Shown in pieces: positions 1-64,000 of a stretch of 64,000 bases of DNA. The stretch covers positions 62,001-126,000 of the IMG/VR virus record IMGVR_UViG_3300017917_000952. One strand, written 5' to 3'. Both the position numbers and the translations under genes were made by a program. The first letter of the stretch is position 1. Each line of letters starts with the position of its first letter. Under the pieces are notes generated by a model, which had not been told where the DNA came from, ran no database searches, and worked only from the letters and a program-made list of their open reading frames with translations.

Positions 1-330
1 AATATCAAAATCTACAATCTTATGAGGAATATTGTAGGCCTTACAAAATTCTCTAGCATAAACTATGTCGTGTTCATTAGTTCCAGCATTATGTCTGAGA
101 GTTAATGCTGTAAATTCTATACCTGCTTTAATAAAACTTCTAGCAGCAACTTCACCGTCTATCCCGCCGCTTAGACATAGGAATAAAGGCTTGTCAGTAA
201 GAGCTCTAATATTTTTTGCTGTTTGAATTAATTCACTTTTCCAATCTAACAGCGGGCGGCTTATGGGATTGAAATTTATCTTAAAGGTGCCGTCCTGGTT
301 AAGTAGATAAGTAAAGTTTACATTATTCAT
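1..330 (-). CDS. PP-loop (adenine nucleotide alpha-hydrolase) ATP pyrophosphatase-like protein, truncated at window edge
   Basis: Not in ORF track. Hand translation from CAT at 328-330 gives MNNVNFTYLLNQDGTFKINF...LFLCLSGGIDGEVAARSF...HDIVYAREFCKAYNIPHKIVDFDI, open to base 1. SGGxD PP-loop motif plus the typical downstream 'A..FC...IPH.IVD' segment. Confidence 0.7.
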   Translation of the reverse strand, partial: MNNVNFTYLLNQDGTFKINFNPISRPLLDWKSELIQTAKNIRALTDKPLFLCLSGGIDGEVAARSFIKAGIEFTALTLRHNAGTNEHDIVYAREFCKAYNIPHKIVDFDI

Positions 331-339
331 GGGTAGAGG

Positions 340-346
340 TATTTAT
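340..346 (-). promoter_or_regulatory. T4-late-like promoter motif ATAAATA
   Basis: 10 nt upstream of minus-strand CDS 1-330. Confidence 0.45.
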
Positions 347-716
347 GTTAAATTTAATGGTTAAATCAAAAATTCACAGGGCAACAGTTACAGATGGAAA
401 TCTTGCATACAAGGGAAGTATAACAGTAGATAGGAAGTTAATGAAGGCAGCAAATTTGCGACCTTTTGAATTCGTTCATGTTAACAATCTAAGCAATGCC
501 CAACACTGGGAAACTTATGTAATTCCTGGAAACGACGGAGAGATTATCCTAAACGGGCCACCTGCAAGATTATTTCAAAAGGGCGACAAAGTTGTTATAT
601 TAGGGTTCAGTTATCTATCAAACGACGAATTATCTACATTTGAGCACGTAGATGTAATGGTTACAGAAACTAACGAAATCACTAACGTGATCGTTTCAAA
701 AAGCGATTTTGAATAA
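345..716 (+). CDS. panD: Aspartate 1-decarboxylase (pyruvoyl-dependent)
   Basis: KSKIHRATVT, Gly-Ser autocleavage site (YKG/SITVD), ETYVI (Tyr58), NG..ARL, GDKVVI; SD-like AGAGGT upstream. Confidence 0.93.
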   Translation: MLNLMVKSKIHRATVTDGNLAYKGSITVDRKLMKAANLRPFEFVHVNNLSNAQHWETYVIPGNDGEIILNGPPARLFQKGDKVVILGFSYLSNDELSTFEHVDVMVTETNEITNVIVSKSDFE

Positions 717-719
717 ATA
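713..719 (+). promoter_or_regulatory. T4-late-like promoter motif ATAAATA
   Basis: Upstream of holin-like gene. Confidence 0.5.
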
Positions 720-736
720 AATTAACACTACACAAA

Positions 737-1270
737 ATGGAGCAACACATGTCCGAAGAAAAAATGAGCGAAAGCCAAAAGAAAAAAGAAGATTGGATGA
801 ACGCTAAATGGCGTCCTATGATGGGATGGATGTACATGGTCGTCTGTATGATGGACATGGTAATCTTTCCTGTTCTTTGGAGTCTATTGCAAACATTCGC
901 AAAAGTACCTCTAACCCAGTGGAACCCATTAACTCTACAGGGTGCTGGACTATTCCATATCGCTATGGGTGCAGTTCTAGGTATTGCAGCATTTGGAAGA
1001 ACACAAGAAAAATTAAACGGAGCAAACAATGGCGGCGCACAATTACCATCAAGCGGGTTTGCAGCATCTAGCGTACCTGCGTCAGGCGGTTTCGGAACAC
1101 CAGTTGCAGCAAGCGGCTTTGGGGCAGTCGGTAGCACAGTACCCGCGTATGGCGGAGGTGGCTTTGGAAGCGTATCTAGTACACCAACAGCGGACACAGG
1201 CTTCGGACAAGTTACCACAGGTTTCGGAGGAAAGCCTGCACCAATCCAACCTCCACAACCGTTAATTTAA
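737..1270 (+). CDS. 3-TM holin-like membrane protein (GTA_holin_3TM-like) with Gly/Phe-rich C-terminal tail
   Basis: KWRPMMGWMYMVVC...QWNPLTLQGAGLFHIAMGAVLGIAAFGRTQEK; hydrophobic segments then low-complexity tail. Confidence 0.6.
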   Translation: MEQHMSEEKMSESQKKKEDWMNAKWRPMMGWMYMVVCMMDMVIFPVLWSLLQTFAKVPLTQWNPLTLQGAGLFHIAMGAVLGIAAFGRTQEKLNGANNGGAQLPSSGFAASSVPASGGFGTPVAASGFGAVGSTVPAYGGGGFGSVSSTPTADTGFGQVTTGFGGKPAPIQPPQPLI

Positions 1271-1280
1271 GGAAACACTT

Positions 1281-1508
1281 ATGAAGAAAATTATTTTTGT
1301 TGCAGGTCTTGCCCTAAGCCTAGCATTCCCAACATTTGCAGCAGACGAAGGTCCGGGCAAAGGTGAAATGAAAACTGTTTGCCATCCAAAAAAAGATAAG
1401 GCCGGCAAAGAGGTAAAAGGTAAAGACGGAAAAGTTGTAGAAGAATGCAAGCAGATCAAGGTTCGCAAGAAACTAGAAGGAACAGAAATTCCTCCTGCTA
1501 AGAAGTAA
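1281..1508 (+). CDS. Small secreted Lys-rich protein with signal peptide and two Cys
   Basis: MKKIIFVAGLALSLAFPTFA-ADE signal peptide; AAGGA SD upstream. Confidence 0.7.
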   Translation: MKKIIFVAGLALSLAFPTFAADEGPGKGEMKTVCHPKKDKAGKEVKGKDGKVVEECKQIKVRKKLEGTEIPPAKK

Positions 1509-1512
1509 CTAC

Positions 1513-1541
1513 TTGACAAATCCAAAAAGGTATAGTAAAAT
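1513..1541 (+). promoter_or_regulatory. sigma70-like promoter for dnaJ-def-clpA
   Basis: TTGACA-N17-TAAAAT. Confidence 0.7.
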
Positions 1542-1556
1542 TTACTATACCTTTTT
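1524..1556. terminator. Perfect 16-bp inverted repeat (terminator and/or operator)
   Basis: AAAAAGGTATAGTAAA-A-TTTACTATACCTTTTT; A/T tracts on both sides. Confidence 0.55.
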
Positions 1557-1561
1557 CTATT

Positions 1562-2398
1562 ATGGCTGACCATTATCAAACACTCGGCGTAGACCGAACT
1601 GCCTCACAAGATGATATCAAAAAAGCGTTCCGCAAACTTGCGGCACAGCATCATCCTGACCGCGGCGGGGACACGGCCAAATTTCAAGAAATACAGGCTG
1701 CGTATGCTACACTTAGCGATCCAGAAAAACGGGCGCAGTACGACAACCCTACTCCACAATTTGAAGGCTTCCGACAATATGGCGGTATGCCTCCCGGGTT
1801 TGAAGATGTTATAAATCAAATGTTTGGAGGTAATCATCCGTTTAATGATATTTTTGGAAGACCGCATCCGACTCAACCTAAAAACAGAATATTAAACATC
1901 CAGACTACAATTACATTGGAAGAAGCATTCTCTGGTAAGGAGATGGTGGCGAACATCACTCTGCCCAGCGGCCGTGATCAAATTTTACAAATTAAAATTC
2001 CTGCCGGTATACAAGACGGTACCGTTCTACGTCTATCAGGTATGGGGGATGACAGTGTTAAGAATGCCCCACGAGGTGACATACATCTAACTGTTAGCAT
2101 ACAGCCTCATAAAATATTTCATAGAACAGGCGATGATCTAAATTGCACAATGAACTTAAACTGCATCGATGCAATGACTGGTAAAACTATCCAGATAGAA
2201 ACTGTAGATAAGAAAACACTCGAAGTTGCTGTTAAGGCCGGAACACAACACGGACAAATAATGAGTGCTGCCGGCTATGGTATGCCTAAGATGTCGGACA
2301 ATAGATTTCGGGGACGATTACTAATTCATATCAATATCGTAATCCCAGACAATCTGTCAGACGCACAAAAGCAGATACTCAAAGAACATTTTCAGTAA
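1562..2398 (+). CDS. dnaJ: DnaJ/CbpA-type co-chaperone (J domain plus C-terminal domain, no Zn finger)
   Basis: DHYQTLGV...AFRKLAAQHHPDRGG; G/F-rich linker; GDIHL and GRLLIHINIVIP C-terminal motifs. Confidence 0.92.
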   Translation: MADHYQTLGVDRTASQDDIKKAFRKLAAQHHPDRGGDTAKFQEIQAAYATLSDPEKRAQYDNPTPQFEGFRQYGGMPPGFEDVINQMFGGNHPFNDIFGRPHPTQPKNRILNIQTTITLEEAFSGKEMVANITLPSGRDQILQIKIPAGIQDGTVLRLSGMGDDSVKNAPRGDIHLTVSIQPHKIFHRTGDDLNCTMNLNCIDAMTGKTIQIETVDKKTLEVAVKAGTQHGQIMSAAGYGMPKMSDNRFRGRLLIHINIVIPDNLSDAQKQILKEHFQ

Positions 2399-2401
2399 AT
2401 A
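2395..2401 (+). promoter_or_regulatory. T4-late-like promoter motif GTAAATA
   Basis: Upstream of def, overlapping dnaJ stop. Confidence 0.4.
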
Positions 2402-2406
2402 CTTTT

Positions 2407-2901
2407 ATGAAGCAAGTTTTAAAATTTCCAAATGAATTACTTAGGGTTCAGGCTCCAGAATGGGATTTTGGTAATCCTCCTGTCGATCCTGCGACCTTAG
2501 AAAAAGAACTAATTGAAACCATGTTAGCCCACGACGGTATCGGGTTGGCAGCAACGCAGGTAGGATTGCTATATCGTGTATTTGTTATGGGATGGAGAGG
2601 CGCACCTGAAGAAGCAAAAGCATTTTTTAACCCCATAGTTGTTGCAACCGTAGACGAGGTTGAAGACCTCGAAGAAGGATGTTTGAGTTTTCCTGGAATA
2701 TATGTTAACATTAAACGTCCTAAAAAAATTCTTGCTAGATGGCAAAACTCAAAAGGAGAATGGGAAGAATCTGAATTCGAAGGATATAACTGTAAGTGCT
2801 TTCTACATGAACTAGATCATCTAGAAGGAATCGTTTTTCAAGACCGCGTAAGTTCCCTAAAGTGGGCCTTGGGCGTTAAAAAATCAAAAAAGAGGAAATA
2901 A
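2407..2901 (+). CDS. def: Peptide deformylase
   Basis: GIGLAATQVG, EGCLSFPG, HELDHLEG. Confidence 0.95.
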   Translation: MKQVLKFPNELLRVQAPEWDFGNPPVDPATLEKELIETMLAHDGIGLAATQVGLLYRVFVMGWRGAPEEAKAFFNPIVVATVDEVEDLEEGCLSFPGIYVNIKRPKKILARWQNSKGEWEESEFEGYNCKCFLHELDHLEGIVFQDRVSSLKWALGVKKSKKRK

Positions 2902-2907
2902 AACCAA

Positions 2908-5178
2908 ATGTTGGAACCGGATAAAGACTTAGAGAAAATTTTTGAACATGCTGTTCAACTAGCAAGTATGAACAAACACGAATACGTTACGCTAGAACAT
3001 TTTCTTTTTAGCATGTTAAGTAACGAACCGTTCGTGAAAGTATTAGAGGCATTTGGTACAGATGTAAAAACCTTTAGAGAAGACATCGAAAACTACATTG
3101 TCAACGAACTAAAAGACATTGCTAGTGAAACTGTTACTCGCCCTAAGAAAACAGTAAGTGTAGATCGAATGTTGAATCGTGCATTTACGCAGGTTCTGTT
3201 TAGCGGTCGTCAAATTATTAGCCCTGTTGACTGCTTTATTAGCCTATTCGGCGAAAAGAAAAGCCAGGCAAACTATTTCATAAGGAAAGCCAATATTGAT
3301 AAAGATATTTTCATCGACTTTATCAAGAAAGAAGTCTCTAAGAACGAAGAGGTAGAAGAAACCAAAGGTAGCAATCCTCAGATCGAAAGAATGTTGCTAC
3401 AGTTCTGCACTAACTTGAGCGCAAAGGCTAAGAGTAAAAAAATTGATCCGGTTATCGGTCGTGATAAAGAAATTGAAGAAATTCAATTAGTGCTTGCACG
3501 CCGTACAAAATCAAATGCTATTATGATCGGAGATCCCGGAGTAGGTAAGACCGCTATTGCAGAAGGTCTTGCTCGTAAGATCTACGAAGGCAATGTTCCT
3601 AAGTTTATTCAAGAGCACACAGTTTATAGTCTAGATATCAGCGGTATGCTAGCCGGTAGTAAATACCGCGGTGATTTTGAAGAACGCCTCAAGGCCGTTA
3701 TTAGTGCATTAGAGAAAAAAGGCAAGTGCATCTTGTTTATCGACGAAGCACATATGATGAATGGTGCAGGCGCTGCCGGTAACAGTAGCAATGATATGGC
3801 TAATATGCTCAAGAGCACACTAGGCAAAGGCACAATTAAGGTAATTGCTTCAACTACTTGGGACGAATATCGTAAACACTTCGAAAAAGATCGTGCGCTA
3901 ATGCGCCGATTCCAGCGTGTGGTAATTGACGAGCCCGATGAAGTAACTGCTATTAAGATTATTAAAGGTCTTAAGAAGTATTACGAAAAACATCACAGCG
4001 TTAAGATTACAAATCAAGCAGTTATTGATAGTGTCAAGTATAGTGTTAAGTATCTCAGTGATAAGAAATTACCTGACAAGGCTATCGACCTAATTGATTG
4101 TGCAAGTGCTCGCTTTAAACTTCGCAATGAAGAAGGCGGTATTGTTGACCACGATGAAATTCTATTCGAAGTTAGTCGTATTGCTAACATTCCGATTGAA
4201 GCCATTAACAGCAAAGAAACAAGTAACTTGCCTAATCTTGAAAAGAACATGAAGGCCAAGGTGTTTGGTCAAGAAACTGCTATTGATAATCTGTTAGACA
4301 AAGTGTTTATTGCACAGGCTGGCCTAAAAAATCCCAATAAGCCTGTAGGTAACTTCTTGTTTGTTGGCCCAACTGGTGTCGGTAAAACAGAAGCGGCAAA
4401 ACAACTAGCACAGAACCTAGGTATCAAATTAGTTCGCTTTGATATGAGTGAATATCAAGAACAGCATAGTGTTGCTAAATTCATCGGTGCGCCTCCAGGC
4501 TATGTAGGCTACGAGGATAACGCAGGATTGCTGATCACAAGTCTACAAGAAACACCAAACTGTGTGCTGTTGTTAGACGAAGTTGAAAAAGCACACCCAA
4601 GTGTGTTAACCGTTCTCCTACAAGTTATGGATAACGGCTTTGTTACAGGCAGCAATGGTAAGAAAGCAGATGCTCGCAATGCAATTATCATTATGACTTC
4701 TAACCTTGGTGCTGCCGATGCTGAAAAGAATGCAGTCGGTTTTGGTAGCCTAGAACGTGATAGCGATCCTAAAGATGCAATCAATAGGTTCTTTGCACCG
4801 GAATTCCGAAATCGTTTAGACGGTATCATTAGATTTGGCAAACTCGATCAGCAGACAATGATCAAGGTGGTGAAGAAATTTGTTGATGAACTTAATGCTC
4901 AGATTAAGGACAAAAATATTCATGTCAAACCAACTGTTGAAGCAGTTGAGTACTTGATCGAAAAAGGCTTTGATAGTAAAATGGGAGCTCGTCCGCTACA
5001 GAGATGCATTGATGAGATGATCAAGCGTCCCCTAAGTAAAGAGATTCTGTTTGGTAAACTATCAAATGGAGGCATTGTAGAAATCACAGTTGAAGATAAA
5101 TCTCTTAAACTCAATGTAGTAGACATTATGCCTATTAAAAAGAGCGAAGATGAAATTCAGGAAACTGACAACGCATAA
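2908..5178 (+). CDS. clpA: ClpA-type Clp protease ATP-binding subunit
   Basis: Clp N-domain (TLEHFL), two AAA+ modules (GDPGVGKT/FIDEAH; GPTGVGKT/LLDEVEKAH), no coiled-coil M domain, VGF ClpP-docking loop, MGARPL. Confidence 0.93.
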   Translation: MLEPDKDLEKIFEHAVQLASMNKHEYVTLEHFLFSMLSNEPFVKVLEAFGTDVKTFREDIENYIVNELKDIASETVTRPKKTVSVDRMLNRAFTQVLFSGRQIISPVDCFISLFGEKKSQANYFIRKANIDKDIFIDFIKKEVSKNEEVEETKGSNPQIERMLLQFCTNLSAKAKSKKIDPVIGRDKEIEEIQLVLARRTKSNAIMIGDPGVGKTAIAEGLARKIYEGNVPKFIQEHTVYSLDISGMLAGSKYRGDFEERLKAVISALEKKGKCILFIDEAHMMNGAGAAGNSSNDMANMLKSTLGKGTIKVIASTTWDEYRKHFEKDRALMRRFQRVVIDEPDEVTAIKIIKGLKKYYEKHHSVKITNQAVIDSVKYSVKYLSDKKLPDKAIDLIDCASARFKLRNEEGGIVDHDEILFEVSRIANIPIEAINSKETSNLPNLEKNMKAKVFGQETAIDNLLDKVFIAQAGLKNPNKPVGNFLFVGPTGVGKTEAAKQLAQNLGIKLVRFDMSEYQEQHSVAKFIGAPPGYVGYEDNAGLLITSLQETPNCVLLLDEVEKAHPSVLTVLLQVMDNGFVTGSNGKKADARNAIIIMTSNLGAADAEKNAVGFGSLERDSDPKDAINRFFAPEFRNRLDGIIRFGKLDQQTMIKVVKKFVDELNAQIKDKNIHVKPTVEAVEYLIEKGFDSKMGARPLQRCIDEMIKRPLSKEILFGKLSNGGIVEITVEDKSLKLNVVDIMPIKKSEDEIQETDNA

Positions 5179-5845
5179 GTTATTCTACGGAAAGTGGACA
5201 TATAAGATTCGATGCTACTGCAAAGGATCTTATATGATCGCACGCCTAGGCATTCCTTATGCTTTAAACGAGTGCATGACGAAAAAAGCAGGCGGAATAT
5301 TTCGTAGAGACTTCGAGCCAGATAAACTTATAGAGTTTATCCAAGACGTAGACCAATTCTTAGATAAAGATATTAAGGTACGAACTGAAGGTGGTATTTT
5401 TACAATCTATTGTAACGACGAAAAGTTGTTTGACAAAATGACTAAGCGTTTAGAACGCTGGATCACTGAAGTACATGTACCCGGAAATGCCGCAGAGCAG
5501 GCATTTATCGAAGAAAACGGTCGTAGAAAGATGATCTGCAATCGACTACCGTTCGAACGCTATCAATACAAAGTCTACATCAAAGAACGACTCGATATTC
5601 AAACTAGAGAACGTCTTTGGTCATGGATGGCAAAGTATGACGGAAAGTTTAGAACTCCGGTTAGGGTAGCCACTTGGCTAATGGGCCAAAAACAATGGGT
5701 AACTTGTCCTAGTATCTACGTAGAAGACGGTCCTAGTTTAAGTATGATGCTGTTATTTTTAGGCGATAGGGTATCTAAAGTAGAAGAATTTGTACCAAGG
5801 TCTGTGATAAATATCATATCAGAGGAACAGCCATGCCCAGTTTAG
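5150..5845 (+). CDS. Hypothetical protein
   Basis: 231-aa ORF in operon context, overlapping clpA end. Confidence 0.7.
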   Translation: MKFRKLTTHKLFYGKWTYKIRCYCKGSYMIARLGIPYALNECMTKKAGGIFRRDFEPDKLIEFIQDVDQFLDKDIKVRTEGGIFTIYCNDEKLFDKMTKRLERWITEVHVPGNAAEQAFIEENGRRKMICNRLPFERYQYKVYIKERLDIQTRERLWSWMAKYDGKFRTPVRVATWLMGQKQWVTCPSIYVEDGPSLSMMLLFLGDRVSKVEEFVPRSVINIISEEQPCPV

Positions 5846-6249
5846 CCCAAGGATTAGAATTCGTTACTTATACCAATACAGCAAGTGTACAGGTAACTTA
5901 CCCGCTTTTTACAAGTACCAATGAAACATTGGTCTATAAAAGCATTCCTGCTAAGGGCGATGGCTATTTCGGTAACAGCGACGGCTTGCATACTGTAATG
6001 TACACCTATGATAGCAATTTCATCGGCACTATTACAATGCAGGCTAGCCTGGCAACTAATCCCGTTGAAGCAGATTGGTTTGATGTTGCCGGAACTACCG
6101 AGGAACAAACAGAAACTAGTCCCTTTTATAACGGACTTACTGTTGCAACACAGTCAAAATACTATAACTTTACTGGCAACTTCGTCTGGGTACGAGGTGT
6201 TGTTTCCATCGAAGCAGGCCAAGTAGATAGTATTCTCTACAATCACTAA
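5833..6249 (+). CDS. Hypothetical beta-rich protein, possibly virion-associated
   Basis: 138-aa ORF preceded by ATAAATA late-type motif (5807-5813) and AGAGGA SD. Confidence 0.65.
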   Translation: MPSLAQGLEFVTYTNTASVQVTYPLFTSTNETLVYKSIPAKGDGYFGNSDGLHTVMYTYDSNFIGTITMQASLATNPVEADWFDVAGTTEEQTETSPFYNGLTVATQSKYYNFTGNFVWVRGVVSIEAGQVDSILYNH

Positions 6250-6275
6250 TTTTCCAAAAGAATAAAATATAATAA

Positions 6276-6295
6276 ATACTCTATACTTAGAGTAT
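6276..6295 (+). promoter_or_regulatory. 8-bp hairpin overlapping late-promoter motif ATAAATA (6272-6278)
   Basis: ATACTCTA-TACT-TAGAGTAT. Confidence 0.45.
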
Positions 6296-6318
6296 ATGTG
6301 TATACTTTTGGAACAATT

Positions 6319-6687
6319 ATGCTACTTAACGAATTCTTCGGAAAAAATATAGACCCTATCAAGAATATGAACAAAGGTCGCGATGATAAAAACATCAGCG
6401 ACGACCTTTTTAACTATATTATTGATCACGATAAACTGCACAAAGATTATTTCTTCCCTATTGCTGCAAAAATTAGTAAGAAAAAGGGAGATGTAGACCG
6501 TAAAGAAATGTGCAAAGAATTCCTGCCTATGGTCTTAAAAGGCTGCAAAGAATATTACGAGCACAAAAAGATGAAGGGCAAATTAGGAACAGTGTTTTCT
6601 AAAGAATTGCGTAGCGATATGTGCGAGCGACTACTAGATCATTATAAAGATGATATTGTTAGAGGCAAATATAAGGTAGGTGCATAA
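6319..6687 (+). CDS. Hypothetical protein with MxxxEF leader
   Basis: ORF track 6298-6687; likely start MLLNEFFG at 6319. Confidence 0.7.
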   Translation: MLLNEFFGKNIDPIKNMNKGRDDKNISDDLFNYIIDHDKLHKDYFFPIAAKISKKKGDVDRKEMCKEFLPMVLKGCKEYYEHKKMKGKLGTVFSKELRSDMCERLLDHYKDDIVRGKYKVGA

Positions 6688-6688
6688 T

Positions 6689-9600
6689 ATGATCCTGAGA
6701 GAATTTTTTAAACGTACACTGTTAGAAGGTGGTAACTTAGAGATCGATGGCGCACAAGCACAACAGATCGAACTCAAGGTACATAATAGAGCATACATTG
6801 TACCTATCCTAAACACATTGTTAAATGCAATCAACGACGGCTTTCAACAAAGCCAGGGCGGGCCTCTATGGAGTGCAAAGGTATTAAAGAGTCGCAAGTA
6901 TCTTAGCGGGTCTAGCCTACACTTCTTCAATACAGATATCCCTGATGCAGAATTTGAGCGTGTAAAACCTAAAGTAGGTGACATCGACACGCAGATTAAT
7001 AAAGATGCAGAACCTCAATTAGCACAATGGTTGAATAGTGTTAAGGGGCAAGTTGTAGGAAATGCTACATTCCTAGGCTATAGTAGAGGCAACGAGCAAT
7101 ATAGCAGTCTATGGGAACTAACAGATCCTCCTATTAAAGTACAAATCGACTTTGAATTCGTTGACTATACAGAAAAAGATGAACCATCTGACTGGGCAGG
7201 CTTCAGTCACAGCAGTAGTTGGGACGACCTAAGCCAGGGTATCAAGGGTGTATTCCATAAGTTCTTAATTCAGGCATTTACAAAACTAACAACTCAAGAA
7301 TTCTTACTACGTAAAATGGTAGGTCGAGGAAAGGCTCGTGCCGAACAAGATGTTCCTACTACCGATAACATGTTCTCCTTTGCTGTTAGCAGTAAAGAGG
7401 GCGGTGGTCTACGTCCAAAATATGAGCCAGTAACAGACGAAAAAGGAAGGCCCCTTGTAGTTGACGGGCTTCCGGTCATGCGAGCACTTCCTGCAAGTGG
7501 ATACGAAAAAGATATTGGAAAAATTTTCCAAAGCGTATTTGGTAATAAAGTAAACGGCGCTGCACTAAAGAAGGTTCTTCCGAAGACATGGAGTTTCACC
7601 GGGCTATTAGATATCATGAACATGGTATTATCTCCCGAAGAGAAAGAACAAGTGTTCGACGGATTTATCGATAAACTGTTTGCTCCAGGCGCCCAGGGCC
7701 TATACAAAGGCGACCCTCAAAGAGATATGACTGAAAAGAATGCCGCAGTCAACTATGCACTTAAGGTATTAGGTATAACTCCTCCTAAGAACCTTGAGCA
7801 GATGCGTCAAGAGTATCTTAAAAATTATAAAGTAGCATCTGAAGGTGCTATGGGATTAGACCGCCCAGTTACAGAAGCAGACGAACCAGCAGTCAAGGCG
7901 CAACTGCGTAAAGGTATGCCTCACCTTCGTGATCTTAAACCTGCAGACTTCTTAGATTTAGTAGACGAACTACGTTCAGAAGGCGGTCGCTTTAAGTTAC
8001 AGAACATCCCTCTTAATGTTAAAGTCGACGGCTTTGGTGGAAGATTTGGTAAGGATTCGCAGGGTAGACCTTTTATGGGAACCAGCAGAACTGAACCAAA
8101 ATACAAAGCAGGGTTCTTAGATTATCATAAAGAAAAGGGAACTACTGATCCCGAAATCTTAGGTCGTGCGGCTAATTTCGACAAGTTATTTGAAGAAATG
8201 ATGAATGCGATTAAGATCGTAGACAGTAAATTAGGCCCAGACTTTTTGACAGACAAACAAGTAACCTGTGAAGTGTTGTTCTTGCCGTTCGCTACCCAAA
8301 CTGAAGAAGGCAAATTAAAATTTGTAGGTATCGAATACGATCAATTACCACAGGGTGTTGATCTTGTGCTAGTACCATATCGTATTGTAGAAGCAAGCAC
8401 TGGTAAAGATTTACCCGACGAGGCTGCACAACAACTTGCCAATCTTGGACAGCACGGTAGTGTTATGTTCATGAGCAATAGACTTATTCAGAAAGACGGG
8501 TTAGATGTTACTGAAATTATCAACCCGTTAGACAATTTAGAAGAACTAAAGAAAATTGTTAGCGACACTGCCGGCAAGAGAGACCGAGCTAGTTTAGAAC
8601 TTCGTAGGGAAGTTGAAGCAAAATTAAAACCAGTGCAGATCGCTCTAGAAAAAGCAATCGATGAAGATCCTAACATCATTGGCAAGGACAAACTAGGACA
8701 AGATTACGAAGGCATTGTTATTAACAGTCGACTAGGTCCTATCAAGGTCACCAGTCAACGACAAAAAGATATTATTGCACAGAAAAATGCTGCCAAGGCC
8801 GCAGCTCGTGCAGACGCCGGAAGAACTAACACCAACAAAACTGCTGTGGTTGCCATTGGAAGTTTCGTAGGCCACAAAGGTCACGAAGAACTCTGGGATT
8901 ATACTGTAAAGAAAGCGGCCGAATTGGGCGGAGATCCATATTTGTTTATGGGCAATGCTGTCGGCAAAGATGATCCTATTCCAGTTGATGTTAAACTACA
9001 GACCTGGCATAAGATGTATCCCAAGTATGCTAAAAACATTAGTGGCACAATGGCAGGTGGTACACTGATGCAAAAGATCAAACACGAGTTGATCAATCCG
9101 TTACCAGGTAAGCCTCCTCGCTATGATAATATTGTTATCATGGTTGGCGAGGATCAGGCCGGTATGAATATTGCACAAGCACTGATGAAGGCCGTTAATA
9201 AGTTTCCGGGCTATGAGCATGTTAAAGTTAGCCTAGAGCCAACACCTCGTGGTACAGGTATGAGCTTTACCAAACTACGCAACGTGTTAAAAGATCCAAA
9301 CGCTACGCCAGAACAGCAATATGCCTTATGGAGCCAAGGGTTCGACGAAGCAAAATTAGGCAAAGACTGGATTTTACACTTAATGGACATTACGAGAAAA
9401 GGTATGGGTATTACACAAAAACCAACACAGCCAGCGGCGCCTGTTCCGGTAGCAGAAACAAGACTATTCAATGCACTAGTTCGACCTTCGTTGAATGAAG
9501 ACCACAGTACAGTCGGTGGATGGGGTAAGGGTGCATACGATACCTACTCGGGCACCAGACACGGTAGGGGTGTAGCAGAAATGGACAAGAGTCAACCCAG

Positions 9601-10630
9601 CCACGGTCGTGATGGCAAGATTAGCCACAGCACCTACGGTTCAAGAGACAAAGGCGGTTCTACAGGACCTGATCGAACCGCTAAAGCAACTACGGCTGAC
9701 AAGATGATGAAACACGCTCATGACGTTATGATGAAGTCGATGAGCGATGCTGACAAGGTGAAAAAGGGATGGCGCAATCCTAACATGAAAGAGCAAGGTA
9801 TCGAAGAATACGGTGATACTGCCAAGGGTCAGAAGATGTTGACTAAAGTCCAGAAACGTGCTGTAGATAGAGTAGTATCTAAGAAAGCAGATACTGATCC
9901 AGCATACGCAAAAAAGAATAAAGCCACTGCTGACCGTGCTTGGGATAGAATGAAAGACAAGGATCTGGCAGAAGGCTGGAAAGAAAAAGTCGGAGCCGCC
10001 GCATTAGCAGGAGCAGTGGCTACAGGTGCCGGTGCTAATACTCCAAAGGTTCCACTCGACAAGGCAATTCAACAGGCAACTGCGGTATATAACATAAACA
10101 AGGCTGTTAAAAAACATAAAGAAAAAGAAGCCGAGAAGCGTAAGGCGGGCGAGAAAGAAGTTAAAGAGTCCGATAGTCCAGCAATGGCACAAACTGCTCG
10201 TCGCTTAACAGATCCTAAAGACGGTGCTGTTGCAAAACTACGTGCTGCTGGAGATAAGCGTAGAGAAGATCAATTAAAGAGTAGAGATATTGCCAAGAAG
10301 AACGAAGCAATGCTACCTAAGAGTGCTTTTTCTGGCAGCGACAAAAACAAATTAGGTTCAGCAGGACAATGGAAGAACACAGGCCCTAGTAAGAACCGCC
10401 CAGCAAGAGCAGGCGACCTAGTAGGTGGTGCTGAAGAAAGTATTGAGAAAGAAGAAAAGCAACGCCTAGATCCTAAGTGCTGGAAAGGCTATCGTAAAGC
10501 AGGCACTAAGATGAAGGGCGGTGTTCGAGTAAACAACTGCGTTCCAGTTAGCGAAGATGTTGAAAACATTTTTGCCGCTCTTATCGATAAGATTATCGTA
10601 AATGAAGCAATACAAAATAACAAGCGCTGA
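6689..10630 (+). CDS. Large multidomain protein: Pol-beta-type NTase + ligase-like adenylation domain + HxGH cytidylyltransferase-like domain + modular C-terminal tail
   Basis: SGSS...GDID...QID; KVDG...CEVL...EGIVI...IKV; GHKGH...MVGED...MSFTKLR; start MILREFF at 6689 after SD AAGGTAGG. Confidence 0.7.
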   Translation: MILREFFKRTLLEGGNLEIDGAQAQQIELKVHNRAYIVPILNTLLNAINDGFQQSQGGPLWSAKVLKSRKYLSGSSLHFFNTDIPDAEFERVKPKVGDIDTQINKDAEPQLAQWLNSVKGQVVGNATFLGYSRGNEQYSSLWELTDPPIKVQIDFEFVDYTEKDEPSDWAGFSHSSSWDDLSQGIKGVFHKFLIQAFTKLTTQEFLLRKMVGRGKARAEQDVPTTDNMFSFAVSSKEGGGLRPKYEPVTDEKGRPLVVDGLPVMRALPASGYEKDIGKIFQSVFGNKVNGAALKKVLPKTWSFTGLLDIMNMVLSPEEKEQVFDGFIDKLFAPGAQGLYKGDPQRDMTEKNAAVNYALKVLGITPPKNLEQMRQEYLKNYKVASEGAMGLDRPVTEADEPAVKAQLRKGMPHLRDLKPADFLDLVDELRSEGGRFKLQNIPLNVKVDGFGGRFGKDSQGRPFMGTSRTEPKYKAGFLDYHKEKGTTDPEILGRAANFDKLFEEMMNAIKIVDSKLGPDFLTDKQVTCEVLFLPFATQTEEGKLKFVGIEYDQLPQGVDLVLVPYRIVEASTGKDLPDEAAQQLANLGQHGSVMFMSNRLIQKDGLDVTEIINPLDNLEELKKIVSDTAGKRDRASLELRREVEAKLKPVQIALEKAIDEDPNIIGKDKLGQDYEGIVINSRLGPIKVTSQRQKDIIAQKNAAKAAARADAGRTNTNKTAVVAIGSFVGHKGHEELWDYTVKKAAELGGDPYLFMGNAVGKDDPIPVDVKLQTWHKMYPKYAKNISGTMAGGTLMQKIKHELINPLPGKPPRYDNIVIMVGEDQAGMNIAQALMKAVNKFPGYEHVKVSLEPTPRGTGMSFTKLRNVLKDPNATPEQQYALWSQGFDEAKLGKDWILHLMDITRKGMGITQKPTQPAAPVPVAETRLFNALVRPSLNEDHSTVGGWGKGAYDTYSGTRHGRGVAEMDKSQPSHGRDGKISHSTYGSRDKGGSTGPDRTAKATTADKMMKHAHDVMMKSMSDADKVKKGWRNPNMKEQGIEEYGDTAKGQKMLTKVQKRAVDRVVSKKADTDPAYAKKNKATADRAWDRMKDKDLAEGWKEKVGAAALAGAVATGAGANTPKVPLDKAIQQATAVYNINKAVKKHKEKEAEKRKAGEKEVKESDSPAMAQTARRLTDPKDGAVAKLRAAGDKRREDQLKSRDIAKKNEAMLPKSAFSGSDKNKLGSAGQWKNTGPSKNRPARAGDLVGGAEESIEKEEKQRLDPKCWKGYRKAGTKMKGGVRVNNCVPVSEDVENIFAALIDKIIVNEAIQNNKR

Positions 10631-10865
10631 TCTAAATCCAAAGCAAGATGACGATTGTTATCTTGCACCGGATGACCCTATACACGATCTAATGCCTGCT
10701 AGTATGATGGGCGGGCTAGGCAGTATGGAAGCACTTGCTAATTATAAAGCAACTATGCGACAGCCTAATTTAGGTAGCAACAAGGGACAAATACAGCGAG
10801 AACAGGGCATAAAGCCCGGAACCGAAGCGTGGTTTAAACTTTGGTTTGGAAAAGATAATAAATAA
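10602..10865 (+). CDS. Hypothetical protein
   Basis: 87-aa ORF, ends GIKPGTEAWFKLWF. Confidence 0.65.
   Translation: MKQYKITSADLNPKQDDDCYLAPDDPIHDLMPASMMGGLGSMEALANYKATMRQPNLGSNKGQIQREQGIKPGTEAWFKLWFGKDNK
10858..10864 (+). promoter_or_regulatory. T4-late-like promoter motif ATAAATA
   Basis: Upstream of dps. Confidence 0.45.
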
Positions 10866-10871
10866 CGTATC

Positions 10872-11318
10872 ATGGAACAGTTACAACAACTTGCTAAGAT
10901 TGCATTTGCTAGTGAATTTAGTTTTGCACTAAAGGCACAGAATTTTCATTGGAACGTAGAAGGTAGCGATTTCTTCGAGTACCACGCACTATTTGAAAAA
11001 ATTTATGACGAAGTTTATGGAGTTATCGACGACTTTGCAGAAAACATTCGTAAATTAAAGACCTATACACCCGCAAGTCTAAGTCGATTCAGTATGCTAT
11101 CAAGGATTGACGATGAAACTGAAATCATTCCACTTGAAGCGATGGTAAAAGAATTACTTGTAGATAACGAGCGTATGATTGTTATCTTAAAGAAAACCTA
11201 CGATGCTGCTGAGGCTGCTGGCAAGCACGGATTTAGCAATTTCTTAGCAGAGCGCATGGATGCACACGAAAAACACGGTTGGATGTTACGTGCAAGTAGC
11301 AAGGGCGGAATACAATGA
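10872..11318 (+). CDS. dps: Dps/ferritin-like DNA-protecting protein
   Basis: NFHWNVEG..F.EYHALFEKIY...IDDFAENIR; C-terminal HEKHGWML. Confidence 0.88.
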   Translation: MEQLQQLAKIAFASEFSFALKAQNFHWNVEGSDFFEYHALFEKIYDEVYGVIDDFAENIRKLKTYTPASLSRFSMLSRIDDETEIIPLEAMVKELLVDNERMIVILKKTYDAAEAAGKHGFSNFLAERMDAHEKHGWMLRASSKGGIQ

Positions 11319-11692
11319 GAGCAACTGAGTTTGTTACAGAATCACATCGTGTAATCGGCGGCGTCAAAAAACGTCAAGCGGCCGTTCAGAAAAGTGTTCA
11401 AAAGTCAAGAGATAAAGGCGGTTATGATAGAACTGCACATATGAATAGACTATGGATGGCTACTGCCATGGCCGACGGCAAGAGTCAAAAACCCGTAGAC
11501 ATGGACGCCTACAGTTGGATCGAAAAATATAATACGCAACATCCGTATACCGAAGAAGAATACAATATGTTCCGTCAGGCAGAAGCAACAGTTCCTACAG
11601 ATAGCAAAAATGTTATTTCTTGGAGTAAAAGCGAAGAGCCAAAAGATACTTATACAACAAGTCCTGTAAGTAATTGGATGAACAAAAAATGA
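11315..11692 (+). CDS. Hypothetical protein with MRATEF leader (probable head-internal protein)
   Basis: 125-aa ORF, MRATEFVTES start. Confidence 0.65.
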   Translation: MRATEFVTESHRVIGGVKKRQAAVQKSVQKSRDKGGYDRTAHMNRLWMATAMADGKSQKPVDMDAYSWIEKYNTQHPYTEEEYNMFRQAEATVPTDSKNVISWSKSEEPKDTYTTSPVSNWMNKK

Positions 11693-13119
11693 CAAACGAA
11701 TTCAAAGTAAAAAAATATAAAGACGCAACTGTCTATACTTTAGAAAGTGCATCTGCTGGTGCTACTGGTGCAGGCGCAATTGCAACAGCATCGAGCAGTA
11801 TCGGAGGCGTTCGTCGTAGAGATAATCTAATTGCCCAAGAGAGCGATACTATTAAAGTACCAGTTACACAAAAGCCTCGCCAAGGACCTTTGCGTCCTCA
11901 AACTGGTGCTGGACAACATCGTGACAAAAAGAAAGAACAAAAGCAAGGCAAAGAAAAGCATCGTAAACCATACATGGAAGAATTAAAAACTCGCCTAGCC
12001 GCTTTAAAAAATAAACTAGGCGAAAACAGCGAGCTTGCACAACAGATGATGGCTCTTGCAAGGTCTAGAGGAATGAATCCTCGAATTGCCGGTACTCCGG
12101 AACAAGAGCGCGAACGCACACAACAAATGATGGCGCAACGTGCAAAAGATAGAGAAGAAAAAGATCGACAATCTGCAAGCGATGATGCTGCTAAATTACC
12201 AGAACTAAAAGCAGAATACGATGCACTGTTTAAAAAGTATAATAGTCTAGGTGGCAGAAACTGGCAGTATGCCGACCGTGAGCAGAATTTGTCAGATAGC
12301 GAACGTGAAGCACGTAGCATAGAGCCAAAATTAAATCAATTGGCTGGTAGAATTGCTCGTGCAGAAAAATCACAAGGTGTAGCAGAAGGCGCAGAGTTCG
12401 GTGCTTACTATAGCGAACAAGTTGCACAACAAATTTTTAACAAGCGTCAGGATATCACATCTGAAGACGAAGTATTGAATCAAGCATACCACATTGTGGC
12501 CGACGAGCAAGGACAAAGACGTGCTCGTTATATGTTTAACTACGATGAAGACTTCCCAAGTGATGTTGTATCTAATTACTTCCATTTACAGAAGCAAGGT
12601 GTAGCAGAAGGTGATGCATATTTTACACATTTAGAAAACATGCTCAACGAAGATTGGCAAAAAGTTAATCGTCGAGATAAGACAGATGGCATGAGCCGAA
12701 AGGCAGTTAAGGCCTACCGTCGAGAGAATCCCGGTAGCAAATTAAAGACCGCTGTAACTACAAAGCCTAGCAAACTAAAGAAAGGAGGCAAGGCTGCAAA
12801 GCGCCGCAAGAGTTTCTGTGCTCGCATGAAGGGCATGAAGAAAGCCCATGCCAGTGCTAAGACTAAGCGCAACCCGGATAGTCCAATTAATAAGGCCTTA
12901 CGCCGTTGGAACTGCGAGGAAGATGCATACATGAACAGTCTAAACCAACAGGTCCTTGAGAAATTAAATCCTCAAGCAGATGTAGACGTATGGGTGCAGG
13001 ATTTTCAAAAAGCAGATCCTAACAAGTACAAACAATTTAAAAATAAAACTCCTCAGAAAAAAGCGCAGATGGCGGTAGCAGCACACTATGCCGCTAACGA
13101 ACCAAGTAAGAAAAAATGA
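11689..13119 (+). CDS. Modular protein with QGVAEG repeats and a basic RRKSFCARM...ALRRWNC module
   Basis: ORF track 11674-13119; probable start MTNEFK at 11689; repeated QGVAEG. Confidence 0.7.
   Translation: MTNEFKVKKYKDATVYTLESASAGATGAGAIATASSSIGGVRRRDNLIAQESDTIKVPVTQKPRQGPLRPQTGAGQHRDKKKEQKQGKEKHRKPYMEELKTRLAALKNKLGENSELAQQMMALARSRGMNPRIAGTPEQERERTQQMMAQRAKDREEKDRQSASDDAAKLPELKAEYDALFKKYNSLGGRNWQYADREQNLSDSEREARSIEPKLNQLAGRIARAEKSQGVAEGAEFGAYYSEQVAQQIFNKRQDITSEDEVLNQAYHIVADEQGQRRARYMFNYDEDFPSDVVSNYFHLQKQGVAEGDAYFTHLENMLNEDWQKVNRRDKTDGMSRKAVKAYRRENPGSKLKTAVTTKPSKLKKGGKAAKRRKSFCARMKGMKKAHASAKTKRNPDSPINKALRRWNCEEDAYMNSLNQQVLEKLNPQADVDVWVQDFQKADPNKYKQFKNKTPQKKAQMAVAAHYAANEPSKKK
12373..12611 (+). 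repeat. 17-nt direct repeat CAAGGTGTAGCAGAAGG flanking an in-frame 222-nt module
   Basis: Copies at 12373-12389 and 12595-12611; 12-nt core GGTGTAGCAGAA also at 9569-9580. Confidence 0.8.
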
Positions 13120-13622
13120 GATTCGTTGAGTTCAAAGCAAGCGATTATGAAATACATGATCGTCCGAAACTGGATAAGATCTTGCTAGAACTCTGTCACC
13201 ATATTTTGGAAGGTCAGCGTATTGATTCAAACAAATACGGGATGGTTGCGGCCTGTGTCTTAGACCCCGAAAACCGCAAAGTCTACGGTGTTAACGAGGC
13301 GGCCGGAGACAATAAAAGACGCCACGCAGAACGTGTGGCCATAGATAGATATGAGGAAAACTATGGCCAAGTACCAAAAGGCAGTATTATCATTACAACC
13401 CTAAGTCCTTGTAATGAAGACCATACTGAAATGGCCGATGGTAGATACGGTGAGAGTTGTACAGATCTAGTAAACTCGTCAAACTGTCGCAAGGTCTATT
13501 GCGGATATATAGATCCAACGCAGCACAACGACCACGAAGAATATACCTTAGAAGAAACACAAGAAGGTAAAATCAAAGAACTCTGCAAACGATTCGCAGA
13601 CACTTTTCTGAACGCAAAATAA
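13116..13622 (+). CDS. Zn-dependent cytidine/dCMP deaminase-fold protein
   Basis: HAE...TLSPC-x15-C...VYCG; 'GMVAACVLD' first strand. Confidence 0.8.
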   Translation: MRFVEFKASDYEIHDRPKLDKILLELCHHILEGQRIDSNKYGMVAACVLDPENRKVYGVNEAAGDNKRRHAERVAIDRYEENYGQVPKGSIIITTLSPCNEDHTEMADGRYGESCTDLVNSSNCRKVYCGYIDPTQHNDHEEYTLEETQEGKIKELCKRFADTFLNAK

Positions 13623-13623
13623 T

Positions 13624-13652
13624 TTGACTTCAACACTTGCGTACTATATACT
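13624..13652 (+). promoter_or_regulatory. sigma70-like promoter
   Basis: TTGACT-N17-TATACT, then AAGGAGA SD. Confidence 0.75.
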
Positions 13653-13672
13653 ATAGGACAAGGAGAATTACT

Positions 13673-13942
13673 ATGGGTAAAGCATTTGGTGCTCCAGAGC
13701 AAGCCAAAATTAAACAAATCGTAGCCGAAGGCTGCACAGTTATGCAAGAGATTCAAGATCTAACAGAAGGTCTAAATGAAACTATCAAAGCCGTGGCAGA
13801 AGAACTAGAAGTAAAACCTAGTATCATCAAAAAAGCAATTCGTATTGCAATGAAAGATCAATGGGATCAAGTGTTCCGTGAGTTCGACGATCTTGAAACT
13901 ATCGTTGACATCAGTGGTCATGCAAATCGTCGTGAAGACTAA
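13673..13942 (+). CDS. Small helical dsDNA-binding protein (T4 DsbA-like)
   Basis: Start MGKAFG at 13673 after AGGAG; size and pattern (AEELEVKPSIIKKAIRIAMK) resemble T4 DsbA. Confidence 0.5.
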   Translation: MGKAFGAPEQAKIKQIVAEGCTVMQEIQDLTEGLNETIKAVAEELEVKPSIIKKAIRIAMKDQWDQVFREFDDLETIVDISGHANRRED

Positions 13943-14241
13943 TGGACCAAATTACTAATACAATCTCTAACATTTATAATTGGGCAAAAGGCGATTATAA
14001 AGAGTGGCCTGCTCGATTTGTGTTAGAGATTACAGCGTGGTTGATGAGCCTAGGCTGCTCAATAGTTTTAGCAACTAGTGCCACCGATCCGCTGTTCTAT
14101 TGGTTGTATCCTATTTTTATTACCCAATGCGCTATCTTCGGGTGGGCGTCTTGGACTCGTAAAAGTACGGGCATGGTAGCAAATTATATTTTGTTAGTCA
14201 CAATAGATCTTGTTGGTTATATTAGACTACTAAGTAGTTAA
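13942..14241 (+). CDS. Small membrane protein
   Basis: Three hydrophobic segments. Confidence 0.65.
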   Translation: MDQITNTISNIYNWAKGDYKEWPARFVLEITAWLMSLGCSIVLATSATDPLFYWLYPIFITQCAIFGWASWTRKSTGMVANYILLVTIDLVGYIRLLSS

Positions 14242-14252
14242 GAGTAAGGTTA

Positions 14253-14299
14253 GATCAGCCACAAATGATCATGTTGGTATGTGTCAGCCTCAAATGACA
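14253..14299 (+). promoter_or_regulatory. Twin 5-bp-stem/8-nt-loop hairpins upstream of DNA polymerase SD (putative translational operator)
   Basis: GATCA-GCCACAAA-TGATC (14253-14270) and TGTCA-GCCTCAAA-TGACA (14282-14299), then AGGAG (14301-14305). Confidence 0.6.
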
Positions 14300-14312
14300 T
14301 AGGAGAAAATTA

Positions 14313-16985
14313 ATGAGTTACGTTGATGCCATATGGGATCGCGAGAAAGACATCATTCATGCTGTCGAGCGAGATCTTAAAAAGGGTAGACTTTATCAAA
14401 CATTCCCAGCCCGCTATCTGTTTTACTATCCAGATGCTAAGGGCAAATATAAATCAATCCACGGCGAAAGCCTATCAAAAGTTACTGCAAAGAATTGGAA
14501 AGAGTTCATTAAAGAACAAAAGATCCATAGCGGTTACAAACTATACGAAAGCGACATCAACCCTGTATTTCGCTGTCTCGAAGAAAACTATCTAGGTAAG
14601 GAACCTCCAAAACTGAATGTAGCGTTTTGGGATATTGAGGTGGACTTCGATCCAGAGCGCGGCTATGCATCGCCCGATGATGCATTTATGCCAATCACTG
14701 CGATTGCCGTTCACCTACAATGGTTAGATACATTAGTCTGTCTTGCTATTCCTCCAAAGACTCTAACAATGGAGCAGGCACAAGAACAGGTTAAAGACTT
14801 TCCTAACACGTTTCTGTTCGAAACAGAATACGAAATGTTAGACACTTTTCTTAACCTAATTGAGGATGCCGACATTCTAAGCGGCTGGAACAGTGAAGGT
14901 TTCGATATGCCGTACACGGTAAATAGAATTATAAAGGTTCTAAGTAAAGAAGATACACGCAGACTGTGCCTTTGGAACCAAATGCCCAAGAAGCGGGAGT
15001 ACGAAAAATATGGAAAAGCGGCTGTTACTTATGACCTGGTTGGTCGTGTTCATTTGGACAGTCTCGAGCTGTACCGCAAATACACATATGAAGAGCGTCA
15101 CACCTACAGACTGGACGCAATTGGGGAAATGGAGATAGGTGAATCAAAGACTGTCTATGAAGGCACACTTGATCAACTATACAATAATGATTTCCGCAAG
15201 TTTATTGAATACAACAGGCAAGACTGTGCGCTGTTAAACAAACTTGATAAGAAATTAAAATTCATTGACCTTGCAAACACCATTGCACATGAAAACACTG
15301 TGTTGCTACAGACTACAATGGGCGCTGTTGCTGTTACGGAACAGGCTATTGTAAATGAAGCACATCACAGAGGACTAATCGTTCCAAGTCGTCCACGTAG
15401 AGATGATACAGTTAATAGTGCGGCTGCTGGTGCGTATGTTGCATATCCTAAAAAAGGACTTCACGACTGGATTGGCTCTATGGACATTAACAGTCTGTAT
15501 CCATCTGTCATTCGTGCATTGAACATGGGTCCAGAAACTATTGTCGGACAGTTAAGGCCAGATTATACTAAAGCAGAAATTGAAGAAAAAACAACTGCTA
15601 AGGGATTAAGTTTTGCCGGCTCATGGGAAGGCAAGTTCGGTAGTAACGAATATGAATTTGTTATGGCACAGGACAAAGCCCACGATATTATCATTGACTG
15701 GGAGAATGGTAGCACTGATGTAATGAGTGGTGCCGAAATTTATAAACTAATATTCGAAAGCGGCAAGCCTTGGATGATAAGTGCGAACGGCACAATCTTT
15801 ACACATGAGCACGAAGGAGTTATTCCCGGATTGCTAAAGCGTTGGTACGCTGAACGTAAAGAAATGCAGGCCAAACTTAAAGAGGCAATTAAGGCCGAAA
15901 ATAAAATCGAAGAAGAATATTGGGACAAGCGTCAGTTGGTTAAAAAGATTAACTTAAACAGTCTGTACGGCGCTATTCTTAATGTGGGCTGTAGATTCTT
16001 TGATGATAGAATCGGACAATCAACTACATTAACAGGACGACAAATTGCACGTCATATGGCTGCAAAAATTAATGAAGTTGTAACAGGCGAGTATGATCAC
16101 GTAGGTAAAGCAATTATCTACGGTGATACAGACTCTGCTTATTTCAGCGCCTATAGCAGTCTTAAAAATGAAATTGCAAAAGGACAAATCCCTTGGGACA
16201 AAGATACCGTTATACAACTATATGACACTGTAGCCAACGAAGTTAACAGCACATTCCCGCAGTTCATGCTCGATGCTTTCCACTGCCCAAAGAGCCGTGG
16301 CGAAGTTATCAAAGCAGGTCGAGAAATTGTTGCTATCAAGGGTCTGTTTATTACTAAGAAACGTTATGCAGTTCTTGTATATGACAAAGAAGGTAAGCGT
16401 AAAGATAAAGACGGCAAGCCGGGAGAAATCAAGGCTATGGGTCTAGATCTGAAGCGTAGCGACACACCTGAATTTATGCAGGAATTCCTAACTGAGATCC
16501 TAACAAAGGTCCTAAATGGCAGCGAAGAAAAAGAAATTCTAGATAGAATTGTCGAGTTCAGAACCGAATTTAAGGCTCGACCTGGTTGGGAGAAAGGTAG
16601 TCCAAAACGTGCAAACAATATTACAGACTACGAGGAAAAAGAAAAGAAAGCAGGCAAGGCAAATATGCCCGGTCATGTCCGAGCAAGTATTAATTGGAAT
16701 ACTCTCCGCAGAATGAACGGTGACAAATACAGTATGCAAATTGTCGACGGTATGAAGGTTATCGTCTGCAAGTTAAAGTCCAATCCTCTAGGATTTACCA
16801 GTGTTGCATATCCTGTAGATGAACTACGTTTACCTAAGTGGTTTATGGAACTGCCGTTTGATCACGGAGAAATGGAAGCCACCATTATTAACAACAAGGT
16901 TGAAAACCTTATTGGTGTACTGGAATGGGATTTGAACAGTACACAAGAAACAAACACATTTGGTAGTTTATTCAGTTTTGAATAA
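14313..16985 (+). CDS. gp43: Family B DNA polymerase (T4 gp43-like)
   Basis: Exo DIEVD, WNSEGFD, YNRQD; Pol DINSLYPS, KKINLNSLYG, YGDTDS, KKRYA. Confidence 0.96.
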   Translation: MSYVDAIWDREKDIIHAVERDLKKGRLYQTFPARYLFYYPDAKGKYKSIHGESLSKVTAKNWKEFIKEQKIHSGYKLYESDINPVFRCLEENYLGKEPPKLNVAFWDIEVDFDPERGYASPDDAFMPITAIAVHLQWLDTLVCLAIPPKTLTMEQAQEQVKDFPNTFLFETEYEMLDTFLNLIEDADILSGWNSEGFDMPYTVNRIIKVLSKEDTRRLCLWNQMPKKREYEKYGKAAVTYDLVGRVHLDSLELYRKYTYEERHTYRLDAIGEMEIGESKTVYEGTLDQLYNNDFRKFIEYNRQDCALLNKLDKKLKFIDLANTIAHENTVLLQTTMGAVAVTEQAIVNEAHHRGLIVPSRPRRDDTVNSAAAGAYVAYPKKGLHDWIGSMDINSLYPSVIRALNMGPETIVGQLRPDYTKAEIEEKTTAKGLSFAGSWEGKFGSNEYEFVMAQDKAHDIIIDWENGSTDVMSGAEIYKLIFESGKPWMISANGTIFTHEHEGVIPGLLKRWYAERKEMQAKLKEAIKAENKIEEEYWDKRQLVKKINLNSLYGAILNVGCRFFDDRIGQSTTLTGRQIARHMAAKINEVVTGEYDHVGKAIIYGDTDSAYFSAYSSLKNEIAKGQIPWDKDTVIQLYDTVANEVNSTFPQFMLDAFHCPKSRGEVIKAGREIVAIKGLFITKKRYAVLVYDKEGKRKDKDGKPGEIKAMGLDLKRSDTPEFMQEFLTEILTKVLNGSEEKEILDRIVEFRTEFKARPGWEKGSPKRANNITDYEEKEKKAGKANMPGHVRASINWNTLRRMNGDKYSMQIVDGMKVIVCKLKSNPLGFTSVAYPVDELRLPKWFMELPFDHGEMEATIINNKVENLIGVLEWDLNSTQETNTFGSLFSFE

Positions 16986-16993
16986 AAAATCTG

Positions 16994-17022
16994 TTGACTT
17001 TTTACTACCGCCTAAATAAAAT
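16994..17022 (+). promoter_or_regulatory. sigma70-like promoter with overlapping CTAAATA late-type motif
   Basis: TTGACT-N17-TAAAAT; CTAAATA 17012-17018. Confidence 0.65.
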
Positions 17023-17041
17023 TAACAAAAGGATTATAATC

Positions 17042-17776
17042 ATGAAAGCAATCTTACAAGACATCGTCGCACATACAAACAAACTAGGGTTTTTAAATAT
17101 CGTTAAAGTAACAGGTACTAAAGATAAAACTCTAGTCGACAGTATGGCTGATGACCGTAGCGTTATTATGTACGCAGAAACAAAGGACCCACAGCCAAGT
17201 ATGCAGGGTGTGTTCGGTATGCCTCAACTCGAAAAACTTCGTTATCTTGTTGACGGTAAAGAATACCAAGACGATGCCAAGATCGAAGTTGTTACAGCAG
17301 ATCGAAACGGTGAGACTATTCCTGTAGGCTTACACTTTGAAAACAAAGACGGTGACTTCAAGAACGACTATCGTTTTATGAACACTGAGATTATTAACGA
17401 GAAACTTAAGACTGTTAAGTTCCGTGGTGTTAACTGGCATGTTGAAGTTGAACCTACGGTTAGTGCTATCCAGCGTTTCCAATTCCAAGCAGGTGCAAAT
17501 ACAGAACATACAACGTTCCTTGCAAAGACTGACGGAGATAAACTTGTGTTTGTTTTTGGTGATCAAAGCACTCACGGTGGCGAGTTTGTTTTTGCATCTG
17601 GCATTACTGGAAAGATCACAAAGGCATGGACATGGCCTGTTAACAGCGTTCTAAGTATTCTTAAGATCGCAGACGGTAACAATACTAAAATGAGTTTTAG
17701 TAACGACGGTGCTATGCAGATCGAATTAGACAGTGGCATTGCTACTTACAAATATATCATTCCTGCACAAGCATGA
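17042..17776 (+). CDS. Probable sliding clamp (gp45-like)
   Basis: 244 aa, alternating alpha/beta two-domain pattern, directly after polB; start MKAIL at 17042. Confidence 0.6.
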   Translation: MKAILQDIVAHTNKLGFLNIVKVTGTKDKTLVDSMADDRSVIMYAETKDPQPSMQGVFGMPQLEKLRYLVDGKEYQDDAKIEVVTADRNGETIPVGLHFENKDGDFKNDYRFMNTEIINEKLKTVKFRGVNWHVEVEPTVSAIQRFQFQAGANTEHTTFLAKTDGDKLVFVFGDQSTHGGEFVFASGITGKITKAWTWPVNSVLSILKIADGNNTKMSFSNDGAMQIELDSGIATYKYIIPAQA

Positions 17777-18126
17777 TCAATAACATATCAGGCATGAATA
17801 ATGTTGTCGTTATGAACGGCAACTCGTTCATGCCGTATGTAAACATGTCAAACCCTAGTGCTGGCATAGTCCGATACAATGGTAGTAACCAAAGTATGGA
17901 AGTGTATGACGGAAATAGTTGGTTGACTATGAATAATAATCATGTTAATATCGATCTGTCTGGTGCTGCTAATGCCGCCATTGCTTGGGCTATGAATAAG
18001 ATGGCAGAAGAAGCACAGTTAGAAAAGATGGCGGCAGAGCACCCTGCTGTAAAGGCAGCATATGAAAATATGAAACGTGCCGCAGAACAATTAAAAGCAA
18101 CAATAATATTGAGTAAAGATGAGTAA
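17773..18126 (+). CDS. Hypothetical protein
   Basis: 117-aa ORF with overlapping start/stop coupling. Confidence 0.65.
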   Translation: MINNISGMNNVVVMNGNSFMPYVNMSNPSAGIVRYNGSNQSMEVYDGNSWLTMNNNHVNIDLSGAANAAIAWAMNKMAEEAQLEKMAAEHPAVKAAYENMKRAAEQLKATIILSKDE

Positions 18127-19675
18127 CCCACCACGCAACCTAACACCGTTGCAGAAAGATTATGCTGTATATCTTCCTGCCATTAGTAGTTTCTACAGCA
18201 CCTATGTCGCAAAACAACGTCTAGAAGAATTTGTACCCAAGGATCGTATCCCTGCAGGATTTGATCGAGGAATTGAGGGTATGAACTTTCTTAACCCCGA
18301 ACAGGGCTACTTTACCTACAAGTATGCTCTATATTCTGCAGGTCACGCACAGTTAGATATTGTTAAGGCACAAACGCAAGAGTCAATGATCCAACAACGC
18401 GATAGAGGTAACTCTTTAATCTTAGGTGACTCCGGTGGGTATCAGATCGGTAAAGGCGTTCTTAAATTTGACTGGCTTAACTTTGAAGGCAAGGAAGCAA
18501 ACAAAACACGTCAACAGATTTTAGAATGGCTAGAAGCAACCGCCGATTGGTCAATGATGCTCGACGTTCCTACATGGGCCTGCGATCACATCCATAGTCC
18601 AAAGACTGGACTAAAAACATTTGACGATTGTCTAGACAAGACACGCTTCAATAACGATTACTTCCTTAAGAACCGCCTAGGTGCTACTAAGTGGCTTAAT
18701 GTTCTACAAGGCAGTGATTGGGATACTGCCGAAAAATGGTATAACGGTGTAAAAGAATTCAGCGATCCTAAAGGCAAGTATGCCGGTAAGGAAGCCGAAG
18801 GGTGGGCCTTCGGTGGTGCTAACATGTGTAAAATGGATATTACACTCAAGCGTCTAATGACCTTGCGTGAAGATGGTTTGCTGAAAGGCAAAAACTGGAT
18901 CCACTTCCTGGGTACAGCACAGTTAGATTGGTCGTGCTATCTAACGCAAATTCAACGTCAAATTAGGAAACACATCAATGAAGAAATTACCATATCTTTT
19001 GACTGCGCCTCACCGTTCATCGCAACAGCACACGGACTCGTCTACACAAACGCAGTCCACACGCCCAAAAGGTGGAGTGTTATTATGGACAAAGCCCCAG
19101 ATAACAAAGCACTTTCAGGAAGCGACATCCCGTTCCCATTCGAAAGCGAATTCGGTCGCAGGTTAACATTAGGTGATATCTGTTACTATGCTCCAGGTAT
19201 GCTTAACAAGATTGGCAAAGAAGGTAAAACTTCTTGGGATAGTTTTGCTTATGCACTTATGATGGGTCATAATGTCGAGTGTCATATTATTGCTGTACAA
19301 CGAGCACAGCAGTTAATGGACATTGAAGTTGCAAAGACCAAGGGTAAGATCAACTGGAAACACTGGAAGAAAGTAAAGTCCGGAGACATGAGTGACGAAT
19401 ACAGTGATTGGGTTCCTCGCAATATCCTATACTTCTCGAACTTTATCGAAGACCTGTTCAACACCAAAACAAAAGCAGAAGCATTTGAAATGATCGAGCA
19501 AGCAGGTCCTTTCTTACGCAGTCTAGAAGGTGCCCGACTGCAAGGTGGTCCTGCACAGAATACATTCGGTAACTTGTTTGAAATTGAAACGGTTACAGAT
19601 CAAAACGAAATCGATCTTGCTAACCCAGACGACGACGATCTAAGAGCGCTTGAAGAAGGTATTACAGGAGAATAA
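18119..19675 (+). CDS. dpdA: tRNA-guanine transglycosylase-fold protein, probable DNA 7-deazaguanine inserting enzyme (DpdA-like)
   Basis: TGT core motifs in order: GDSGGYQ, MLDVP, VLQG, AFGG, HFLG, SFDCASP, late HN; queE in same neighbourhood. Confidence 0.75.
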   Translation: MSNPPRNLTPLQKDYAVYLPAISSFYSTYVAKQRLEEFVPKDRIPAGFDRGIEGMNFLNPEQGYFTYKYALYSAGHAQLDIVKAQTQESMIQQRDRGNSLILGDSGGYQIGKGVLKFDWLNFEGKEANKTRQQILEWLEATADWSMMLDVPTWACDHIHSPKTGLKTFDDCLDKTRFNNDYFLKNRLGATKWLNVLQGSDWDTAEKWYNGVKEFSDPKGKYAGKEAEGWAFGGANMCKMDITLKRLMTLREDGLLKGKNWIHFLGTAQLDWSCYLTQIQRQIRKHINEEITISFDCASPFIATAHGLVYTNAVHTPKRWSVIMDKAPDNKALSGSDIPFPFESEFGRRLTLGDICYYAPGMLNKIGKEGKTSWDSFAYALMMGHNVECHIIAVQRAQQLMDIEVAKTKGKINWKHWKKVKSGDMSDEYSDWVPRNILYFSNFIEDLFNTKTKAEAFEMIEQAGPFLRSLEGARLQGGPAQNTFGNLFEIETVTDQNEIDLANPDDDDLRALEEGITGE

Positions 19676-19676
19676 C

Positions 19677-20087
19677 ATGGCAACGTGGAAAATTTCTAAT
19701 AGAGACAAAAAGAATTGTGAAGAAAGACAATTCTGGGTCAAGGACGGACAGACTATTACTAGAATTGAAGGATTCCGTTGGGGATCATTTACTGTAGAAA
19801 CGTCCGACGATGAACCGCCTGAGGGAATTACTGAAGAAAACGAAGACGGTATCGACATGTACAGTTATTTCGGCGACAACGCAGAAGACGGTGCTGAACT
19901 AGATATGATGGATGACGGCTGCTACGGCGACTGGGAGTTTCCGGAGGGCATGGACGAGGAAGAACAAGAACGTATCATCGAAGGATGGGACGAAGATAGT
20001 TATGAATTTATGGAAGGCGACGGTTGGGTCAATGACGAAACCGAGGCGTGGTTATTTGGACCCCTTAATATTGAAAAGGTAAACTAA
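19677..20087 (+). CDS. Highly acidic hypothetical protein
   Basis: Start MATWK at 19677 after AGGAG; about 41 D/E vs about 10 K/R in 136 aa by hand count. Confidence 0.7.
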   Translation: MATWKISNRDKKNCEERQFWVKDGQTITRIEGFRWGSFTVETSDDEPPEGITEENEDGIDMYSYFGDNAEDGAELDMMDDGCYGDWEFPEGMDEEEQERIIEGWDEDSYEFMEGDGWVNDETEAWLFGPLNIEKVN

Positions 20088-20088
20088 A

Positions 20089-20385
20089 ATGGCACGGAAA
20101 AAGAAAACTGAAGAGCAAGTTATTGCCGAAGTATCTAAACTAATTGCAGAAGAAACACTTCAGGCTACTGAACCAAAAAAGAAGAAAGTAAAAGAAGTAT
20201 GGCCAAAAGTGATCCAAGGCAGTCATAGCACTAGAACCGAATACGAAGATGGTCGCGTAGACTTTGTTACAGATTGGGATGCTCTGCAAAGAGATGTAAG
20301 AGAAGCACTAGCCGCATACGAACTTAGCCAAAAGAAGCCTGCGGTGAAAGCCAAAATGGTTCGTAAAAAGAAAGTTTCTGAGTAA
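20089..20385 (+). CDS. Hypothetical basic protein
   Basis: 98-aa ORF in operon. Confidence 0.65.
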   Translation: MARKKKTEEQVIAEVSKLIAEETLQATEPKKKKVKEVWPKVIQGSHSTRTEYEDGRVDFVTDWDALQRDVREALAAYELSQKKPAVKAKMVRKKKVSE

Positions 20386-20402
20386 TTTGGTAAAATTAGT
20401 AG

Positions 20403-20431
20403 TTGACTATTATCCAAAGTTTTGCTATATT
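20403..20431 (+). promoter_or_regulatory. sigma70-like promoter (extended -10)
   Basis: TTGACT-N17-TATATT with TGc. Confidence 0.65.
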
Positions 20432-20437
20432 AATAAT

Positions 20438-20962
20438 ATGAAACGTGATTACACTGATGGTAATTTAGATGATGTAAACTTCTTCTTTGGAGAAGAAGTT
20501 GAACACACACCGGCATATGGTATGGACACTCTATTCGTAGTCGGCGTCCAACCAATTGAAACTATTGAACATTACCTATCAGGTACTACATACCAAACAA
20601 AGCATATTTTCTTCGGGGCCAATCATAGTTTTAATCCAAAAGATAATCTCGATTGGCAACGTTGGGAATCTATGATTCAGCACTTTTTAGATAAAGATTA
20701 TCTATGCAGTCTCGACATTCCGATGAGTGCTGTTGAAGAATTTCACGAAGGTGGCCTTTGTGAATCGGATAACTTTATTCCCCAAATTCGTGTTCCTATT
20801 CCGTACATTCGTCTCTGGAATTATAACACAATGATTAAAATCGACGACAAAGACTTCAAAGCCACTAATCCCGGTGTATGGAGTCATAGTCTGCATAAAT
20901 TAATGGACCGAGAGTGCTTTACTGACTGGTCTAAATATAAAAACGATAAGGTAATGAAATGA
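20438..20962 (+). CDS. Hypothetical protein in deazaguanine neighbourhood
   Basis: Start MKRDY at 20438; EVEHTPA.G..TLFV, HIFFGANHSF, alpha/beta pattern. Confidence 0.7.
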   Translation: MKRDYTDGNLDDVNFFFGEEVEHTPAYGMDTLFVVGVQPIETIEHYLSGTTYQTKHIFFGANHSFNPKDNLDWQRWESMIQHFLDKDYLCSLDIPMSAVEEFHEGGLCESDNFIPQIRVPIPYIRLWNYNTMIKIDDKDFKATNPGVWSHSLHKLMDRECFTDWSKYKNDKVMK

Positions 20963-21135
20963 TTAATTCAAAAATTGTCAAGGGTGTTCCTAAAGAAGAT
21001 GCCCAAGAAAAACTGTTTAAGTTGCTCGAAAGTATTGACTGGAAGTTGTGGGAAATGTATAATATGATGAAAGACAATCTTCCTGCAAAAAACGAAACTG
21101 CTTCTAAAACAAAAAAGAAGGCCGAAAATGAGTGA
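20959..21135 (+). CDS. Small hypothetical protein (58 aa, not in ORF track)
   Basis: Hand translation MINSKIVKGVPKEDAQEKLFKLLESIDWKLWEMYNMMKDNLPAKNETASKTKKKAENE*; fills the gap exactly and overlaps both neighbours. Confidence 0.6.
   Translation: MINSKIVKGVPKEDAQEKLFKLLESIDWKLWEMYNMMKDNLPAKNETASKTKKKAENE
21035..21063 (+). promoter_or_regulatory. sigma70-like promoter internal to small ORF
   Basis: TTGACT-N17-TATAAT. Confidence 0.55.
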
Positions 21136-21511
21136 ACGCAATATGATCTGGGTTACTTTTCGCAAGGAAGGTATTCACATGTACCCAGCGGCTGCAACAG
21201 ATCCTAATCTTAAAACAGGTGACGAATATGACGTTAGTTTCCTCGGTACTCCACATCGTCATATCTTCCATTTCAAAGTCTATATTCAAGTATTTCACGA
21301 TGATCGTGATATTGAGTTTATTCAGTTTAAGCGTTGGCTAGAGAAGTGCTATAGCGACGGCACACTCGAGCTCAACCACAAATCCTGCGAGATGATTGCA
21401 CGAGAACTTCATGCAACTATCAAGGCAAGATATCCAGGTCGTAAGATTTGGATTGACGTAAGTGAAGACGGCGAAAATGGCTGCTTCATTAAATTTCCAT
21501 CAACCCTTTAA
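21128..21511 (+). CDS. T-fold QueD-like protein with LxxxHRHxF motif (DpdL-like candidate)
   Basis: EGIH..., FLGTPHRHIFHF, DIEFI, SCEMIA, VSED; His-rich metal site typical of PTPS/QueD fold. Confidence 0.65.
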   Translation: MSERNMIWVTFRKEGIHMYPAAATDPNLKTGDEYDVSFLGTPHRHIFHFKVYIQVFHDDRDIEFIQFKRWLEKCYSDGTLELNHKSCEMIARELHATIKARYPGRKIWIDVSEDGENGCFIKFPSTL

Positions 21512-21525
21512 TTAGGAAACACAAC

Positions 21526-21777
21526 ATGTCGATTCCGGCATACATTCAAAAAACTCTCGTTATGAAGCCCGAAGTTACCAAGATCTTTGATGACCTCGAA
21601 AAATGGCACGATCACTGCCGCTTTGAATTGATCAACTTTGATCCTAAGGACCTGTACCGGTCCAAGGAATATAAGGATTGGTCTCGAGGCTTTGAAAAGA
21701 AGCCATGGAATGGCGAGCGTAAGCCATACCAAGGTAAGAATCCGAGATATTCGAATGGCGAACGTTTTTCTCGTTGA
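21526..21777 (+). CDS. Hypothetical protein
   Basis: 83-aa ORF with AGGA SD. Confidence 0.6.
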   Translation: MSIPAYIQKTLVMKPEVTKIFDDLEKWHDHCRFELINFDPKDLYRSKEYKDWSRGFEKKPWNGERKPYQGKNPRYSNGERFSR

Positions 21778-22819
21778 TCTAGAAAGCGTAGAAACAAGGT
21801 ACACGGGTCAATGGAAGGCCCATGTACCTTCCTTACTACGAAAGGCAGGACATAATGTTCAAGTTATTTCGGGACCTACTGATATTCCTGCATCAACTAC
21901 CCCAGGCGCTTTTCTTAACTTTGGCGGAACGAATATCTACAAAGCATCCCAAGTGGAGCAGATGGGTCGTTTATTCTGCGCCGGAACTGTCAGCCCTGGC
22001 GATCATTTTCTTTTTACTGATGCTTGGCATCCTGGTATCATTAATCTTCGATATATGAGCGAGCTTCTTAACATTCCTGTTAAGATTCACGCATTATGGC
22101 ATGCTGGTAGTTACGACCCCCAAGACTTCTTAGGACGTCTTATCGGAGATGCTCCGTGGGTTAGACACGCTGAGAAAAGTTTTTATCATGCGATTGACCA
22201 TAACTATTTTGCTACGCAGTTTCATATAAAACTATTCTGCGAAACTCTATTAGGTTTTACTCCTGCTGAAAAACTGTACGACACTAAAATTGTACGCACA
22301 GGCTGGCCAATGGAATATATGGTTGATACTCTTACTCCATATAAAGGTATGGACAAGAGAAATCTTATTTTGTTTCCGCATAGACTGGCTCCAGAGAAGC
22401 AGGTGGAAATTTTTAGAGATTTGAAAGAACACTTACCTCAATATGAATTTGTTATTTGTCAAGAACAAGAATTGACAAAGAATGAATATCATAATTTGCT
22501 AGGAGAAGCAAAGATGGTGTTTAGCGCCAACTTACAAGAGACACTTGGTATTAGTTGGTATGAAGGCGCTATCGTTGATGCTATTCCTATGATGCCAGAC
22601 AGACTAAGTTACAGTGAAATGGCCTATGCTACATTTAAGTATCCTAGTGAATGGACTGAGTCATACACAGCGTACACAGAGCACCGTCAAGAGTTATGTG
22701 CTAAAATAATTCAATACATGGACAATTACGAAAAGTTCTTGCCTACGTTGAGAAAACAGACACAAGACTTAACAACAAACTTTTTTAGTGCAAATGGTTT
22801 ACTGGAGAACATTAAATGA
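21755..22819 (+). CDS. GT-B (family 4/Glycos_transf_1-like) glycosyltransferase
   Basis: Start MANVF at 21755; FPHRLAPEK and E-x7-E motif ETLGISWYE; PDRLSYSEM. Confidence 0.8.
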   Translation: MANVFLVDLESVETRYTGQWKAHVPSLLRKAGHNVQVISGPTDIPASTTPGAFLNFGGTNIYKASQVEQMGRLFCAGTVSPGDHFLFTDAWHPGIINLRYMSELLNIPVKIHALWHAGSYDPQDFLGRLIGDAPWVRHAEKSFYHAIDHNYFATQFHIKLFCETLLGFTPAEKLYDTKIVRTGWPMEYMVDTLTPYKGMDKRNLILFPHRLAPEKQVEIFRDLKEHLPQYEFVICQEQELTKNEYHNLLGEAKMVFSANLQETLGISWYEGAIVDAIPMMPDRLSYSEMAYATFKYPSEWTESYTAYTEHRQELCAKIIQYMDNYEKFLPTLRKQTQDLTTNFFSANGLLENIK

Positions 22820-23280
22820 AATGGTTTCTTAAAATTCTAGAACGACTAGGTCGTAAACGTATTGTAATGGACAGGATTAACAATGAGCCTTATCTCGAAC
22901 GCTACTACCTCTTTCTTAAAGATAGAAAGCATTTCCCCTTCAATGTGTTTCTTCACCGTTTCCTTAAATCAGATCCCGATGATGTGCATGATCATCCATG
23001 GGGTTACGCAACGCTTATCTTAAAAGGCGGCTACTATGAATGGGTGGGCAAGTTTAACTCCAACGGCGAAAAGATTGGTGAAGTTAGAATGTGGCGTGGC
23101 CCTGGCCATTTCCGTGTATGTAGTGCTACTTCTTACCATCGTATTGAACTTGACCCAGGGGTAGACTGCTGGACTTTGTTCATGCCCGGTCCTCAGAAGA
23201 GAGAATGGGGATTCTGGTATAAGGGTGCTTGGATGCACAATGACCAATACCTTAAAGGTCGGTCAGAGGGAACTTTGTAA
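22816..23280 (+). CDS. Cupin-fold protein
   Basis: HDHPW...GGYYE...YHRIEL...WTLFMPG metal-binding cupin pattern. Confidence 0.7.
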   Translation: MKWFLKILERLGRKRIVMDRINNEPYLERYYLFLKDRKHFPFNVFLHRFLKSDPDDVHDHPWGYATLILKGGYYEWVGKFNSNGEKIGEVRMWRGPGHFRVCSATSYHRIELDPGVDCWTLFMPGPQKREWGFWYKGAWMHNDQYLKGRSEGTL

Positions 23281-24289
23281 TTTTTTGATCGTCCTCATCA
23301 ATGCAAGACCTCATTCCGCACTTTTGAGGTCCTTGCGGAGGCATCCACCCGGGGTGCCAAATATTGCCTAGTGCAATGTTGTTACAGTTACTTCCGCTTA
23401 CCCATCCCTGAGCACCTATAACTAGTTTCTCAACTCCTGCGTTACACAACTGCCCGGTGAAACTAGGATGCTTGTTATACGTTTCCTCATATCGTTCTTG
23501 CCATGTAGTCTCTTGAAAATATATTTTTTCTTCGACTAGAGGACTTTTTTCAATTATAGGCGGTGGAGGGGGCGGGGGTGGCGGAGCAACTACTGGAGGT
23601 GCTTCAGCAAGGCGGCGGCGCATTTCTTCTTCTCTGCGTTTCTGTTCTTCTAAGCGTCTTGCTCTTTCTATTAAAACTTGTTCCCTATGCTCTTTGGTAA
23701 GATTAAAAAAATCAATCTTTTGCAGTTCTTCAAAAGAATACTTTAACATTCCTGCGGACGGATCTGCATTAAAATATAATTGTGTTTTAGTTATAACTAT
23801 ACCAAGTTCTTCTTCTAGTTCAAGAACTCTATTAATATCTTCTTCAACGTGTGTGTTTCTTATCGGTGCAGTAATTGAAATCTTTTTGTTTTTTGATTTA
23901 AAAGTATCAAATATATATTTGATTAAAGAGGGGCTTTGCCAAAAATGAAATGTTAGAATTAGATTATCAACATGAGGTTCTATAGCCCACCAATCCATCC
24001 ATAATCTGCCGCCGCTAGTATGTAAGGTAATGCTATCACTATTTGCTCTGCATAGTTTGAGTAATTGGGGCATATAGTCCATATCCAGTGGCTCGCCTCC
24101 ATTAAATATCCAATCAATGCTTCTGTTTTGCTTTATCTTGTAAGAATCGATTAGCAGTTGGGCAATTCTAAGATACTCGTTTATGTCTTGAGGAACTGGA
24201 CCCCCTCGAGAGCTCGTTGGACAATATTCACATTGGGCCTTACAATAGTCGTTTAAGGTCCAGGAAATAATGGTTTTTAAATTATCCAT
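23252..24289 (-). CDS. Radical SAM protein with C-terminal Cys-containing (twitch/SPASM-like) domain
   Basis: YCKAQCEYC (CxxxCxxC), NGGEP, TSG, C-terminal CNAG...C...CGMRSC; internal coiled coil and poly-Pro. Confidence 0.8.
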   Translation of the reverse strand: MDNLKTIISWTLNDYCKAQCEYCPTSSRGGPVPQDINEYLRIAQLLIDSYKIKQNRSIDWIFNGGEPLDMDYMPQLLKLCRANSDSITLHTSGGRLWMDWWAIEPHVDNLILTFHFWQSPSLIKYIFDTFKSKNKKISITAPIRNTHVEEDINRVLELEEELGIVITKTQLYFNADPSAGMLKYSFEELQKIDFFNLTKEHREQVLIERARRLEEQKRREEEMRRRLAEAPPVVAPPPPPPPPPIIEKSPLVEEKIYFQETTWQERYEETYNKHPSFTGQLCNAGVEKLVIGAQGWVSGSNCNNIALGNIWHPGWMPPQGPQKCGMRSCIDEDDQKITKFPLTDL

Positions 24290-24296
24290 AATATAG

Positions 24297-24325
24297 TTGA
24301 CAGGTCTAAATACACTCTGTATAAT
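24297..24325 (+). promoter_or_regulatory. Consensus sigma70-like promoter
   Basis: TTGACA-N17-TATAAT. Confidence 0.8.
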
Positions 24326-24350
24326 GTACTTATCTTATCAAGGCTATAAA

Positions 24351-24638
24351 ATGCAGGCTAACCCAAATAGATACCAAGAAGCATTAGACATTCTGCAGGA
24401 AGAATGCGGAGAAGTAATTGTAGAAGTTAGCAAGTGTCGCAGGTTTGGTCTAAATACAACACATTACAAAACAGGCCTAGAGCATAACAAAATGCTCGAA
24501 ATTGAAATAGGTGATGTGTTAGCAATGATTGATATCTTAGAAGAACAGGGTATCATAGACCACACTGCGTTAATGCACGCCAAGTCAAAGAAAAAAGAAA
24601 AACTTAAACAATGGTCAAAAATATATGAGCAAAATTAA
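24351..24638 (+). CDS. MazG-like all-alpha NTP pyrophosphohydrolase
   Basis: LQEECGEV...EIEIGDVLAMI (EExxE...ExxD); start at 24351. Confidence 0.7.
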   Translation: MQANPNRYQEALDILQEECGEVIVEVSKCRRFGLNTTHYKTGLEHNKMLEIEIGDVLAMIDILEEQGIIDHTALMHAKSKKKEKLKQWSKIYEQN

Positions 24639-25479
24639 AGTCGCAGAATTATTCTATTCTATTCAAGGCGAAGGACGCTATATGGGTGTTCCTTCTGTCT
24701 TTCTTCGCACCTTTGGGTGTAATTTTAAATGCCAAGGGTTTGGCATGCCACGAGGAGAACTAAGCAATGAGGCAGAAAATATTGACGCTACTAAGTACAC
24801 CGAGTACAAATCGCTTCCTTTGGTTTCTACAGGTTGTGACAGTTACGCTAGTTGGGATCCTCGCTTTAAGCATCTATCCCCTCTTCTGGATACTTCTGCG
24901 ATTGCCGACGCTATTGTGGATACGTTACCGCACAAGGAATGGCGGGACGAACATCTCGTAATTACAGGTGGTGAGCCTTTGCTAGGTTGGCAGAAGCAGT
25001 ATCCTGATTTACTCGATCATCCTAAGATGCGTAGTTTGAGAGAAATTACATTTGAGACAAACGGTACAATGCGCCTAACGCCTGCATTCACAGAATATCT
25101 AAAAAACTGGCAATGGAGTCACGAAAAGAACCTTACAAGAGAAATTACATTTAGTGTCAGTGCTAAACTTCCTGTAAGTGGCGAACCGTGGAAGGATGCT
25201 ATCAAACCGGCCGTGGTTAAATCTTATCAAGACATTGGTGCCAACGTCTATCTTAAGTTTGTGATTACCAACGAAGAAGATTTAAAGGACGCTGAACGAG
25301 CAGTCGAAGAATTTAGGGCAGGTGGGTTTACTGGACACGTATACCTTATGCCTGTTGGCGGTGTAGAGTCTGTGTATGCACTAAACAATAGGAACGTAGC
25401 AGACATTGCCATGCGTAAAGGTTGGAGATATTCAGATCGACTTCAAGTGCCACTGTTTAAAAACGAGTGGGGCACCTAA
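24625..25479 (+). CDS. queE: 7-carboxy-7-deazaguanine synthase (radical SAM)
   Basis: ELFYSIQGEG...GVPSVFLRTFGCNFKC...CDS, ITGGEP, ETNGT, SVSAK, LKFV, RLQV. Confidence 0.85.
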   Translation: MSKIKVAELFYSIQGEGRYMGVPSVFLRTFGCNFKCQGFGMPRGELSNEAENIDATKYTEYKSLPLVSTGCDSYASWDPRFKHLSPLLDTSAIADAIVDTLPHKEWRDEHLVITGGEPLLGWQKQYPDLLDHPKMRSLREITFETNGTMRLTPAFTEYLKNWQWSHEKNLTREITFSVSAKLPVSGEPWKDAIKPAVVKSYQDIGANVYLKFVITNEEDLKDAERAVEEFRAGGFTGHVYLMPVGGVESVYALNNRNVADIAMRKGWRYSDRLQVPLFKNEWGT

Positions 25480-25694
25480 TGGAAACTCGAACTCGAACAA
25501 TAGCAAGGATGGTAAGTTATAGAATAACTGCCTGGCTGTTCACTATTCTTTGGACGTATCTCTTTACAGGCGACATTGGAAGTGCAACAGGATTTGCTAC
25601 TGCATTACATATTCTTTTGAGTATTGATTACTACATACACGAAAGACTATGGCTTAAAATTAAATGGGGTAGGATTGATGAAAAAAATAGTTGA
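25479..25694 (+). CDS. Small membrane protein (DUF2061-like)
   Basis: R..A..SYR...YYIHERLWLKIKWG. Confidence 0.6.
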   Translation: METRTRTIARMVSYRITAWLFTILWTYLFTGDIGSATGFATALHILLSIDYYIHERLWLKIKWGRIDEKNS

Positions 25695-26124
25695 GAAAAT
25701 TTTCGGTATTGATAAAATAAAGGCACAGACCGAAGCAAGTATTAAGGCAGCAGAAGAAGCCAAACGTATTGCAGAAGAAGCCACTGCGGCTGCTGAACGT
25801 GCTAAAGAAGCAGAACGTTTGGCAAAATTAAGTCCAAAAGAATTGGCTACAGAAAAGAAAGAGCCGTGGATCGCTGTTTTGGAAACTCATGTAAACAAAG
25901 AAAATGTTCGTAATGGTTTTTTCGAACTTGACTGGAATGAGTATTTTGTGTTACAATTACGTAGTGCTGGATATACTGGCGCTACAGATGAAGAAATTGT
26001 TGATCAATGGTTCAATGAACTTTGTCGTAACGTTGGTGCCGACGAGGGCATTGATATGAGCCGACGCGGCGCAGGCTATGTAAATCGCGCCCTACGTGAT
26101 GATGGACGAACTGAGGTCAGTTAA
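25678..26124 (+). CDS. Hypothetical protein
   Basis: Start MKKIV at 25678; coiled coil then EPWIAV...FFELDWN. Confidence 0.65.
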   Translation: MKKIVEKIFGIDKIKAQTEASIKAAEEAKRIAEEATAAAERAKEAERLAKLSPKELATEKKEPWIAVLETHVNKENVRNGFFELDWNEYFVLQLRSAGYTGATDEEIVDQWFNELCRNVGADEGIDMSRRGAGYVNRALRDDGRTEVS

Positions 26125-27116
26125 TGAACAAAACTTATATTCTGGTAGATACCGCTAATACTTTTTTCCGTGCTCGACACGTTATCCGTGGTTCACTAGA
26201 AGATAAAGTTGGTATGAGCATTCATACCACTTTGGGCAGTATTCGCAAGGCATGGCGTGACTTTAACGGCGATCACATTGTATTCTGCCTCGAAGGTCGC
26301 AGTTGGCGCAAGGATCATTACGCTCCGTACAAGCGCAACCGCTCCGACGCTCGGGCCGCGCTCAGCCCTCGCGAGGCTGAAGAAGATCGTGTGTTTTGGG
26401 AAACATTCGATCAGTTTAAAGACTTCATAATCAATAAGACAAACTGCACAGTTCTGCATCATCAACAACTAGAAGCAGACGACCTTATTGCAGGGTTTAT
26501 TCAAAGTCATCCTAATGATAATCATGTCATCATTAGTACAGATGGAGACTTTGCACAACTGATTGCACCCAATGTCAAACAGTACAACGGTGTAATGGAA
26601 GTCACAACTACTCACGAAGGATACTTTGATGCCAAAGGTAAACCTGTTGTTGATAAGAAAACTGGTGAAGCAAAAGGCGCACCGGACCCAAAATGGCTAC
26701 TCTTTGAGAAGTGTATGCGTGGCGACACCTCCGACAACATCTTTAGTGCATATCCGGGAGTACGTGAGAAAGGCACAAAGAATAAGGTTGGTCTCCGTGA
26801 AGCGTTTGCAGATCGCGATAGTAAAGGTTGGGCGTGGAACAATCTGATGCTTCAGCGTTGGATGGATCACGAAGGTGTCGAACATCGTGTGCTTGACGAT
26901 TATAACCGTAATGTTACTCTTTGTGACCTGACTGCACAACCCGAAGAGATTAAATACATTATTAAAGAAACAATTGAAAAAGCAACAACAGCAGAAAAGA
27001 ATATTCCGCAAGTTGGAATCAGACTTATGAAATTCTGCGCGGAATACGATCTGCAGAAAATTAGCGAACAGGTACAGAGCTATGCAGAACCACTCAATGC
27101 AAGGTACACGGCATAA
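26124..27116 (+). CDS. rnh: T4 RNase H / 5'-3' exonuclease (FEN1 fold)
   Basis: LVDTAN, EADDLIA, ISTDGDFAQL, GDTSDNI. Confidence 0.88.
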   Translation: MNKTYILVDTANTFFRARHVIRGSLEDKVGMSIHTTLGSIRKAWRDFNGDHIVFCLEGRSWRKDHYAPYKRNRSDARAALSPREAEEDRVFWETFDQFKDFIINKTNCTVLHHQQLEADDLIAGFIQSHPNDNHVIISTDGDFAQLIAPNVKQYNGVMEVTTTHEGYFDAKGKPVVDKKTGEAKGAPDPKWLLFEKCMRGDTSDNIFSAYPGVREKGTKNKVGLREAFADRDSKGWAWNNLMLQRWMDHEGVEHRVLDDYNRNVTLCDLTAQPEEIKYIIKETIEKATTAEKNIPQVGIRLMKFCAEYDLQKISEQVQSYAEPLNARYTA

Positions 27117-27174
27117 AATATGTCCGTATGAAACTTCTTGCCAACATAAAACAGACAGATGCAGGGTTGACCAA

Positions 27175-27654
27175 ATGAATACAGCAAAAGTTCTTATTCC
27201 AAATAAAGAATGGGTAGTTACTGAAGATCATAAAAAGATCGGCGCAATTACTAAGGACAAAAAAGGCTATCAGTTTATCCACAAGGGCAAGACTGTTGGA
27301 TTTAAAAATCTAGCAGAACTTAAAGCTCAATTGGGTATTGAACTTTTTGAAGAAAGCATTAAAAAGAAATCGCAAGAAACAGATAGCAAGAATTATGTTA
27401 TCTATGACTTCCCTTGCAGTTCTAAGCCCTACGAATCTGTTTACAGTGTAAAAGAAAAACTTCCGTTATTTGCCAAAAGTGCAAAGAGCAAGAGTAGGTA
27501 CTGTGCTGGTTATTATGTAATTAAATTCCGTAAAGGTTGGGTTAAAAGTTTTTGTCCAAAACTAATCACACTACAGCGATATCCATATTACGGTCCGTTC
27601 AAAACTGAAGCAGAAATGAAACTGACTCTAAATAGTGTAAATAGATCAGTATGA
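27175..27654 (+). CDS. Hypothetical protein
   Basis: Likely start MNTAK at 27175. Confidence 0.65.
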   Translation: MNTAKVLIPNKEWVVTEDHKKIGAITKDKKGYQFIHKGKTVGFKNLAELKAQLGIELFEESIKKKSQETDSKNYVIYDFPCSSKPYESVYSVKEKLPLFAKSAKSKSRYCAGYYVIKFRKGWVKSFCPKLITLQRYPYYGPFKTEAEMKLTLNSVNRSV

Positions 27655-27857
27655 GCGACCTTAACACATTCCCTATTGAAGACTTCCTAAATAAGGCTCG
27701 ATTGGCTATCAAAACCAATCAAAAGAGCCTTACTCTGACTATAAAAGAAGCAACTGATCTTCAAAATAGTCTTAGTGTTGTTATGACTCGTCTTGCAGGT
27801 GAAGCACAGTCTAAACAAGAAGACATTACCATTAAACTCAACGGCGGAACTTTTTAA
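27651..27857 (+). CDS. Small hypothetical protein
   Basis: 68-aa ORF, ATGA coupling. Confidence 0.6.
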   Translation: MSDLNTFPIEDFLNKARLAIKTNQKSLTLTIKEATDLQNSLSVVMTRLAGEAQSKQEDITIKLNGGTF

Positions 27858-27864
27858 ATTTTTG

Positions 27865-27899
27865 GTAAATATATACGCACTTATCGGAGCAAGCGTATA
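27865..27899 (+). promoter_or_regulatory. Late-type motif GTAAATA followed by hairpin enclosing the RBS
   Basis: GTAAATA 27865-27871; TATACGC (27872-27878) pairs with GCGTATA (27893-27899) around GGAG. Confidence 0.5.
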
Positions 27900-27901
27900 C
27901 T

Positions 27902-28201
27902 ATGAGCAGACCAAAACCGACCGTTTTATTAGAGATAACTAATAAAAAGACATATAAAACAGAGCAAGTTTTAGATGCCGAGGCCATTTGGGCTGTTTTT
28001 TACAAAGACAAGCCCATCAATTTAAAAACTAACAGTATTATAGCACAACAGGTTGGGCCAAAATACAAGAAGGTTAGTTTTTCAAATAGTGGCCACGCAT
28101 TTAATCTAGCCGAAAAATTGAACAAAATGTTCAATAGTCAGGACTTCTCTGTTTATAAACTAACCACAGGCGAGAAGTTCCTTGAAGAACCAAAAGATTG
28201 A
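27902..28201 (+). CDS. Hypothetical protein
   Basis: MSRPKPTVLLE...YKKVSFSNSGHAFNLAEKLN. Confidence 0.7.
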   Translation: MSRPKPTVLLEITNKKTYKTEQVLDAEAIWAVFYKDKPINLKTNSIIAQQVGPKYKKVSFSNSGHAFNLAEKLNKMFNSQDFSVYKLTTGEKFLEEPKD

Positions 28202-28574
28202 AATAACAAACTATCTGGCTACAGCAGAAGGACTTTCCCTTGAAGATCCGTATCCAAGGAAGTGGTTGTCTGCATGGTGGCAGAATCCTCGTCTAAAAGA
28301 AAACGGTGGGCTTAGATTAACCGAATCTGGTTTCGAAGTGATGTCCAAACACTTCACACCACACATGGTCAAATTTGAAGATGCGCTAAAAATGAAATTT
28401 AGCAATCAATTAATTCTGCGTTTGGATAACTTCATTACCTGCCCATGGTATATTACTCATAGAGCCGTTTGGGTTTTTGATGATAAAATGGCTGTCCAAT
28501 TAGTGTTGTTTTCTGGCAACATTGAAAAATTTACCACTGCAAAAGCAAGATCTATTGACAAAACACTTAATTAA
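28182..28574 (+). CDS. Hypothetical protein
   Basis: 130-aa ORF; exact start uncertain. Confidence 0.6.
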   Translation: MKNQKIEITNYLATAEGLSLEDPYPRKWLSAWWQNPRLKENGGLRLTESGFEVMSKHFTPHMVKFEDALKMKFSNQLILRLDNFITCPWYITHRAVWVFDDKMAVQLVLFSGNIEKFTTAKARSIDKTLN

Positions 28575-28583
28575 GCGTATAAT
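28555..28583 (+). promoter_or_regulatory. Consensus sigma70-like promoter
   Basis: TTGACA-N17-TATAAT. Confidence 0.8.
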
Positions 28584-28647
28584 AGTGACATACTGATGCA
28601 AAAGGCACAGTACTTTCACCCAAACTTAATTTTTTTGAAAGTGTAAA

Positions 28648-29730
28648 ATGGCAGAGCAAATTTCCACCAGCCGAACTGTTACTCCTAACGAAGCAAAGCG
28701 AGCTCTTCGTAAGTGTATCAAAATTCAACGCCCTGTGTTTATGTGGGGTCCTCCGGGTATTGGTAAGTCCGATATCGTCAAGCAAATCGGCGAAGAATAC
28801 GAACGCGAAGTTGTCGACGTTCGACTCAGTCTTTGGGAACCTACTGATATCAAAGGTATCCCTTATTACAACGGCCAGGCCAATACTATGAGCTGGGCTC
28901 CTCCTGCAGAACTGCCTACCGACGAAGACAGCACTGCTATTCTGTTCCTTGACGAACTGAATTCTGCGGCTCCTGCTACTCAAGCGGCTGCTTATCAACT
29001 TATCCTGAATCGCCGTGTTGGTACTTATGTACTGCCCAAAGGTGTTTCAATTGTTGCCGCCGGTAACCGTGAAACTGACAAGGGTGTTACTTATCGTATG
29101 CCTGCTCCGCTGGCTAACCGTTTTGTTCACATTGAACTTAAAACGGATTACGAAGACTGGCTCCAATGGGCTACTATCAATCGTGTTCACGAACAAGTGG
29201 TTGGTTACGTTGGCTTTGCCAAGCAAGACCTTTACGACTTCGATCCTAAGTCTGCAAGCCGGGCATTCGCTACTCCTCGTTCTTGGTCCTTTGTTAGCGA
29301 ACTTCTGCAAGACGACGACCTGCCCGAGAACACTCTGACTGATCTAGTCGCTGGTGCTATCGGCGAAGGTCTTGCTGTTAAGTTCATGGCTCACCGTAAG
29401 GTTGCCAAGCAGATGCCTAAGCCCGAAGACATTCTGGCAGGCAAGGTCAAGAAGTGTGACATCAAAGAAATCTCTGCGATGTATTCGCTAACTGTTTCTA
29501 TGTGCTACGAACTCCAAACTGCACATGAGAAGAAAGTAAAAGACTGGGATTCGATGGCAGACAACTTCTTCGGCTTCATGATGGATAACTTCCCGACTGA
29601 ATTGGTTGTTATGGGTGCAAAGGTTGCGTTGACTAACTATCAACTGCCGTTTGATGCTTCCAAACTGACAAACTTCGATCGCTTCCACGACAAGTACGGT
29701 AAGTTCATTATCACTGCAATGGAAGGTTAA
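28648..29730 (+). CDS. MoxR-like AAA+ ATPase
   Basis: GPPGIGKS, LFLDELN, AAGN, ANRF, TPRSW. Confidence 0.88.
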   Translation: MAEQISTSRTVTPNEAKRALRKCIKIQRPVFMWGPPGIGKSDIVKQIGEEYEREVVDVRLSLWEPTDIKGIPYYNGQANTMSWAPPAELPTDEDSTAILFLDELNSAAPATQAAAYQLILNRRVGTYVLPKGVSIVAAGNRETDKGVTYRMPAPLANRFVHIELKTDYEDWLQWATINRVHEQVVGYVGFAKQDLYDFDPKSASRAFATPRSWSFVSELLQDDDLPENTLTDLVAGAIGEGLAVKFMAHRKVAKQMPKPEDILAGKVKKCDIKEISAMYSLTVSMCYELQTAHEKKVKDWDSMADNFFGFMMDNFPTELVVMGAKVALTNYQLPFDASKLTNFDRFHDKYGKFIITAMEG

Positions 29731-29734
29731 AATT

Positions 29735-29756
29735 GGGCCCTCCGGGGCCCTTTTTT
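29735..29756 (+). terminator. Rho-independent terminator
   Basis: GGGCCC-TCCG-GGGCCC followed by TTTTTT. Confidence 0.8.
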
Positions 29757-29758
29757 AC

Positions 29759-29787
29759 TTGCATTTTTTCTTTTTTGAGTGTATAAT
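29759..29787 (+). promoter_or_regulatory. sigma70-like promoter
   Basis: TTGCAT-N17-TATAAT; AGGAG SD downstream. Confidence 0.7.
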
Positions 29788-29818
29788 AGATATATACAGT
29801 TAAACACAGGAGCACTTA

Positions 29819-31087
29819 ATGTCTGCAAAAAACTCCACTGCCAGCAAACAAAAGCCTATCCAAAAGCAAGAATTTACACAGGATCAAAAAAACAAAATTG
29901 TTGAAAAACTGATCACTGCTCGTATCGGTCTTCTGCTTCGTCATCCGTTTTTCGGTAACTTGGCTACACGACTCAAACTTGTAGATGCTACCGATTGGTG
30001 TGGTACTTTGGCTACCGACGGTCGCCATTTCTATTACAATAATGACTTCGTTAACGCACTGACTCCAAAAGAATGTGAGTTTGGTTTTGCACACGAAGTT
30101 CTACATAATGTGTTCGATCACATGGGTCGGCGCGAAAGTCGAGATCCTCAATTGAGTAACATTGCCGCTGACTATGCGGCTAACCAAATCCTCAAAGATG
30201 AACGCATTGGTGAGGTTCCTAGTTTCATTAAGATCTTCCAAGATAACAAATATCGCGGTTGGTCTTATGAACAGATCTACGAAGAAATTGAAAAGAACGC
30301 AATCAAAATTGATCTTAGCCAACTCGGCGAACTGCTTGACGAACACCTCGACGGCGATGAAGGCGAAGGTGACGGTGACGGTGACGAGGACGGTAAAGAA
30401 GGTAAGGGCAAGCGTCCTAAGTTGACTCCCGAAGAGAAGAAACAGATTCGCGACGAGATTAAGGAAGCGATGGTTGCGGCGGCCCAAAGTGCTGGTGCAG
30501 GTAAGGTGCCTGCAGGTATTCAACGTATGATCCAATCCTTTACTGAGCCTAAAATGGATTGGCGCCAAATGTTGCGTATGAACATCCAAAGTATCTTCAA
30601 GAGCAACTTTAGTTTCAGTCGTCCTAACCGTAAGAGCCAACACTGCGGCGCTATTCTTCCTGGTATGATGAACGAAGAAACTATCGATGTTAGTGTTTGT
30701 ATTGACATGAGCGGTTCTATCAGCGACACAATGGCCCGTGACTTCTTGAGCGAAGTTAAAGGTATCATGGAAGAATACAAAGACTTTAAACTAGATCTGT
30801 GGTGCTTTGATACTGACATCTATAACTATCAGAAGTTCACTGGCGACACTGCCGACGACATTAATCAATATGAGTGCCAAGGCGGTGGCGGAACTGACTT
30901 CGATGTTAACTTCCAGTTCATGAAAGACAACGATATTCAGCCCAAGAAGTTTATCATGTTTACAGACGGCTACCCTTGCGGTAGTTGGGGTGACGAAGAT
31001 TACTGCGACACGCTGTTCATCGTCCACGGCAACAAAGAAATCGTTGCACCGTTTGGTCAGACAGCATACTACGAACTCGGAAAATGA
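29819..31087 (+). CDS. HExxH metallopeptidase-like + VWA domain protein (DUF2201-like)
   Basis: HEVLH; acidic linker; MIDAS DMSGS; GGGTDF; FTDG. Confidence 0.85.
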   Translation: MSAKNSTASKQKPIQKQEFTQDQKNKIVEKLITARIGLLLRHPFFGNLATRLKLVDATDWCGTLATDGRHFYYNNDFVNALTPKECEFGFAHEVLHNVFDHMGRRESRDPQLSNIAADYAANQILKDERIGEVPSFIKIFQDNKYRGWSYEQIYEEIEKNAIKIDLSQLGELLDEHLDGDEGEGDGDGDEDGKEGKGKRPKLTPEEKKQIRDEIKEAMVAAAQSAGAGKVPAGIQRMIQSFTEPKMDWRQMLRMNIQSIFKSNFSFSRPNRKSQHCGAILPGMMNEETIDVSVCIDMSGSISDTMARDFLSEVKGIMEEYKDFKLDLWCFDTDIYNYQKFTGDTADDINQYECQGGGGTDFDVNFQFMKDNDIQPKKFIMFTDGYPCGSWGDEDYCDTLFIVHGNKEIVAPFGQTAYYELGK

Positions 31088-31365
31088 GCCTAAGTAGAAA
31101 CGAAGTCAATCCGTTAAGTGTATTGGGGGTAAGGAAACTTTCCTTTATCCCTAATCACTTTACCAAAATATCGATAGCCAGCCAGGGCGATATCAGAAAT
31201 TTAGACCACTGGATCAACTACAACTTAAATAGTAGGTATGCGATCCGCAAAACTTTATCCCTAGACCAAAATAATAAAATGGTAGAGATGATAGAGGTAG
31301 GCTTAGAAGATCCAAGAGAGATTACTATGCTTACATTGGGTTGCCCTTATGTACATAAAAAATAA
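31084..31365 (+). CDS. Hypothetical protein
   Basis: 93-aa ORF, ATGA coupling. Confidence 0.6.
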   Translation: MSLSRNEVNPLSVLGVRKLSFIPNHFTKISIASQGDIRNLDHWINYNLNSRYAIRKTLSLDQNNKMVEMIEVGLEDPREITMLTLGCPYVHKK

Positions 31366-31379
31366 AAAGGATATCAAAC

Positions 31380-31634
31380 ATGGAAAACCAAGAACAAGCT
31401 CAAACTGTTAGCCAAGACGTTGGCGCACAGAACGAGGCTGCACAGGCTCCCCAACCAGAACTAAACATTGTTGACTTACAAAACATTCGTGCTATTATTG
31501 ACACGGCTGCTCGTAGGGGTGCATTCAGCGCTCAAGAAATGAGTAGCGTGGGAGGAGTCTTTGACAAACTAAATGCATTCGTTAATGCTGTTACACCACC
31601 ACCTGCTCCTCAAGAACCAGAAACCCAAGAATAA
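31380..31634 (+). CDS. Hypothetical protein
   Basis: 84-aa ORF, AAGGA SD. Confidence 0.65.
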   Translation: MENQEQAQTVSQDVGAQNEAAQAPQPELNIVDLQNIRAIIDTAARRGAFSAQEMSSVGGVFDKLNAFVNAVTPPPAPQEPETQE

Positions 31635-31643
31635 GGAGGGGAT

Positions 31644-32297
31644 ATGAAACACGTTGGTAAAATGAAAAATAACGGCGCAAGAGTTGCCGTTGCATATCGC
31701 ACGTTGCCCGGCGATTCAGGTAGTGCCCTGGTTATCGGCACAGGCAACTTGCCAGATGCTTGGCACGATACTCTAATGAGTGTTATTCAAGATCCGAGCG
31801 GTCAACAGGCTAACGAACTTGCAGACATTTTAAGTGTTCGTAAGTTCCCTGATGGACGTAACATTCTAGAAGCACTACACGTAGGTGGCTTCTTGAAAAA
31901 AGTACCAACTAGTTTAGTTCTTATGACTCCTACTGGTAACCCAAATGTTACTGTACCATTGAGCGAACTGAATCAACTTATTGCCGAACAAAAGGGCATT
32001 AGTGTTGATGACTTGGCTGTCAAGGACGGCAACCTAAATGCGTCTCCAAAGACCAACAAGCAAGTTGAAGAAGCATTAGAATCAAAAGATCCTGTAGTTT
32101 CTACAAGAGACGATGCAACCAGAACAACTTCGAGTTCGGTTAACTATGAAGAGCCAGTTAGCCAGGCCAACTTGAGTCCTGCAGAACTTCGTAGTAAAGC
32201 AGATGCACTATATAAAGAGGCTGCACGCCTTCGTAAAGAAGCCGATGCAATGGATCCTCCTAAAAGCAAGAAGAAAGATACTGTTGCAGTAGAATGA
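31644..32297 (+). CDS. Hypothetical protein
   Basis: 217-aa ORF, GGAGG SD. Confidence 0.7.
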   Translation: MKHVGKMKNNGARVAVAYRTLPGDSGSALVIGTGNLPDAWHDTLMSVIQDPSGQQANELADILSVRKFPDGRNILEALHVGGFLKKVPTSLVLMTPTGNPNVTVPLSELNQLIAEQKGISVDDLAVKDGNLNASPKTNKQVEEALESKDPVVSTRDDATRTTSSSVNYEEPVSQANLSPAELRSKADALYKEAARLRKEADAMDPPKSKKKDTVAVE

Positions 32298-32770
32298 TCA
32301 ACTGTATTGTTGCAGTAGAAAAGAACCAGGGCATTGGATTTGAAGGTCAGATGCCCTGGCCTCACCTTAAAGGTGATATGTCTTGGTTCAAAAGGATGAC
32401 GACTGGACAGGTTGTTATAATGGGTGCAACAACTTTTGATAGTTTAGGGAAACCCCTACCTAACAGAATAAATGTAGTCATTAGTAGAAAACGCCTATTA
32501 GGGGATCATACATTTGATGATTGTGGTGCGGCATTAGATTATTGTTCTGTAGAATATCCTGATAAAGAAATTTTTATTATCGGCGGAAGTGCCATTTATC
32601 AACATTACTTACATATTGTTGATAGATTTTACGTAACCGAAATAGATGCAGATTTTAAATGCGATAAATTCTTTGATCTAGATTACGTTCGAGAAAACTT
32701 TACAAAAGTTACAGAACATGCTAAATTTACAGACCCGATACCCTATGTAATAAAGGAATATAATATATGA
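32294..32770 (+). CDS. folA: Dihydrofolate reductase
   Basis: GIG..GQMPWPHLKGD..WFK, IMGATT, PLPNRINVVIS, IIGGS. Confidence 0.93.
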   Translation: MINCIVAVEKNQGIGFEGQMPWPHLKGDMSWFKRMTTGQVVIMGATTFDSLGKPLPNRINVVISRKRLLGDHTFDDCGAALDYCSVEYPDKEIFIIGGSAIYQHYLHIVDRFYVTEIDADFKCDKFFDLDYVRENFTKVTEHAKFTDPIPYVIKEYNI

Positions 32771-33651
32771 CACACCCAGATAGAGTTTACCTAGATGCTC
32801 TACAAAATATTTTAGACAACGGCGAAGACCGGCCAGACAGAACAGGAGTAGGGACTAAAGGAATCTTTGGTATGCAAATGCGATTCAATTTGCAAGACGG
32901 GTTCCCTGCTCTTACAACTAAAAAATTAGCATGGAAGGCTGTGGTCAGTGAACTGCTTTGGTTTATTGAAGGCAGCGGTGACGAACGTAGACTAGCAGAA
33001 ATTTTACACGGCTCAAGGACTACTGATAAGACAACCATATGGACTGCGAATGCCAGTGCTGACTATTGGGCAAACAAAAGGTTGCGTAGACATCCTGCAG
33101 ACCTCGGTAGAGTATACGGTGTACAATGGAGGCGTTGGCGTAAACCTTTAATTCGAATTAACAAAGTTGTTCTACAAAATCACGATCAGTTAATGGAATT
33201 AATCAGCGGTATCAAAGCAGATCCATATAGCCGTAGACATATTATTACTGCATGGAATCCCGGAGAACTAGAGCTCATGGCCTTGCCTCCTTGCCATATG
33301 ATGGCACAGTTCTATGTTAATAATGGAAAGTTAAGTTGCCAGATGTATCAGCGTAGTGCCGATATGTTCTTAGGAGTACCATTTAATATTGCATCGTATG
33401 CCTTGTTTACACATATGATTGCACAGGTCTGTGATCTAGATGTGGGCGAATTAATTATCACTATTGGTGATGCTCACATTTACCAAAATCACTTTGATCA
33501 AGTACGTGAGCAATTAGGAAGGGAGCCATTACAGTTGCCTACACTTAAACTAAATCCCTCTATTAAGGACATTACAAAGTTCACAATGGAAGATATCGAG
33601 CTAGTCGGTTATACAAGCCACGATGCAATTAAAGCACCGATGGCTGTTTAA
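32767..33651 (+). CDS. thyA: Thymidylate synthase
   Basis: DRTGVGT, ELLWF, YGVQWR, SRRHI, MALPPCH, YQRSADMFLGVPFNIASY, GDAHIY. Confidence 0.97.
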   Translation: MTHPDRVYLDALQNILDNGEDRPDRTGVGTKGIFGMQMRFNLQDGFPALTTKKLAWKAVVSELLWFIEGSGDERRLAEILHGSRTTDKTTIWTANASADYWANKRLRRHPADLGRVYGVQWRRWRKPLIRINKVVLQNHDQLMELISGIKADPYSRRHIITAWNPGELELMALPPCHMMAQFYVNNGKLSCQMYQRSADMFLGVPFNIASYALFTHMIAQVCDLDVGELIITIGDAHIYQNHFDQVREQLGREPLQLPTLKLNPSIKDITKFTMEDIELVGYTSHDAIKAPMAV

Positions 33652-34847
33652 ACTTTAACTTCGATTATACCAAAAGGCCCTGCAAAATCTTGTAGGGCTT
33701 TTCCTATTACGGCATTAGGACTGTCATCATCTTGCATCTTAGATGCGTAGCCGGGCTTATAACCACTCGACACCAATAGATCGCCCTTTTTAATAACACC
33801 GCAAACCTTGCAAGGAACTCGACCTTTTAAGGCAATATAGGGGTGAGTTTCGTCGGTTCCTGCCTCAGAATTTAACATATATGCCGGTTTTGTACTCACT
33901 ATGCCTGCAACAGACGTAGTAGCACGGAAACGGGCTAATGTAACCTCTTTTTCTCCGCCCAACATAAGAACAGTCCCCGGTTCATATACGGCATCTGCTT
34001 CGTATCTTTCTGCAATGTCAGCGTAAAGGGCGCTGGCTGCTGTAACGTTTAATACATCGTCAACAGGGTTGTAACTTAAATTTGTTTTGGTATGAACTGT
34101 TTGTGTTCCGGATGCAGAAGTTACCAATGAAAGATAATGCGTTGCAGTCGACGTCGAAACAGATACATCTACCTTTTGTGCTTTTAGGGCATCAGAACTA
34201 GTACCCCATAGCAGGTGTCCAGATGTAGTGTTTACTGCACTTACTCCAGTAACTGGGTTCGTTCCGGGTAAATTAATTCCCTTCTTTACAATTGGAAACT
34301 GACTAAAATTAGGAACTGAACTATCAGGAGTAAAGTTTGTATTCGAAATTGTTAAAGTGGCTGTTCCAAGAAACACAGCCTTAATTGTATTCTGTTCAAC
34401 TAGGTTAGTATCTAATATTCTGCCAAAGTCCCAAGCACTACCAGAACCACCGTTTGGAGAACTAGCCGTCCATGTATCTAACACACTATTATAAACTTTT
34501 AATTGACTATTAATGCTGTCCCACCATAGATCTCCAGTAGTTGCATTTTTCGGTGCGGTATTAGAATAAGGGACATTTACTACATCTCTAAAATTTGTAC
34601 CGTCATAAGAAACTAACAGTCTTCTAGAGTTAGGTGTGTTATTAAACCATAGTTGTCCTTGTACAGGTTTCAAAGGTGCAGTGGTATTTGCAAAATTTTC
34701 AAGCAGTCTTACAAGGTTTTCTTCAATAGGTTGGCCATAACCAGAATAATTTCTACCAACAAATGTCAAACTTGTTGATTTATCTATGCTGGCGTCTTGT
34801 ACAGTTGTCAGCGTTGTTCCGTTTGTTCTCTTTAAAATGTATGGCAT
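33648..34847 (-). CDS. Tail fibre-like protein with C-terminal autoproteolytic chaperone-like domain
   Basis: Start MPYIL at 34847; ADIAERY...PGTV...GIVST.P...ALKGRVPCKV...KGDLLV...IGKAL. Confidence 0.65.
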   Translation of the reverse strand: MPYILKRTNGTTLTTVQDASIDKSTSLTFVGRNYSGYGQPIEENLVRLLENFANTTAPLKPVQGQLWFNNTPNSRRLLVSYDGTNFRDVVNVPYSNTAPKNATTGDLWWDSINSQLKVYNSVLDTWTASSPNGGSGSAWDFGRILDTNLVEQNTIKAVFLGTATLTISNTNFTPDSSVPNFSQFPIVKKGINLPGTNPVTGVSAVNTTSGHLLWGTSSDALKAQKVDVSVSTSTATHYLSLVTSASGTQTVHTKTNLSYNPVDDVLNVTAASALYADIAERYEADAVYEPGTVLMLGGEKEVTLARFRATTSVAGIVSTKPAYMLNSEAGTDETHPYIALKGRVPCKVCGVIKKGDLLVSSGYKPGYASKMQDDDSPNAVIGKALQDFAGPFGIIEVKV

Positions 34848-34860
34848 GGTTCTCGATTCT

Positions 34861-35598
34861 TTATAAAGCAGCAATCCTTGTTTGGAAATCTGCAAAACTT
34901 GTACTTGCGGCTACAACCGACTTCAGAGTATCCAACGAAACTAACGAACTTGTGTTTTCGTAGACAGTTCCTGTTACTTTCACATCGCCGATAATTGTTA
35001 GACCGCTAACTACTTCAAAGGCTGTTTCGCCGGCCCTAGAAAATGCGCCAGTGCTATCTTCAAAACTTGCAACAAAGGAGGCAGTAGTTAGAGCACCAAC
35101 AACACTTCCCTTGCTCTTTAATAGAGTAACCTGTACTGTATTTGTATTTTGATCTAAAATTTCAAAGTGCGGATTTGACCAACCGCTAAGTTCGTTCTTA
35201 GGGAACATAAACGAACTTACATACTGTCCGTTTGCATCTAAAAAATTAATACTTTCTTCCGTAGGGTCGTACCAAAACTCTCCCGGAACTTGGCCAACTG
35301 GTTGTACATCAGAAATCACTGCTGCATTTACAAGATTAAAACCGGCTGCATCGTCATAAACTTTTAACTTTCCTACCGTAGTATCATACCATAGTTGTCC
35401 TTCGATCGGATGCTGAGGTGGTAAGTATGCAGGACTTGCAAAACTTGTTAATAGATCTACAAAATTTTGATTAAAAAACTGTCCGTAGTTGTTAACATTT
35501 CGCCCAACTAAGGTAAGACTAACGGTGTTAGTGTTTAATTTTCCTGTCGGTACTGTAGTAAGTACCGTTCCGCTGTTAGTATAGATTATGTATGACAT
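34861..35598 (-). CDS. Tail fibre-associated protein, paralogous N-terminus to 33648-34847
   Basis: YII...GTVLTTV...SLTLVGRN...YGQ...N...LL..FA...P..GQLWY. Confidence 0.65.
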   Translation of the reverse strand: MSYIIYTNSGTVLTTVPTGKLNTNTVSLTLVGRNVNNYGQFFNQNFVDLLTSFASPAYLPPQHPIEGQLWYDTTVGKLKVYDDAAGFNLVNAAVISDVQPVGQVPGEFWYDPTEESINFLDANGQYVSSFMFPKNELSGWSNPHFEILDQNTNTVQVTLLKSKGSVVGALTTASFVASFEDSTGAFSRAGETAFEVVSGLTIIGDVKVTGTVYENTSSLVSLDTLKSVVAASTSFADFQTRIAAL

Positions 35599-35609
35599 TC
35601 TCTATTCCC

Positions 35610-36242
35610 TTAACTAGTTAAACTCTGTACTCGAACAGTATAATCAATTTGAATTAATCTATTCAAACTCTTTTGAACAGGATGGAATATTACGTGAGTT
35701 AGTAATAAGCCTTCACCCGGACCATCTGGGCTGTATCCTCTAAGACCAATTTCATCAAATACGTAAGATCCATTAGAGTTTGCTGCGGTATCAAATGCAT
35801 CTTGCCCTGCTGGTTCTCCAAGATCAAGTAAACAACTTACTAAAATATCAGTGTAGAAAGATCCTGCAACGTGGCGGATTTCCATATAATTTCTAGAAGG
35901 ACTTAATGCACCGGGTCTGTTTGCATCGACACTTTTAATGTATGTTTGATTATATAAACTTGCAGAACTATCAATTACGTTAGGAGTTAGGTATGTAATA
36001 ATACCCGTATCATCGATTCGTGTACCGCCATTTCCGAAACACATTTCGGAAATCATGCTATGTCCTTGATTACTAACGCTTGATGCTAGTGCAATGCTAA
36101 AATTTTCATAGTGAATAGCATTTGGCTTGTCTCTAAAGACTTCACCGGTCAGGGGGTCATATATTTTAATATGGCCTTTTACTGAAAAAGTACCATGATC
36201 TTTAGGTTCTGTAAAACTTTGACTCATTTTTTTATGTTCCAA
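35610..36242 (-). CDS. Virion structural protein (baseplate/tail-fibre attachment-like)
   Basis: FGNGG...FDEIGL...THVIFHPVQKS pattern; late-type motif at 36248-36254. Confidence 0.55.
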   Translation of the reverse strand: MEHKKMSQSFTEPKDHGTFSVKGHIKIYDPLTGEVFRDKPNAIHYENFSIALASSVSNQGHSMISEMCFGNGGTRIDDTGIITYLTPNVIDSSASLYNQTYIKSVDANRPGALSPSRNYMEIRHVAGSFYTDILVSCLLDLGEPAGQDAFDTAANSNGSYVFDEIGLRGYSPDGPGEGLLLTHVIFHPVQKSLNRLIQIDYTVRVQSLTS

Positions 36243-36247
36243 TATGC

Positions 36248-36254
36248 TATTTAT
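36248..36254 (-). promoter_or_regulatory. T4-late-like promoter motif ATAAATA
   Basis: Upstream of structural gene 35610-36242. Confidence 0.5.
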
Positions 36255-36258
36255 GCCA

Positions 36259-37491
36259 TTAAAAATCTGCTGCTAGAATCCGTTTCCAGGTATTTGGAGC
36301 AACACAGATGTAGAAATAAGTGGCATCAAACGCCATTTGTCCGGTTACACCAGTTGATGTAGAGCTCGGAGGAACGGAGGTGAACCCTTGATATGCTGTA
36401 GTTTGCACAGTACTATCCACAAAAGATATTCTGCCATTACTAATTGTTACAGGGTTTGCAAAATTAGAATCGTTGAATATGTGAACATCACTAGAATATC
36501 TGCTAAACTCGGGGCTAGATACAAAGGATCTAATAGGAATTGCATCTGTTGCAGTCGAACAGGTTCTTACATAGAACATAGAACCGTGAACTGGAGGGGT
36601 ATAATCCGATGTTGCGTCAAAGCCCATTCCACCAACTTCTTCACCGAAGTTAATAGTGTTAGGTGCAGTTGTGGCTCTTACTGTGAATACTGCGATATCG
36701 TCGCCGTTTTTAAGAGGTTGACGGAGACCCGGTGCGGGGCTATACCTAGAAGTAATGAACATAAAAGCATTAGTTCCAGTTACAGTACTGTTTATAGGAG
36801 CGGTGTCTTTACTAGTTATACCAGGTTGGTGCAATCTAGTAGTCGAGAAAAACAAGTCTGCTCTGCCAGGGCCAACAAAGGATGCTAAACCATTGGTGCT
36901 TGTGGTAACTACAAGAGGATTAGAGTTTGCTGCTCCTAACCTAATTACAGTAACTGCCTGAGATGACGAAGATGTAGCAGTACTTAAAACTGTAAAAGCA
37001 TTAATTCTTGTAGAATTTGATAATTGTGTGTTGATAGGTTGATGGAATATAGTAACACCAGCGCCTGCGGCTGTAGTTCTATTTCCACTAAACTTCCAAT
37101 CTTCATTAGCAATAGCAGTAATACCAACAGAAGCAAGACCGTTTCCAATTAAGGTATTGTTGTTACCGTCATACCCGCCAAATCTAACAGACCCAATAAA
37201 ATCGCCCGAACGGATCGCTCCGCCGTCAGTATTTCGGTAATTACTTTGCAGGCCATGAAGTGGTTCAGTATCTCCCGTACTTGAAGCGCTGTCTTGCAGA
37301 GTTACGCTTTGAAATGTAACATTGGAATAACTATACAGATCTTGATTAGTTCTGCCAAAATTTGATTTTTTAAGTTGTTCTACAAGATCATTGTATTGAA
37401 ATCTACGTGCGAGACCATTATCAGTCATGATAAAGTATCCATTAGTCTCGCTAGATGTTGTAATTGTCTGCAATAAATTTATATTTGGCAT
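36259..37491 (-). CDS. Tail fibre/adhesin-like protein
   Basis: Thr/Ser/Gly-rich beta protein ending P.SST..G..GQMAFDATYFYICVAPNTWKR. Confidence 0.6.
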   Translation of the reverse strand: MPNINLLQTITTSSETNGYFIMTDNGLARRFQYNDLVEQLKKSNFGRTNQDLYSYSNVTFQSVTLQDSASSTGDTEPLHGLQSNYRNTDGGAIRSGDFIGSVRFGGYDGNNNTLIGNGLASVGITAIANEDWKFSGNRTTAAGAGVTIFHQPINTQLSNSTRINAFTVLSTATSSSSQAVTVIRLGAANSNPLVVTTSTNGLASFVGPGRADLFFSTTRLHQPGITSKDTAPINSTVTGTNAFMFITSRYSPAPGLRQPLKNGDDIAVFTVRATTAPNTINFGEEVGGMGFDATSDYTPPVHGSMFYVRTCSTATDAIPIRSFVSSPEFSRYSSDVHIFNDSNFANPVTISNGRISFVDSTVQTTAYQGFTSVPPSSTSTGVTGQMAFDATYFYICVAPNTWKRILAADF

Positions 37492-40400
37492 TATGTATTT
37501 CCTGTCAATGTTACGCCGTTTTCATCAGTTAAAGGTCGAGCTCTTTCATCTAATAGAACTTCTTCGTTATTAGCATAAAGTTCAACAGGAAGTACAGTCT
37601 TCGATTCTTTTAAGAAATTAGAAATCGCTGTTGTACTATCCCACAGCGATAGTGTAGTTCCTGTTCCCACAACTGTATTAAAGTCATCACTTCTGCTAAA
37701 CTTTTTAACGATCGTAAGTTCTATATTGTCTTCAACTTCTATATTTAAGTAAATTTTCTGTATAGAACCATCAATAACAATAGAATAATCAGGTACAAGT
37801 CTAGTTAATCCGGAGTAAACCCAACCAGGTACTGTTAAATTATCGGTTCTAGTTCTCGTAAATGTCCATACTTTGCCAGAAGAATTATCTATATACGAGT
37901 CTCCTTTACTTGCATTGATGCTGTTTAGATCCGATATTTGCTCTACTGTGCCTTTTATCGAATCAATTGAAACTTGATCTAACATCACTGAAGTGTCATG
38001 ACTAAATTGAAGAGCCTTTCTTAACTGATGTCCACCTAGGTATACTTCGACTTGGTCGTTTAGACTAATAGATTCATCAAGTACTATTCCCTGAGAACTA
38101 ACTGTTGCGGTAGTATTTGGAATAGAAACATCGTGGTCAAACTTCTTAATTTCGTAGAAGACAGAACCGTCTGTATAATTTAATTGTATATCAGTTCTTT
38201 CGGAAGTTTCAAACTCTTGTTCATACCCTTGATCTATTACTTTAACACCGGCATCTAACGCAGGGTTAATGCCTGTTCCCAAAGTTCCCCTTGTAAGTTG
38301 TCCTAATGTGTTTCCGTTCATTTGGTAGAACTCAATTCTTTCGTAATTAATTAAAATTACGCCCGGTTTGTTCTCGTCCACAATAGGTGCTGTTAATACA
38401 GATGCATCGTTGACATGAATCTCTGTATCAGTCGGTAATAGAGGTTGTGTAAGGTATGTTGAATGTTCTTCACTTATTCTAGTAAAGGTAGTATTTCCTA
38501 ATATATCCTTAAACATTCTATATCCAAGAACATTGCCCGAGTACATAGGATCTGTAAAACTAATAACTTCAATTGTATCAGTAGTATTAATTGTCCATTC
38601 GTCACTAATTTGTATTGTTAGATTATCTTCTAAGATGATAAAGTCTTGTCCGTTAGTCAATGTCTTAGTAGTTCCGTCTGGGCCAATAATAGAGACCCAC
38701 ATGTAATTGACATTGCTTACTGGTTGTGTCATTACAAAACGTCTATCGGGGTTGCCCGTAAACTCTTCTTCTGTAACTCCAAGAGATCCGGTATTATCAA
38801 CAAAGGTAATTACACGAACTGCGTCGCCTACGTTTAAAATACCAGGATTGATAGTTACTGTGGTTCCGATAATTGTATATTGACCGTCAATAAGGCGCTC
38901 AGTTCTACCACCTTGTAGCAATTCAACAATATGAACTCCTACTGCATTTAACGTAAAGGTTGATGTTGTACTGATCTGTTCTACAATTTTATTAAAATTA
39001 GAACTAGGTTCTGTGAAGAACCATACCTGAATTGTGTTAAACTGATTCTCATCTAGATCAGTAACGGTAACTAGTGCATAACCAGATGCGCCTGCTGACA
39101 CATCGAGGCTAATATTATCTGTATACTCGCCGTTAACTGTTACATAAACATCTTGCACAACGCCGGCAAGAATTTCACTCTGAATAGTTGCACTGGTACA
39201 ACTGTTAACTACGTTTACTACATGATCAATTGCACCAACATCTGCAGATCCCCCACCGACTCCTATTAGACTATATTCTAATAATCCAGATTCAGTTTGT
39301 GGAGGAATCAACAACTTAGAGTTAATCCAGTCTATACCAAACTCGTATTCGAATAATTCTAATGTAGAGGTGGTATACTGTAGTATGTTATTGTTTAAAA
39401 TAACAGATATGCTATCGTTTGACGCCGGCAGCATTGGTAAACTATATGCTTGAACTGCACTTGATGTCGATACTTCAAAATTACCATTGATAATTGTAGG
39501 AGATAACGATGGTCCTACAGTGTAGACATTTACACCTAGTGCATCAATAATAAATCCAGGTAACATTTCTGAAGGAGCATGGCCCGAGAAGGTATTAATA
39601 AATCCTACCTCACCAGTAATAATGATGTCTTCTGGGTTTAGTCCTAGTGCTGTATTCTTTTCTCCGTTTAACCATGTGCCGCCAGACAGATATGTGTCAG
39701 GAGTTAGACCACCATACGGATTAGAGAATCCGGGTCCTTCGTATGCTCCGCCAACGGTTAGGCCAGGGAACTCAATCCCTTCGACTAATGCATTTAGATC
39801 TAGTCCTACTACACCGTAAGTAGATGTATAGTATGCAAGAACTCTTTCGGTGCCATTAAGAACATTAGCATTCTTTCTATACTTGACGGTTACGACATTG
39901 CCTGCGGGCATCGGCTCTTGATCAAAGAAGTTTAATGTAGCAAACTTTTTATGGAATCCGTTGTATATTCTTTCTGTATATTCAACATTCCACTCACTGC
40001 CCAAGGCAATAATTCCGTTTACTTTTACAACAATGCCTGTTTTATCAAACGCAGGAACCCAACTTAGGTCAAAAGTTCGCTCGATACCGTCTGTTACAAA
40101 AGTATCTAACACTTCAAAGTCTCCTACCTGATTGTTGAAACTTGTTCTATCAAATTTTAATTCAATAGATGCAGTTCTATCAAGTTCAGACACATCACTG
40201 TTAGAATAACTCATTACGCCCGAATCAACGCTAAAGGAGTTAAACAACGGAGTAGGAACCGGAGTAACTGGTTGTTGTTCGATTTCGGTAACGGTATACT
40301 TTGTAATAAAGTTTCTAATTTGCGTGTGATAAGGCTTGACTTCCTTTACATAGTCTTCGTAGTAAGAACTGTCCTGCATCTTATAAACAGGCGGCTGATC

Positions 40401-43400
40401 TAGTTCACCTAATGTATGTGTTAGGCTAATAAACGATGTCTTGAATGCCCAGTCTAGGATCTTTTGCTCAGACATTGCATATTTGACTGCCTTGAAGAAC
40501 ATTAGATTCCAGTTTGACTTTAGTTCATAGATGAATAAGTCATTTTTTAGTGCAGCAAATATGTACTCTAGTTCAATATCAGGACGCTGATCCCACAATG
40601 TTTGATCCCATGTGTTCTTAAAGTCCCAGTTTAGAGGGTTGTCTTTAATTCTCCATAGACTATCCTTGAATTGAATAGTACCGTTTTGTTTGTAAACAAG
40701 GTCATACCCATCACCGTATGTACCGTACACGCCAGGGGCAGTCTTCTTTAATACAATAAAGTTTCCATCACCACCGTTGTTAACTTTTACATATTGATCC
40801 TGTTGTAACTCAAGGCCTTCTAATTCATAAGGACTTCCTACAACGGACGAATAGATCTGGAATTGATTATACTCGGAACTTGCATAGTCAACATAATCCC
40901 AGTACAGAGATGTGTTAAAGCTCTGTGTCTTTGCCCTGTTCCAGATACCTAAGACATAATCCCATTCGTAACGAGTCCATTTTCCATTATAGGTATCGTC
41001 ACTTTGTACAATAACAGTCTGTGGTCTTGCAATTAATCTAAAGTTTGCGCCGAATCTCTTACCAGCATTTACAATAGTTGCTTGAACAATGCTTCCAGTT
41101 TCATCAACACGGGTTGTAATTTTTAATCCTTCTGCAAAGGTATTAGGCTCATCTCGTGTAATAAATCTAGTTCTGTTGCCGTCAAAGGTAGTTGCGTTAC
41201 TATCAAAAGTTGTAATGTATTTTGCATCATCAACAGTGAAGGTAGGCCCTTCGTAGCCGATAACAGTACCTGTAGAGTTGTATACTGGGTTTAATTTTCC
41301 GTAACCAAATCCAGGATTAGCAATAACGATGTTATCAACTTCGCCATTATTGTTAATTGAGCAATTTAAAATTGCTCTTTCAAATCCAGTTGTATCAATA
41401 GATTCTAATGTAGTGTTATCTTCAACTAGGAAGTCGTATGTATTTTCGAACTGGCTAGGAATTTCTTCTTGAGCGTTCAAGTTCTTGAAACTATAATACC
41501 CGTTAACTGGTTGAGAAATTAATACTTCATTTGCAAATTCGATAATATTTCTAAGTGCAGAGAACCTATCAGCAAACATTGTCTGTTGAGGTCTTACTCC
41601 AATACCGTAACGAGTCCTTAACGACAGGCTAGGATCAGGAACTAGATTACCTAGTTTATCTCTACCTAACAGGCTGTCAATCATCTTTTTCTCTAACTGT
41701 GCAGGAGGCATCTTAGTAGAACTGCCCTCTTCTAAGATGTACCATTGGGTATGACGAGGTGTCTGTACTACTTCAGTAGAATTATTTTGTGCAATATTGA
41801 TACTAATCTTGCTATCAACTGGTAGGTTGCCTAGATTGCTCAACATTACTGCATGAGAATCAATTATTGCAGCAAAAGAAAGTCCATATGCTTTTGGATC
41901 AGCAATAACAGTTGCAATATCATAACTACTTAATCTTCTATTTTTTGTATTTGGCTTAACTGTTTTGTTCTTAACCCAGTAGTAATAGATATTTGTGAAA
42001 CTGTTTGTCACAGGATCATATACCTGTTTAACACTGATAACACTGTTATCAACAAATCTAGGTTGACCGCTAATGCCCTTTGCAAGGCCTGCGGCTGTAT
42101 CGGCTTCAATCGCCCACTCGCTTGGTAGTAAAGGTGTGCTTACCCATTCGTAAACATCAATAGTTGCGCCCGGGAATAGTTTACCCCAATTGTTCTTCCT
42201 ATATTCTAATTCGCCTTGTTCATACCATTGGTACTTAGCGGTGCTTAGATCCCACCATAGTTCGCCAACATGCTCGTCTAACCAGTTCTTATTGGTGTCA
42301 ACGTTCACACCTTGAACACCGATGCTATAGATAGCAGGATCGCTCATTAATTTGTAAGATAATTCCTGCTCTGCAATTCCTGGAATTCTACCCTTCAAAG
42401 GATCAAAAATATCAAGATAGTTGATAACCTGATCTTTTTCGGTGTCAATTAATGCAATTCTGTTAATTGTGCTAATGTCAACAAAGGTATCTTGTTTAAC
42501 AATTTGTTTAAGACTATTAACAGTTTCATCTTTCTTCTTGAATTCAATAAATCCAGGCTTTAGTGAAACGTTGTCTTCGCAAGGAACGCCGACAAAGATC
42601 GACGGTCCGTCGATCAACGCCACTTTACCAAAGTTGTTTCCAGGATTTCTTGCAACAAAGGTGTTAAGTAGTTCTTGTGTGAACACAAATCTCGATGTCT
42701 TTCTAAAGTAGACATAGACTGCACCAGTGCCCGCTTCAGTACTCTTAATAGTTGTAATGCCGCCGTCTAAAGTAAACAGACCTTTATCAAATGTGGTTGC
42801 TAAAGTAGAGTTAATACCTGTTGCAGAAATTACTACTGTCTTATTGTCAGTGTCAATATCGACAGAAGTTCCGAACTTTAGTACAGATCCAGGAACTGGG
42901 TTTTCAACTATTTGATCCATTACGAATGAACCATTTAGATTCCTGTATACTATAACTTTTCCGAAAGATCCGTTTTCATTTTCAATCTGAGAATTTGAAA
43001 CAAGAATATAGTTGCCGTCGGCACTGACCTTAACAGAAGTATTTTCAAGACGCAACGTCTGTGTTTTTACAAGAGACTTGTTGTAGATCTCTACTACATT
43101 ACCTGCACCGATAGCAATAACTGAAGCGTCATCGGAACCAGAAATGCCTGTTATAGTATTAGCAGAAGTAACTTTAATCTTAAAGGCTGTTGCAATATTG
43201 CCAGCATTTTCTTTAACTTCGTATGCATATACCGCAGTATCGGCACCGATTAAAGTTAATTTATTTGTTGCATTTCTTTCAACAAATAAATGCTTACCGA
43301 AGTTAGTTACTGTACCGATATCCGGATTTGTAATAAATGTCGATACTCCCTCAATTAGATATTGAGAATTAATCGAACTTACTTTTACTACACCAACATT

Positions 43401-46400
43401 AGGAGCGCCAGCAAATACTAAACCAAACTTAGATTCAGCAAAGGGCTTATCATCATAGAAAACTGCTGCGCCAAAGTTAGCGCCAACTTGGTTATAACTT
43501 CCGCCGATTCTCCATCTTAATAAGTTCTTGTAGACACCGTCTTGATCTTTTTCATAGAAAGAAACGCCACCTGTTTGGAAGAATCCGTTCGGTAAGCCAA
43601 CAACTAATACATTAGAATTCTTTGGCTTACTAATCGACGATCCTAATTTAACATTAGGGAATAAGGAAAAATATGTCTTAGATGAATAGTTGTCAATCTT
43701 TTCATAAACTTCCCATCCTTCTGCTTCAGTATTGTCGATCCAATACTTTGAACCGTAAGGAGCTCTGTACAAAATTTCATCAGAAGGTAATGCATCAAAC
43801 GAACTAGTTCTTACACTCTTAAACACATATAATTGTCCAGGAGTCGGTAACGGTGCGTTTTCAATAGACGCTAGCTCACTAGCAACAGTGAATTGTTTAG
43901 AATTGTTTATTGCAGTAACTTTATAGATACCGTTAACTTGATCATTTAGTTGGTTGATACCGATTAGTTGTCCAACTGATAGACCGTGTGGGAATTTAGT
44001 AGTAAATGTAATAGCAGACAGTGGAGAGCTTACAAATACTCCGACTACTTCTGCCGGAACATATGAATACTTGTAGACGTCCCAATCACCGTCTGGTTTA
44101 AATCCTAACCAAATTGTATCACCGTCTTTCAACTGACCCGAGTTCGCAATATCAAGTAGACTATTTTCATTGTATGCTGTTGCAGTAACATCGCCTAACC
44201 TGACATAACCGGAATGTTGTAAAAGAAGTGCGTCAGTAGATGTGGTAGATTTAAATGTACTACCTGGAATATAATTTTCAGGCGATACTGTTAAATCCGC
44301 AGGAGTGACATAGTGAACTAAGTCTTTTGAATTCTGCGGTGGGACTTGATCTACAAAACTAAAAATTTGAGGATTTTCTAAGAAGGTTCCTTCAACTAGA
44401 GGTGTCTCTAATTCGTCGTATGTTCTAAATGAACCAAAGTTACCTACCCTAAACGCCCATTCTTCTTTATAGTCAAGCGCACCTTTGTTAGTTAACTCAC
44501 TAACCTTTGCAAGTTTGTTAACTGCGTTCTTTGTTCCTTTTTCTCTTATAAATCCTTGATAGAATTTATATTGAGCAATAGGATCGGGGAATATATTGTT
44601 TAGATATACTCTAGGTGTGTAACCGATTAAATGTTGGGCCAACGTTTGTTGGTCTTCATCAAAGTTGTCACTATCTAAACTATAAAAATCCTCAAATTGA
44701 CTAATCTTATAATCAAAGTTAGGTAGTAATGCAGGAACTGGCTTCTCTCTTAGCGCATCCCATTTAGAAAATTCAAATGTCTGAGAGCGTTCTACATTTT
44801 GATTTGCAGAATAATATTTTCCATTAAATCTAACAGTATCGCCAATAGTGTACGGAGTATTAGGTGCCCAGTCACTGCTCTCTGCTTTATCGTAGACAAA
44901 GCCGGGGCTAGTTAGGCCGCCATCCCAGTTTGCTGTTTTGAATCCGACTAACTTAACTCGACGCTGTCTATTGCCGGTCTCGATATCGTAGATAACGTCA
45001 TTAAAGATTGTCGAGTTATCAAAAATAATTGCATGTTCTTTTTGTACTAGATTCAATCTTGCAAAATAAATGCCGTCTGTATTTGGCGCTGTTTCAATAA
45101 AACAGGTTCCGTCTACTCTAGATACAGATAGATCGCTCTTTGGATAGGCCGTACCGTCAGCGCCTAAAATGCTGTATTCATAGAAACTATCAAACAGGTT
45201 ATTCACAACAGTCTGATTAGATACATGTGTTAGACTGTCTGCAAACGGACTCAATGTAATAATGCTGCCAACATCCCAATTTTGTGTTGACCAGAATAAG
45301 AACTCTTCGGCTGTTAGGTTCCAGTCAAGAGTCTTATTAAGTTCTTCGCTGAATGTATCGAACTTAAACCCTTGGCTTTCTAGCCAACGGCCGTAGCCAA
45401 TGATGATGTCGTATACTTCCTGGATGTTAGTACAGAAAACGCCGTACGGAACTCGAGTGATAGTCTGCTCAAAAGTAGAAGCAACTTGAACTGCTGCGCC
45501 GCCCTTTGTAGGAAGTTGACCCACCCTTTGGAAGTATTCTTGATTAAATGTACCAGTGGCACGATGTGCTACAATAGTTCTGTAATAGGCGCCGTTGTGC
45601 TGAACATATTGACCTTTCTGGTAGAAAGATCCAGTAGGTGCAGGCGATGCACTAGTTGTATCAGCAGCCGATAATCCTGTGCCGCCGCCTGTACCAGAAG
45701 GTTGCCATACTACATATTTTTCAGAGACGCCGCCAACATTAATAGATGGAGTTCCTAGATTACGAATCGGTTTGAATACGTTGAAGAATGCATCTTGCTT
45801 GTCGTATCCTCTTATAGAATATCCGCCAACAACCTTTTGAACAATCATGCCCGAAATAGCAAGGCTAATTAAAGGATTACTGGTATTGAACCATAGTTTG
45901 TAGTTTTGTGCAGGTAGTATTGACCCAGGAGCAGAGCTTGTAGGATCATACGCATCAACTACTATTCTTAAAGTGTCTTGGTCTGCGTATCCGTTAAGTT
46001 TGCAGAAGAGTCTGTAGGTCGCATAACTTAGATCTTGTCTTAGTTTTTCAATATAATTTTTATCGCGAGCCTTACCAATCTCAGAAATGAATGCGCTGAA
46101 GCCGCTGGTCAACGTATTGTTTTCTCCGTAGATTGCAAGATCTTTTAAAGTAAAGAAATAGTTGTTATTGGTGTAGACCCATTGCCCAGAAATATTCTTT
46201 TCTACTCTACTAACATCATAGAAGTGTGTCAAATATTCAGTAGGCTTTGTCAGCGCCAGTAATCGTTGAACTGCAAAAGGATAATAACTACTTCTTCTCC
46301 AAGCGTGTTCTGCTGGGCCCAAGTCGCCGACTGTCCAAGATTTCTTCTTATTAGATTCTGCAACATCTGGTATAATCGTTGTAGGGACTACAAGATTTCC

Positions 46401-49352
46401 TAATTCATCAACTGGCAGAATACCCAATAAGCCGGGGCGAGTATACAGAGTGTTTACTACTCCGTTGATTCGTCCAGCCTCAATGTCGTCCCATAGAATT
46501 AAGTTACCGCTTGTGTATGGAGCAGGGCCGTAAGCATTTTCCCACCAGATAGGCTTTTGAGACAGGCCTAACATTTCCCAAGGATGGATATGCGGACGGT
46601 CTGTTCCATATAACCAGAATAGTAAGGCTTTGTACGATCCGGAAAACTCCTGATCTAATTCAGCGATATAGGTTTCGCTAAAGTTCCAAGTCTTAGAATT
46701 AGAAGGATCAAATGTGCTGTTAGAGACATAGTCAATGCCAAACCTAGTTGCCCATCTTACAAAGTCACCTTCGAGTATCTGCGACACTTCTTCTTTAGAA
46801 TAGTCAGTATCTCTAAATGCTCCCGGCATTAAAGAATTAATGTCAAGCAATTCAGAATTGTAAGTCGACTTTATGTTGTTATAAATTCTTTTCTCAAATT
46901 CTAAAATAATTGCATCTCTGTAATCGCCATAGGCGATTGTGATACTTCCGTCGTGTCCTTGAATTACCTGTTGAGGTGTTGTGTAACTTGTATCTTCAAA
47001 GATAGATGGAGCAAACTTTGGATAAAGACCTAACTTACTTGGTGTTAATGGAATATAACTAGCAGTAGTGTCTTTGTAATCGTTAATAACGATAACGTCA
47101 CCGACTTCTAATTCAGAATGAATGTCTACTGTAGTAGTATCAGTGTTGAATGTATAATCAACTCCGTGAACTAATTGTTCGCCGTTTCTATAAACATATA
47201 CTGCTCGTAGACTTAACTTGTCAAGGTTAAAATCTTCTTGTAGTGGGAATGACGGGTTATTAATTGTTAGATTGTTAACGGTCCAAGAACGTGTAACTTC
47301 GGGTACGCCGAAGCCGACCATATCAGATAGATAGTAGTCGTTTTCATAAACTTTACTTTCATTTAGTGCGGTAAGAACAGCATCAACAGCCTCAACTGGT
47401 GTTAGTTGTTCAGTTACGGAAAGTAATTTATTTAAAAATGCTAACTTAAAGTTTCCGTAGTTTTCTGCAGACTTCTGAAGTGCATTAATTACATCGTGCT
47501 CCTTTTGTCCTAAGAACATCTGTGCAAAGGCAATAGGATTGTCACTAGAAATTAATCTAGTTCCAAGGTGTGTTACATCAGGAAGGTCTCTTAATTCTAA
47601 TCCAGGAACAGTTACAATTCGTTCAACCATCGATGTTACATGTTGTCCTAACTCACTAATTGTAAATTGAGAAATGTTTCCGTTCAACGGATTGTTGGTT
47701 AAACTTAGCGGCTCTTCGTAATAACTTAAAATACCAGTAGCAGGAGAAGATAATAACGGAATAGGATATTCCTCTCCGTCAGTCCATGCGTTTTTAAATT
47801 CGGTTCCTATTCTAATATAAGTAGCATTGGTTGAAATTTCTTTTGTTGGTTCACCCAATTGGCTTATTACGAGTGTTTCAGAACATAGATTGTTATCAAA
47901 CAGAATGCTACCAATAGTATTAACATTTCTGTAGGCTAAAGAAAATCCTAGGTAAGGATCTACTGGGTTATTGCCAGTAGCATAACTAAAAATCTTGTTA
48001 CCTGTAAAGTCGCTTAGATAGAAATTCTTGTCGGAATAACTATTTCCTTCTTGGTCAAAAAGATCAAACAAAGGTGCTTGGTTTAGTGTTTCTTTCTGCT
48101 GTGCAAATACCCAAACTTCACCGTTATACCACCATTCAGTGGCATTGTTTTCTTCGCCTAGCATAATTGTTATAGAATCTTCTAGGCTAGGTTCATAGGT
48201 CTGTTGTAGTGTAAGTGTAGGAACCCCCTGCTGAATAATGTAGACAACTTCGTAGACTTTACCACGAATGCCTGGTAATTCGGCGGCATTAAAAATAACA
48301 CGATGGCCGTTTTCTAATAGGACGCCGTCGATATAAACTGGGGTTGTAGAACCTTCGACAGTACTAAAAGGATCTGTGTTTACGTTGTCTACAAGATCAA
48401 CAGGCAAAATACCCTTCGAACCAAAATTGAATAATTTAATGTCCGGTTTGAATTCAATAATAGGTCGTTGTGCTCTGCCAGTAGCAAGATCCGGAGTAAC
48501 TCCGTTGATCATAGCACTTAGTTTTATAACATCTTTATGAACCCAACGATTGTATCTGCTCCATGGGTTTAAGTCAGAGCTTGCTCTGTTAATAGTAACA
48601 TATTCTACTTTTAAGTTAGGTAGTTCACGATCATTGTCATAAGGAATATCGTCAAACTTGTTAGAATCAAATCCGTCAGGATAAGGAGATAGGAAACTTT
48701 CAGAAACAATTAAACTATCGTAAGGAACTAATTTAATAGATGTGCCTACTCCTTCAACAAAGAAATACTTGTTATGATATTTTTGAGGAATTTCTAATCC
48801 GCCAAATGATATCAACATGCCGTTAGACAAGTTAATAGTTTCAGTTTCTCCAGTTGATGTTAAAACTTCAATGGTAGCAGTTGCCTTACCTACGATTTCA
48901 TAATCAATATCTAGGTTAGAAGTAGGTACTTCTAACACTTCTGGGCCGAACGGCATCCAGAAATAATTTTGATAGTTTACAAGTTTATCCCAATCTACAT
49001 GAGGATTGTAAGAATAGTATTTTGTTCTTAGCAGTCTGTCAAGGTTGTTTGTGAACCCGCCCTTGATAGCAACTTCATTCACAAAATCATCGTATCCTTG
49101 TGTATCAACTACATTACCTAACTTGTCTTGGATAATTAGCGCAGGGTCGAGTTGATAAGGATTACCATTAGAAATATAGACATCCGTGGCTTTATAAGTA
49201 GGTGTTCGTTCGCTACCTACATAACCGTCAATACTTTCTAACTGAGGTTTTTGTATTAGTTGGTCAATAGTACTGCTAAGAAATTTTGTATTCTTAACAG
49301 TTTTAAAATACTCAGGTAAAAAATTAACCGAACTAACTTTTTTATTTGCCAT
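37491..49352 (-). CDS. Giant (3,953 aa) virion/baseplate structural protein with beta-propeller (FG-GAP-like) and CBM-like segments
   Basis: Uninterrupted ORF in baseplate block; NFGAAV/KFGTSV/GAVYVY repeats; WAPNTPYTIGDTVRFNGKYY. Confidence 0.75.
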   Translation of the reverse strand: MANKKVSSVNFLPEYFKTVKNTKFLSSTIDQLIQKPQLESIDGYVGSERTPTYKATDVYISNGNPYQLDPALIIQDKLGNVVDTQGYDDFVNEVAIKGGFTNNLDRLLRTKYYSYNPHVDWDKLVNYQNYFWMPFGPEVLEVPTSNLDIDYEIVGKATATIEVLTSTGETETINLSNGMLISFGGLEIPQKYHNKYFFVEGVGTSIKLVPYDSLIVSESFLSPYPDGFDSNKFDDIPYDNDRELPNLKVEYVTINRASSDLNPWSRYNRWVHKDVIKLSAMINGVTPDLATGRAQRPIIEFKPDIKLFNFGSKGILPVDLVDNVNTDPFSTVEGSTTPVYIDGVLLENGHRVIFNAAELPGIRGKVYEVVYIIQQGVPTLTLQQTYEPSLEDSITIMLGEENNATEWWYNGEVWVFAQQKETLNQAPLFDLFDQEGNSYSDKNFYLSDFTGNKIFSYATGNNPVDPYLGFSLAYRNVNTIGSILFDNNLCSETLVISQLGEPTKEISTNATYIRIGTEFKNAWTDGEEYPIPLLSSPATGILSYYEEPLSLTNNPLNGNISQFTISELGQHVTSMVERIVTVPGLELRDLPDVTHLGTRLISSDNPIAFAQMFLGQKEHDVINALQKSAENYGNFKLAFLNKLLSVTEQLTPVEAVDAVLTALNESKVYENDYYLSDMVGFGVPEVTRSWTVNNLTINNPSFPLQEDFNLDKLSLRAVYVYRNGEQLVHGVDYTFNTDTTTVDIHSELEVGDVIVINDYKDTTASYIPLTPSKLGLYPKFAPSIFEDTSYTTPQQVIQGHDGSITIAYGDYRDAIILEFEKRIYNNIKSTYNSELLDINSLMPGAFRDTDYSKEEVSQILEGDFVRWATRFGIDYVSNSTFDPSNSKTWNFSETYIAELDQEFSGSYKALLFWLYGTDRPHIHPWEMLGLSQKPIWWENAYGPAPYTSGNLILWDDIEAGRINGVVNTLYTRPGLLGILPVDELGNLVVPTTIIPDVAESNKKKSWTVGDLGPAEHAWRRSSYYPFAVQRLLALTKPTEYLTHFYDVSRVEKNISGQWVYTNNNYFFTLKDLAIYGENNTLTSGFSAFISEIGKARDKNYIEKLRQDLSYATYRLFCKLNGYADQDTLRIVVDAYDPTSSAPGSILPAQNYKLWFNTSNPLISLAISGMIVQKVVGGYSIRGYDKQDAFFNVFKPIRNLGTPSINVGGVSEKYVVWQPSGTGGGTGLSAADTTSASPAPTGSFYQKGQYVQHNGAYYRTIVAHRATGTFNQEYFQRVGQLPTKGGAAVQVASTFEQTITRVPYGVFCTNIQEVYDIIIGYGRWLESQGFKFDTFSEELNKTLDWNLTAEEFLFWSTQNWDVGSIITLSPFADSLTHVSNQTVVNNLFDSFYEYSILGADGTAYPKSDLSVSRVDGTCFIETAPNTDGIYFARLNLVQKEHAIIFDNSTIFNDVIYDIETGNRQRRVKLVGFKTANWDGGLTSPGFVYDKAESSDWAPNTPYTIGDTVRFNGKYYSANQNVERSQTFEFSKWDALREKPVPALLPNFDYKISQFEDFYSLDSDNFDEDQQTLAQHLIGYTPRVYLNNIFPDPIAQYKFYQGFIREKGTKNAVNKLAKVSELTNKGALDYKEEWAFRVGNFGSFRTYDELETPLVEGTFLENPQIFSFVDQVPPQNSKDLVHYVTPADLTVSPENYIPGSTFKSTTSTDALLLQHSGYVRLGDVTATAYNENSLLDIANSGQLKDGDTIWLGFKPDGDWDVYKYSYVPAEVVGVFVSSPLSAITFTTKFPHGLSVGQLIGINQLNDQVNGIYKVTAINNSKQFTVASELASIENAPLPTPGQLYVFKSVRTSSFDALPSDEILYRAPYGSKYWIDNTEAEGWEVYEKIDNYSSKTYFSLFPNVKLGSSISKPKNSNVLVVGLPNGFFQTGGVSFYEKDQDGVYKNLLRWRIGGSYNQVGANFGAAVFYDDKPFAESKFGLVFAGAPNVGVVKVSSINSQYLIEGVSTFITNPDIGTVTNFGKHLFVERNATNKLTLIGADTAVYAYEVKENAGNIATAFKIKVTSANTITGISGSDDASVIAIGAGNVVEIYNKSLVKTQTLRLENTSVKVSADGNYILVSNSQIENENGSFGKVIVYRNLNGSFVMDQIVENPVPGSVLKFGTSVDIDTDNKTVVISATGINSTLATTFDKGLFTLDGGITTIKSTEAGTGAVYVYFRKTSRFVFTQELLNTFVARNPGNNFGKVALIDGPSIFVGVPCEDNVSLKPGFIEFKKKDETVNSLKQIVKQDTFVDISTINRIALIDTEKDQVINYLDIFDPLKGRIPGIAEQELSYKLMSDPAIYSIGVQGVNVDTNKNWLDEHVGELWWDLSTAKYQWYEQGELEYRKNNWGKLFPGATIDVYEWVSTPLLPSEWAIEADTAAGLAKGISGQPRFVDNSVISVKQVYDPVTNSFTNIYYYWVKNKTVKPNTKNRRLSSYDIATVIADPKAYGLSFAAIIDSHAVMLSNLGNLPVDSKISINIAQNNSTEVVQTPRHTQWYILEEGSSTKMPPAQLEKKMIDSLLGRDKLGNLVPDPSLSLRTRYGIGVRPQQTMFADRFSALRNIIEFANEVLISQPVNGYYSFKNLNAQEEIPSQFENTYDFLVEDNTTLESIDTTGFERAILNCSINNNGEVDNIVIANPGFGYGKLNPVYNSTGTVIGYEGPTFTVDDAKYITTFDSNATTFDGNRTRFITRDEPNTFAEGLKITTRVDETGSIVQATIVNAGKRFGANFRLIARPQTVIVQSDDTYNGKWTRYEWDYVLGIWNRAKTQSFNTSLYWDYVDYASSEYNQFQIYSSVVGSPYELEGLELQQDQYVKVNNGGDGNFIVLKKTAPGVYGTYGDGYDLVYKQNGTIQFKDSLWRIKDNPLNWDFKNTWDQTLWDQRPDIELEYIFAALKNDLFIYELKSNWNLMFFKAVKYAMSEQKILDWAFKTSFISLTHTLGELDQPPVYKMQDSSYYEDYVKEVKPYHTQIRNFITKYTVTEIEQQPVTPVPTPLFNSFSVDSGVMSYSNSDVSELDRTASIELKFDRTSFNNQVGDFEVLDTFVTDGIERTFDLSWVPAFDKTGIVVKVNGIIALGSEWNVEYTERIYNGFHKKFATLNFFDQEPMPAGNVVTVKYRKNANVLNGTERVLAYYTSTYGVVGLDLNALVEGIEFPGLTVGGAYEGPGFSNPYGGLTPDTYLSGGTWLNGEKNTALGLNPEDIIITGEVGFINTFSGHAPSEMLPGFIIDALGVNVYTVGPSLSPTIINGNFEVSTSSAVQAYSLPMLPASNDSISVILNNNILQYTTSTLELFEYEFGIDWINSKLLIPPQTESGLLEYSLIGVGGGSADVGAIDHVVNVVNSCTSATIQSEILAGVVQDVYVTVNGEYTDNISLDVSAGASGYALVTVTDLDENQFNTIQVWFFTEPSSNFNKIVEQISTTSTFTLNAVGVHIVELLQGGRTERLIDGQYTIIGTTVTINPGILNVGDAVRVITFVDNTGSLGVTEEEFTGNPDRRFVMTQPVSNVNYMWVSIIGPDGTTKTLTNGQDFIILEDNLTIQISDEWTINTTDTIEVISFTDPMYSGNVLGYRMFKDILGNTTFTRISEEHSTYLTQPLLPTDTEIHVNDASVLTAPIVDENKPGVILINYERIEFYQMNGNTLGQLTRGTLGTGINPALDAGVKVIDQGYEQEFETSERTDIQLNYTDGSVFYEIKKFDHDVSIPNTTATVSSQGIVLDESISLNDQVEVYLGGHQLRKALQFSHDTSVMLDQVSIDSIKGTVEQISDLNSINASKGDSYIDNSSGKVWTFTRTRTDNLTVPGWVYSGLTRLVPDYSIVIDGSIQKIYLNIEVEDNIELTIVKKFSRSDDFNTVVGTGTTLSLWDSTTAISNFLKESKTVLPVELYANNEEVLLDERARPLTDENGVTLTGNT

Positions 49353-49355
49353 AAC

Positions 49356-52300
49356 TTATCCAGCGTTAATCAATGTTGTATTCAACTGTGTTGCAGTAAT
49401 AGCATCTATCACTGCGATGTCTGATGCTCTAGCACCACTAATAAAAATCTCGTTGCTTTGACATGCAACTTCATATAGACTACCAAAATTATTAATTGTA
49501 GGAACAATTACAAAGTTAGTTATGTCTGGAGTTAAGAGGTTCATGATATAAGTTGATAATTCACTGAAGTGAAAACTCTTACCAAAGTCCCAATTCTCTA
49601 ACGAGAAGAAATTATTAATTCCGCTTAGGATATTTGATATAATCTCATTATCACTTAATGTACTCGACGGACTCTTTACTGCTTTAAATTTTGCCTGTAG
49701 GTTAATATTTGCTGCTTCACCGAACAGAACTTTATACTTGACTGGTTGATAGATCAGCTCGTCGCTGATTGTTTTAATAGGTTCTAACACTTCAGCATAA
49801 TTGCTTTCTAGTGTGTAACTAGAAGGAGGTAGTGGCTCAGATCCTGATCCAGTTAGTAACCAATTTCTAAACTCAGTATCATATTCTTTGGTTAGCATGT
49901 AAACATCAACAAGATTACTCTTGCTAGGATCTATTCTAAATTCTTCGCCACTATTATGTTGATAGTGGAAACTAATTTCACTTCGGCCTTGATAAGCAAT
50001 GTACTCACTTTCGAATACAAACTCGTTAAACTTATTCACAGACTTAACAGTATCAGTATCAACAAAATAATATAGATACTCCGAATCTAACTCGTTGTTA
50101 AAATATTGTCTTGCAGCGTTCTCAGTTCCAAAAACCAAATAAGTCATAGGATCTACTAAATTAAAATCCATACCATCGGGTGTGAACTTGAACAATACAT
50201 ATCCGTCACTAGTTCCGTTAGTATAAGATCCAACAACATCATTAAAGATATCTGGATTAATAATTTGACCGATTCTGCCGCTGTCTTGATGATTATAGAA
50301 ACTAACTTCAACTCTTGCAGGATTAATATATCCGTCTACCTCAACAATGGGTCCGTCGATTTGCCAAACATGATCAACTCCTAAAGGAGAATTTGTTCCG
50401 GTCTTTTCATTGATAGACAATACTGTAATTTTATCTCTAACTACAGAATTATTAACATAATCGAAGTTTACATCATTCTTATCAGTATAGAATCCTGTTT
50501 GCTTATTGCTCTGGAAGATGTAACTTGTATTTCTGTATCGAACCTTGTATTGAGTGCCCGCCCATGTAAATGCAATTATCCAACTAGAGTCTTTATTTGT
50601 ATTTGTAATATCGGCTTCGTAGTCAAGGCTGAAAGGACTGACTAAGTCAAGGTTTGTATCTTCAATAATTTTCCAAATTCTGTCAACGGAGTCAAATCTT
50701 AGACCAAAGTTTCTTTGGCTTAGACATAATGTTACTAGATCATTTTCAAATGTATAATTTAGACTGTTGTCAAATGTAGGAATAATCTCTACAGGGATAG
50801 CACCTTGTCCGGGTCTGTTTCCTAAAATAATAGGACCTGTACCGTCACTTAAATTGCCGAGGCCGACGTTTGATCCGTCTCCGACAACTTGCATAACTGT
50901 ACTCCATACATAATCAACTGTCTTATTTGTTTTCTGAGAAACAATCTTTCCATTAGGTAAGAAATATTGATCTGCTCCTAGGTTTGTTTTAGGTGGAACA
51001 AACTTGATTAGAGCACCAGGAGTAATATATCTTAAAACTCCGCTAGTAAAATCTCCCACGCTTAGAGGAGCGTTGACATTTAATTGTCTGTTCTTAGAAT
51101 AAAAGAAGCCCCGTCCTTGACCTGTAACAATGTTCGAACTGTTCCATTCAATCGTTGGAACACTAATATTAGGATTTAAGGTAATAGGAGCAAGAGTTCT
51201 ATACTTGTCATGATAGAATGTTAGTAAAGAATTTGAACCTATAACAGAAGACAGTGTTGTTCTAAACACTGAAAAGATTTCATTTCTAGAGTTAAAAGAG
51301 AATACAAAATTCTTTTCGTTCTCATCTTTATATACAATACCGTCTGTTCCAAAGATATTAGCAGAGCTATACTTGGCGCTTACATCGCTTAGATCAAAAT
51401 ACTTGCTCACTCCGCTGACTGTTCTTGCCATGCTCTTAACTTTTAAGACCCCGCTGGTCAATGTTAGCGGTGCAATGTTATAGTCCTCGCCTGTTACCAT
51501 TCTGTTTTGTAGGTAGTAGGTTTGGGGAGCATTTTGTTGAATGCTTGTAGTAGACTCTGTACCTGCACTATTGCTAATAGTGTATTGTAAAGATAATGTT
51601 AGAGTTAATGTATGATTCTGTCCAGACTTGCTTAGGTAAGGAATTCTAACAATAATACCTGCCATCTGTTGTGGACGGATAGTATATGTTAGACCGTTGC
51701 TCTGTCTATAGAATAACTGGAAGGAGCCTTTTGGTAAGTTACCAAAATTACCGTCTGTAAAGTTAATATCAATCTGATCGTTATCTCTAGTAGTGATGCT
51801 ATAAAGATTTTTATTGTCAAAAGATACGCTGTTATAGATAACGTTATTTCCAACAACAGAAGGCACCTTAGTCCAGGGTGCATCAGGATAATTTCCGCTA
51901 GGTTCTAACTGCCATAGCCATACGTCAGTATCGTTAATGTCATTAACATTAATACCAATAATTTCATTAGGTACAGGATTAGAAATAGTAAAGTTACTTA
52001 AAGAAAGTGTTCCTTGCTTAAACATTGCAAAGAAACCAGAATTACTGCTGCCAGATCCTTGATTATCGTTTTGATAGAGAACGCTAAACGGTGCCGCTGG
52101 CTTAGGAGTTGCTTCGTAGATAAAAGATTTTCCGCTAAAGGATGCAGGTACAACTTCAAACGTCATACCTGTTCCGTTAATGTTTTTGCTAAAACTGAAT
52201 ACAGGAACGTCTTGGTTAGTGGTATTCAGTTGATATTGTTCTGTAAGAATGCCGTTTAAAGTAGCACGATCGTTTGGCTTGCCAAAGACTGTTTGACCTG

Positions 52301-52793
52301 GCATAGCAGAGTTAAGGATAGTTGTGAACTGCTCATACCATAAATTGTTTGTCGGATCACTCCATTCAACAGTGGTATTTGCAAGGTTAACTCCCGTGCT
52401 ATCACTAATGTTTTCAGTCGTGCTGATTGCTGTGATCTTTAGCAGCCCAGAAGCAGGTCTGTTACGTTTTGGTGCGTAACTGATTAATTGGGCTAGTCTT
52501 AAGACACTCTCGCGACGCTGTGCAGTTTCTAAAAAGTTTTCGCGAGCATTTAGGTCAATGCGGAAACTTAGATTTTGACCTAGAAAGGAAATTACATCAA
52601 TTAGTGCAATGAATTCACTGCTGTCGATATAGTCGTTGAAATCTTCAGGAAAGTTTTCTTGAAGATAGGAAATTAAAACACGACGAATAGTTTCGAAATC
52701 ATAACTTTGAAAGTCAGCATTTTTCAAAGACTGATAGATTTTTGTCCAGTCCTCTGTTACTAAAAGTTTTGTGTTTGTTGATGGAATAGTCAT
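49356..52793 (-). CDS. gp6: Baseplate wedge subunit (T4 gp6-like)
   Basis: DFQSYDFETIR...DYIDSSEF..LID...DLNARENFLETAQRRESV.RLA; RMVTGEDY. Confidence 0.78.
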   Translation of the reverse strand: MTIPSTNTKLLVTEDWTKIYQSLKNADFQSYDFETIRRVLISYLQENFPEDFNDYIDSSEFIALIDVISFLGQNLSFRIDLNARENFLETAQRRESVLRLAQLISYAPKRNRPASGLLKITAISTTENISDSTGVNLANTTVEWSDPTNNLWYEQFTTILNSAMPGQTVFGKPNDRATLNGILTEQYQLNTTNQDVPVFSFSKNINGTGMTFEVVPASFSGKSFIYEATPKPAAPFSVLYQNDNQGSGSSNSGFFAMFKQGTLSLSNFTISNPVPNEIIGINVNDINDTDVWLWQLEPSGNYPDAPWTKVPSVVGNNVIYNSVSFDNKNLYSITTRDNDQIDINFTDGNFGNLPKGSFQLFYRQSNGLTYTIRPQQMAGIIVRIPYLSKSGQNHTLTLTLSLQYTISNSAGTESTTSIQQNAPQTYYLQNRMVTGEDYNIAPLTLTSGVLKVKSMARTVSGVSKYFDLSDVSAKYSSANIFGTDGIVYKDENEKNFVFSFNSRNEIFSVFRTTLSSVIGSNSLLTFYHDKYRTLAPITLNPNISVPTIEWNSSNIVTGQGRGFFYSKNRQLNVNAPLSVGDFTSGVLRYITPGALIKFVPPKTNLGADQYFLPNGKIVSQKTNKTVDYVWSTVMQVVGDGSNVGLGNLSDGTGPIILGNRPGQGAIPVEIIPTFDNSLNYTFENDLVTLCLSQRNFGLRFDSVDRIWKIIEDTNLDLVSPFSLDYEADITNTNKDSSWIIAFTWAGTQYKVRYRNTSYIFQSNKQTGFYTDKNDVNFDYVNNSVVRDKITVLSINEKTGTNSPLGVDHVWQIDGPIVEVDGYINPARVEVSFYNHQDSGRIGQIINPDIFNDVVGSYTNGTSDGYVLFKFTPDGMDFNLVDPMTYLVFGTENAARQYFNNELDSEYLYYFVDTDTVKSVNKFNEFVFESEYIAYQGRSEISFHYQHNSGEEFRIDPSKSNLVDVYMLTKEYDTEFRNWLLTGSGSEPLPPSSYTLESNYAEVLEPIKTISDELIYQPVKYKVLFGEAANINLQAKFKAVKSPSSTLSDNEIISNILSGINNFFSLENWDFGKSFHFSELSTYIMNLLTPDITNFVIVPTINNFGSLYEVACQSNEIFISGARASDIAVIDAITATQLNTTLINAG

Positions 52794-52810
52794 AATTTCT
52801 TTCTATATCG

Positions 52811-52817
52811 TATTTAT
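52811..52817 (-). promoter_or_regulatory. T4-late-like promoter motif ATAAATA
   Basis: Upstream of gp6-like gene. Confidence 0.55.
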
Positions 52818-52837
52818 TTTTCATATAAACCGAGTAC

Positions 52838-53275
52838 TTATTGAACTGTTAATCCGATGTTCTGATCAAAGCTCAACCTCATAGCACTGGTTTGATCTGT
52901 GCCTTTTAGTTTCATTGTTACTTCGACAATGTATCCTGTAGGGTACTCAGTTAGATTCATAGAGACTGGAATTGCCCTAGGATCGCTTTCACATATTCTT
53001 TTAATGTCCTGTGTTAGTGCATCGCGGATATCAGGAGTCATTGGCTCCATTAACACATCCCAAATTATTGTTCCAAAATTAGGATTCATTACACGCTCGC
53101 CGCGCCTTGTGTTAAATGTATTAATAATGTTTTGCTTGACTAGTTCAAGATCAAAAATTTTAACAGATGCGTTAGCAGGAGTTCGACTACTGTATCCTTT
53201 ATAAAACTGAACCTTCTTTGTAGAAGGCTCAGAAACCAAGGATGCATTTGTAATTTCAAGTGATTTGTATGGCAT
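52838..53275 (-). CDS. gp25: Baseplate wedge protein (gp25/GPW-like)
   Basis: DLELVKQNI...T.RGERVMNPNFGT.IW..L.EP...DPR. Confidence 0.88.
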   Translation of the reverse strand: MPYKSLEITNASLVSEPSTKKVQFYKGYSSRTPANASVKIFDLELVKQNIINTFNTRRGERVMNPNFGTIIWDVLMEPMTPDIRDALTQDIKRICESDPRAIPVSMNLTEYPTGYIVEVTMKLKGTDQTSAMRLSFDQNIGLTVQ

Positions 53276-53282
53276 AGTCTAA

Positions 53283-53289
53283 TATTTAT
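53283..53289 (-). promoter_or_regulatory. T4-late-like promoter motif ATAAATA
   Basis: Upstream of gp25-like gene. Confidence 0.55.
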
Positions 53290-55559
53290 TTCCCTGTTTT
53301 GATAGGGTTACCTTGACTATCTGTTACAAATCCGTTAGTAGAAGTGCTGACCAATGCGCCCTGTAATTGACCTAAGAAGCACTCATAGTAGCCGCGCTTT
53401 CTTGCTTTGATATCTGGTGTATTAAACCCAACAGCAGAGCAGGCTGCTTCAAAGTATCCAGGACTATTTGGATCTGCTTTGCATCTACGTAACAGATACT
53501 TAACACTAACTTCTGCTGCGATTGCAGGATCGTTTAACAGTGTAGGTTTATTAATAAGGTCATAACCAGTTAAATCAGTATAGGCTTGATAATTTGCCCT
53601 ACCCGTAATTTGAATATAGCCACGACCGATATATTTTCCGCCATCTCCGGGCTGAGTATTACCCAGGCCTCTGCCTTTAGATGTTTGGTATCCGTATAAG
53701 AATTCAGGAAGGCTATTATTAGGATTGCCTGCATACTGCTGTGCTAGAGCTCTATCGCCCTTAAAGACACTAGGAAATACCTGCAATAATCTATCTGCAC
53801 TGTAGTTAAAGTTTTCTTCAACAGTTTTCCAACGAGTTTCACCACCAGCAATACCTAATAGCGCAGCGATAGCATAAGGACTGGTTAGCCCGTACTTGGT
53901 GCAGGCCGCCTTAATTGCAGAAATTCCTGCCTGGGAAGACGCGGCATTAATATCCTTAGCATATTGCGGATCGCAGGTACCTGGTTGAACTTCTGGTTGG
54001 TTAGCGGGTTCTTGAACTCCTTGGTTAGGACTATCAGGAACTCCTTCAGCAGCACGACTAGGTCCTAAAGTAACGTCTGTTGCTGTAGAACTAAACTTAG
54101 TAGGATTAACGTTTTCGTGCTGATCCCACGGTTCGTGTGTAGGCACACGCTGCATTATCGATCTAATATTTTCTGCTTTATATTTTTCATTAGCCCAGCC
54201 TACACCTGTCTGTCTGTTAGGCAAGGTAAAAATATTCAATAAAGGAGGAGTAGATGCTGTTTCTGCAGGTGACGGAGTTGGACCAGCAGGTCCATTTAGG
54301 TGGATGTTAGATCCTCTCATTCTAATCTCGCCATTAGAATCAACAGTTAACATACCACCGTTGCCGATTTTAAAATCGCCGCCTGCAATCAAATTAGCAT
54401 CCTTGCCCGCTGTTTGAAAAATATTGTTTCCAACGTTTAGGTGTGCATCTGTGCCTACAGTTGTTTTTAATACTTCTCCGACTGTTAAGTCGGCATTTGT
54501 TCTTACAGAAATTTTTGCATAATCGTCGATAGCAAGGTTATAGAAACCTGCAACGTTGGTTTCCATATTCTTGATAGCCCGCATGTTAATGTTTCTGCCT
54601 GCTTCGATATTAAAATCTCTGTCGGCTCTTAGATTAAAGTCTGCTTCGGTATGAATACTAACGCTGTCAGACGCAAAGACATCTAGTTTACCATTACTGG
54701 TTAATTCTATCCATGCAGTTCCTTTTGCATTTCCAATATAGATTAAATCATGACTGTTATGCAGCAAAATCTGGTGACCTGTTCTAGTCCTAATTCTAAC
54801 TAATTCATTTTCGCCATTGATGTCACCGTCGTCCATAACAAAGGTAGTACCGCCTAGTCGAGAAACAGGAACTGTTTGTTTTGAACTGTAGCCCACTTCT
54901 CCTTTTTTACCCTTAGTATCAACTGGCCCAGGGGTACTTATACCAAATACTTGACTCGGTGCTTCTCTCCTTGACGAACTTGATGTAACTCCTCTAATGG
55001 TATCTAACAATAGCCCCTGTTCTAAAAGCCTATCTGCGAACGGATGCACTGGCTTTGTAACTGCACTAGGGTTTGTTGCACCTTTAGAGTGTCCGCTCTT
55101 TAAAAACTCTGCTACTGGAAGATATTTTGTACCGTAACGTTTTATTTGTTCTGCGGTCATTGCTGTATCTTGAGACGCAGCAATACCAGGAACCATGTGA
55201 TTTTGATACAGGTCAGGAATACAGCCCATCCAGTACCCTTGGTTAGGATCACCGTCGATAAAAATAACCATAACCACTGTTCCAACATCGGGAGGAACAA
55301 ACCACATACCATAACTTTTTTGTACGTCCTGGAAATTTTGGCTGTTATTTCCTTGGTAACGAATAGATGTTACGCCATAGAATGGATTTAGATAACGTAC
55401 AATAAATGTATCTTCTTGTAGGTCGGTAGAGTTTTGTACTGTCTTTATTAAGGAAACCTCTAGGTTACCCATGTAAGTAGGATCGAGGTGGTTAGTCACT
55501 TCGGCCAGGAACGGGCCTGGGGAAGGAAGTTTACTAAGCGTTCTTTGTTCAACAGCCAT
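53286..55559 (-). CDS. gp5: Baseplate hub/spike (gp5-like OB-fold + beta-helix) fused to C-terminal GH19 lysozyme
   Basis: [18 protein letters not shown]...YWMG; beta-repeats; RVPTHEPW; GET...[21 protein letters not shown]. Confidence 0.82.
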
Positions 55560-55562
55560 GTT

Positions 55563-58500
55563 TTACCTTATCATTATTTTATCTAAAGGACTTGATTTAG
55601 AAGATTTACTTCCGAATACACTAGGTGCAGACTTACCTAAATCGCCTACAATATTAACAGGCCCTAACTGATTCTTAACTCCTATAAAGTTACCTTCTAG
55701 AGATCCAGGTATTCCTGTTGGGCCCATAAGCGACTGTCTACTACCGTATAATTTTAATCCAAGAACGGCAGCATCTTGCACTGATCTAACATTGTCAATT
55801 CCCAATCTACTCTTATATTTGTCAATAATAGTAGGACTGTTGTCGCTCACTTGTTTTGCTGCATCAGGAGGTAACTGAGATTGAGAAACTTCGTTAATTG
55901 AGTTAACTCCGAACGCTTTTGCAACTGCGGATTGGCCTCCGGCAGTTGCCAATCTGTTTAAGAAAGATTGGTCAGGAGCAGCATCAGGGGCCCTTGCAAA
56001 TGGAGGTGTTGGAGGTAATGCTCCTAATTCGTTTTGTGTTAATCCGTTTAAGTTTACACCGTTCTTAACAGCAGTATTTAAGTCAGTATCCGCAGGCACC
56101 TTTTTAGTTAGATTGCCTAACTGATTTATTAAATTGCTAGTAATGTTCGGACTTAGACCAGACAATTGTGCCTGGCTTATTCCATAGGCTGCGGCAATTG
56201 CCAGGGGATCGGCTGTATTGCCCTGTGTTGCTGCCTGTACTCGAAGCGCGGCATTGTTTGTAATTCCCGGAATCGCGGTTAAATTATTTCCTAATATACC
56301 TAGCGCAGTTCCGCTGATACCAGGAACATTAGGAACAGCAGAAGGAGGTTCTGCTAATTGCTGATTGTTAAGGTCGCTAACTGTCTGCGGTGCTGGGTTA
56401 TTTTTAAGAATATTGATAGACGCACCTATGCCGATGCCTGATCCTAGCACGGGCAAACTGTTAATTTTTCTACCAACTTGTTTTAGATACTGGCCAGCAA
56501 GTTGAGCCGCAGGGCCAGAAACTCCGAAAGATTTTAAGAGGTTCATACCTGCTTGTTCAACAAAGCCGCCCGGACTATATACACGCTGTTGTAATCCAAC
56601 GGCTGCTCTTGCAGGTAATGGCATACCAAATGCAGGTTGGTCCTGTGTTTTTAACGGACTGATCATTCTTGACACGCCTGGTAAATTCGGATCGACACCG
56701 CCGACCGGAGTAACTGGTACTGTGCTTCCGGCACCGCCAATGGCCGCAGTAAAGTTGCTAAGTTGGCCCGGAAGACCGGGGCTAGGTATAGAACGATTTA
56801 ACTGCGACAGAAGATTTAGCGTACCAGGTCTAAAGCCAGACTGCTCTGCCGTAGGAGGACCCGAGTCCTCAGTTGCAACATCTTCCGGATTTGGCTTTTG
56901 TGCCTGCGTCTTAGACGGATCTGTGATCGGTGTCTTTTGACTCTGGGGTGTCGTTTGAGGGTTATCGACAGGAACTGCCTGTCCAGGCATACGCATAATT
57001 TCTAGAGACTGCTTAAACATTCCGTCTTTAAACATACTCTTGCATTTTAGAACTTGATATACTCCACTAAAGGGAATTAGGTTCGAGTCGAATTGATAAA
57101 AACCGTCAGCACCGATGTCGACTGGATTCTTAAAGTTGATATTAATTAAAACATCTCCGTAAGTAAATTGTGCTTCACCGTCTTCTGACACCCTAGGTGA
57201 TCCTTCAACTGGTTTAGGGTTGTTATTGCCTAAGCCACCCGTTACTAAAAAGATAGGATCTCCTAAAATATCAATATTTCCGCCGATCATGCTAACCTGA
57301 GAATTAACAATAGCGTTATGCATAGCCTGAGCCATTGCATAGTAAGGGCTTTGCTGCGGTTGTCCTCCGCCTCGGGCCATTGTATTTGTTAGAGTTGCAT
57401 CAGACTGCTGGCCTGTTGCAGGTAGTCCCTTGTCTCCGGAATTACCGCTCTGTTCTGATCGTGTTGCATCTGTGCCGTCTGTTTTAGAAACTGCATCACG
57501 GCCTGGTTGACCTTGGACATTACCTAGGCCAGAAGGAATTGCTTCGAAGAATAAATTGTTAAAGTTTAACTTGAAGTTTGTAATATCCAAGTTCTTTCCT
57601 GTATAGATATAATCATACTTTCTAACACAGGACTGATATAATAACGACTGGTCAACTGTTTGATTTGCAAATCCAGGAACCTTAGTATATAAAATCTTGT
57701 AAGGAGTTACTACATAGGTGTATATGTAATAATGTTTATTTTTAAGTTTATCAATCTTAGGCTTTTCTGTAACTTCTAATTTTATCAAGAAGTAGTCAAA
57801 CATATTATCTTTTACAACTTCTTTCCAATTACTGCCCATTAATTTTTCAAGGCGGCTTCGTAGATAGTGACTGTCTCTAATGATTGCCTCAATACATTCT
57901 TGAATACTACGCCCTTCGTTAAACTGAATAACAGGATCGCGAGGTTCTAATGCAACGACTCTGCTGGCTCCGGCAGGTGCATTTGAAGCAGACGAAGGGG
58001 CAAGGTATACAACATTGCCCTGCGGGTCTCTATATTTCTGTTGAGTATTGCCAGGATCGGGCATTGTAAAAAGATTCTTATCTTCTGTAATTTCAGTTAC
58101 TTTCGATAAAGATATCTCATTAGGTGTATCAACCCATCCTTTGCTATTATCCCAAGAAGGAAACTTAACTTTGTACTCGTCATAGTCGAGCGGTTTCTCT
58201 TTAGCATCGTCTGCTTCTTTTTTAATTTGCTCAGAAACAGACCTAACTAAATCTTCCACGATGTCTTTAACAGTCGCTCCTTTAATTTTCACTGACTTTT
58301 TAATAGTGCTAGGATTACCAAAGTGTACTTCGTTAAGTGGGACGGCTTTAATTTGATACTTTGTTCCCTTTTCGTCGAGGTTAACTTCAACGTTAGTAAT
58401 TTGGATAGGAAAATATCGTGTACCAAATTGTTCTATTACAGGATCGGGCATATCACTCGTGTCGGGATAACCAATGAACTCCATTTTTAGTACAAAAGCC

Positions 58501-58973
58501 GCATTTGCATACGTTGGGTGTCCTGCGGCTTGAGCCGCTACCTGTAATGCTTCAATAAATCCATTTATGCTAAAGGGCTCGTATACGTCGAACGAAATAT
58601 TCGTAGGCTGTGTTGATGCAGAGTTTTTATCACGCTGCATGATTGTTTCGATTTCGAGATTGTCAATGAACATATCAAATCGGCCGGGACTATTTTCATT
58701 AAATCCATCTACCAGTGCCTGATTTGCCGACGTTGTTGCAGACTTCATGCCTTGAGGGCCTTTGCCGCCGGAACGTAAAATTACATAGTTTAATTCTCTA
58801 GACCTGTAAGTATTAGGATCATTTACTTCCTCGCTAGATAACGCCGCTAGAGTAAACAAATATGTAAAACTTCTATATTTGTGCAACACATTTAATTCTG
58901 GTGGTTTATTTCCAGACGGTGCTGGTGCTGCGGACGAGCCTACGTTTACGGTCTTTCTATCTACCTCACTCAT
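55563..58973 (-). CDS. Probable baseplate hub/tail protein with long low-complexity C-terminus
   Basis: NVLHKYRSFTY.FTL...; GDP...FSGVYQV...F.Q.LEI.R; location in baseplate block. Confidence 0.55.
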   Translation of the reverse strand: MSEVDRKTVNVGSSAAPAPSGNKPPELNVLHKYRSFTYLFTLAALSSEEVNDPNTYRSRELNYVILRSGGKGPQGMKSATTSANQALVDGFNENSPGRFDMFIDNLEIETIMQRDKNSASTQPTNISFDVYEPFSINGFIEALQVAAQAAGHPTYANAAFVLKMEFIGYPDTSDMPDPVIEQFGTRYFPIQITNVEVNLDEKGTKYQIKAVPLNEVHFGNPSTIKKSVKIKGATVKDIVEDLVRSVSEQIKKEADDAKEKPLDYDEYKVKFPSWDNSKGWVDTPNEISLSKVTEITEDKNLFTMPDPGNTQQKYRDPQGNVVYLAPSSASNAPAGASRVVALEPRDPVIQFNEGRSIQECIEAIIRDSHYLRSRLEKLMGSNWKEVVKDNMFDYFLIKLEVTEKPKIDKLKNKHYYIYTYVVTPYKILYTKVPGFANQTVDQSLLYQSCVRKYDYIYTGKNLDITNFKLNFNNLFFEAIPSGLGNVQGQPGRDAVSKTDGTDATRSEQSGNSGDKGLPATGQQSDATLTNTMARGGGQPQQSPYYAMAQAMHNAIVNSQVSMIGGNIDILGDPIFLVTGGLGNNNPKPVEGSPRVSEDGEAQFTYGDVLININFKNPVDIGADGFYQFDSNLIPFSGVYQVLKCKSMFKDGMFKQSLEIMRMPGQAVPVDNPQTTPQSQKTPITDPSKTQAQKPNPEDVATEDSGPPTAEQSGFRPGTLNLLSQLNRSIPSPGLPGQLSNFTAAIGGAGSTVPVTPVGGVDPNLPGVSRMISPLKTQDQPAFGMPLPARAAVGLQQRVYSPGGFVEQAGMNLLKSFGVSGPAAQLAGQYLKQVGRKINSLPVLGSGIGIGASINILKNNPAPQTVSDLNNQQLAEPPSAVPNVPGISGTALGILGNNLTAIPGITNNAALRVQAATQGNTADPLAIAAAYGISQAQLSGLSPNITSNLINQLGNLTKKVPADTDLNTAVKNGVNLNGLTQNELGALPPTPPFARAPDAAPDQSFLNRLATAGGQSAVAKAFGVNSINEVSQSQLPPDAAKQVSDNSPTIIDKYKSRLGIDNVRSVQDAAVLGLKLYGSRQSLMGPTGIPGSLEGNFIGVKNQLGPVNIVGDLGKSAPSVFGSKSSKSSPLDKIMIR

Positions 58974-58974
58974 A

Positions 58975-59274
58975 TTAAATTCCTAATGTTTGTTTCATTG
59001 AGCTTTGTTTAGGAAGAAATATTTTAACTCCCGGCTCTAGATCAAAAACAGGATCTTTAAGAACCGATGGATTTCTAGCAGCAAATACCCACCATAACTT
59101 ACTATCGCTATAAAGGTCATAGGCTAATAAATCAGGCCTATGCGTATAACTGGCTGTTACTGTGAACAAGATATCGTCGGGTTCGGCAGGAATTTGTCTC
59201 CATACCATAACATCAAGGTAACCGTTCTCCTGACCTGTGCTAGCATACGGACTAGTATTACTGTAATTTGCCAT
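58975..59274 (-). CDS. gp53: Baseplate wedge gp53-like (LysM-like) protein
   Basis: RPDLLAYDLYSDSKLWWVFAARN...PG.KI.LP. Confidence 0.75.
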   Translation of the reverse strand: MANYSNTSPYASTGQENGYLDVMVWRQIPAEPDDILFTVTASYTHRPDLLAYDLYSDSKLWWVFAARNPSVLKDPVFDLEPGVKIFLPKQSSMKQTLGI

Positions 59275-60146
59275 TATAGATATCCTTTTCCAACTAATGA
59301 GTTCTTAATATAAGAATCAACTGTTGCTACCGACATTTCTCTTCTACTGTATGTTGGCTTGCATGTGACAGTAACTGACGCCTTTGTAGGAACGCTAACA
59401 CGTTGACCTCGAACCCAGCAGGTATAAAAATCAACATCGTCGGGCAAATCGTGTCTTACACTTGTAACAACAACCGGTACATTCTTTAGTACCCATTCAC
59501 CGTAGGAAAACAATCTGCAGATAGGTGGGGGACTTCCTGCCTTGCTGTCGTTACCAAATTGCATTTTTGTTAAAGAAGATAAAATTCTAATAGCACCGAT
59601 GTAATAGTATGCATCGTCTTCGTTTTGAACTGTAAAAGTTGATGTAATAGTAATGTCGCTTACACCACTATTTTTATAAAAATTAATTGCATAGTTAGAA
59701 TGCAAAGGAGTATTCGAGCTGTATTCTGCTCTGCTTTCTAATGTAATCTGAGGTGTATATGGAAACAAGACGCCGCCAAATCTAGCGAAATCTCTTGCAA
59801 AATCTCCCTGAATATAACTGCCAGGAACTTTAATAATAGTCCTTAACTCGTCTTGGCCGCCGGCATCTACAGCGGAATTATCAGAATTAACTTTTTGAAC
59901 TGTAACCTCAGGCGCGACTTCGACGGGTTTTTCTGCACCCTGTGTTGCATTGCCAGTATCTCTAATAGGACCAGATGCTGGAGCAGGATACCTATTTGCT
60001 AGACGAGCAGTCTCATCTCCTGTATCAGTTGCAGTACCACGTCTCCTAGGGTTCCTATAAACTACAGTACCACCGGCTGAATTATTAACGCCCGTGAAGC
60101 CATTTTGTGAATAAATACCTGGTTCGCCTAAAATATTCCCTGCCAT
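59274..60146 (-). CDS. Baseplate/tail-tube initiator-like protein (gp48/gp54-like)
   Basis: VLFPYTP.I...GSPPPICRL..YG...L.NVPVVVTS. Confidence 0.55.
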   Translation of the reverse strand: MAGNILGEPGIYSQNGFTGVNNSAGGTVVYRNPRRRGTATDTGDETARLANRYPAPASGPIRDTGNATQGAEKPVEVAPEVTVQKVNSDNSAVDAGGQDELRTIIKVPGSYIQGDFARDFARFGGVLFPYTPQITLESRAEYSSNTPLHSNYAINFYKNSGVSDITITSTFTVQNEDDAYYYIGAIRILSSLTKMQFGNDSKAGSPPPICRLFSYGEWVLKNVPVVVTSVRHDLPDDVDFYTCWVRGQRVSVPTKASVTVTCKPTYSRREMSVATVDSYIKNSLVGKGYL

Positions 60147-60166
60147 AATCGTTTCCTTATAATTAC

Positions 60167-60173
60167 TATTTAA
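60167..60173 (-). promoter_or_regulatory. T4-late-like promoter motif TTAAATA
   Basis: Head of the entire minus-strand baseplate block. Confidence 0.55.
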
Positions 60174-60201
60174 CCATTAGATAAAGTGCCAATATTATTG
60201 G

Positions 60202-60229
60202 TTGACAGGTAGTAATTTTGTGCTATACT
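60202..60229 (+). promoter_or_regulatory. sigma70-like promoter (extended -10) for late sigma gene
   Basis: TTGACA-N16-TATACT with TGc. Confidence 0.65.
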
Positions 60230-60254
60230 TTCTAAAAAGGACTACAACATTACC

Positions 60255-61172
60255 ATGACTTTAGGAACTACAATAAGAAAAGCCAAATACCTAAACAACA
60301 GAGACCTGCTAGCAGAAATTCATAGGAGCAAATGCTCCTTTTCAAGTTTTACTAAGCCAGAATACAGTACATACGATATTATTCTACCAAGCACAGATAA
60401 AGTTAATCAACGCACTCTTGCCGATGCCAGAAGAAATAAAGCAAAACGTATAGGCTTGCAAGCATTTACTGAAGCAAGACTCTCAGGCGATAAAAAGGTA
60501 AAACTAGCAGACTTAACTCCGGATTATAAGTCTATACCTAAGACAGATGTTATTATCAGAATAATGACATTTGATCATATTCCCCTTGCTCCGGGCCGTA
60601 AAAAGACTACCAAGACTACAGCAGATAGTCACGAAAAGGTAAATTTTCCTCCTTTCCAACACTGGAAACTAGACGAAGAAACTGAAGAACTAGTCTGTGT
60701 AGGTAAAAGTCATTGGAAGGGCCCTGTTGATAAAGGACAGTTCAGCAAAGACCACGGACGCATTACTGAAAACTTAGGTAAGATGTTTATCAAACTAAGT
60801 GAACGCTATGCACAGAGAAGCAACTGGCGTGGATACACCTATGTAGATGAGATGAAGGGACAGGCTATTTTACAGTTAAGTCAGATCGGTCTTCAATTTG
60901 ACGAGTCTAAATCAGAGAATCCATTTGCTTATTACACAGCCGCAGTCACTAATAGTTTTACTAGGATTCTAAATCTAGAGAAGAAAAATCAAAACATTCG
61001 TGACGATTTACTCGAAGAAAACGGCCTAACTCCAAGTCTTACTAGACAAAACCAGCACGAATACGCCGAAGAAACAGCACGCCAGGCAGAACTATACAAG
61101 AACATGCGTATGCCAAAAAGCGAAGAAGTTGATATTGAAGAAGAGTTTGAGGATGAAGGAACTGAGGCTTGA
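60255..61172 (+). CDS. gp55: Late-transcription sigma factor (T4 gp55-like) with internal/N-terminal extension
   Basis: YLNNRDLL.EI; NWRGYTYVDEM..QAI...LQFDESKSENPFAYYT....NSF.RI...EKK. Confidence 0.82.
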   Translation: MTLGTTIRKAKYLNNRDLLAEIHRSKCSFSSFTKPEYSTYDIILPSTDKVNQRTLADARRNKAKRIGLQAFTEARLSGDKKVKLADLTPDYKSIPKTDVIIRIMTFDHIPLAPGRKKTTKTTADSHEKVNFPPFQHWKLDEETEELVCVGKSHWKGPVDKGQFSKDHGRITENLGKMFIKLSERYAQRSNWRGYTYVDEMKGQAILQLSQIGLQFDESKSENPFAYYTAAVTNSFTRILNLEKKNQNIRDDLLEENGLTPSLTRQNQHEYAEETARQAELYKNMRMPKSEEVDIEEEFEDEGTEA

Positions 61173-61197
61173 CTTTGCCCGTTCTGATCGCTACACT
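61169..61197 (+). promoter_or_regulatory. sigma70-like promoter
   Basis: TTGACT-N17-TACACT; AGGAG SD downstream. Confidence 0.6.
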
Positions 61198-61221
61198 GTT
61201 TAAGTTAGGAGAATTATAATA

Positions 61222-62235
61222 ATGCCTATGTTTAAAAAGGTAGCATGTTTTACAGACATACACTTTGGGCTCAAATCAAACAGTTCAACTCATCTAAGGG
61301 ACTGCGAAGAATTTGTAGATTGGTTTATTGATACAGCCAAAAAAGAAGGTTGCGAAACTGCAATCTTCTTAGGCGACTGGAGTCACAATCGAAACAGTCT
61401 CAATTTGATGACCCTTGATACTAGTATTAGGTGTCTAGAAAAGTTAGGTGCTGCATTTGATAAGTTTTACTGGTTTCCTGGAAACCACGACTTGTTCTAT
61501 AAAGACAAGCGAGATGTACACAGTTCTGCATTTGGCAGGCACATTCCCGGCGTCACTGTGGTTGAAAAAATTGAAGTCATAGACGATGTAGCCTTAGTAC
61601 CGTGGTTGGTAGGTGACGAATGGAAGAAGATGCCCGAATTAGAGTGCAAATATGTATTTGGACATTTTGAACTTCCTAAGTTCTTTATGAACGCAATGGT
61701 ACAAATGCCAGATCACGGGGAACTGAGAGCAGAAGACTTTCAGAAGCCCGACTACATCTTTTCTGGGCACTTCCACAAACGCCAGACCAATAACAAAGTT
61801 ATCTATATAGGTAACGCCTTCCCACATAACTTTGCAGATGCATGGGATGACGAACGGGGTATGATGACCTTAGAGTGGGGCGGTGAGCCTAAGTTTATTA
61901 ACTGGGAAAACTGCCCTAAGTTCCGTGTTATCAAACTGTCAGATTTAATTGACAAAGAAGACAGCATCATGAAAAGCAAGATGCATCTTAAAGTTCACCT
62001 CGATATTGATATTAGTTTCGAAGAAGCAAACTTTATTAAAGAAACGTTTACAGAAAAACACGACATTCGAGAGATTAGTCTAATCCAAGATAAAACTAAT
62101 TTAGACGGTACTGTTGACGATAACCCTGATGCTAAGTTTGAAAGTGTTGACCAGATTGTAACAGAACAACTAGTTAATATCGACAGCAAAGAATTTGATA
62201 AGAACACCCTGCTAGAAATCTATAATAATCTATGA
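61222..62235 (+). CDS. gp47: Recombination endonuclease subunit (gp47/SbcD/Mre11)
   Basis: DIHFG, LGDW, PGNHD, FGHF, SGHFH. Confidence 0.92.
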   Translation: MPMFKKVACFTDIHFGLKSNSSTHLRDCEEFVDWFIDTAKKEGCETAIFLGDWSHNRNSLNLMTLDTSIRCLEKLGAAFDKFYWFPGNHDLFYKDKRDVHSSAFGRHIPGVTVVEKIEVIDDVALVPWLVGDEWKKMPELECKYVFGHFELPKFFMNAMVQMPDHGELRAEDFQKPDYIFSGHFHKRQTNNKVIYIGNAFPHNFADAWDDERGMMTLEWGGEPKFINWENCPKFRVIKLSDLIDKEDSIMKSKMHLKVHLDIDISFEEANFIKETFTEKHDIREISLIQDKTNLDGTVDDNPDAKFESVDQIVTEQLVNIDSKEFDKNTLLEIYNNL

Positions 62236-64000
62236 GTTTTAAATTAAAAAATCTTACCGTTAAAAATTTCATGAGCGTGGGCAACCAGACCCAGGCTGTA
62301 GATTTTGATAAAGAACACCTAACTCTTGTATTAGGTGCTAACCTCGACCTCGGTGGAGACGACACAGGTAGTCGTAATGGCACGGGTAAGACTACAATTA
62401 TCAATGCATTAAGTTATGCACTCTACGGACAGGCGCTGACTAACATTCGTAAAGAAAATCTTATCAATAAAATTAACGGTAAGAACATGTTAGTCACTGT
62501 TGAGTTTGAAAAAGGCGGCAACAAATATAAGATCGAACGAGGCCGTAAGCCCAATGTACTTAAACTCTACGTCAATGATCAGGCTGTAGAAAGTAAAGAC
62601 GAAGACGAAAGTCAAGGCGACAGTAGAGAAACACAAAAATCAATTGAAGAAATGCTTGAAATGAGTCATACCATGTTCAAGCATCTTGTTGCACTTAACA
62701 CTTACACAGAACCGTTCCTGAGTATGAGGGCGGCAGATCAGCGCGAAGTAATCGAACAACTGTTAGGCATCACCTTACTGAGCGTAAAAGCAGAAGCACT
62801 CAAGCAGGCTGTTAAAGAAACTAAAGATGCTATACAAGCAGAAGAAGTTAAAATTACAGCCATTAAAACTGCAAATGAAAATGTGCAAAAGAGCATTGAC
62901 AGTCTACAACTTAAAAGCAGTGCGTGGGATAATAAACATCAACAAGAGTTAGAAAATCTCGGGCGGGCTATTCTTAATTTAGAAGCAGTAGACATCGAAG
63001 CGGAACTAACTGCTCATACAAATTTAAAAGCATGGGAAGAACTCGATACTAAACTTAGAAGTCTGAATAAACAACGGGCTACTCTAGAATCTGCTGTTAC
63101 TCAGGCCCAAAAGACACTGGATAAGTATGCTCGCGAAGTAGAAACACTGTCTAATAAGACATGCCCTGCTTGTGAACAAGAACTTCATGACCATAAACAC
63201 GAAGAAATGACTGCTGCCGCTGCATTACATCTTGCAGAAGCTCAGACTTACTTTGACAAAGTATCAGGCGATCTTAAAAAGATCTTGCTAGAAATAGGCA
63301 CAGGCGATATGCCTCGCAAGCCTACGACTTTCTATGAAACCGAAGCAGAAGCATTAGGTCATAAAAATAATCTAGATAATTTAGAAAAGTCCTTGATGGG
63401 TAAAGCAGAAGAAAAGAATCCCTATGCTGAACAGATTGAAGATTTAAAGAAAACTGCCATTCAAGAAATTGATTGGACTATTATCAATACTCTAACAAAG
63501 TATCGAGACCATCAAGAATTCTTACTGAAGTTGTTAACAAACAAAGATAGTTTTATCCGTAAGAAGATCATTGACCAAAACTTAACTTACCTAAACAAGC
63601 GACTAACTTATTATATCGATAAATTGGGTCTACCACACACTGTTGTTTTCCAAAACGATTTGTCAGTTCAAATCACTCAATTAGGACAAGACTTAGACTT
63701 TGATAACTTATCGCGTGGTGAACGTAACCGACTAATCTTGAGCATGAGCTTTGCTTTCCGCGATGTATGGGAAGGCCTATATCAAAGCATTAACCTGCTG
63801 TTCATCGATGAACTTGTAGATGCTGGTATGGATAGTGCAGGTGTTGAAGCGGCATTAGCAGTACTAAAGAAGATGGCTCGTGAACGCAACAAGAACATTT
63901 ATCTGATCAGTCACAAGGACGAACTTGTAGGCCGCGTTAACAATGTGCTACGAGTAGTCAAAGAAAACGGTTTTACCAGTTATTCAAACGATGTAGACTA
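62232..64000 (+). CDS. gp46: Recombination ATPase (gp46/SbcC/Rad50), runs off window end
   Basis: Not in ORF track (no stop). ATG 62232; Walker A NGTGKTT, Zn hook CPAC, signature LSRGE, Walker B FIDE, ISH. Confidence 0.92.
   Translation, partial: MSFKLKNLTVKNFMSVGNQTQAVDFDKEHLTLVLGANLDLGGDDTGSRNGTGKTTIINALSYALYGQALTNIRKENLINKINGKNMLVTVEFEKGGNKYKIERGRKPNVLKLYVNDQAVESKDEDESQGDSRETQKSIEEMLEMSHTMFKHLVALNTYTEPFLSMRAADQREVIEQLLGITLLSVKAEALKQAVKETKDAIQAEEVKITAIKTANENVQKSIDSLQLKSSAWDNKHQQELENLGRAILNLEAVDIEAELTAHTNLKAWEELDTKLRSLNKQRATLESAVTQAQKTLDKYAREVETLSNKTCPACEQELHDHKHEEMTAAAALHLAEAQTYFDKVSGDLKKILLEIGTGDMPRKPTTFYETEAEALGHKNNLDNLEKSLMGKAEEKNPYAEQIEDLKKTAIQEIDWTIINTLTKYRDHQEFLLKLLTNKDSFIRKKIIDQNLTYLNKRLTYYIDKLGLPHTVVFQNDLSVQITQLGQDLDFDNLSRGERNRLILSMSFAFRDVWEGLYQSINLLFIDELVDAGMDSAGVEAALAVLKKMARERNKNIYLISHKDELVGRVNNVLRVVKENGFTSYSNDVD

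Follow-up and report, generated by a model that had tools for sequence, protein, structure and literature searches.

A predicted glycosyltransferase related to the tRNA-queuosine mannosyltransferase and linked to phage genes for 7-deazaguanine in DNA

A jumbo-phage gene was found to encode a predicted sugar-transferring enzyme with specific profile kinship to QTMAN (GTDC1), the enzyme that mannosylates queuosine in tRNA. The gene and its relatives, down to 26 to 30% identity, are kept beside DpdA-like, DpdL or QueE genes, which serve the insertion of 7-deazaguanine into DNA. The most likely role, inferred from this linkage and held as somewhat more probable than not, is glycosylation of a 7-deazaguanine base in, or destined for, DNA. 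No published description of this was found, and literature searches for a glycosylated deazaguanine in DNA, or for DUF3524 in phages, returned nothing.

Sequence and gene features

The window analyzed comprised 64,000 nucleotides (positions 62,001 to 126,000 of IMG/VR record IMGVR_UViG_3300017917_000952). Features were assigned from a six-frame ORF listing, profile scans and a promoter consensus scan, and were as follows.

18119..19675 (+), TGT-superfamily, DpdA-like candidate DNA-guanine transglycosylase, 518 aa.
20438..20962 (+), conserved protein of unknown function, 174 aa (p174).
21035..21063 (+), sigma-70-like promoter match (11 of 12, consensus scan only) upstream of DpdL, the small ORF, the glycosyltransferase and the cupin.
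21128..21511 (+), DpdL, a QueD paralogue proposed as 7-carboxy-7-deazaguanine decarboxylase, 127 aa.
21526..21777 (+), conserved small ORF of unknown function, 83 aa (p83), overlapping the glycosyltransferase start.
21755..22819 (+), QTMAN-like GT-B (GT4-clan) predicted glycosyltransferase (GT), 354 aa.
22816..23280 (+), cupin-fold protein, 154 aa, its start overlapping the GT stop codon.
24297..24325 (+), perfect sigma-70-like promoter match (12 of 12, consensus scan only) upstream of MazG and QueE.
24324..24638 (+), MazG-like nucleotide pyrophosphohydrolase.
24625..25479 (+), QueE-like radical-SAM 7-carboxy-7-deazaguanine synthase.

The ATG at 21755 gives a 354-aa protein, and this start is supported by homologues that align from residues 1-4 onwards. 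A sequence-only reading had noted FPHRLAPEK and a second motif, likened both to the GTDC1/DUF3524 family, and described the gene as embedded among deazaguanine genes. That observation was confirmed. FPHRLAPEK lies at residues 207-215 and QETLGISWYEGAIVDAIPMMPDRLSYSEM at residues 261-289, and these are the most conserved parts of a large family. H209, R210, K215, E262, E270, L284, S285, Y286 and E288 were invariant or nearly so in 60 sequences of 29 to 53% identity; E270, R210 and K215 were conserved in all 60 and E262 in 98%. The family motifs comprise HRxxxEK (residues 209-215), E-x7-E (E262/E270) and PDRLSYxE (residues 281-288). Roles in catalysis and diphosphate binding are assigned to these residues by analogy with GT4 enzymes.

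Profile comparisons and phylogeny

The further inference of the sequence-only reading, that a QTMAN relative may glycosylate a deazaguanine derivative in DNA, was supported only in part. The model search that had been named beforehand as a check on it showed that the protein is not a DUF3524 member by the family's own model. Pfam PF12038 (QTMAN_N; 25-bit cut-off) gave no hit at E<=10 on the query, none on 60 relatives at E<=0.01 and none in three genomes that carry homologues, although it scores E 1e-44 to 1e-66 on true members. Scans of the protein against Pfam, PHROGs and NCBIfam gave only sub-threshold noise. The query scored 12 bits against the Pfam Glycos_transf_1 cut-off of 26.4 bits, and 38 of 60 relatives hit this model at E<=0.01 (best 1.3e-8). 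A phmmer search of solved structures found nothing, and the family profile found only a GT4 C-domain, that of the glucoside glucosyltransferase 8xsg.

Kinship was examined by profile comparison with eight Bacteroidota proteins that carry Pfam QTMAN_N. These are bacterial proteins of untested function, and human QTMAN was not included. The hhalign comparison gave 98.6% probability and E 7.7e-16 over 267 columns, against a best E of 4e-7 for GT4 controls. The family HMM scored 58 to 73 bits on QTMAN_N proteins and 7.4 bits or less on 18 ordinary GT4 proteins from the same genomes, and the reciprocal search agreed. The motif resemblance is thus real, specific and more than chance, and QTMAN was the best profile match of the families tested. 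In the alignment, FPHRxAPEKQP pairs with NHRWEYDKNP, the second motif region pairs with QDFFG...EA...C.PLLPNRLAYPE, and within it PDRLSYxE pairs with PNRLAYPE. The shared C-domain motifs that ordinary GT4 enzymes lack are HRxxxxK(N/Q)P, acidic-x7-E and P(D/N)RL(S/A)YxE.

Nearly all of this signal lies in the C-terminal, donor-binding domain (E 2.7e-14, against 4.2e-6 for GT4 controls), where both motifs sit. The N-terminal acceptor domain, which defines DUF3524, matched only weakly and without significance (E 0.005, probability 7%, 136 columns in register). QTMAN_N proteins ranked first for this domain but reached only 4 to 10 bits, with shared LEP...QW and D..FF.(T/S).(F/Y)H patterns. The resemblance therefore says little about the acceptor. 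In a tree, the family formed a separate clade (98/99) beside, and not inside, the QTMAN_N clade (100/99); the two were joined with moderate support (81/72) and set apart from the 18 GT4 controls, which are a small sample.

Structure prediction and comparison

An AlphaFold2 model of the protein (pLDDT 95.6, pTM 0.92) showed a two-Rossmann GT-B fold. Foldseek (probability 1.00) and VIA-align placed generic GT4 enzymes first, with Z 22 to 26 over about 300 residues to BshA, MshA, sucrose-phosphate synthase and GlgM, and with glycogen synthases also among the leading matches. GTDC1 was not in the Swiss-Prot top 30, and in the Atlas QTMAN_N clusters reached TM 0.74 to 0.76 against 0.82 for the best ordinary GT4 cluster. 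Searches of the PDB, Swiss-Prot, AFDB clusters and BFVD could not discriminate within GT4, and structure was therefore dropped as a test of kinship in favor of the profile comparisons.

These matches also bear on a soluble acceptor. BshA and MshA are GT4 enzymes with small-molecule acceptors (malate or inositol phosphate, in thiol cofactor synthesis), and two tetrahydrobiopterin glucosyltransferases appeared among the matches. The protein is acidic (pI 5.9, family median 5.7), with an aromatic and acidic conserved N-domain containing few conserved basic residues, which is unusual for a DNA-binding enzyme. FolE and two PTPS-family genes are in the module. The GT may therefore glycosylate a soluble pterin or deazapurine intermediate to give a small-molecule glycoside that never enters DNA, parallels being cyanobacterial tetrahydrobiopterin glucoside and huimycin. 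This is considered unlikely. The one partner kept in nearly every lineage is the DpdA/TGT-like transglycosylase, which is there even where no biosynthesis genes are present, and the gene sits in the phage replication module next to the polymerase, clamp and flap nuclease. The secondary-metabolite deazapurine clusters characterized so far lack nucleic-acid insertion enzymes.

Modification of another DNA base, such as a hydroxymethyl-pyrimidine in the manner of the T4 alpha- and beta-glucosyltransferases, with coincidental placement in the deazaguanine module, was also considered. Phage DNA glucosyltransferases are GT-B enzymes, and a likely shared biological role is sugar decoration of a modified DNA base as a counter-defence. 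A thymidylate-synthase-family gene is present in the window at 32767-33651. However, that gene scores as an ordinary ThyA (356 bits) and lies 10 kb away, and the bacterial islands and ACP17 keep the GT plus a DpdA-like gene, with or without DpdL, and have no such gene beside them. No T4 glucosyltransferase appeared among the 50 listed solved-structure matches, and a cyanophage DNA alpha-GT ranked 48th in BFVD at TM 0.54. The T4-type enzymes also act on a different base (hmC or hmU) and have a different gene context. This reading is very unlikely.

Gene neighborhoods

The gene context is the strongest evidence, and the deazaguanine context is conserved across unrelated phages and bacterial islands. 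In 80 metagenomic phage loci from IMG/VR the gene order is DpdA-like, p174, DpdL, p83, GT, with QueE further on. DpdL was adjacent to the GT in 75 of 80, p83 was present in 77 of 80 (35 to 90% identity, always directly upstream of the GT), p174 in 72 and the cupin in 66, and QueE was downstream of the GT in 56. In ACP17 the order is QueD, FolE, p174 homologue, DpdA-like, GT, DpdL, QueE. In PA5oct a DpdA-like gene is directly upstream of the GT. In X1 (X1/BUDD) and BCSR5, where the GT is 26 to 27% identical, it abuts the DpdA-like gene and QueE. Relatives at 30 to 31% identity still sit next to DpdL, FolE or a DpdA-like gene. In Phosso, by contrast, the DpdA-like gene lies about 170 kb from the GT. 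All 17 GenBank phage records with a full-length GT are among only 28 DpdL-positive records out of 50,697. Some DpdL-positive phages lack the GT, namely phiST, whose DNA carries plain dDG, RHph_I1_18 and Ahp1; the GT is therefore not needed for insertion.

A locus search with a 10-sequence alignment found mobile islands in alphaproteobacterial chromosomes that carry GT, DpdL, DpdA-like and QueD genes with a nuclease and an integrase. Others carry a DpdA-like gene, a YhhQ-type (Vut_1) transporter and the GT. The DpdA-like gene is adjacent in the bacterial islands. In sister branches, genes of sugar chemistry were found nearby. A PIG-L-type de-N-acetylase lies two genes upstream of the GT in BCSR5, with a homologue at that position in X1, and GlmS plus a BshB-like deacetylase flank the distant GT in PhiXhv-15, which also encodes a DpdA-like protein. 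Such pairing recalls BshA/BshB and MshA/MshB, which are pairs of a GT4 GlcNAc transferase and a PIG-L deacetylase, although no PIG-L gene was found next to the GT in this window's lineage.

The same neighborhoods argue against two further readings. The first is that the enzyme, like QTMAN, glycosylates queuosine or a precursor at position 34 of host tRNAs and so retunes translation during infection. The sister relationship to QTMAN_N proteins, and their similarly acidic pI, favor it. Against it, the acceptor domain is not significantly QTMAN-like, and linkage is to DpdL and a DpdA-like enzyme of the type found in phages with modified DNA, and in bacteria to a nuclease in integrase-bearing islands. 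The 206-kb record has no tRNA genes, the module has no queuine cyclopentenediol to act as acceptor, and the Bacteroidota QTMAN_N genes show no DpdA or DpdL neighbors, so the two families have different contexts. This reading is improbable. The second is that of an ordinary cell-envelope or capsule enzyme, as some source annotations state ("glycosyltransferase involved in cell wall biosynthesis") and as the generic GT4 fold would allow, or of a catalytically silent partner of the transglycosylase. No membrane or polyprenol-linked pathway genes are nearby, the linkage to deazaguanine genes is strict across lineages, and the conserved catalytic motifs argue against a silent scaffold. Both forms are very unlikely.

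Proposed role

On the favored view the gene encodes a GT-B glycosyltransferase, predicted to be active and probably retaining, that is an accessory enzyme of the phage's 7-deazaguanine DNA-modification module. FolE, QueD and QueE would make 7-carboxy-7-deazaguanine from GTP, DpdL is proposed to convert it to 7-deazaguanine, and the TGT/DpdA-like enzyme would exchange guanine in phage DNA for the deazapurine. The GT would transfer a sugar from a nucleotide-sugar onto the deazaguanine-derived base, either on DNA after insertion or on the free base just before it, giving a glycosylated 7-deazaguanine that shields DNA from host nucleases. The analysis itself establishes the predicted fold, the conserved donor-site motifs, the specific kinship of the donor domain to the QTMAN family and the gene linkage in many unrelated genomes; that a sugar is transferred at all, that the acceptor is the deazaguanine base and that the product ends up in DNA are inferences. 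7-Deazaguanine and its carboxy form have no hydroxyl, the usual acceptor of GT4 enzymes, so either unusual chemistry (ester, N- or C-glycoside) or an unidentified hydroxylation step would be needed. Candidate acceptor atoms are the C7 substituent, such as the carboxyl of dCDG or a hydroxyl added by another enzyme, and the exocyclic N2 amine.

QTMAN is the only enzyme family known to glycosylate a 7-deazaguanine nucleoside in a nucleic acid. HuiG, a GT4 enzyme with a canonical Glyco_transf_4 N-domain, is described as glycosylating a 7-deazapurine intermediate with UDP-GlcNAc; it acts on a free base in secondary metabolism, in clusters without insertion enzymes. In huimycin the sugar is carried on the exocyclic 2-amino group, an acceptor atom that exists whatever the C7 substituent is. 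The known phage and bacterial Dpd systems (DpdA1-4, DpdL, DpdM, DpdN; Cui et al. 2023, PMC10516641) share with this module the biosynthetic core, DpdL, a TGT-like transglycosylase and a MazG neighbor. None of the eight 7-deazaguanine derivatives reported in that paper carries a sugar, and no glycosyltransferase is mentioned.

PA5oct DNA resists several enzymes with G in their sites, by a modification that has not been identified, which is only indirect evidence for a modified guanine. ACP17 dpdL plus dpdA gave no dDG in E. coli, and the authors of that work suggested that other enzymes may be needed. The proposed role offers explanations for both observations, for the second since in ACP17 the GT gene lies between those two genes. 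PA5oct and ACP17 are cultured phages.

A broader reading is possible but rather less likely than not. In this view, phages of several unrelated lineages (PA5oct-like jumbo phages, ACP17, X1/BUDD, BCSR5, Phosso) and the alphaproteobacterial islands carry a sugar-bearing 7-deazaguanine in their DNA, written by a previously unrecognized sister family of the tRNA queuosine mannosyltransferase working with a DpdA-like transglycosylase. In the islands the mark would serve as the "self" label of a restriction-modification-like defense system paired with a CoiA-type nuclease. As far as is known, the glycosylated DNA bases described to date are pyrimidine derivatives (glucosyl- and arabinosyl-hmC, glycosylated hmU and base J), and this would be the first glycosylated purine reported in DNA. 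Such a base would be a new class of DNA hypermodification, with consequences for restriction, CRISPR, glycosylase-based and modification-sensing defenses and for sequencing such genomes, and would show that tRNA queuosine glycosylation has a sister family working on DNA.

Other genes of the module

The Pfam TGT model found no transglycosylase in this genome, PA5oct or Phosso, which suggested a route without DpdA. That idea was rejected because the protein at 18119-19675 was recognized as divergent but TGT-like, an assignment that rests on motif and profile only. It carries the catalytic-site motif DSGGYQ; DSGG(F/Y/L)Q is invariant in 8 homologues, and the proteins are of 420 to 540 aa. The profile hit solved tRNA-guanine transglycosylases at E 2.8e-4 with the motif in register, and its Atlas neighbors are TGT and DpdA clusters. 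It is 41% identical to the PA5oct gene directly upstream of the GT. It was left unassigned to a subfamily and is not clearly the phiST-type DpdA3, since phiST CGPG_00065 scores only 7.4 bits and lacks the DSGG motif.

DpdL carries the signature L-x3-HRH-x-F (LGTPHRHIF), hit phrog_17812, and by tblastn matched phiST CGPG_00067, the gene named DpdL by Cui et al. 2023, and the ACP17 gene next to the GT. The DpdL profile had no sequence-level hit in the PDB. MazG was identified with Pfam (E 2e-4), and phiST has a MazG next to its DpdL. QueE hit phrog_2076 (QueE-like, E 5e-54) and Pfam Radical_SAM and Fer4_12. FolE (E 1.2e-38) and QueD (E 2.3e-16) lie in the same genome outside the window. No clear QueC was found, only two PP-loop ATPases with weak N-terminal hits.

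The cupin-fold protein hit phrog_4786 (E 1.9e-38, annotated as cysteine dioxygenase-like), and its Atlas neighbors are cupin and CDO clusters at TM about 0.6. It is possibly a metal-dependent oxygenase and is specific to this lineage, being absent from the ACP17, X1, BCSR5 and bacterial loci. The small ORF p83 gave no family hit. The p174 protein, whose ACP17 homologue lies between FolE and the DpdA-like gene, was modeled at pLDDT 83.5 and gave no significant solved-structure match; its only named shape neighbors are QueE clusters (TM 0.59), a weak lead only.

Open reading frame

The six-frame listing shows an open frame ending at 22819, in which the ATG at 21755 gives a protein of 354 residues. 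Homologues align from residues 1-4, so this start is the likely one. The frame overlaps the end of a conserved 83-aa ORF (21526-21777), and a weak GAGA lies about 10 nt upstream of the ATG. A sequence-only reading had likened two stretches of this protein to motifs of the GTDC1/QTMAN (DUF3524) family; both are present, at residues 207-215 and 261-289, and that observation held. The window lies at bases 62001-126000 of a 206,751-bp IMG/VR phage fragment, estimated to be 58% complete, with no tRNA genes in the 206-kb record. Very large ORFs of 3,953, 1,316 and about 1,140 aa, typical of jumbo phages, are found at 37491-49352 (-), 6680-10630 (+) and 49356-58973 (-).

Family and fold prediction

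Library scans of the protein were almost uninformative. Pfam gave Glycos_transf_1 at E 0.15 and no QTMAN_N hit, and PHROGs and NCBIfam gave only noise. The family itself is very large. At least 8,000 clusters at 90% identity were found, many of them 75-88% identical and on contigs of up to 384 kb, and there were 1,133 representatives at 50% identity with E<=0.001. Sixty full-length members of 29-53% identity were aligned (alignment A1). E270, R210 and K215 are conserved in all sixty sequences and E262 in 98%. E262 and E270 form an E-x7-E motif, R210 and K215 lie in an F-P-H-R-x-A-P-E-K-Q-P block, and a P-D-R-L-S-Y-x-E block is also conserved. Of the 60 members, 38 hit Pfam Glycos_transf_1 and none hit PF12038.

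With this alignment, AlphaFold2 gave a model with pLDDT 95.6 and pTM 0.92 and a predicted two-Rossmann GT-B architecture. Foldseek and VIA-align placed the model among retaining GT4/GT5 enzymes (BshA, MshA, sucrose-phosphate synthase, GlgM and glycogen synthase), with Z of 22-26 and sequence identity of 9-16%. No T4 DNA glucosyltransferase was among the listed matches, and a cyanophage DNA alpha-GT ranked 48th among viral models.

Profile comparison with QTMAN_N proteins

Structure searches could not decide whether the protein is QTMAN-like. Two Atlas clusters that carry QTMAN_N appeared among the ten nearest family sets (TM 0.76 and 0.74), but ordinary GT4 clusters reached 0.76-0.82, and GTDC1 was not in the Swiss-Prot top 30. 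Sequences were therefore collected for a profile test. PF12038 hit 40 of 151 sampled Bacteroidota genomes, with E values of 1e-44 to 1e-66; these genomes encode one to three QTMAN_N proteins each and gave the QTMAN_N set. Canonical GT4 proteins (PF13439) from five genomes, four of the QTMAN_N-bearing Bacteroidota genomes plus the Magnetospirillum genome, served as controls. The comparison was thus with bacterial QTMAN_N proteins rather than with human QTMAN, and against a small GT4 control set.

hhalign of A1 against eight QTMAN_N proteins gave a probability of 98.6% and E 7.7e-16 over 267 columns spanning both domains. Against the 18 pooled controls the best result was E 4.4e-7, and against the control subgroups E was 5.6e-4 or worse. 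The A1 HMM scored QTMAN_N proteins at 58-73 bits and controls at 7.4 bits or less. The reciprocal HMM scored A1 members at up to 38 bits, the window protein at 16.9 bits and controls at 14 bits or less. Among the ORFs of twelve 19.5-kb Bacteroidota regions, the A1 HMM picked out only the 11 QTMAN_N genes. In the Bacteroidota loci (L154-L165) the QTMAN_N genes have conserved neighbours of their own, and no DpdA or DpdL lies nearby.

Motifs paired in the hhalign alignment (this family, then QTMAN_N proteins)
LEP...QW, paired with LLEPFFSGSHKQW
D..FAT.FH, paired with AD..FFNS.YH
FPHRxAPEKQP, paired with NHRWEYDKNP
QETLGI...E, paired with QDFFG...EA
PDRLSYxE, paired with PNRLAYPE

The motif resemblance proposed in the sequence-only reading was therefore right, with two qualifications. 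When the profile was split, the signal was carried by the C-terminal donor domain (E 2.7e-14, against 4.2e-6 for controls); the N-terminal domain, which is what PF12038 models and which normally binds the acceptor, gave only E 0.005. In addition, a maximum-likelihood tree placed the family (98/99) beside the QTMAN_N clade (100/99) and not inside it, the join having moderate support (81/72) against a small control sample. The protein is accordingly assigned to a sister family with a QTMAN-type donor domain, and not to DUF3524.

Gene neighbourhood

Features around the glycosyltransferase (GT) gene in the window
14313-16985, family-B DNA polymerase
16994-17776, conserved protein matching the gene annotated as sliding clamp in Phosso and as structural protein in PA5oct
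18119-19675, TGT/DpdA-like protein, 518 aa
20438-20962 (+), p174, conserved 174-aa protein
21128-21511, DpdL, 127 aa
21526-21777, p83
21755-22819, the GT
22816-23280 (+), cupin-fold protein, its start overlapping the GT stop codon
23252-24289 (-), convergent radical-SAM gene
24324-24638, MazG
24625-25479, QueE
26124-27116, flap nuclease

The 518-aa protein has no Pfam hit but carries DSGGYQ, which aligns with DSGG(F/L)Q in the genes beside the GT in PA5oct, ACP17, X1, BCSR5, Magnetospirillum and Pelagibacterium. An 8-sequence profile of it hit solved tRNA-guanine transglycosylases at E 2.8e-4 with the motif in register, and its Atlas neighbours are TGT and DpdA clusters. On this motif and these modest profile scores it is a TGT-superfamily, DpdA-like protein. 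It barely matches the phiST DpdA3 type protein (7.4 bits, no DSGG motif), and no subfamily was therefore assigned.

The 127-aa protein carries LGTPHRHIF, the L-x3-HRH-x-F signature given for DpdL by Cui et al. 2023, and matches phiST CGPG_00067, the DpdL type gene, and the ACP17 gene. FolE and QueD lie elsewhere in the genome. No clear QueC was found in a search for it. Two tandem 290-aa PP-loop ATPases with weak Asn_synthase and QueC N-terminal hits lie at genome positions 60581-62330 (-), that is, from upstream of the window to window position 330, and may be carboxylate-activating enzymes for CDG. Promoter-like matches precede DpdL (11 of 12) and MazG (12 of 12).

p174 lies inside the module and is also present in ACP17. 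It has a good model but no solved-structure match; its only named shape neighbours are QueE clusters (TM 0.59), and it has no Cys-x3-Cys-x2-Cys motif. The cupin-fold protein belongs to a viral family weakly like cysteine dioxygenase, some members of which are fused to a NUDIX domain. The radical-SAM protein, convergent on the GT operon, has a proline-rich, charged linker and is present only in the five closest relatives.

Linkage in other genomes

The main evidence is the linkage elsewhere. In 80 IMG/VR loci at 73-84% identity, the order is polymerase, clamp-like gene, DpdA-like, p174, DpdL, p83, GT, then QueE further on, wherever the contig reaches. DpdL, p83 and the GT are contiguous, and the stretch after the GT varies. 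These 80 loci belong to one lineage and count as one observation; independent support comes from about five phage lineages and several bacterial island types. Contigs of this phage lineage carrying the polymerase, the clamp-like gene and the whole module (L093-L100, from the genome-contig set) are binned into MAGs labelled Crocinitomicaceae, Erysipelotrichaceae, Fischerella, Neomarinimicrobiota (a 335-kb contig), Methanobacteriota, Legionellales and Pacearchaeota; these are probably binning errors and not evidence of hosts.

GenBank phages from different lineages showed the following orders. In the PA5oct group it is DpdA-like, GT, DpdL, then QueE further on. In Phosso it is DpdL, GT, then FolE and QueE further on, and the DpdA-like gene lies about 170 kb away. 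In ACP17, a T4-like phage, it is QueD, FolE, p174 homologue, DpdA-like, GT, DpdL, QueE. In X1/BUDD and BCSR5, whose GTs are only 26-27% identical, it is PP-loop protein (PAPS-reductase-like), PIG-L-type deacetylase, unknown gene, GT, DpdA-like, small ORF, QueE. The PIG-L/LmbE domain, of a de-N-acetylase type, was detected only in the BCSR5 protein (locus L009, 6797-7504), two genes upstream of the GT; the X1 protein at the same position (locus L008, 6876-7523) is its homologue (28-30% identity, no Pfam hit of its own).

All 17 GenBank records with a full-length GT are among only 28 DpdL-positive records out of 50,697. Representatives at 30-31% identity still sit next to DpdL, FolE or a DpdA-like gene.

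In bacterial chromosomes, Magnetospirillum and a Sulfotelmatobacter MAG carry the GT, DpdL, a DpdA-like gene and QueD. The island of Magnetospirillum aberrantis (locus L110, 2250-15500) holds, in order, HEPN_LA2681, a two-component pair, a CoiA_nuc-like 519-aa nuclease, the GT, DpdL, a DpdA-like gene, QueD and an integrase, with a similar arrangement in locus L109. It looks like a Dpd-style restriction-modification or defence island that includes the glycosyltransferase. Pelagibacterium, Devosia, Azospirillum and a Roseobacter carry a DpdA-like gene, a Vut_1 transporter and the GT as a three-gene unit (Pelagibacterium locus L102, 6092-9038; also loci L103, L104 and L117). No FolE, QueD, QueE or DpdL lies next to the unit, and a resolvase or integrase lies nearby. 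Vut_1 is the family of YhhQ, the preQ0/preQ1 transporter, and the arrangement suggests a salvage-based version of the system. L117, from the Roseobacter, has two GT paralogues. The partner kept in nearly every lineage is therefore the DpdA-like putative transglycosylase.

The GT is not needed for insertion as such. phiST, whose DNA carries plain dDG, has DpdL but no GT, as do RHph_I1_18 and Ahp1. The distant PhiXhv-type GT is flanked by GlmS and a BshB-like deacetylase (PhiXhv-15, locus L010, 5669-7797), and that phage also encodes a DpdA-like protein.

Proposed mechanism

The donor site looks intact, so sugar transfer from a nucleotide-sugar is the natural activity, and the linkage points to a deazaguanine-derived acceptor. 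The donor-domain kinship and the gene linkage are results of the comparisons described here, whereas the transfer itself, its acceptor and its donor are inferred from sequence and gene context alone. The sequence-only reading as a whole is partly supported; its suggestion that a QTMAN relative embedded among deazaguanine genes may glycosylate a deazaguanine derivative in DNA remains an inference from gene linkage.

The acceptor atom is the weak point, because DG and CDG have no hydroxyl. Three options are not excluded by the data. The first is the C7 substituent, through an ester on the dCDG carboxyl or a hydroxyl added by another enzyme; the cupin whose start overlaps the GT stop codon is a candidate for that step and could supply a hydroxyl, but it is limited to this phage lineage. 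The second is the exocyclic N2 amine. HuiG, a GT4 enzyme, is described as glycosylating a 7-deazapurine intermediate with UDP-GlcNAc. In huimycin the sugar sits on the 2-amino group. N2 is present whatever the C7 group is, which fits the islands that lack DpdL. The third is C-glycosylation, which is not known to have a precedent in GT4 enzymes.

The deacetylases in the BCSR5 and PhiXhv branches suggest a HexNAc donor there, followed by de-N-acetylation, and hint that those branches add GlcNAc and then deacetylate it to glucosamine; this does not extend to the donor used in the present window. The QTMAN-type donor domain might point to a GDP-sugar, but this is speculation. The protein is acidic (pI 5.9), and its conserved N-domain residues are mostly aromatic and acidic, which is compatible with action either on the free base or on a flipped-out base in DNA.

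Relation to published work

PA5oct DNA resists enzymes with G in their restriction sites, and the phage is sensed by modification-dependent END nucleases; the authors of that work inferred a modified G from QueE and PTPS homologues but did not identify it. Iyer et al. noted a deazaguanine system in PA5oct. Literature searches for a glycosylated deazaguanine in DNA, or for DUF3524/QTMAN in phages, found nothing in the library searched. Cui et al. could not obtain dDG from ACP17 dpdL plus dpdA in E. coli and suggested that other enzymes may be needed; the GT gene lies between those two genes. A further distant GT relative (30% identity; locus L151, 5382-7958) lies in a phage whose family-A DNA polymerase is fused to a uracil-DNA glycosylase domain, a polymerase type that a 2026 paper links to phages with T-modified genomes.
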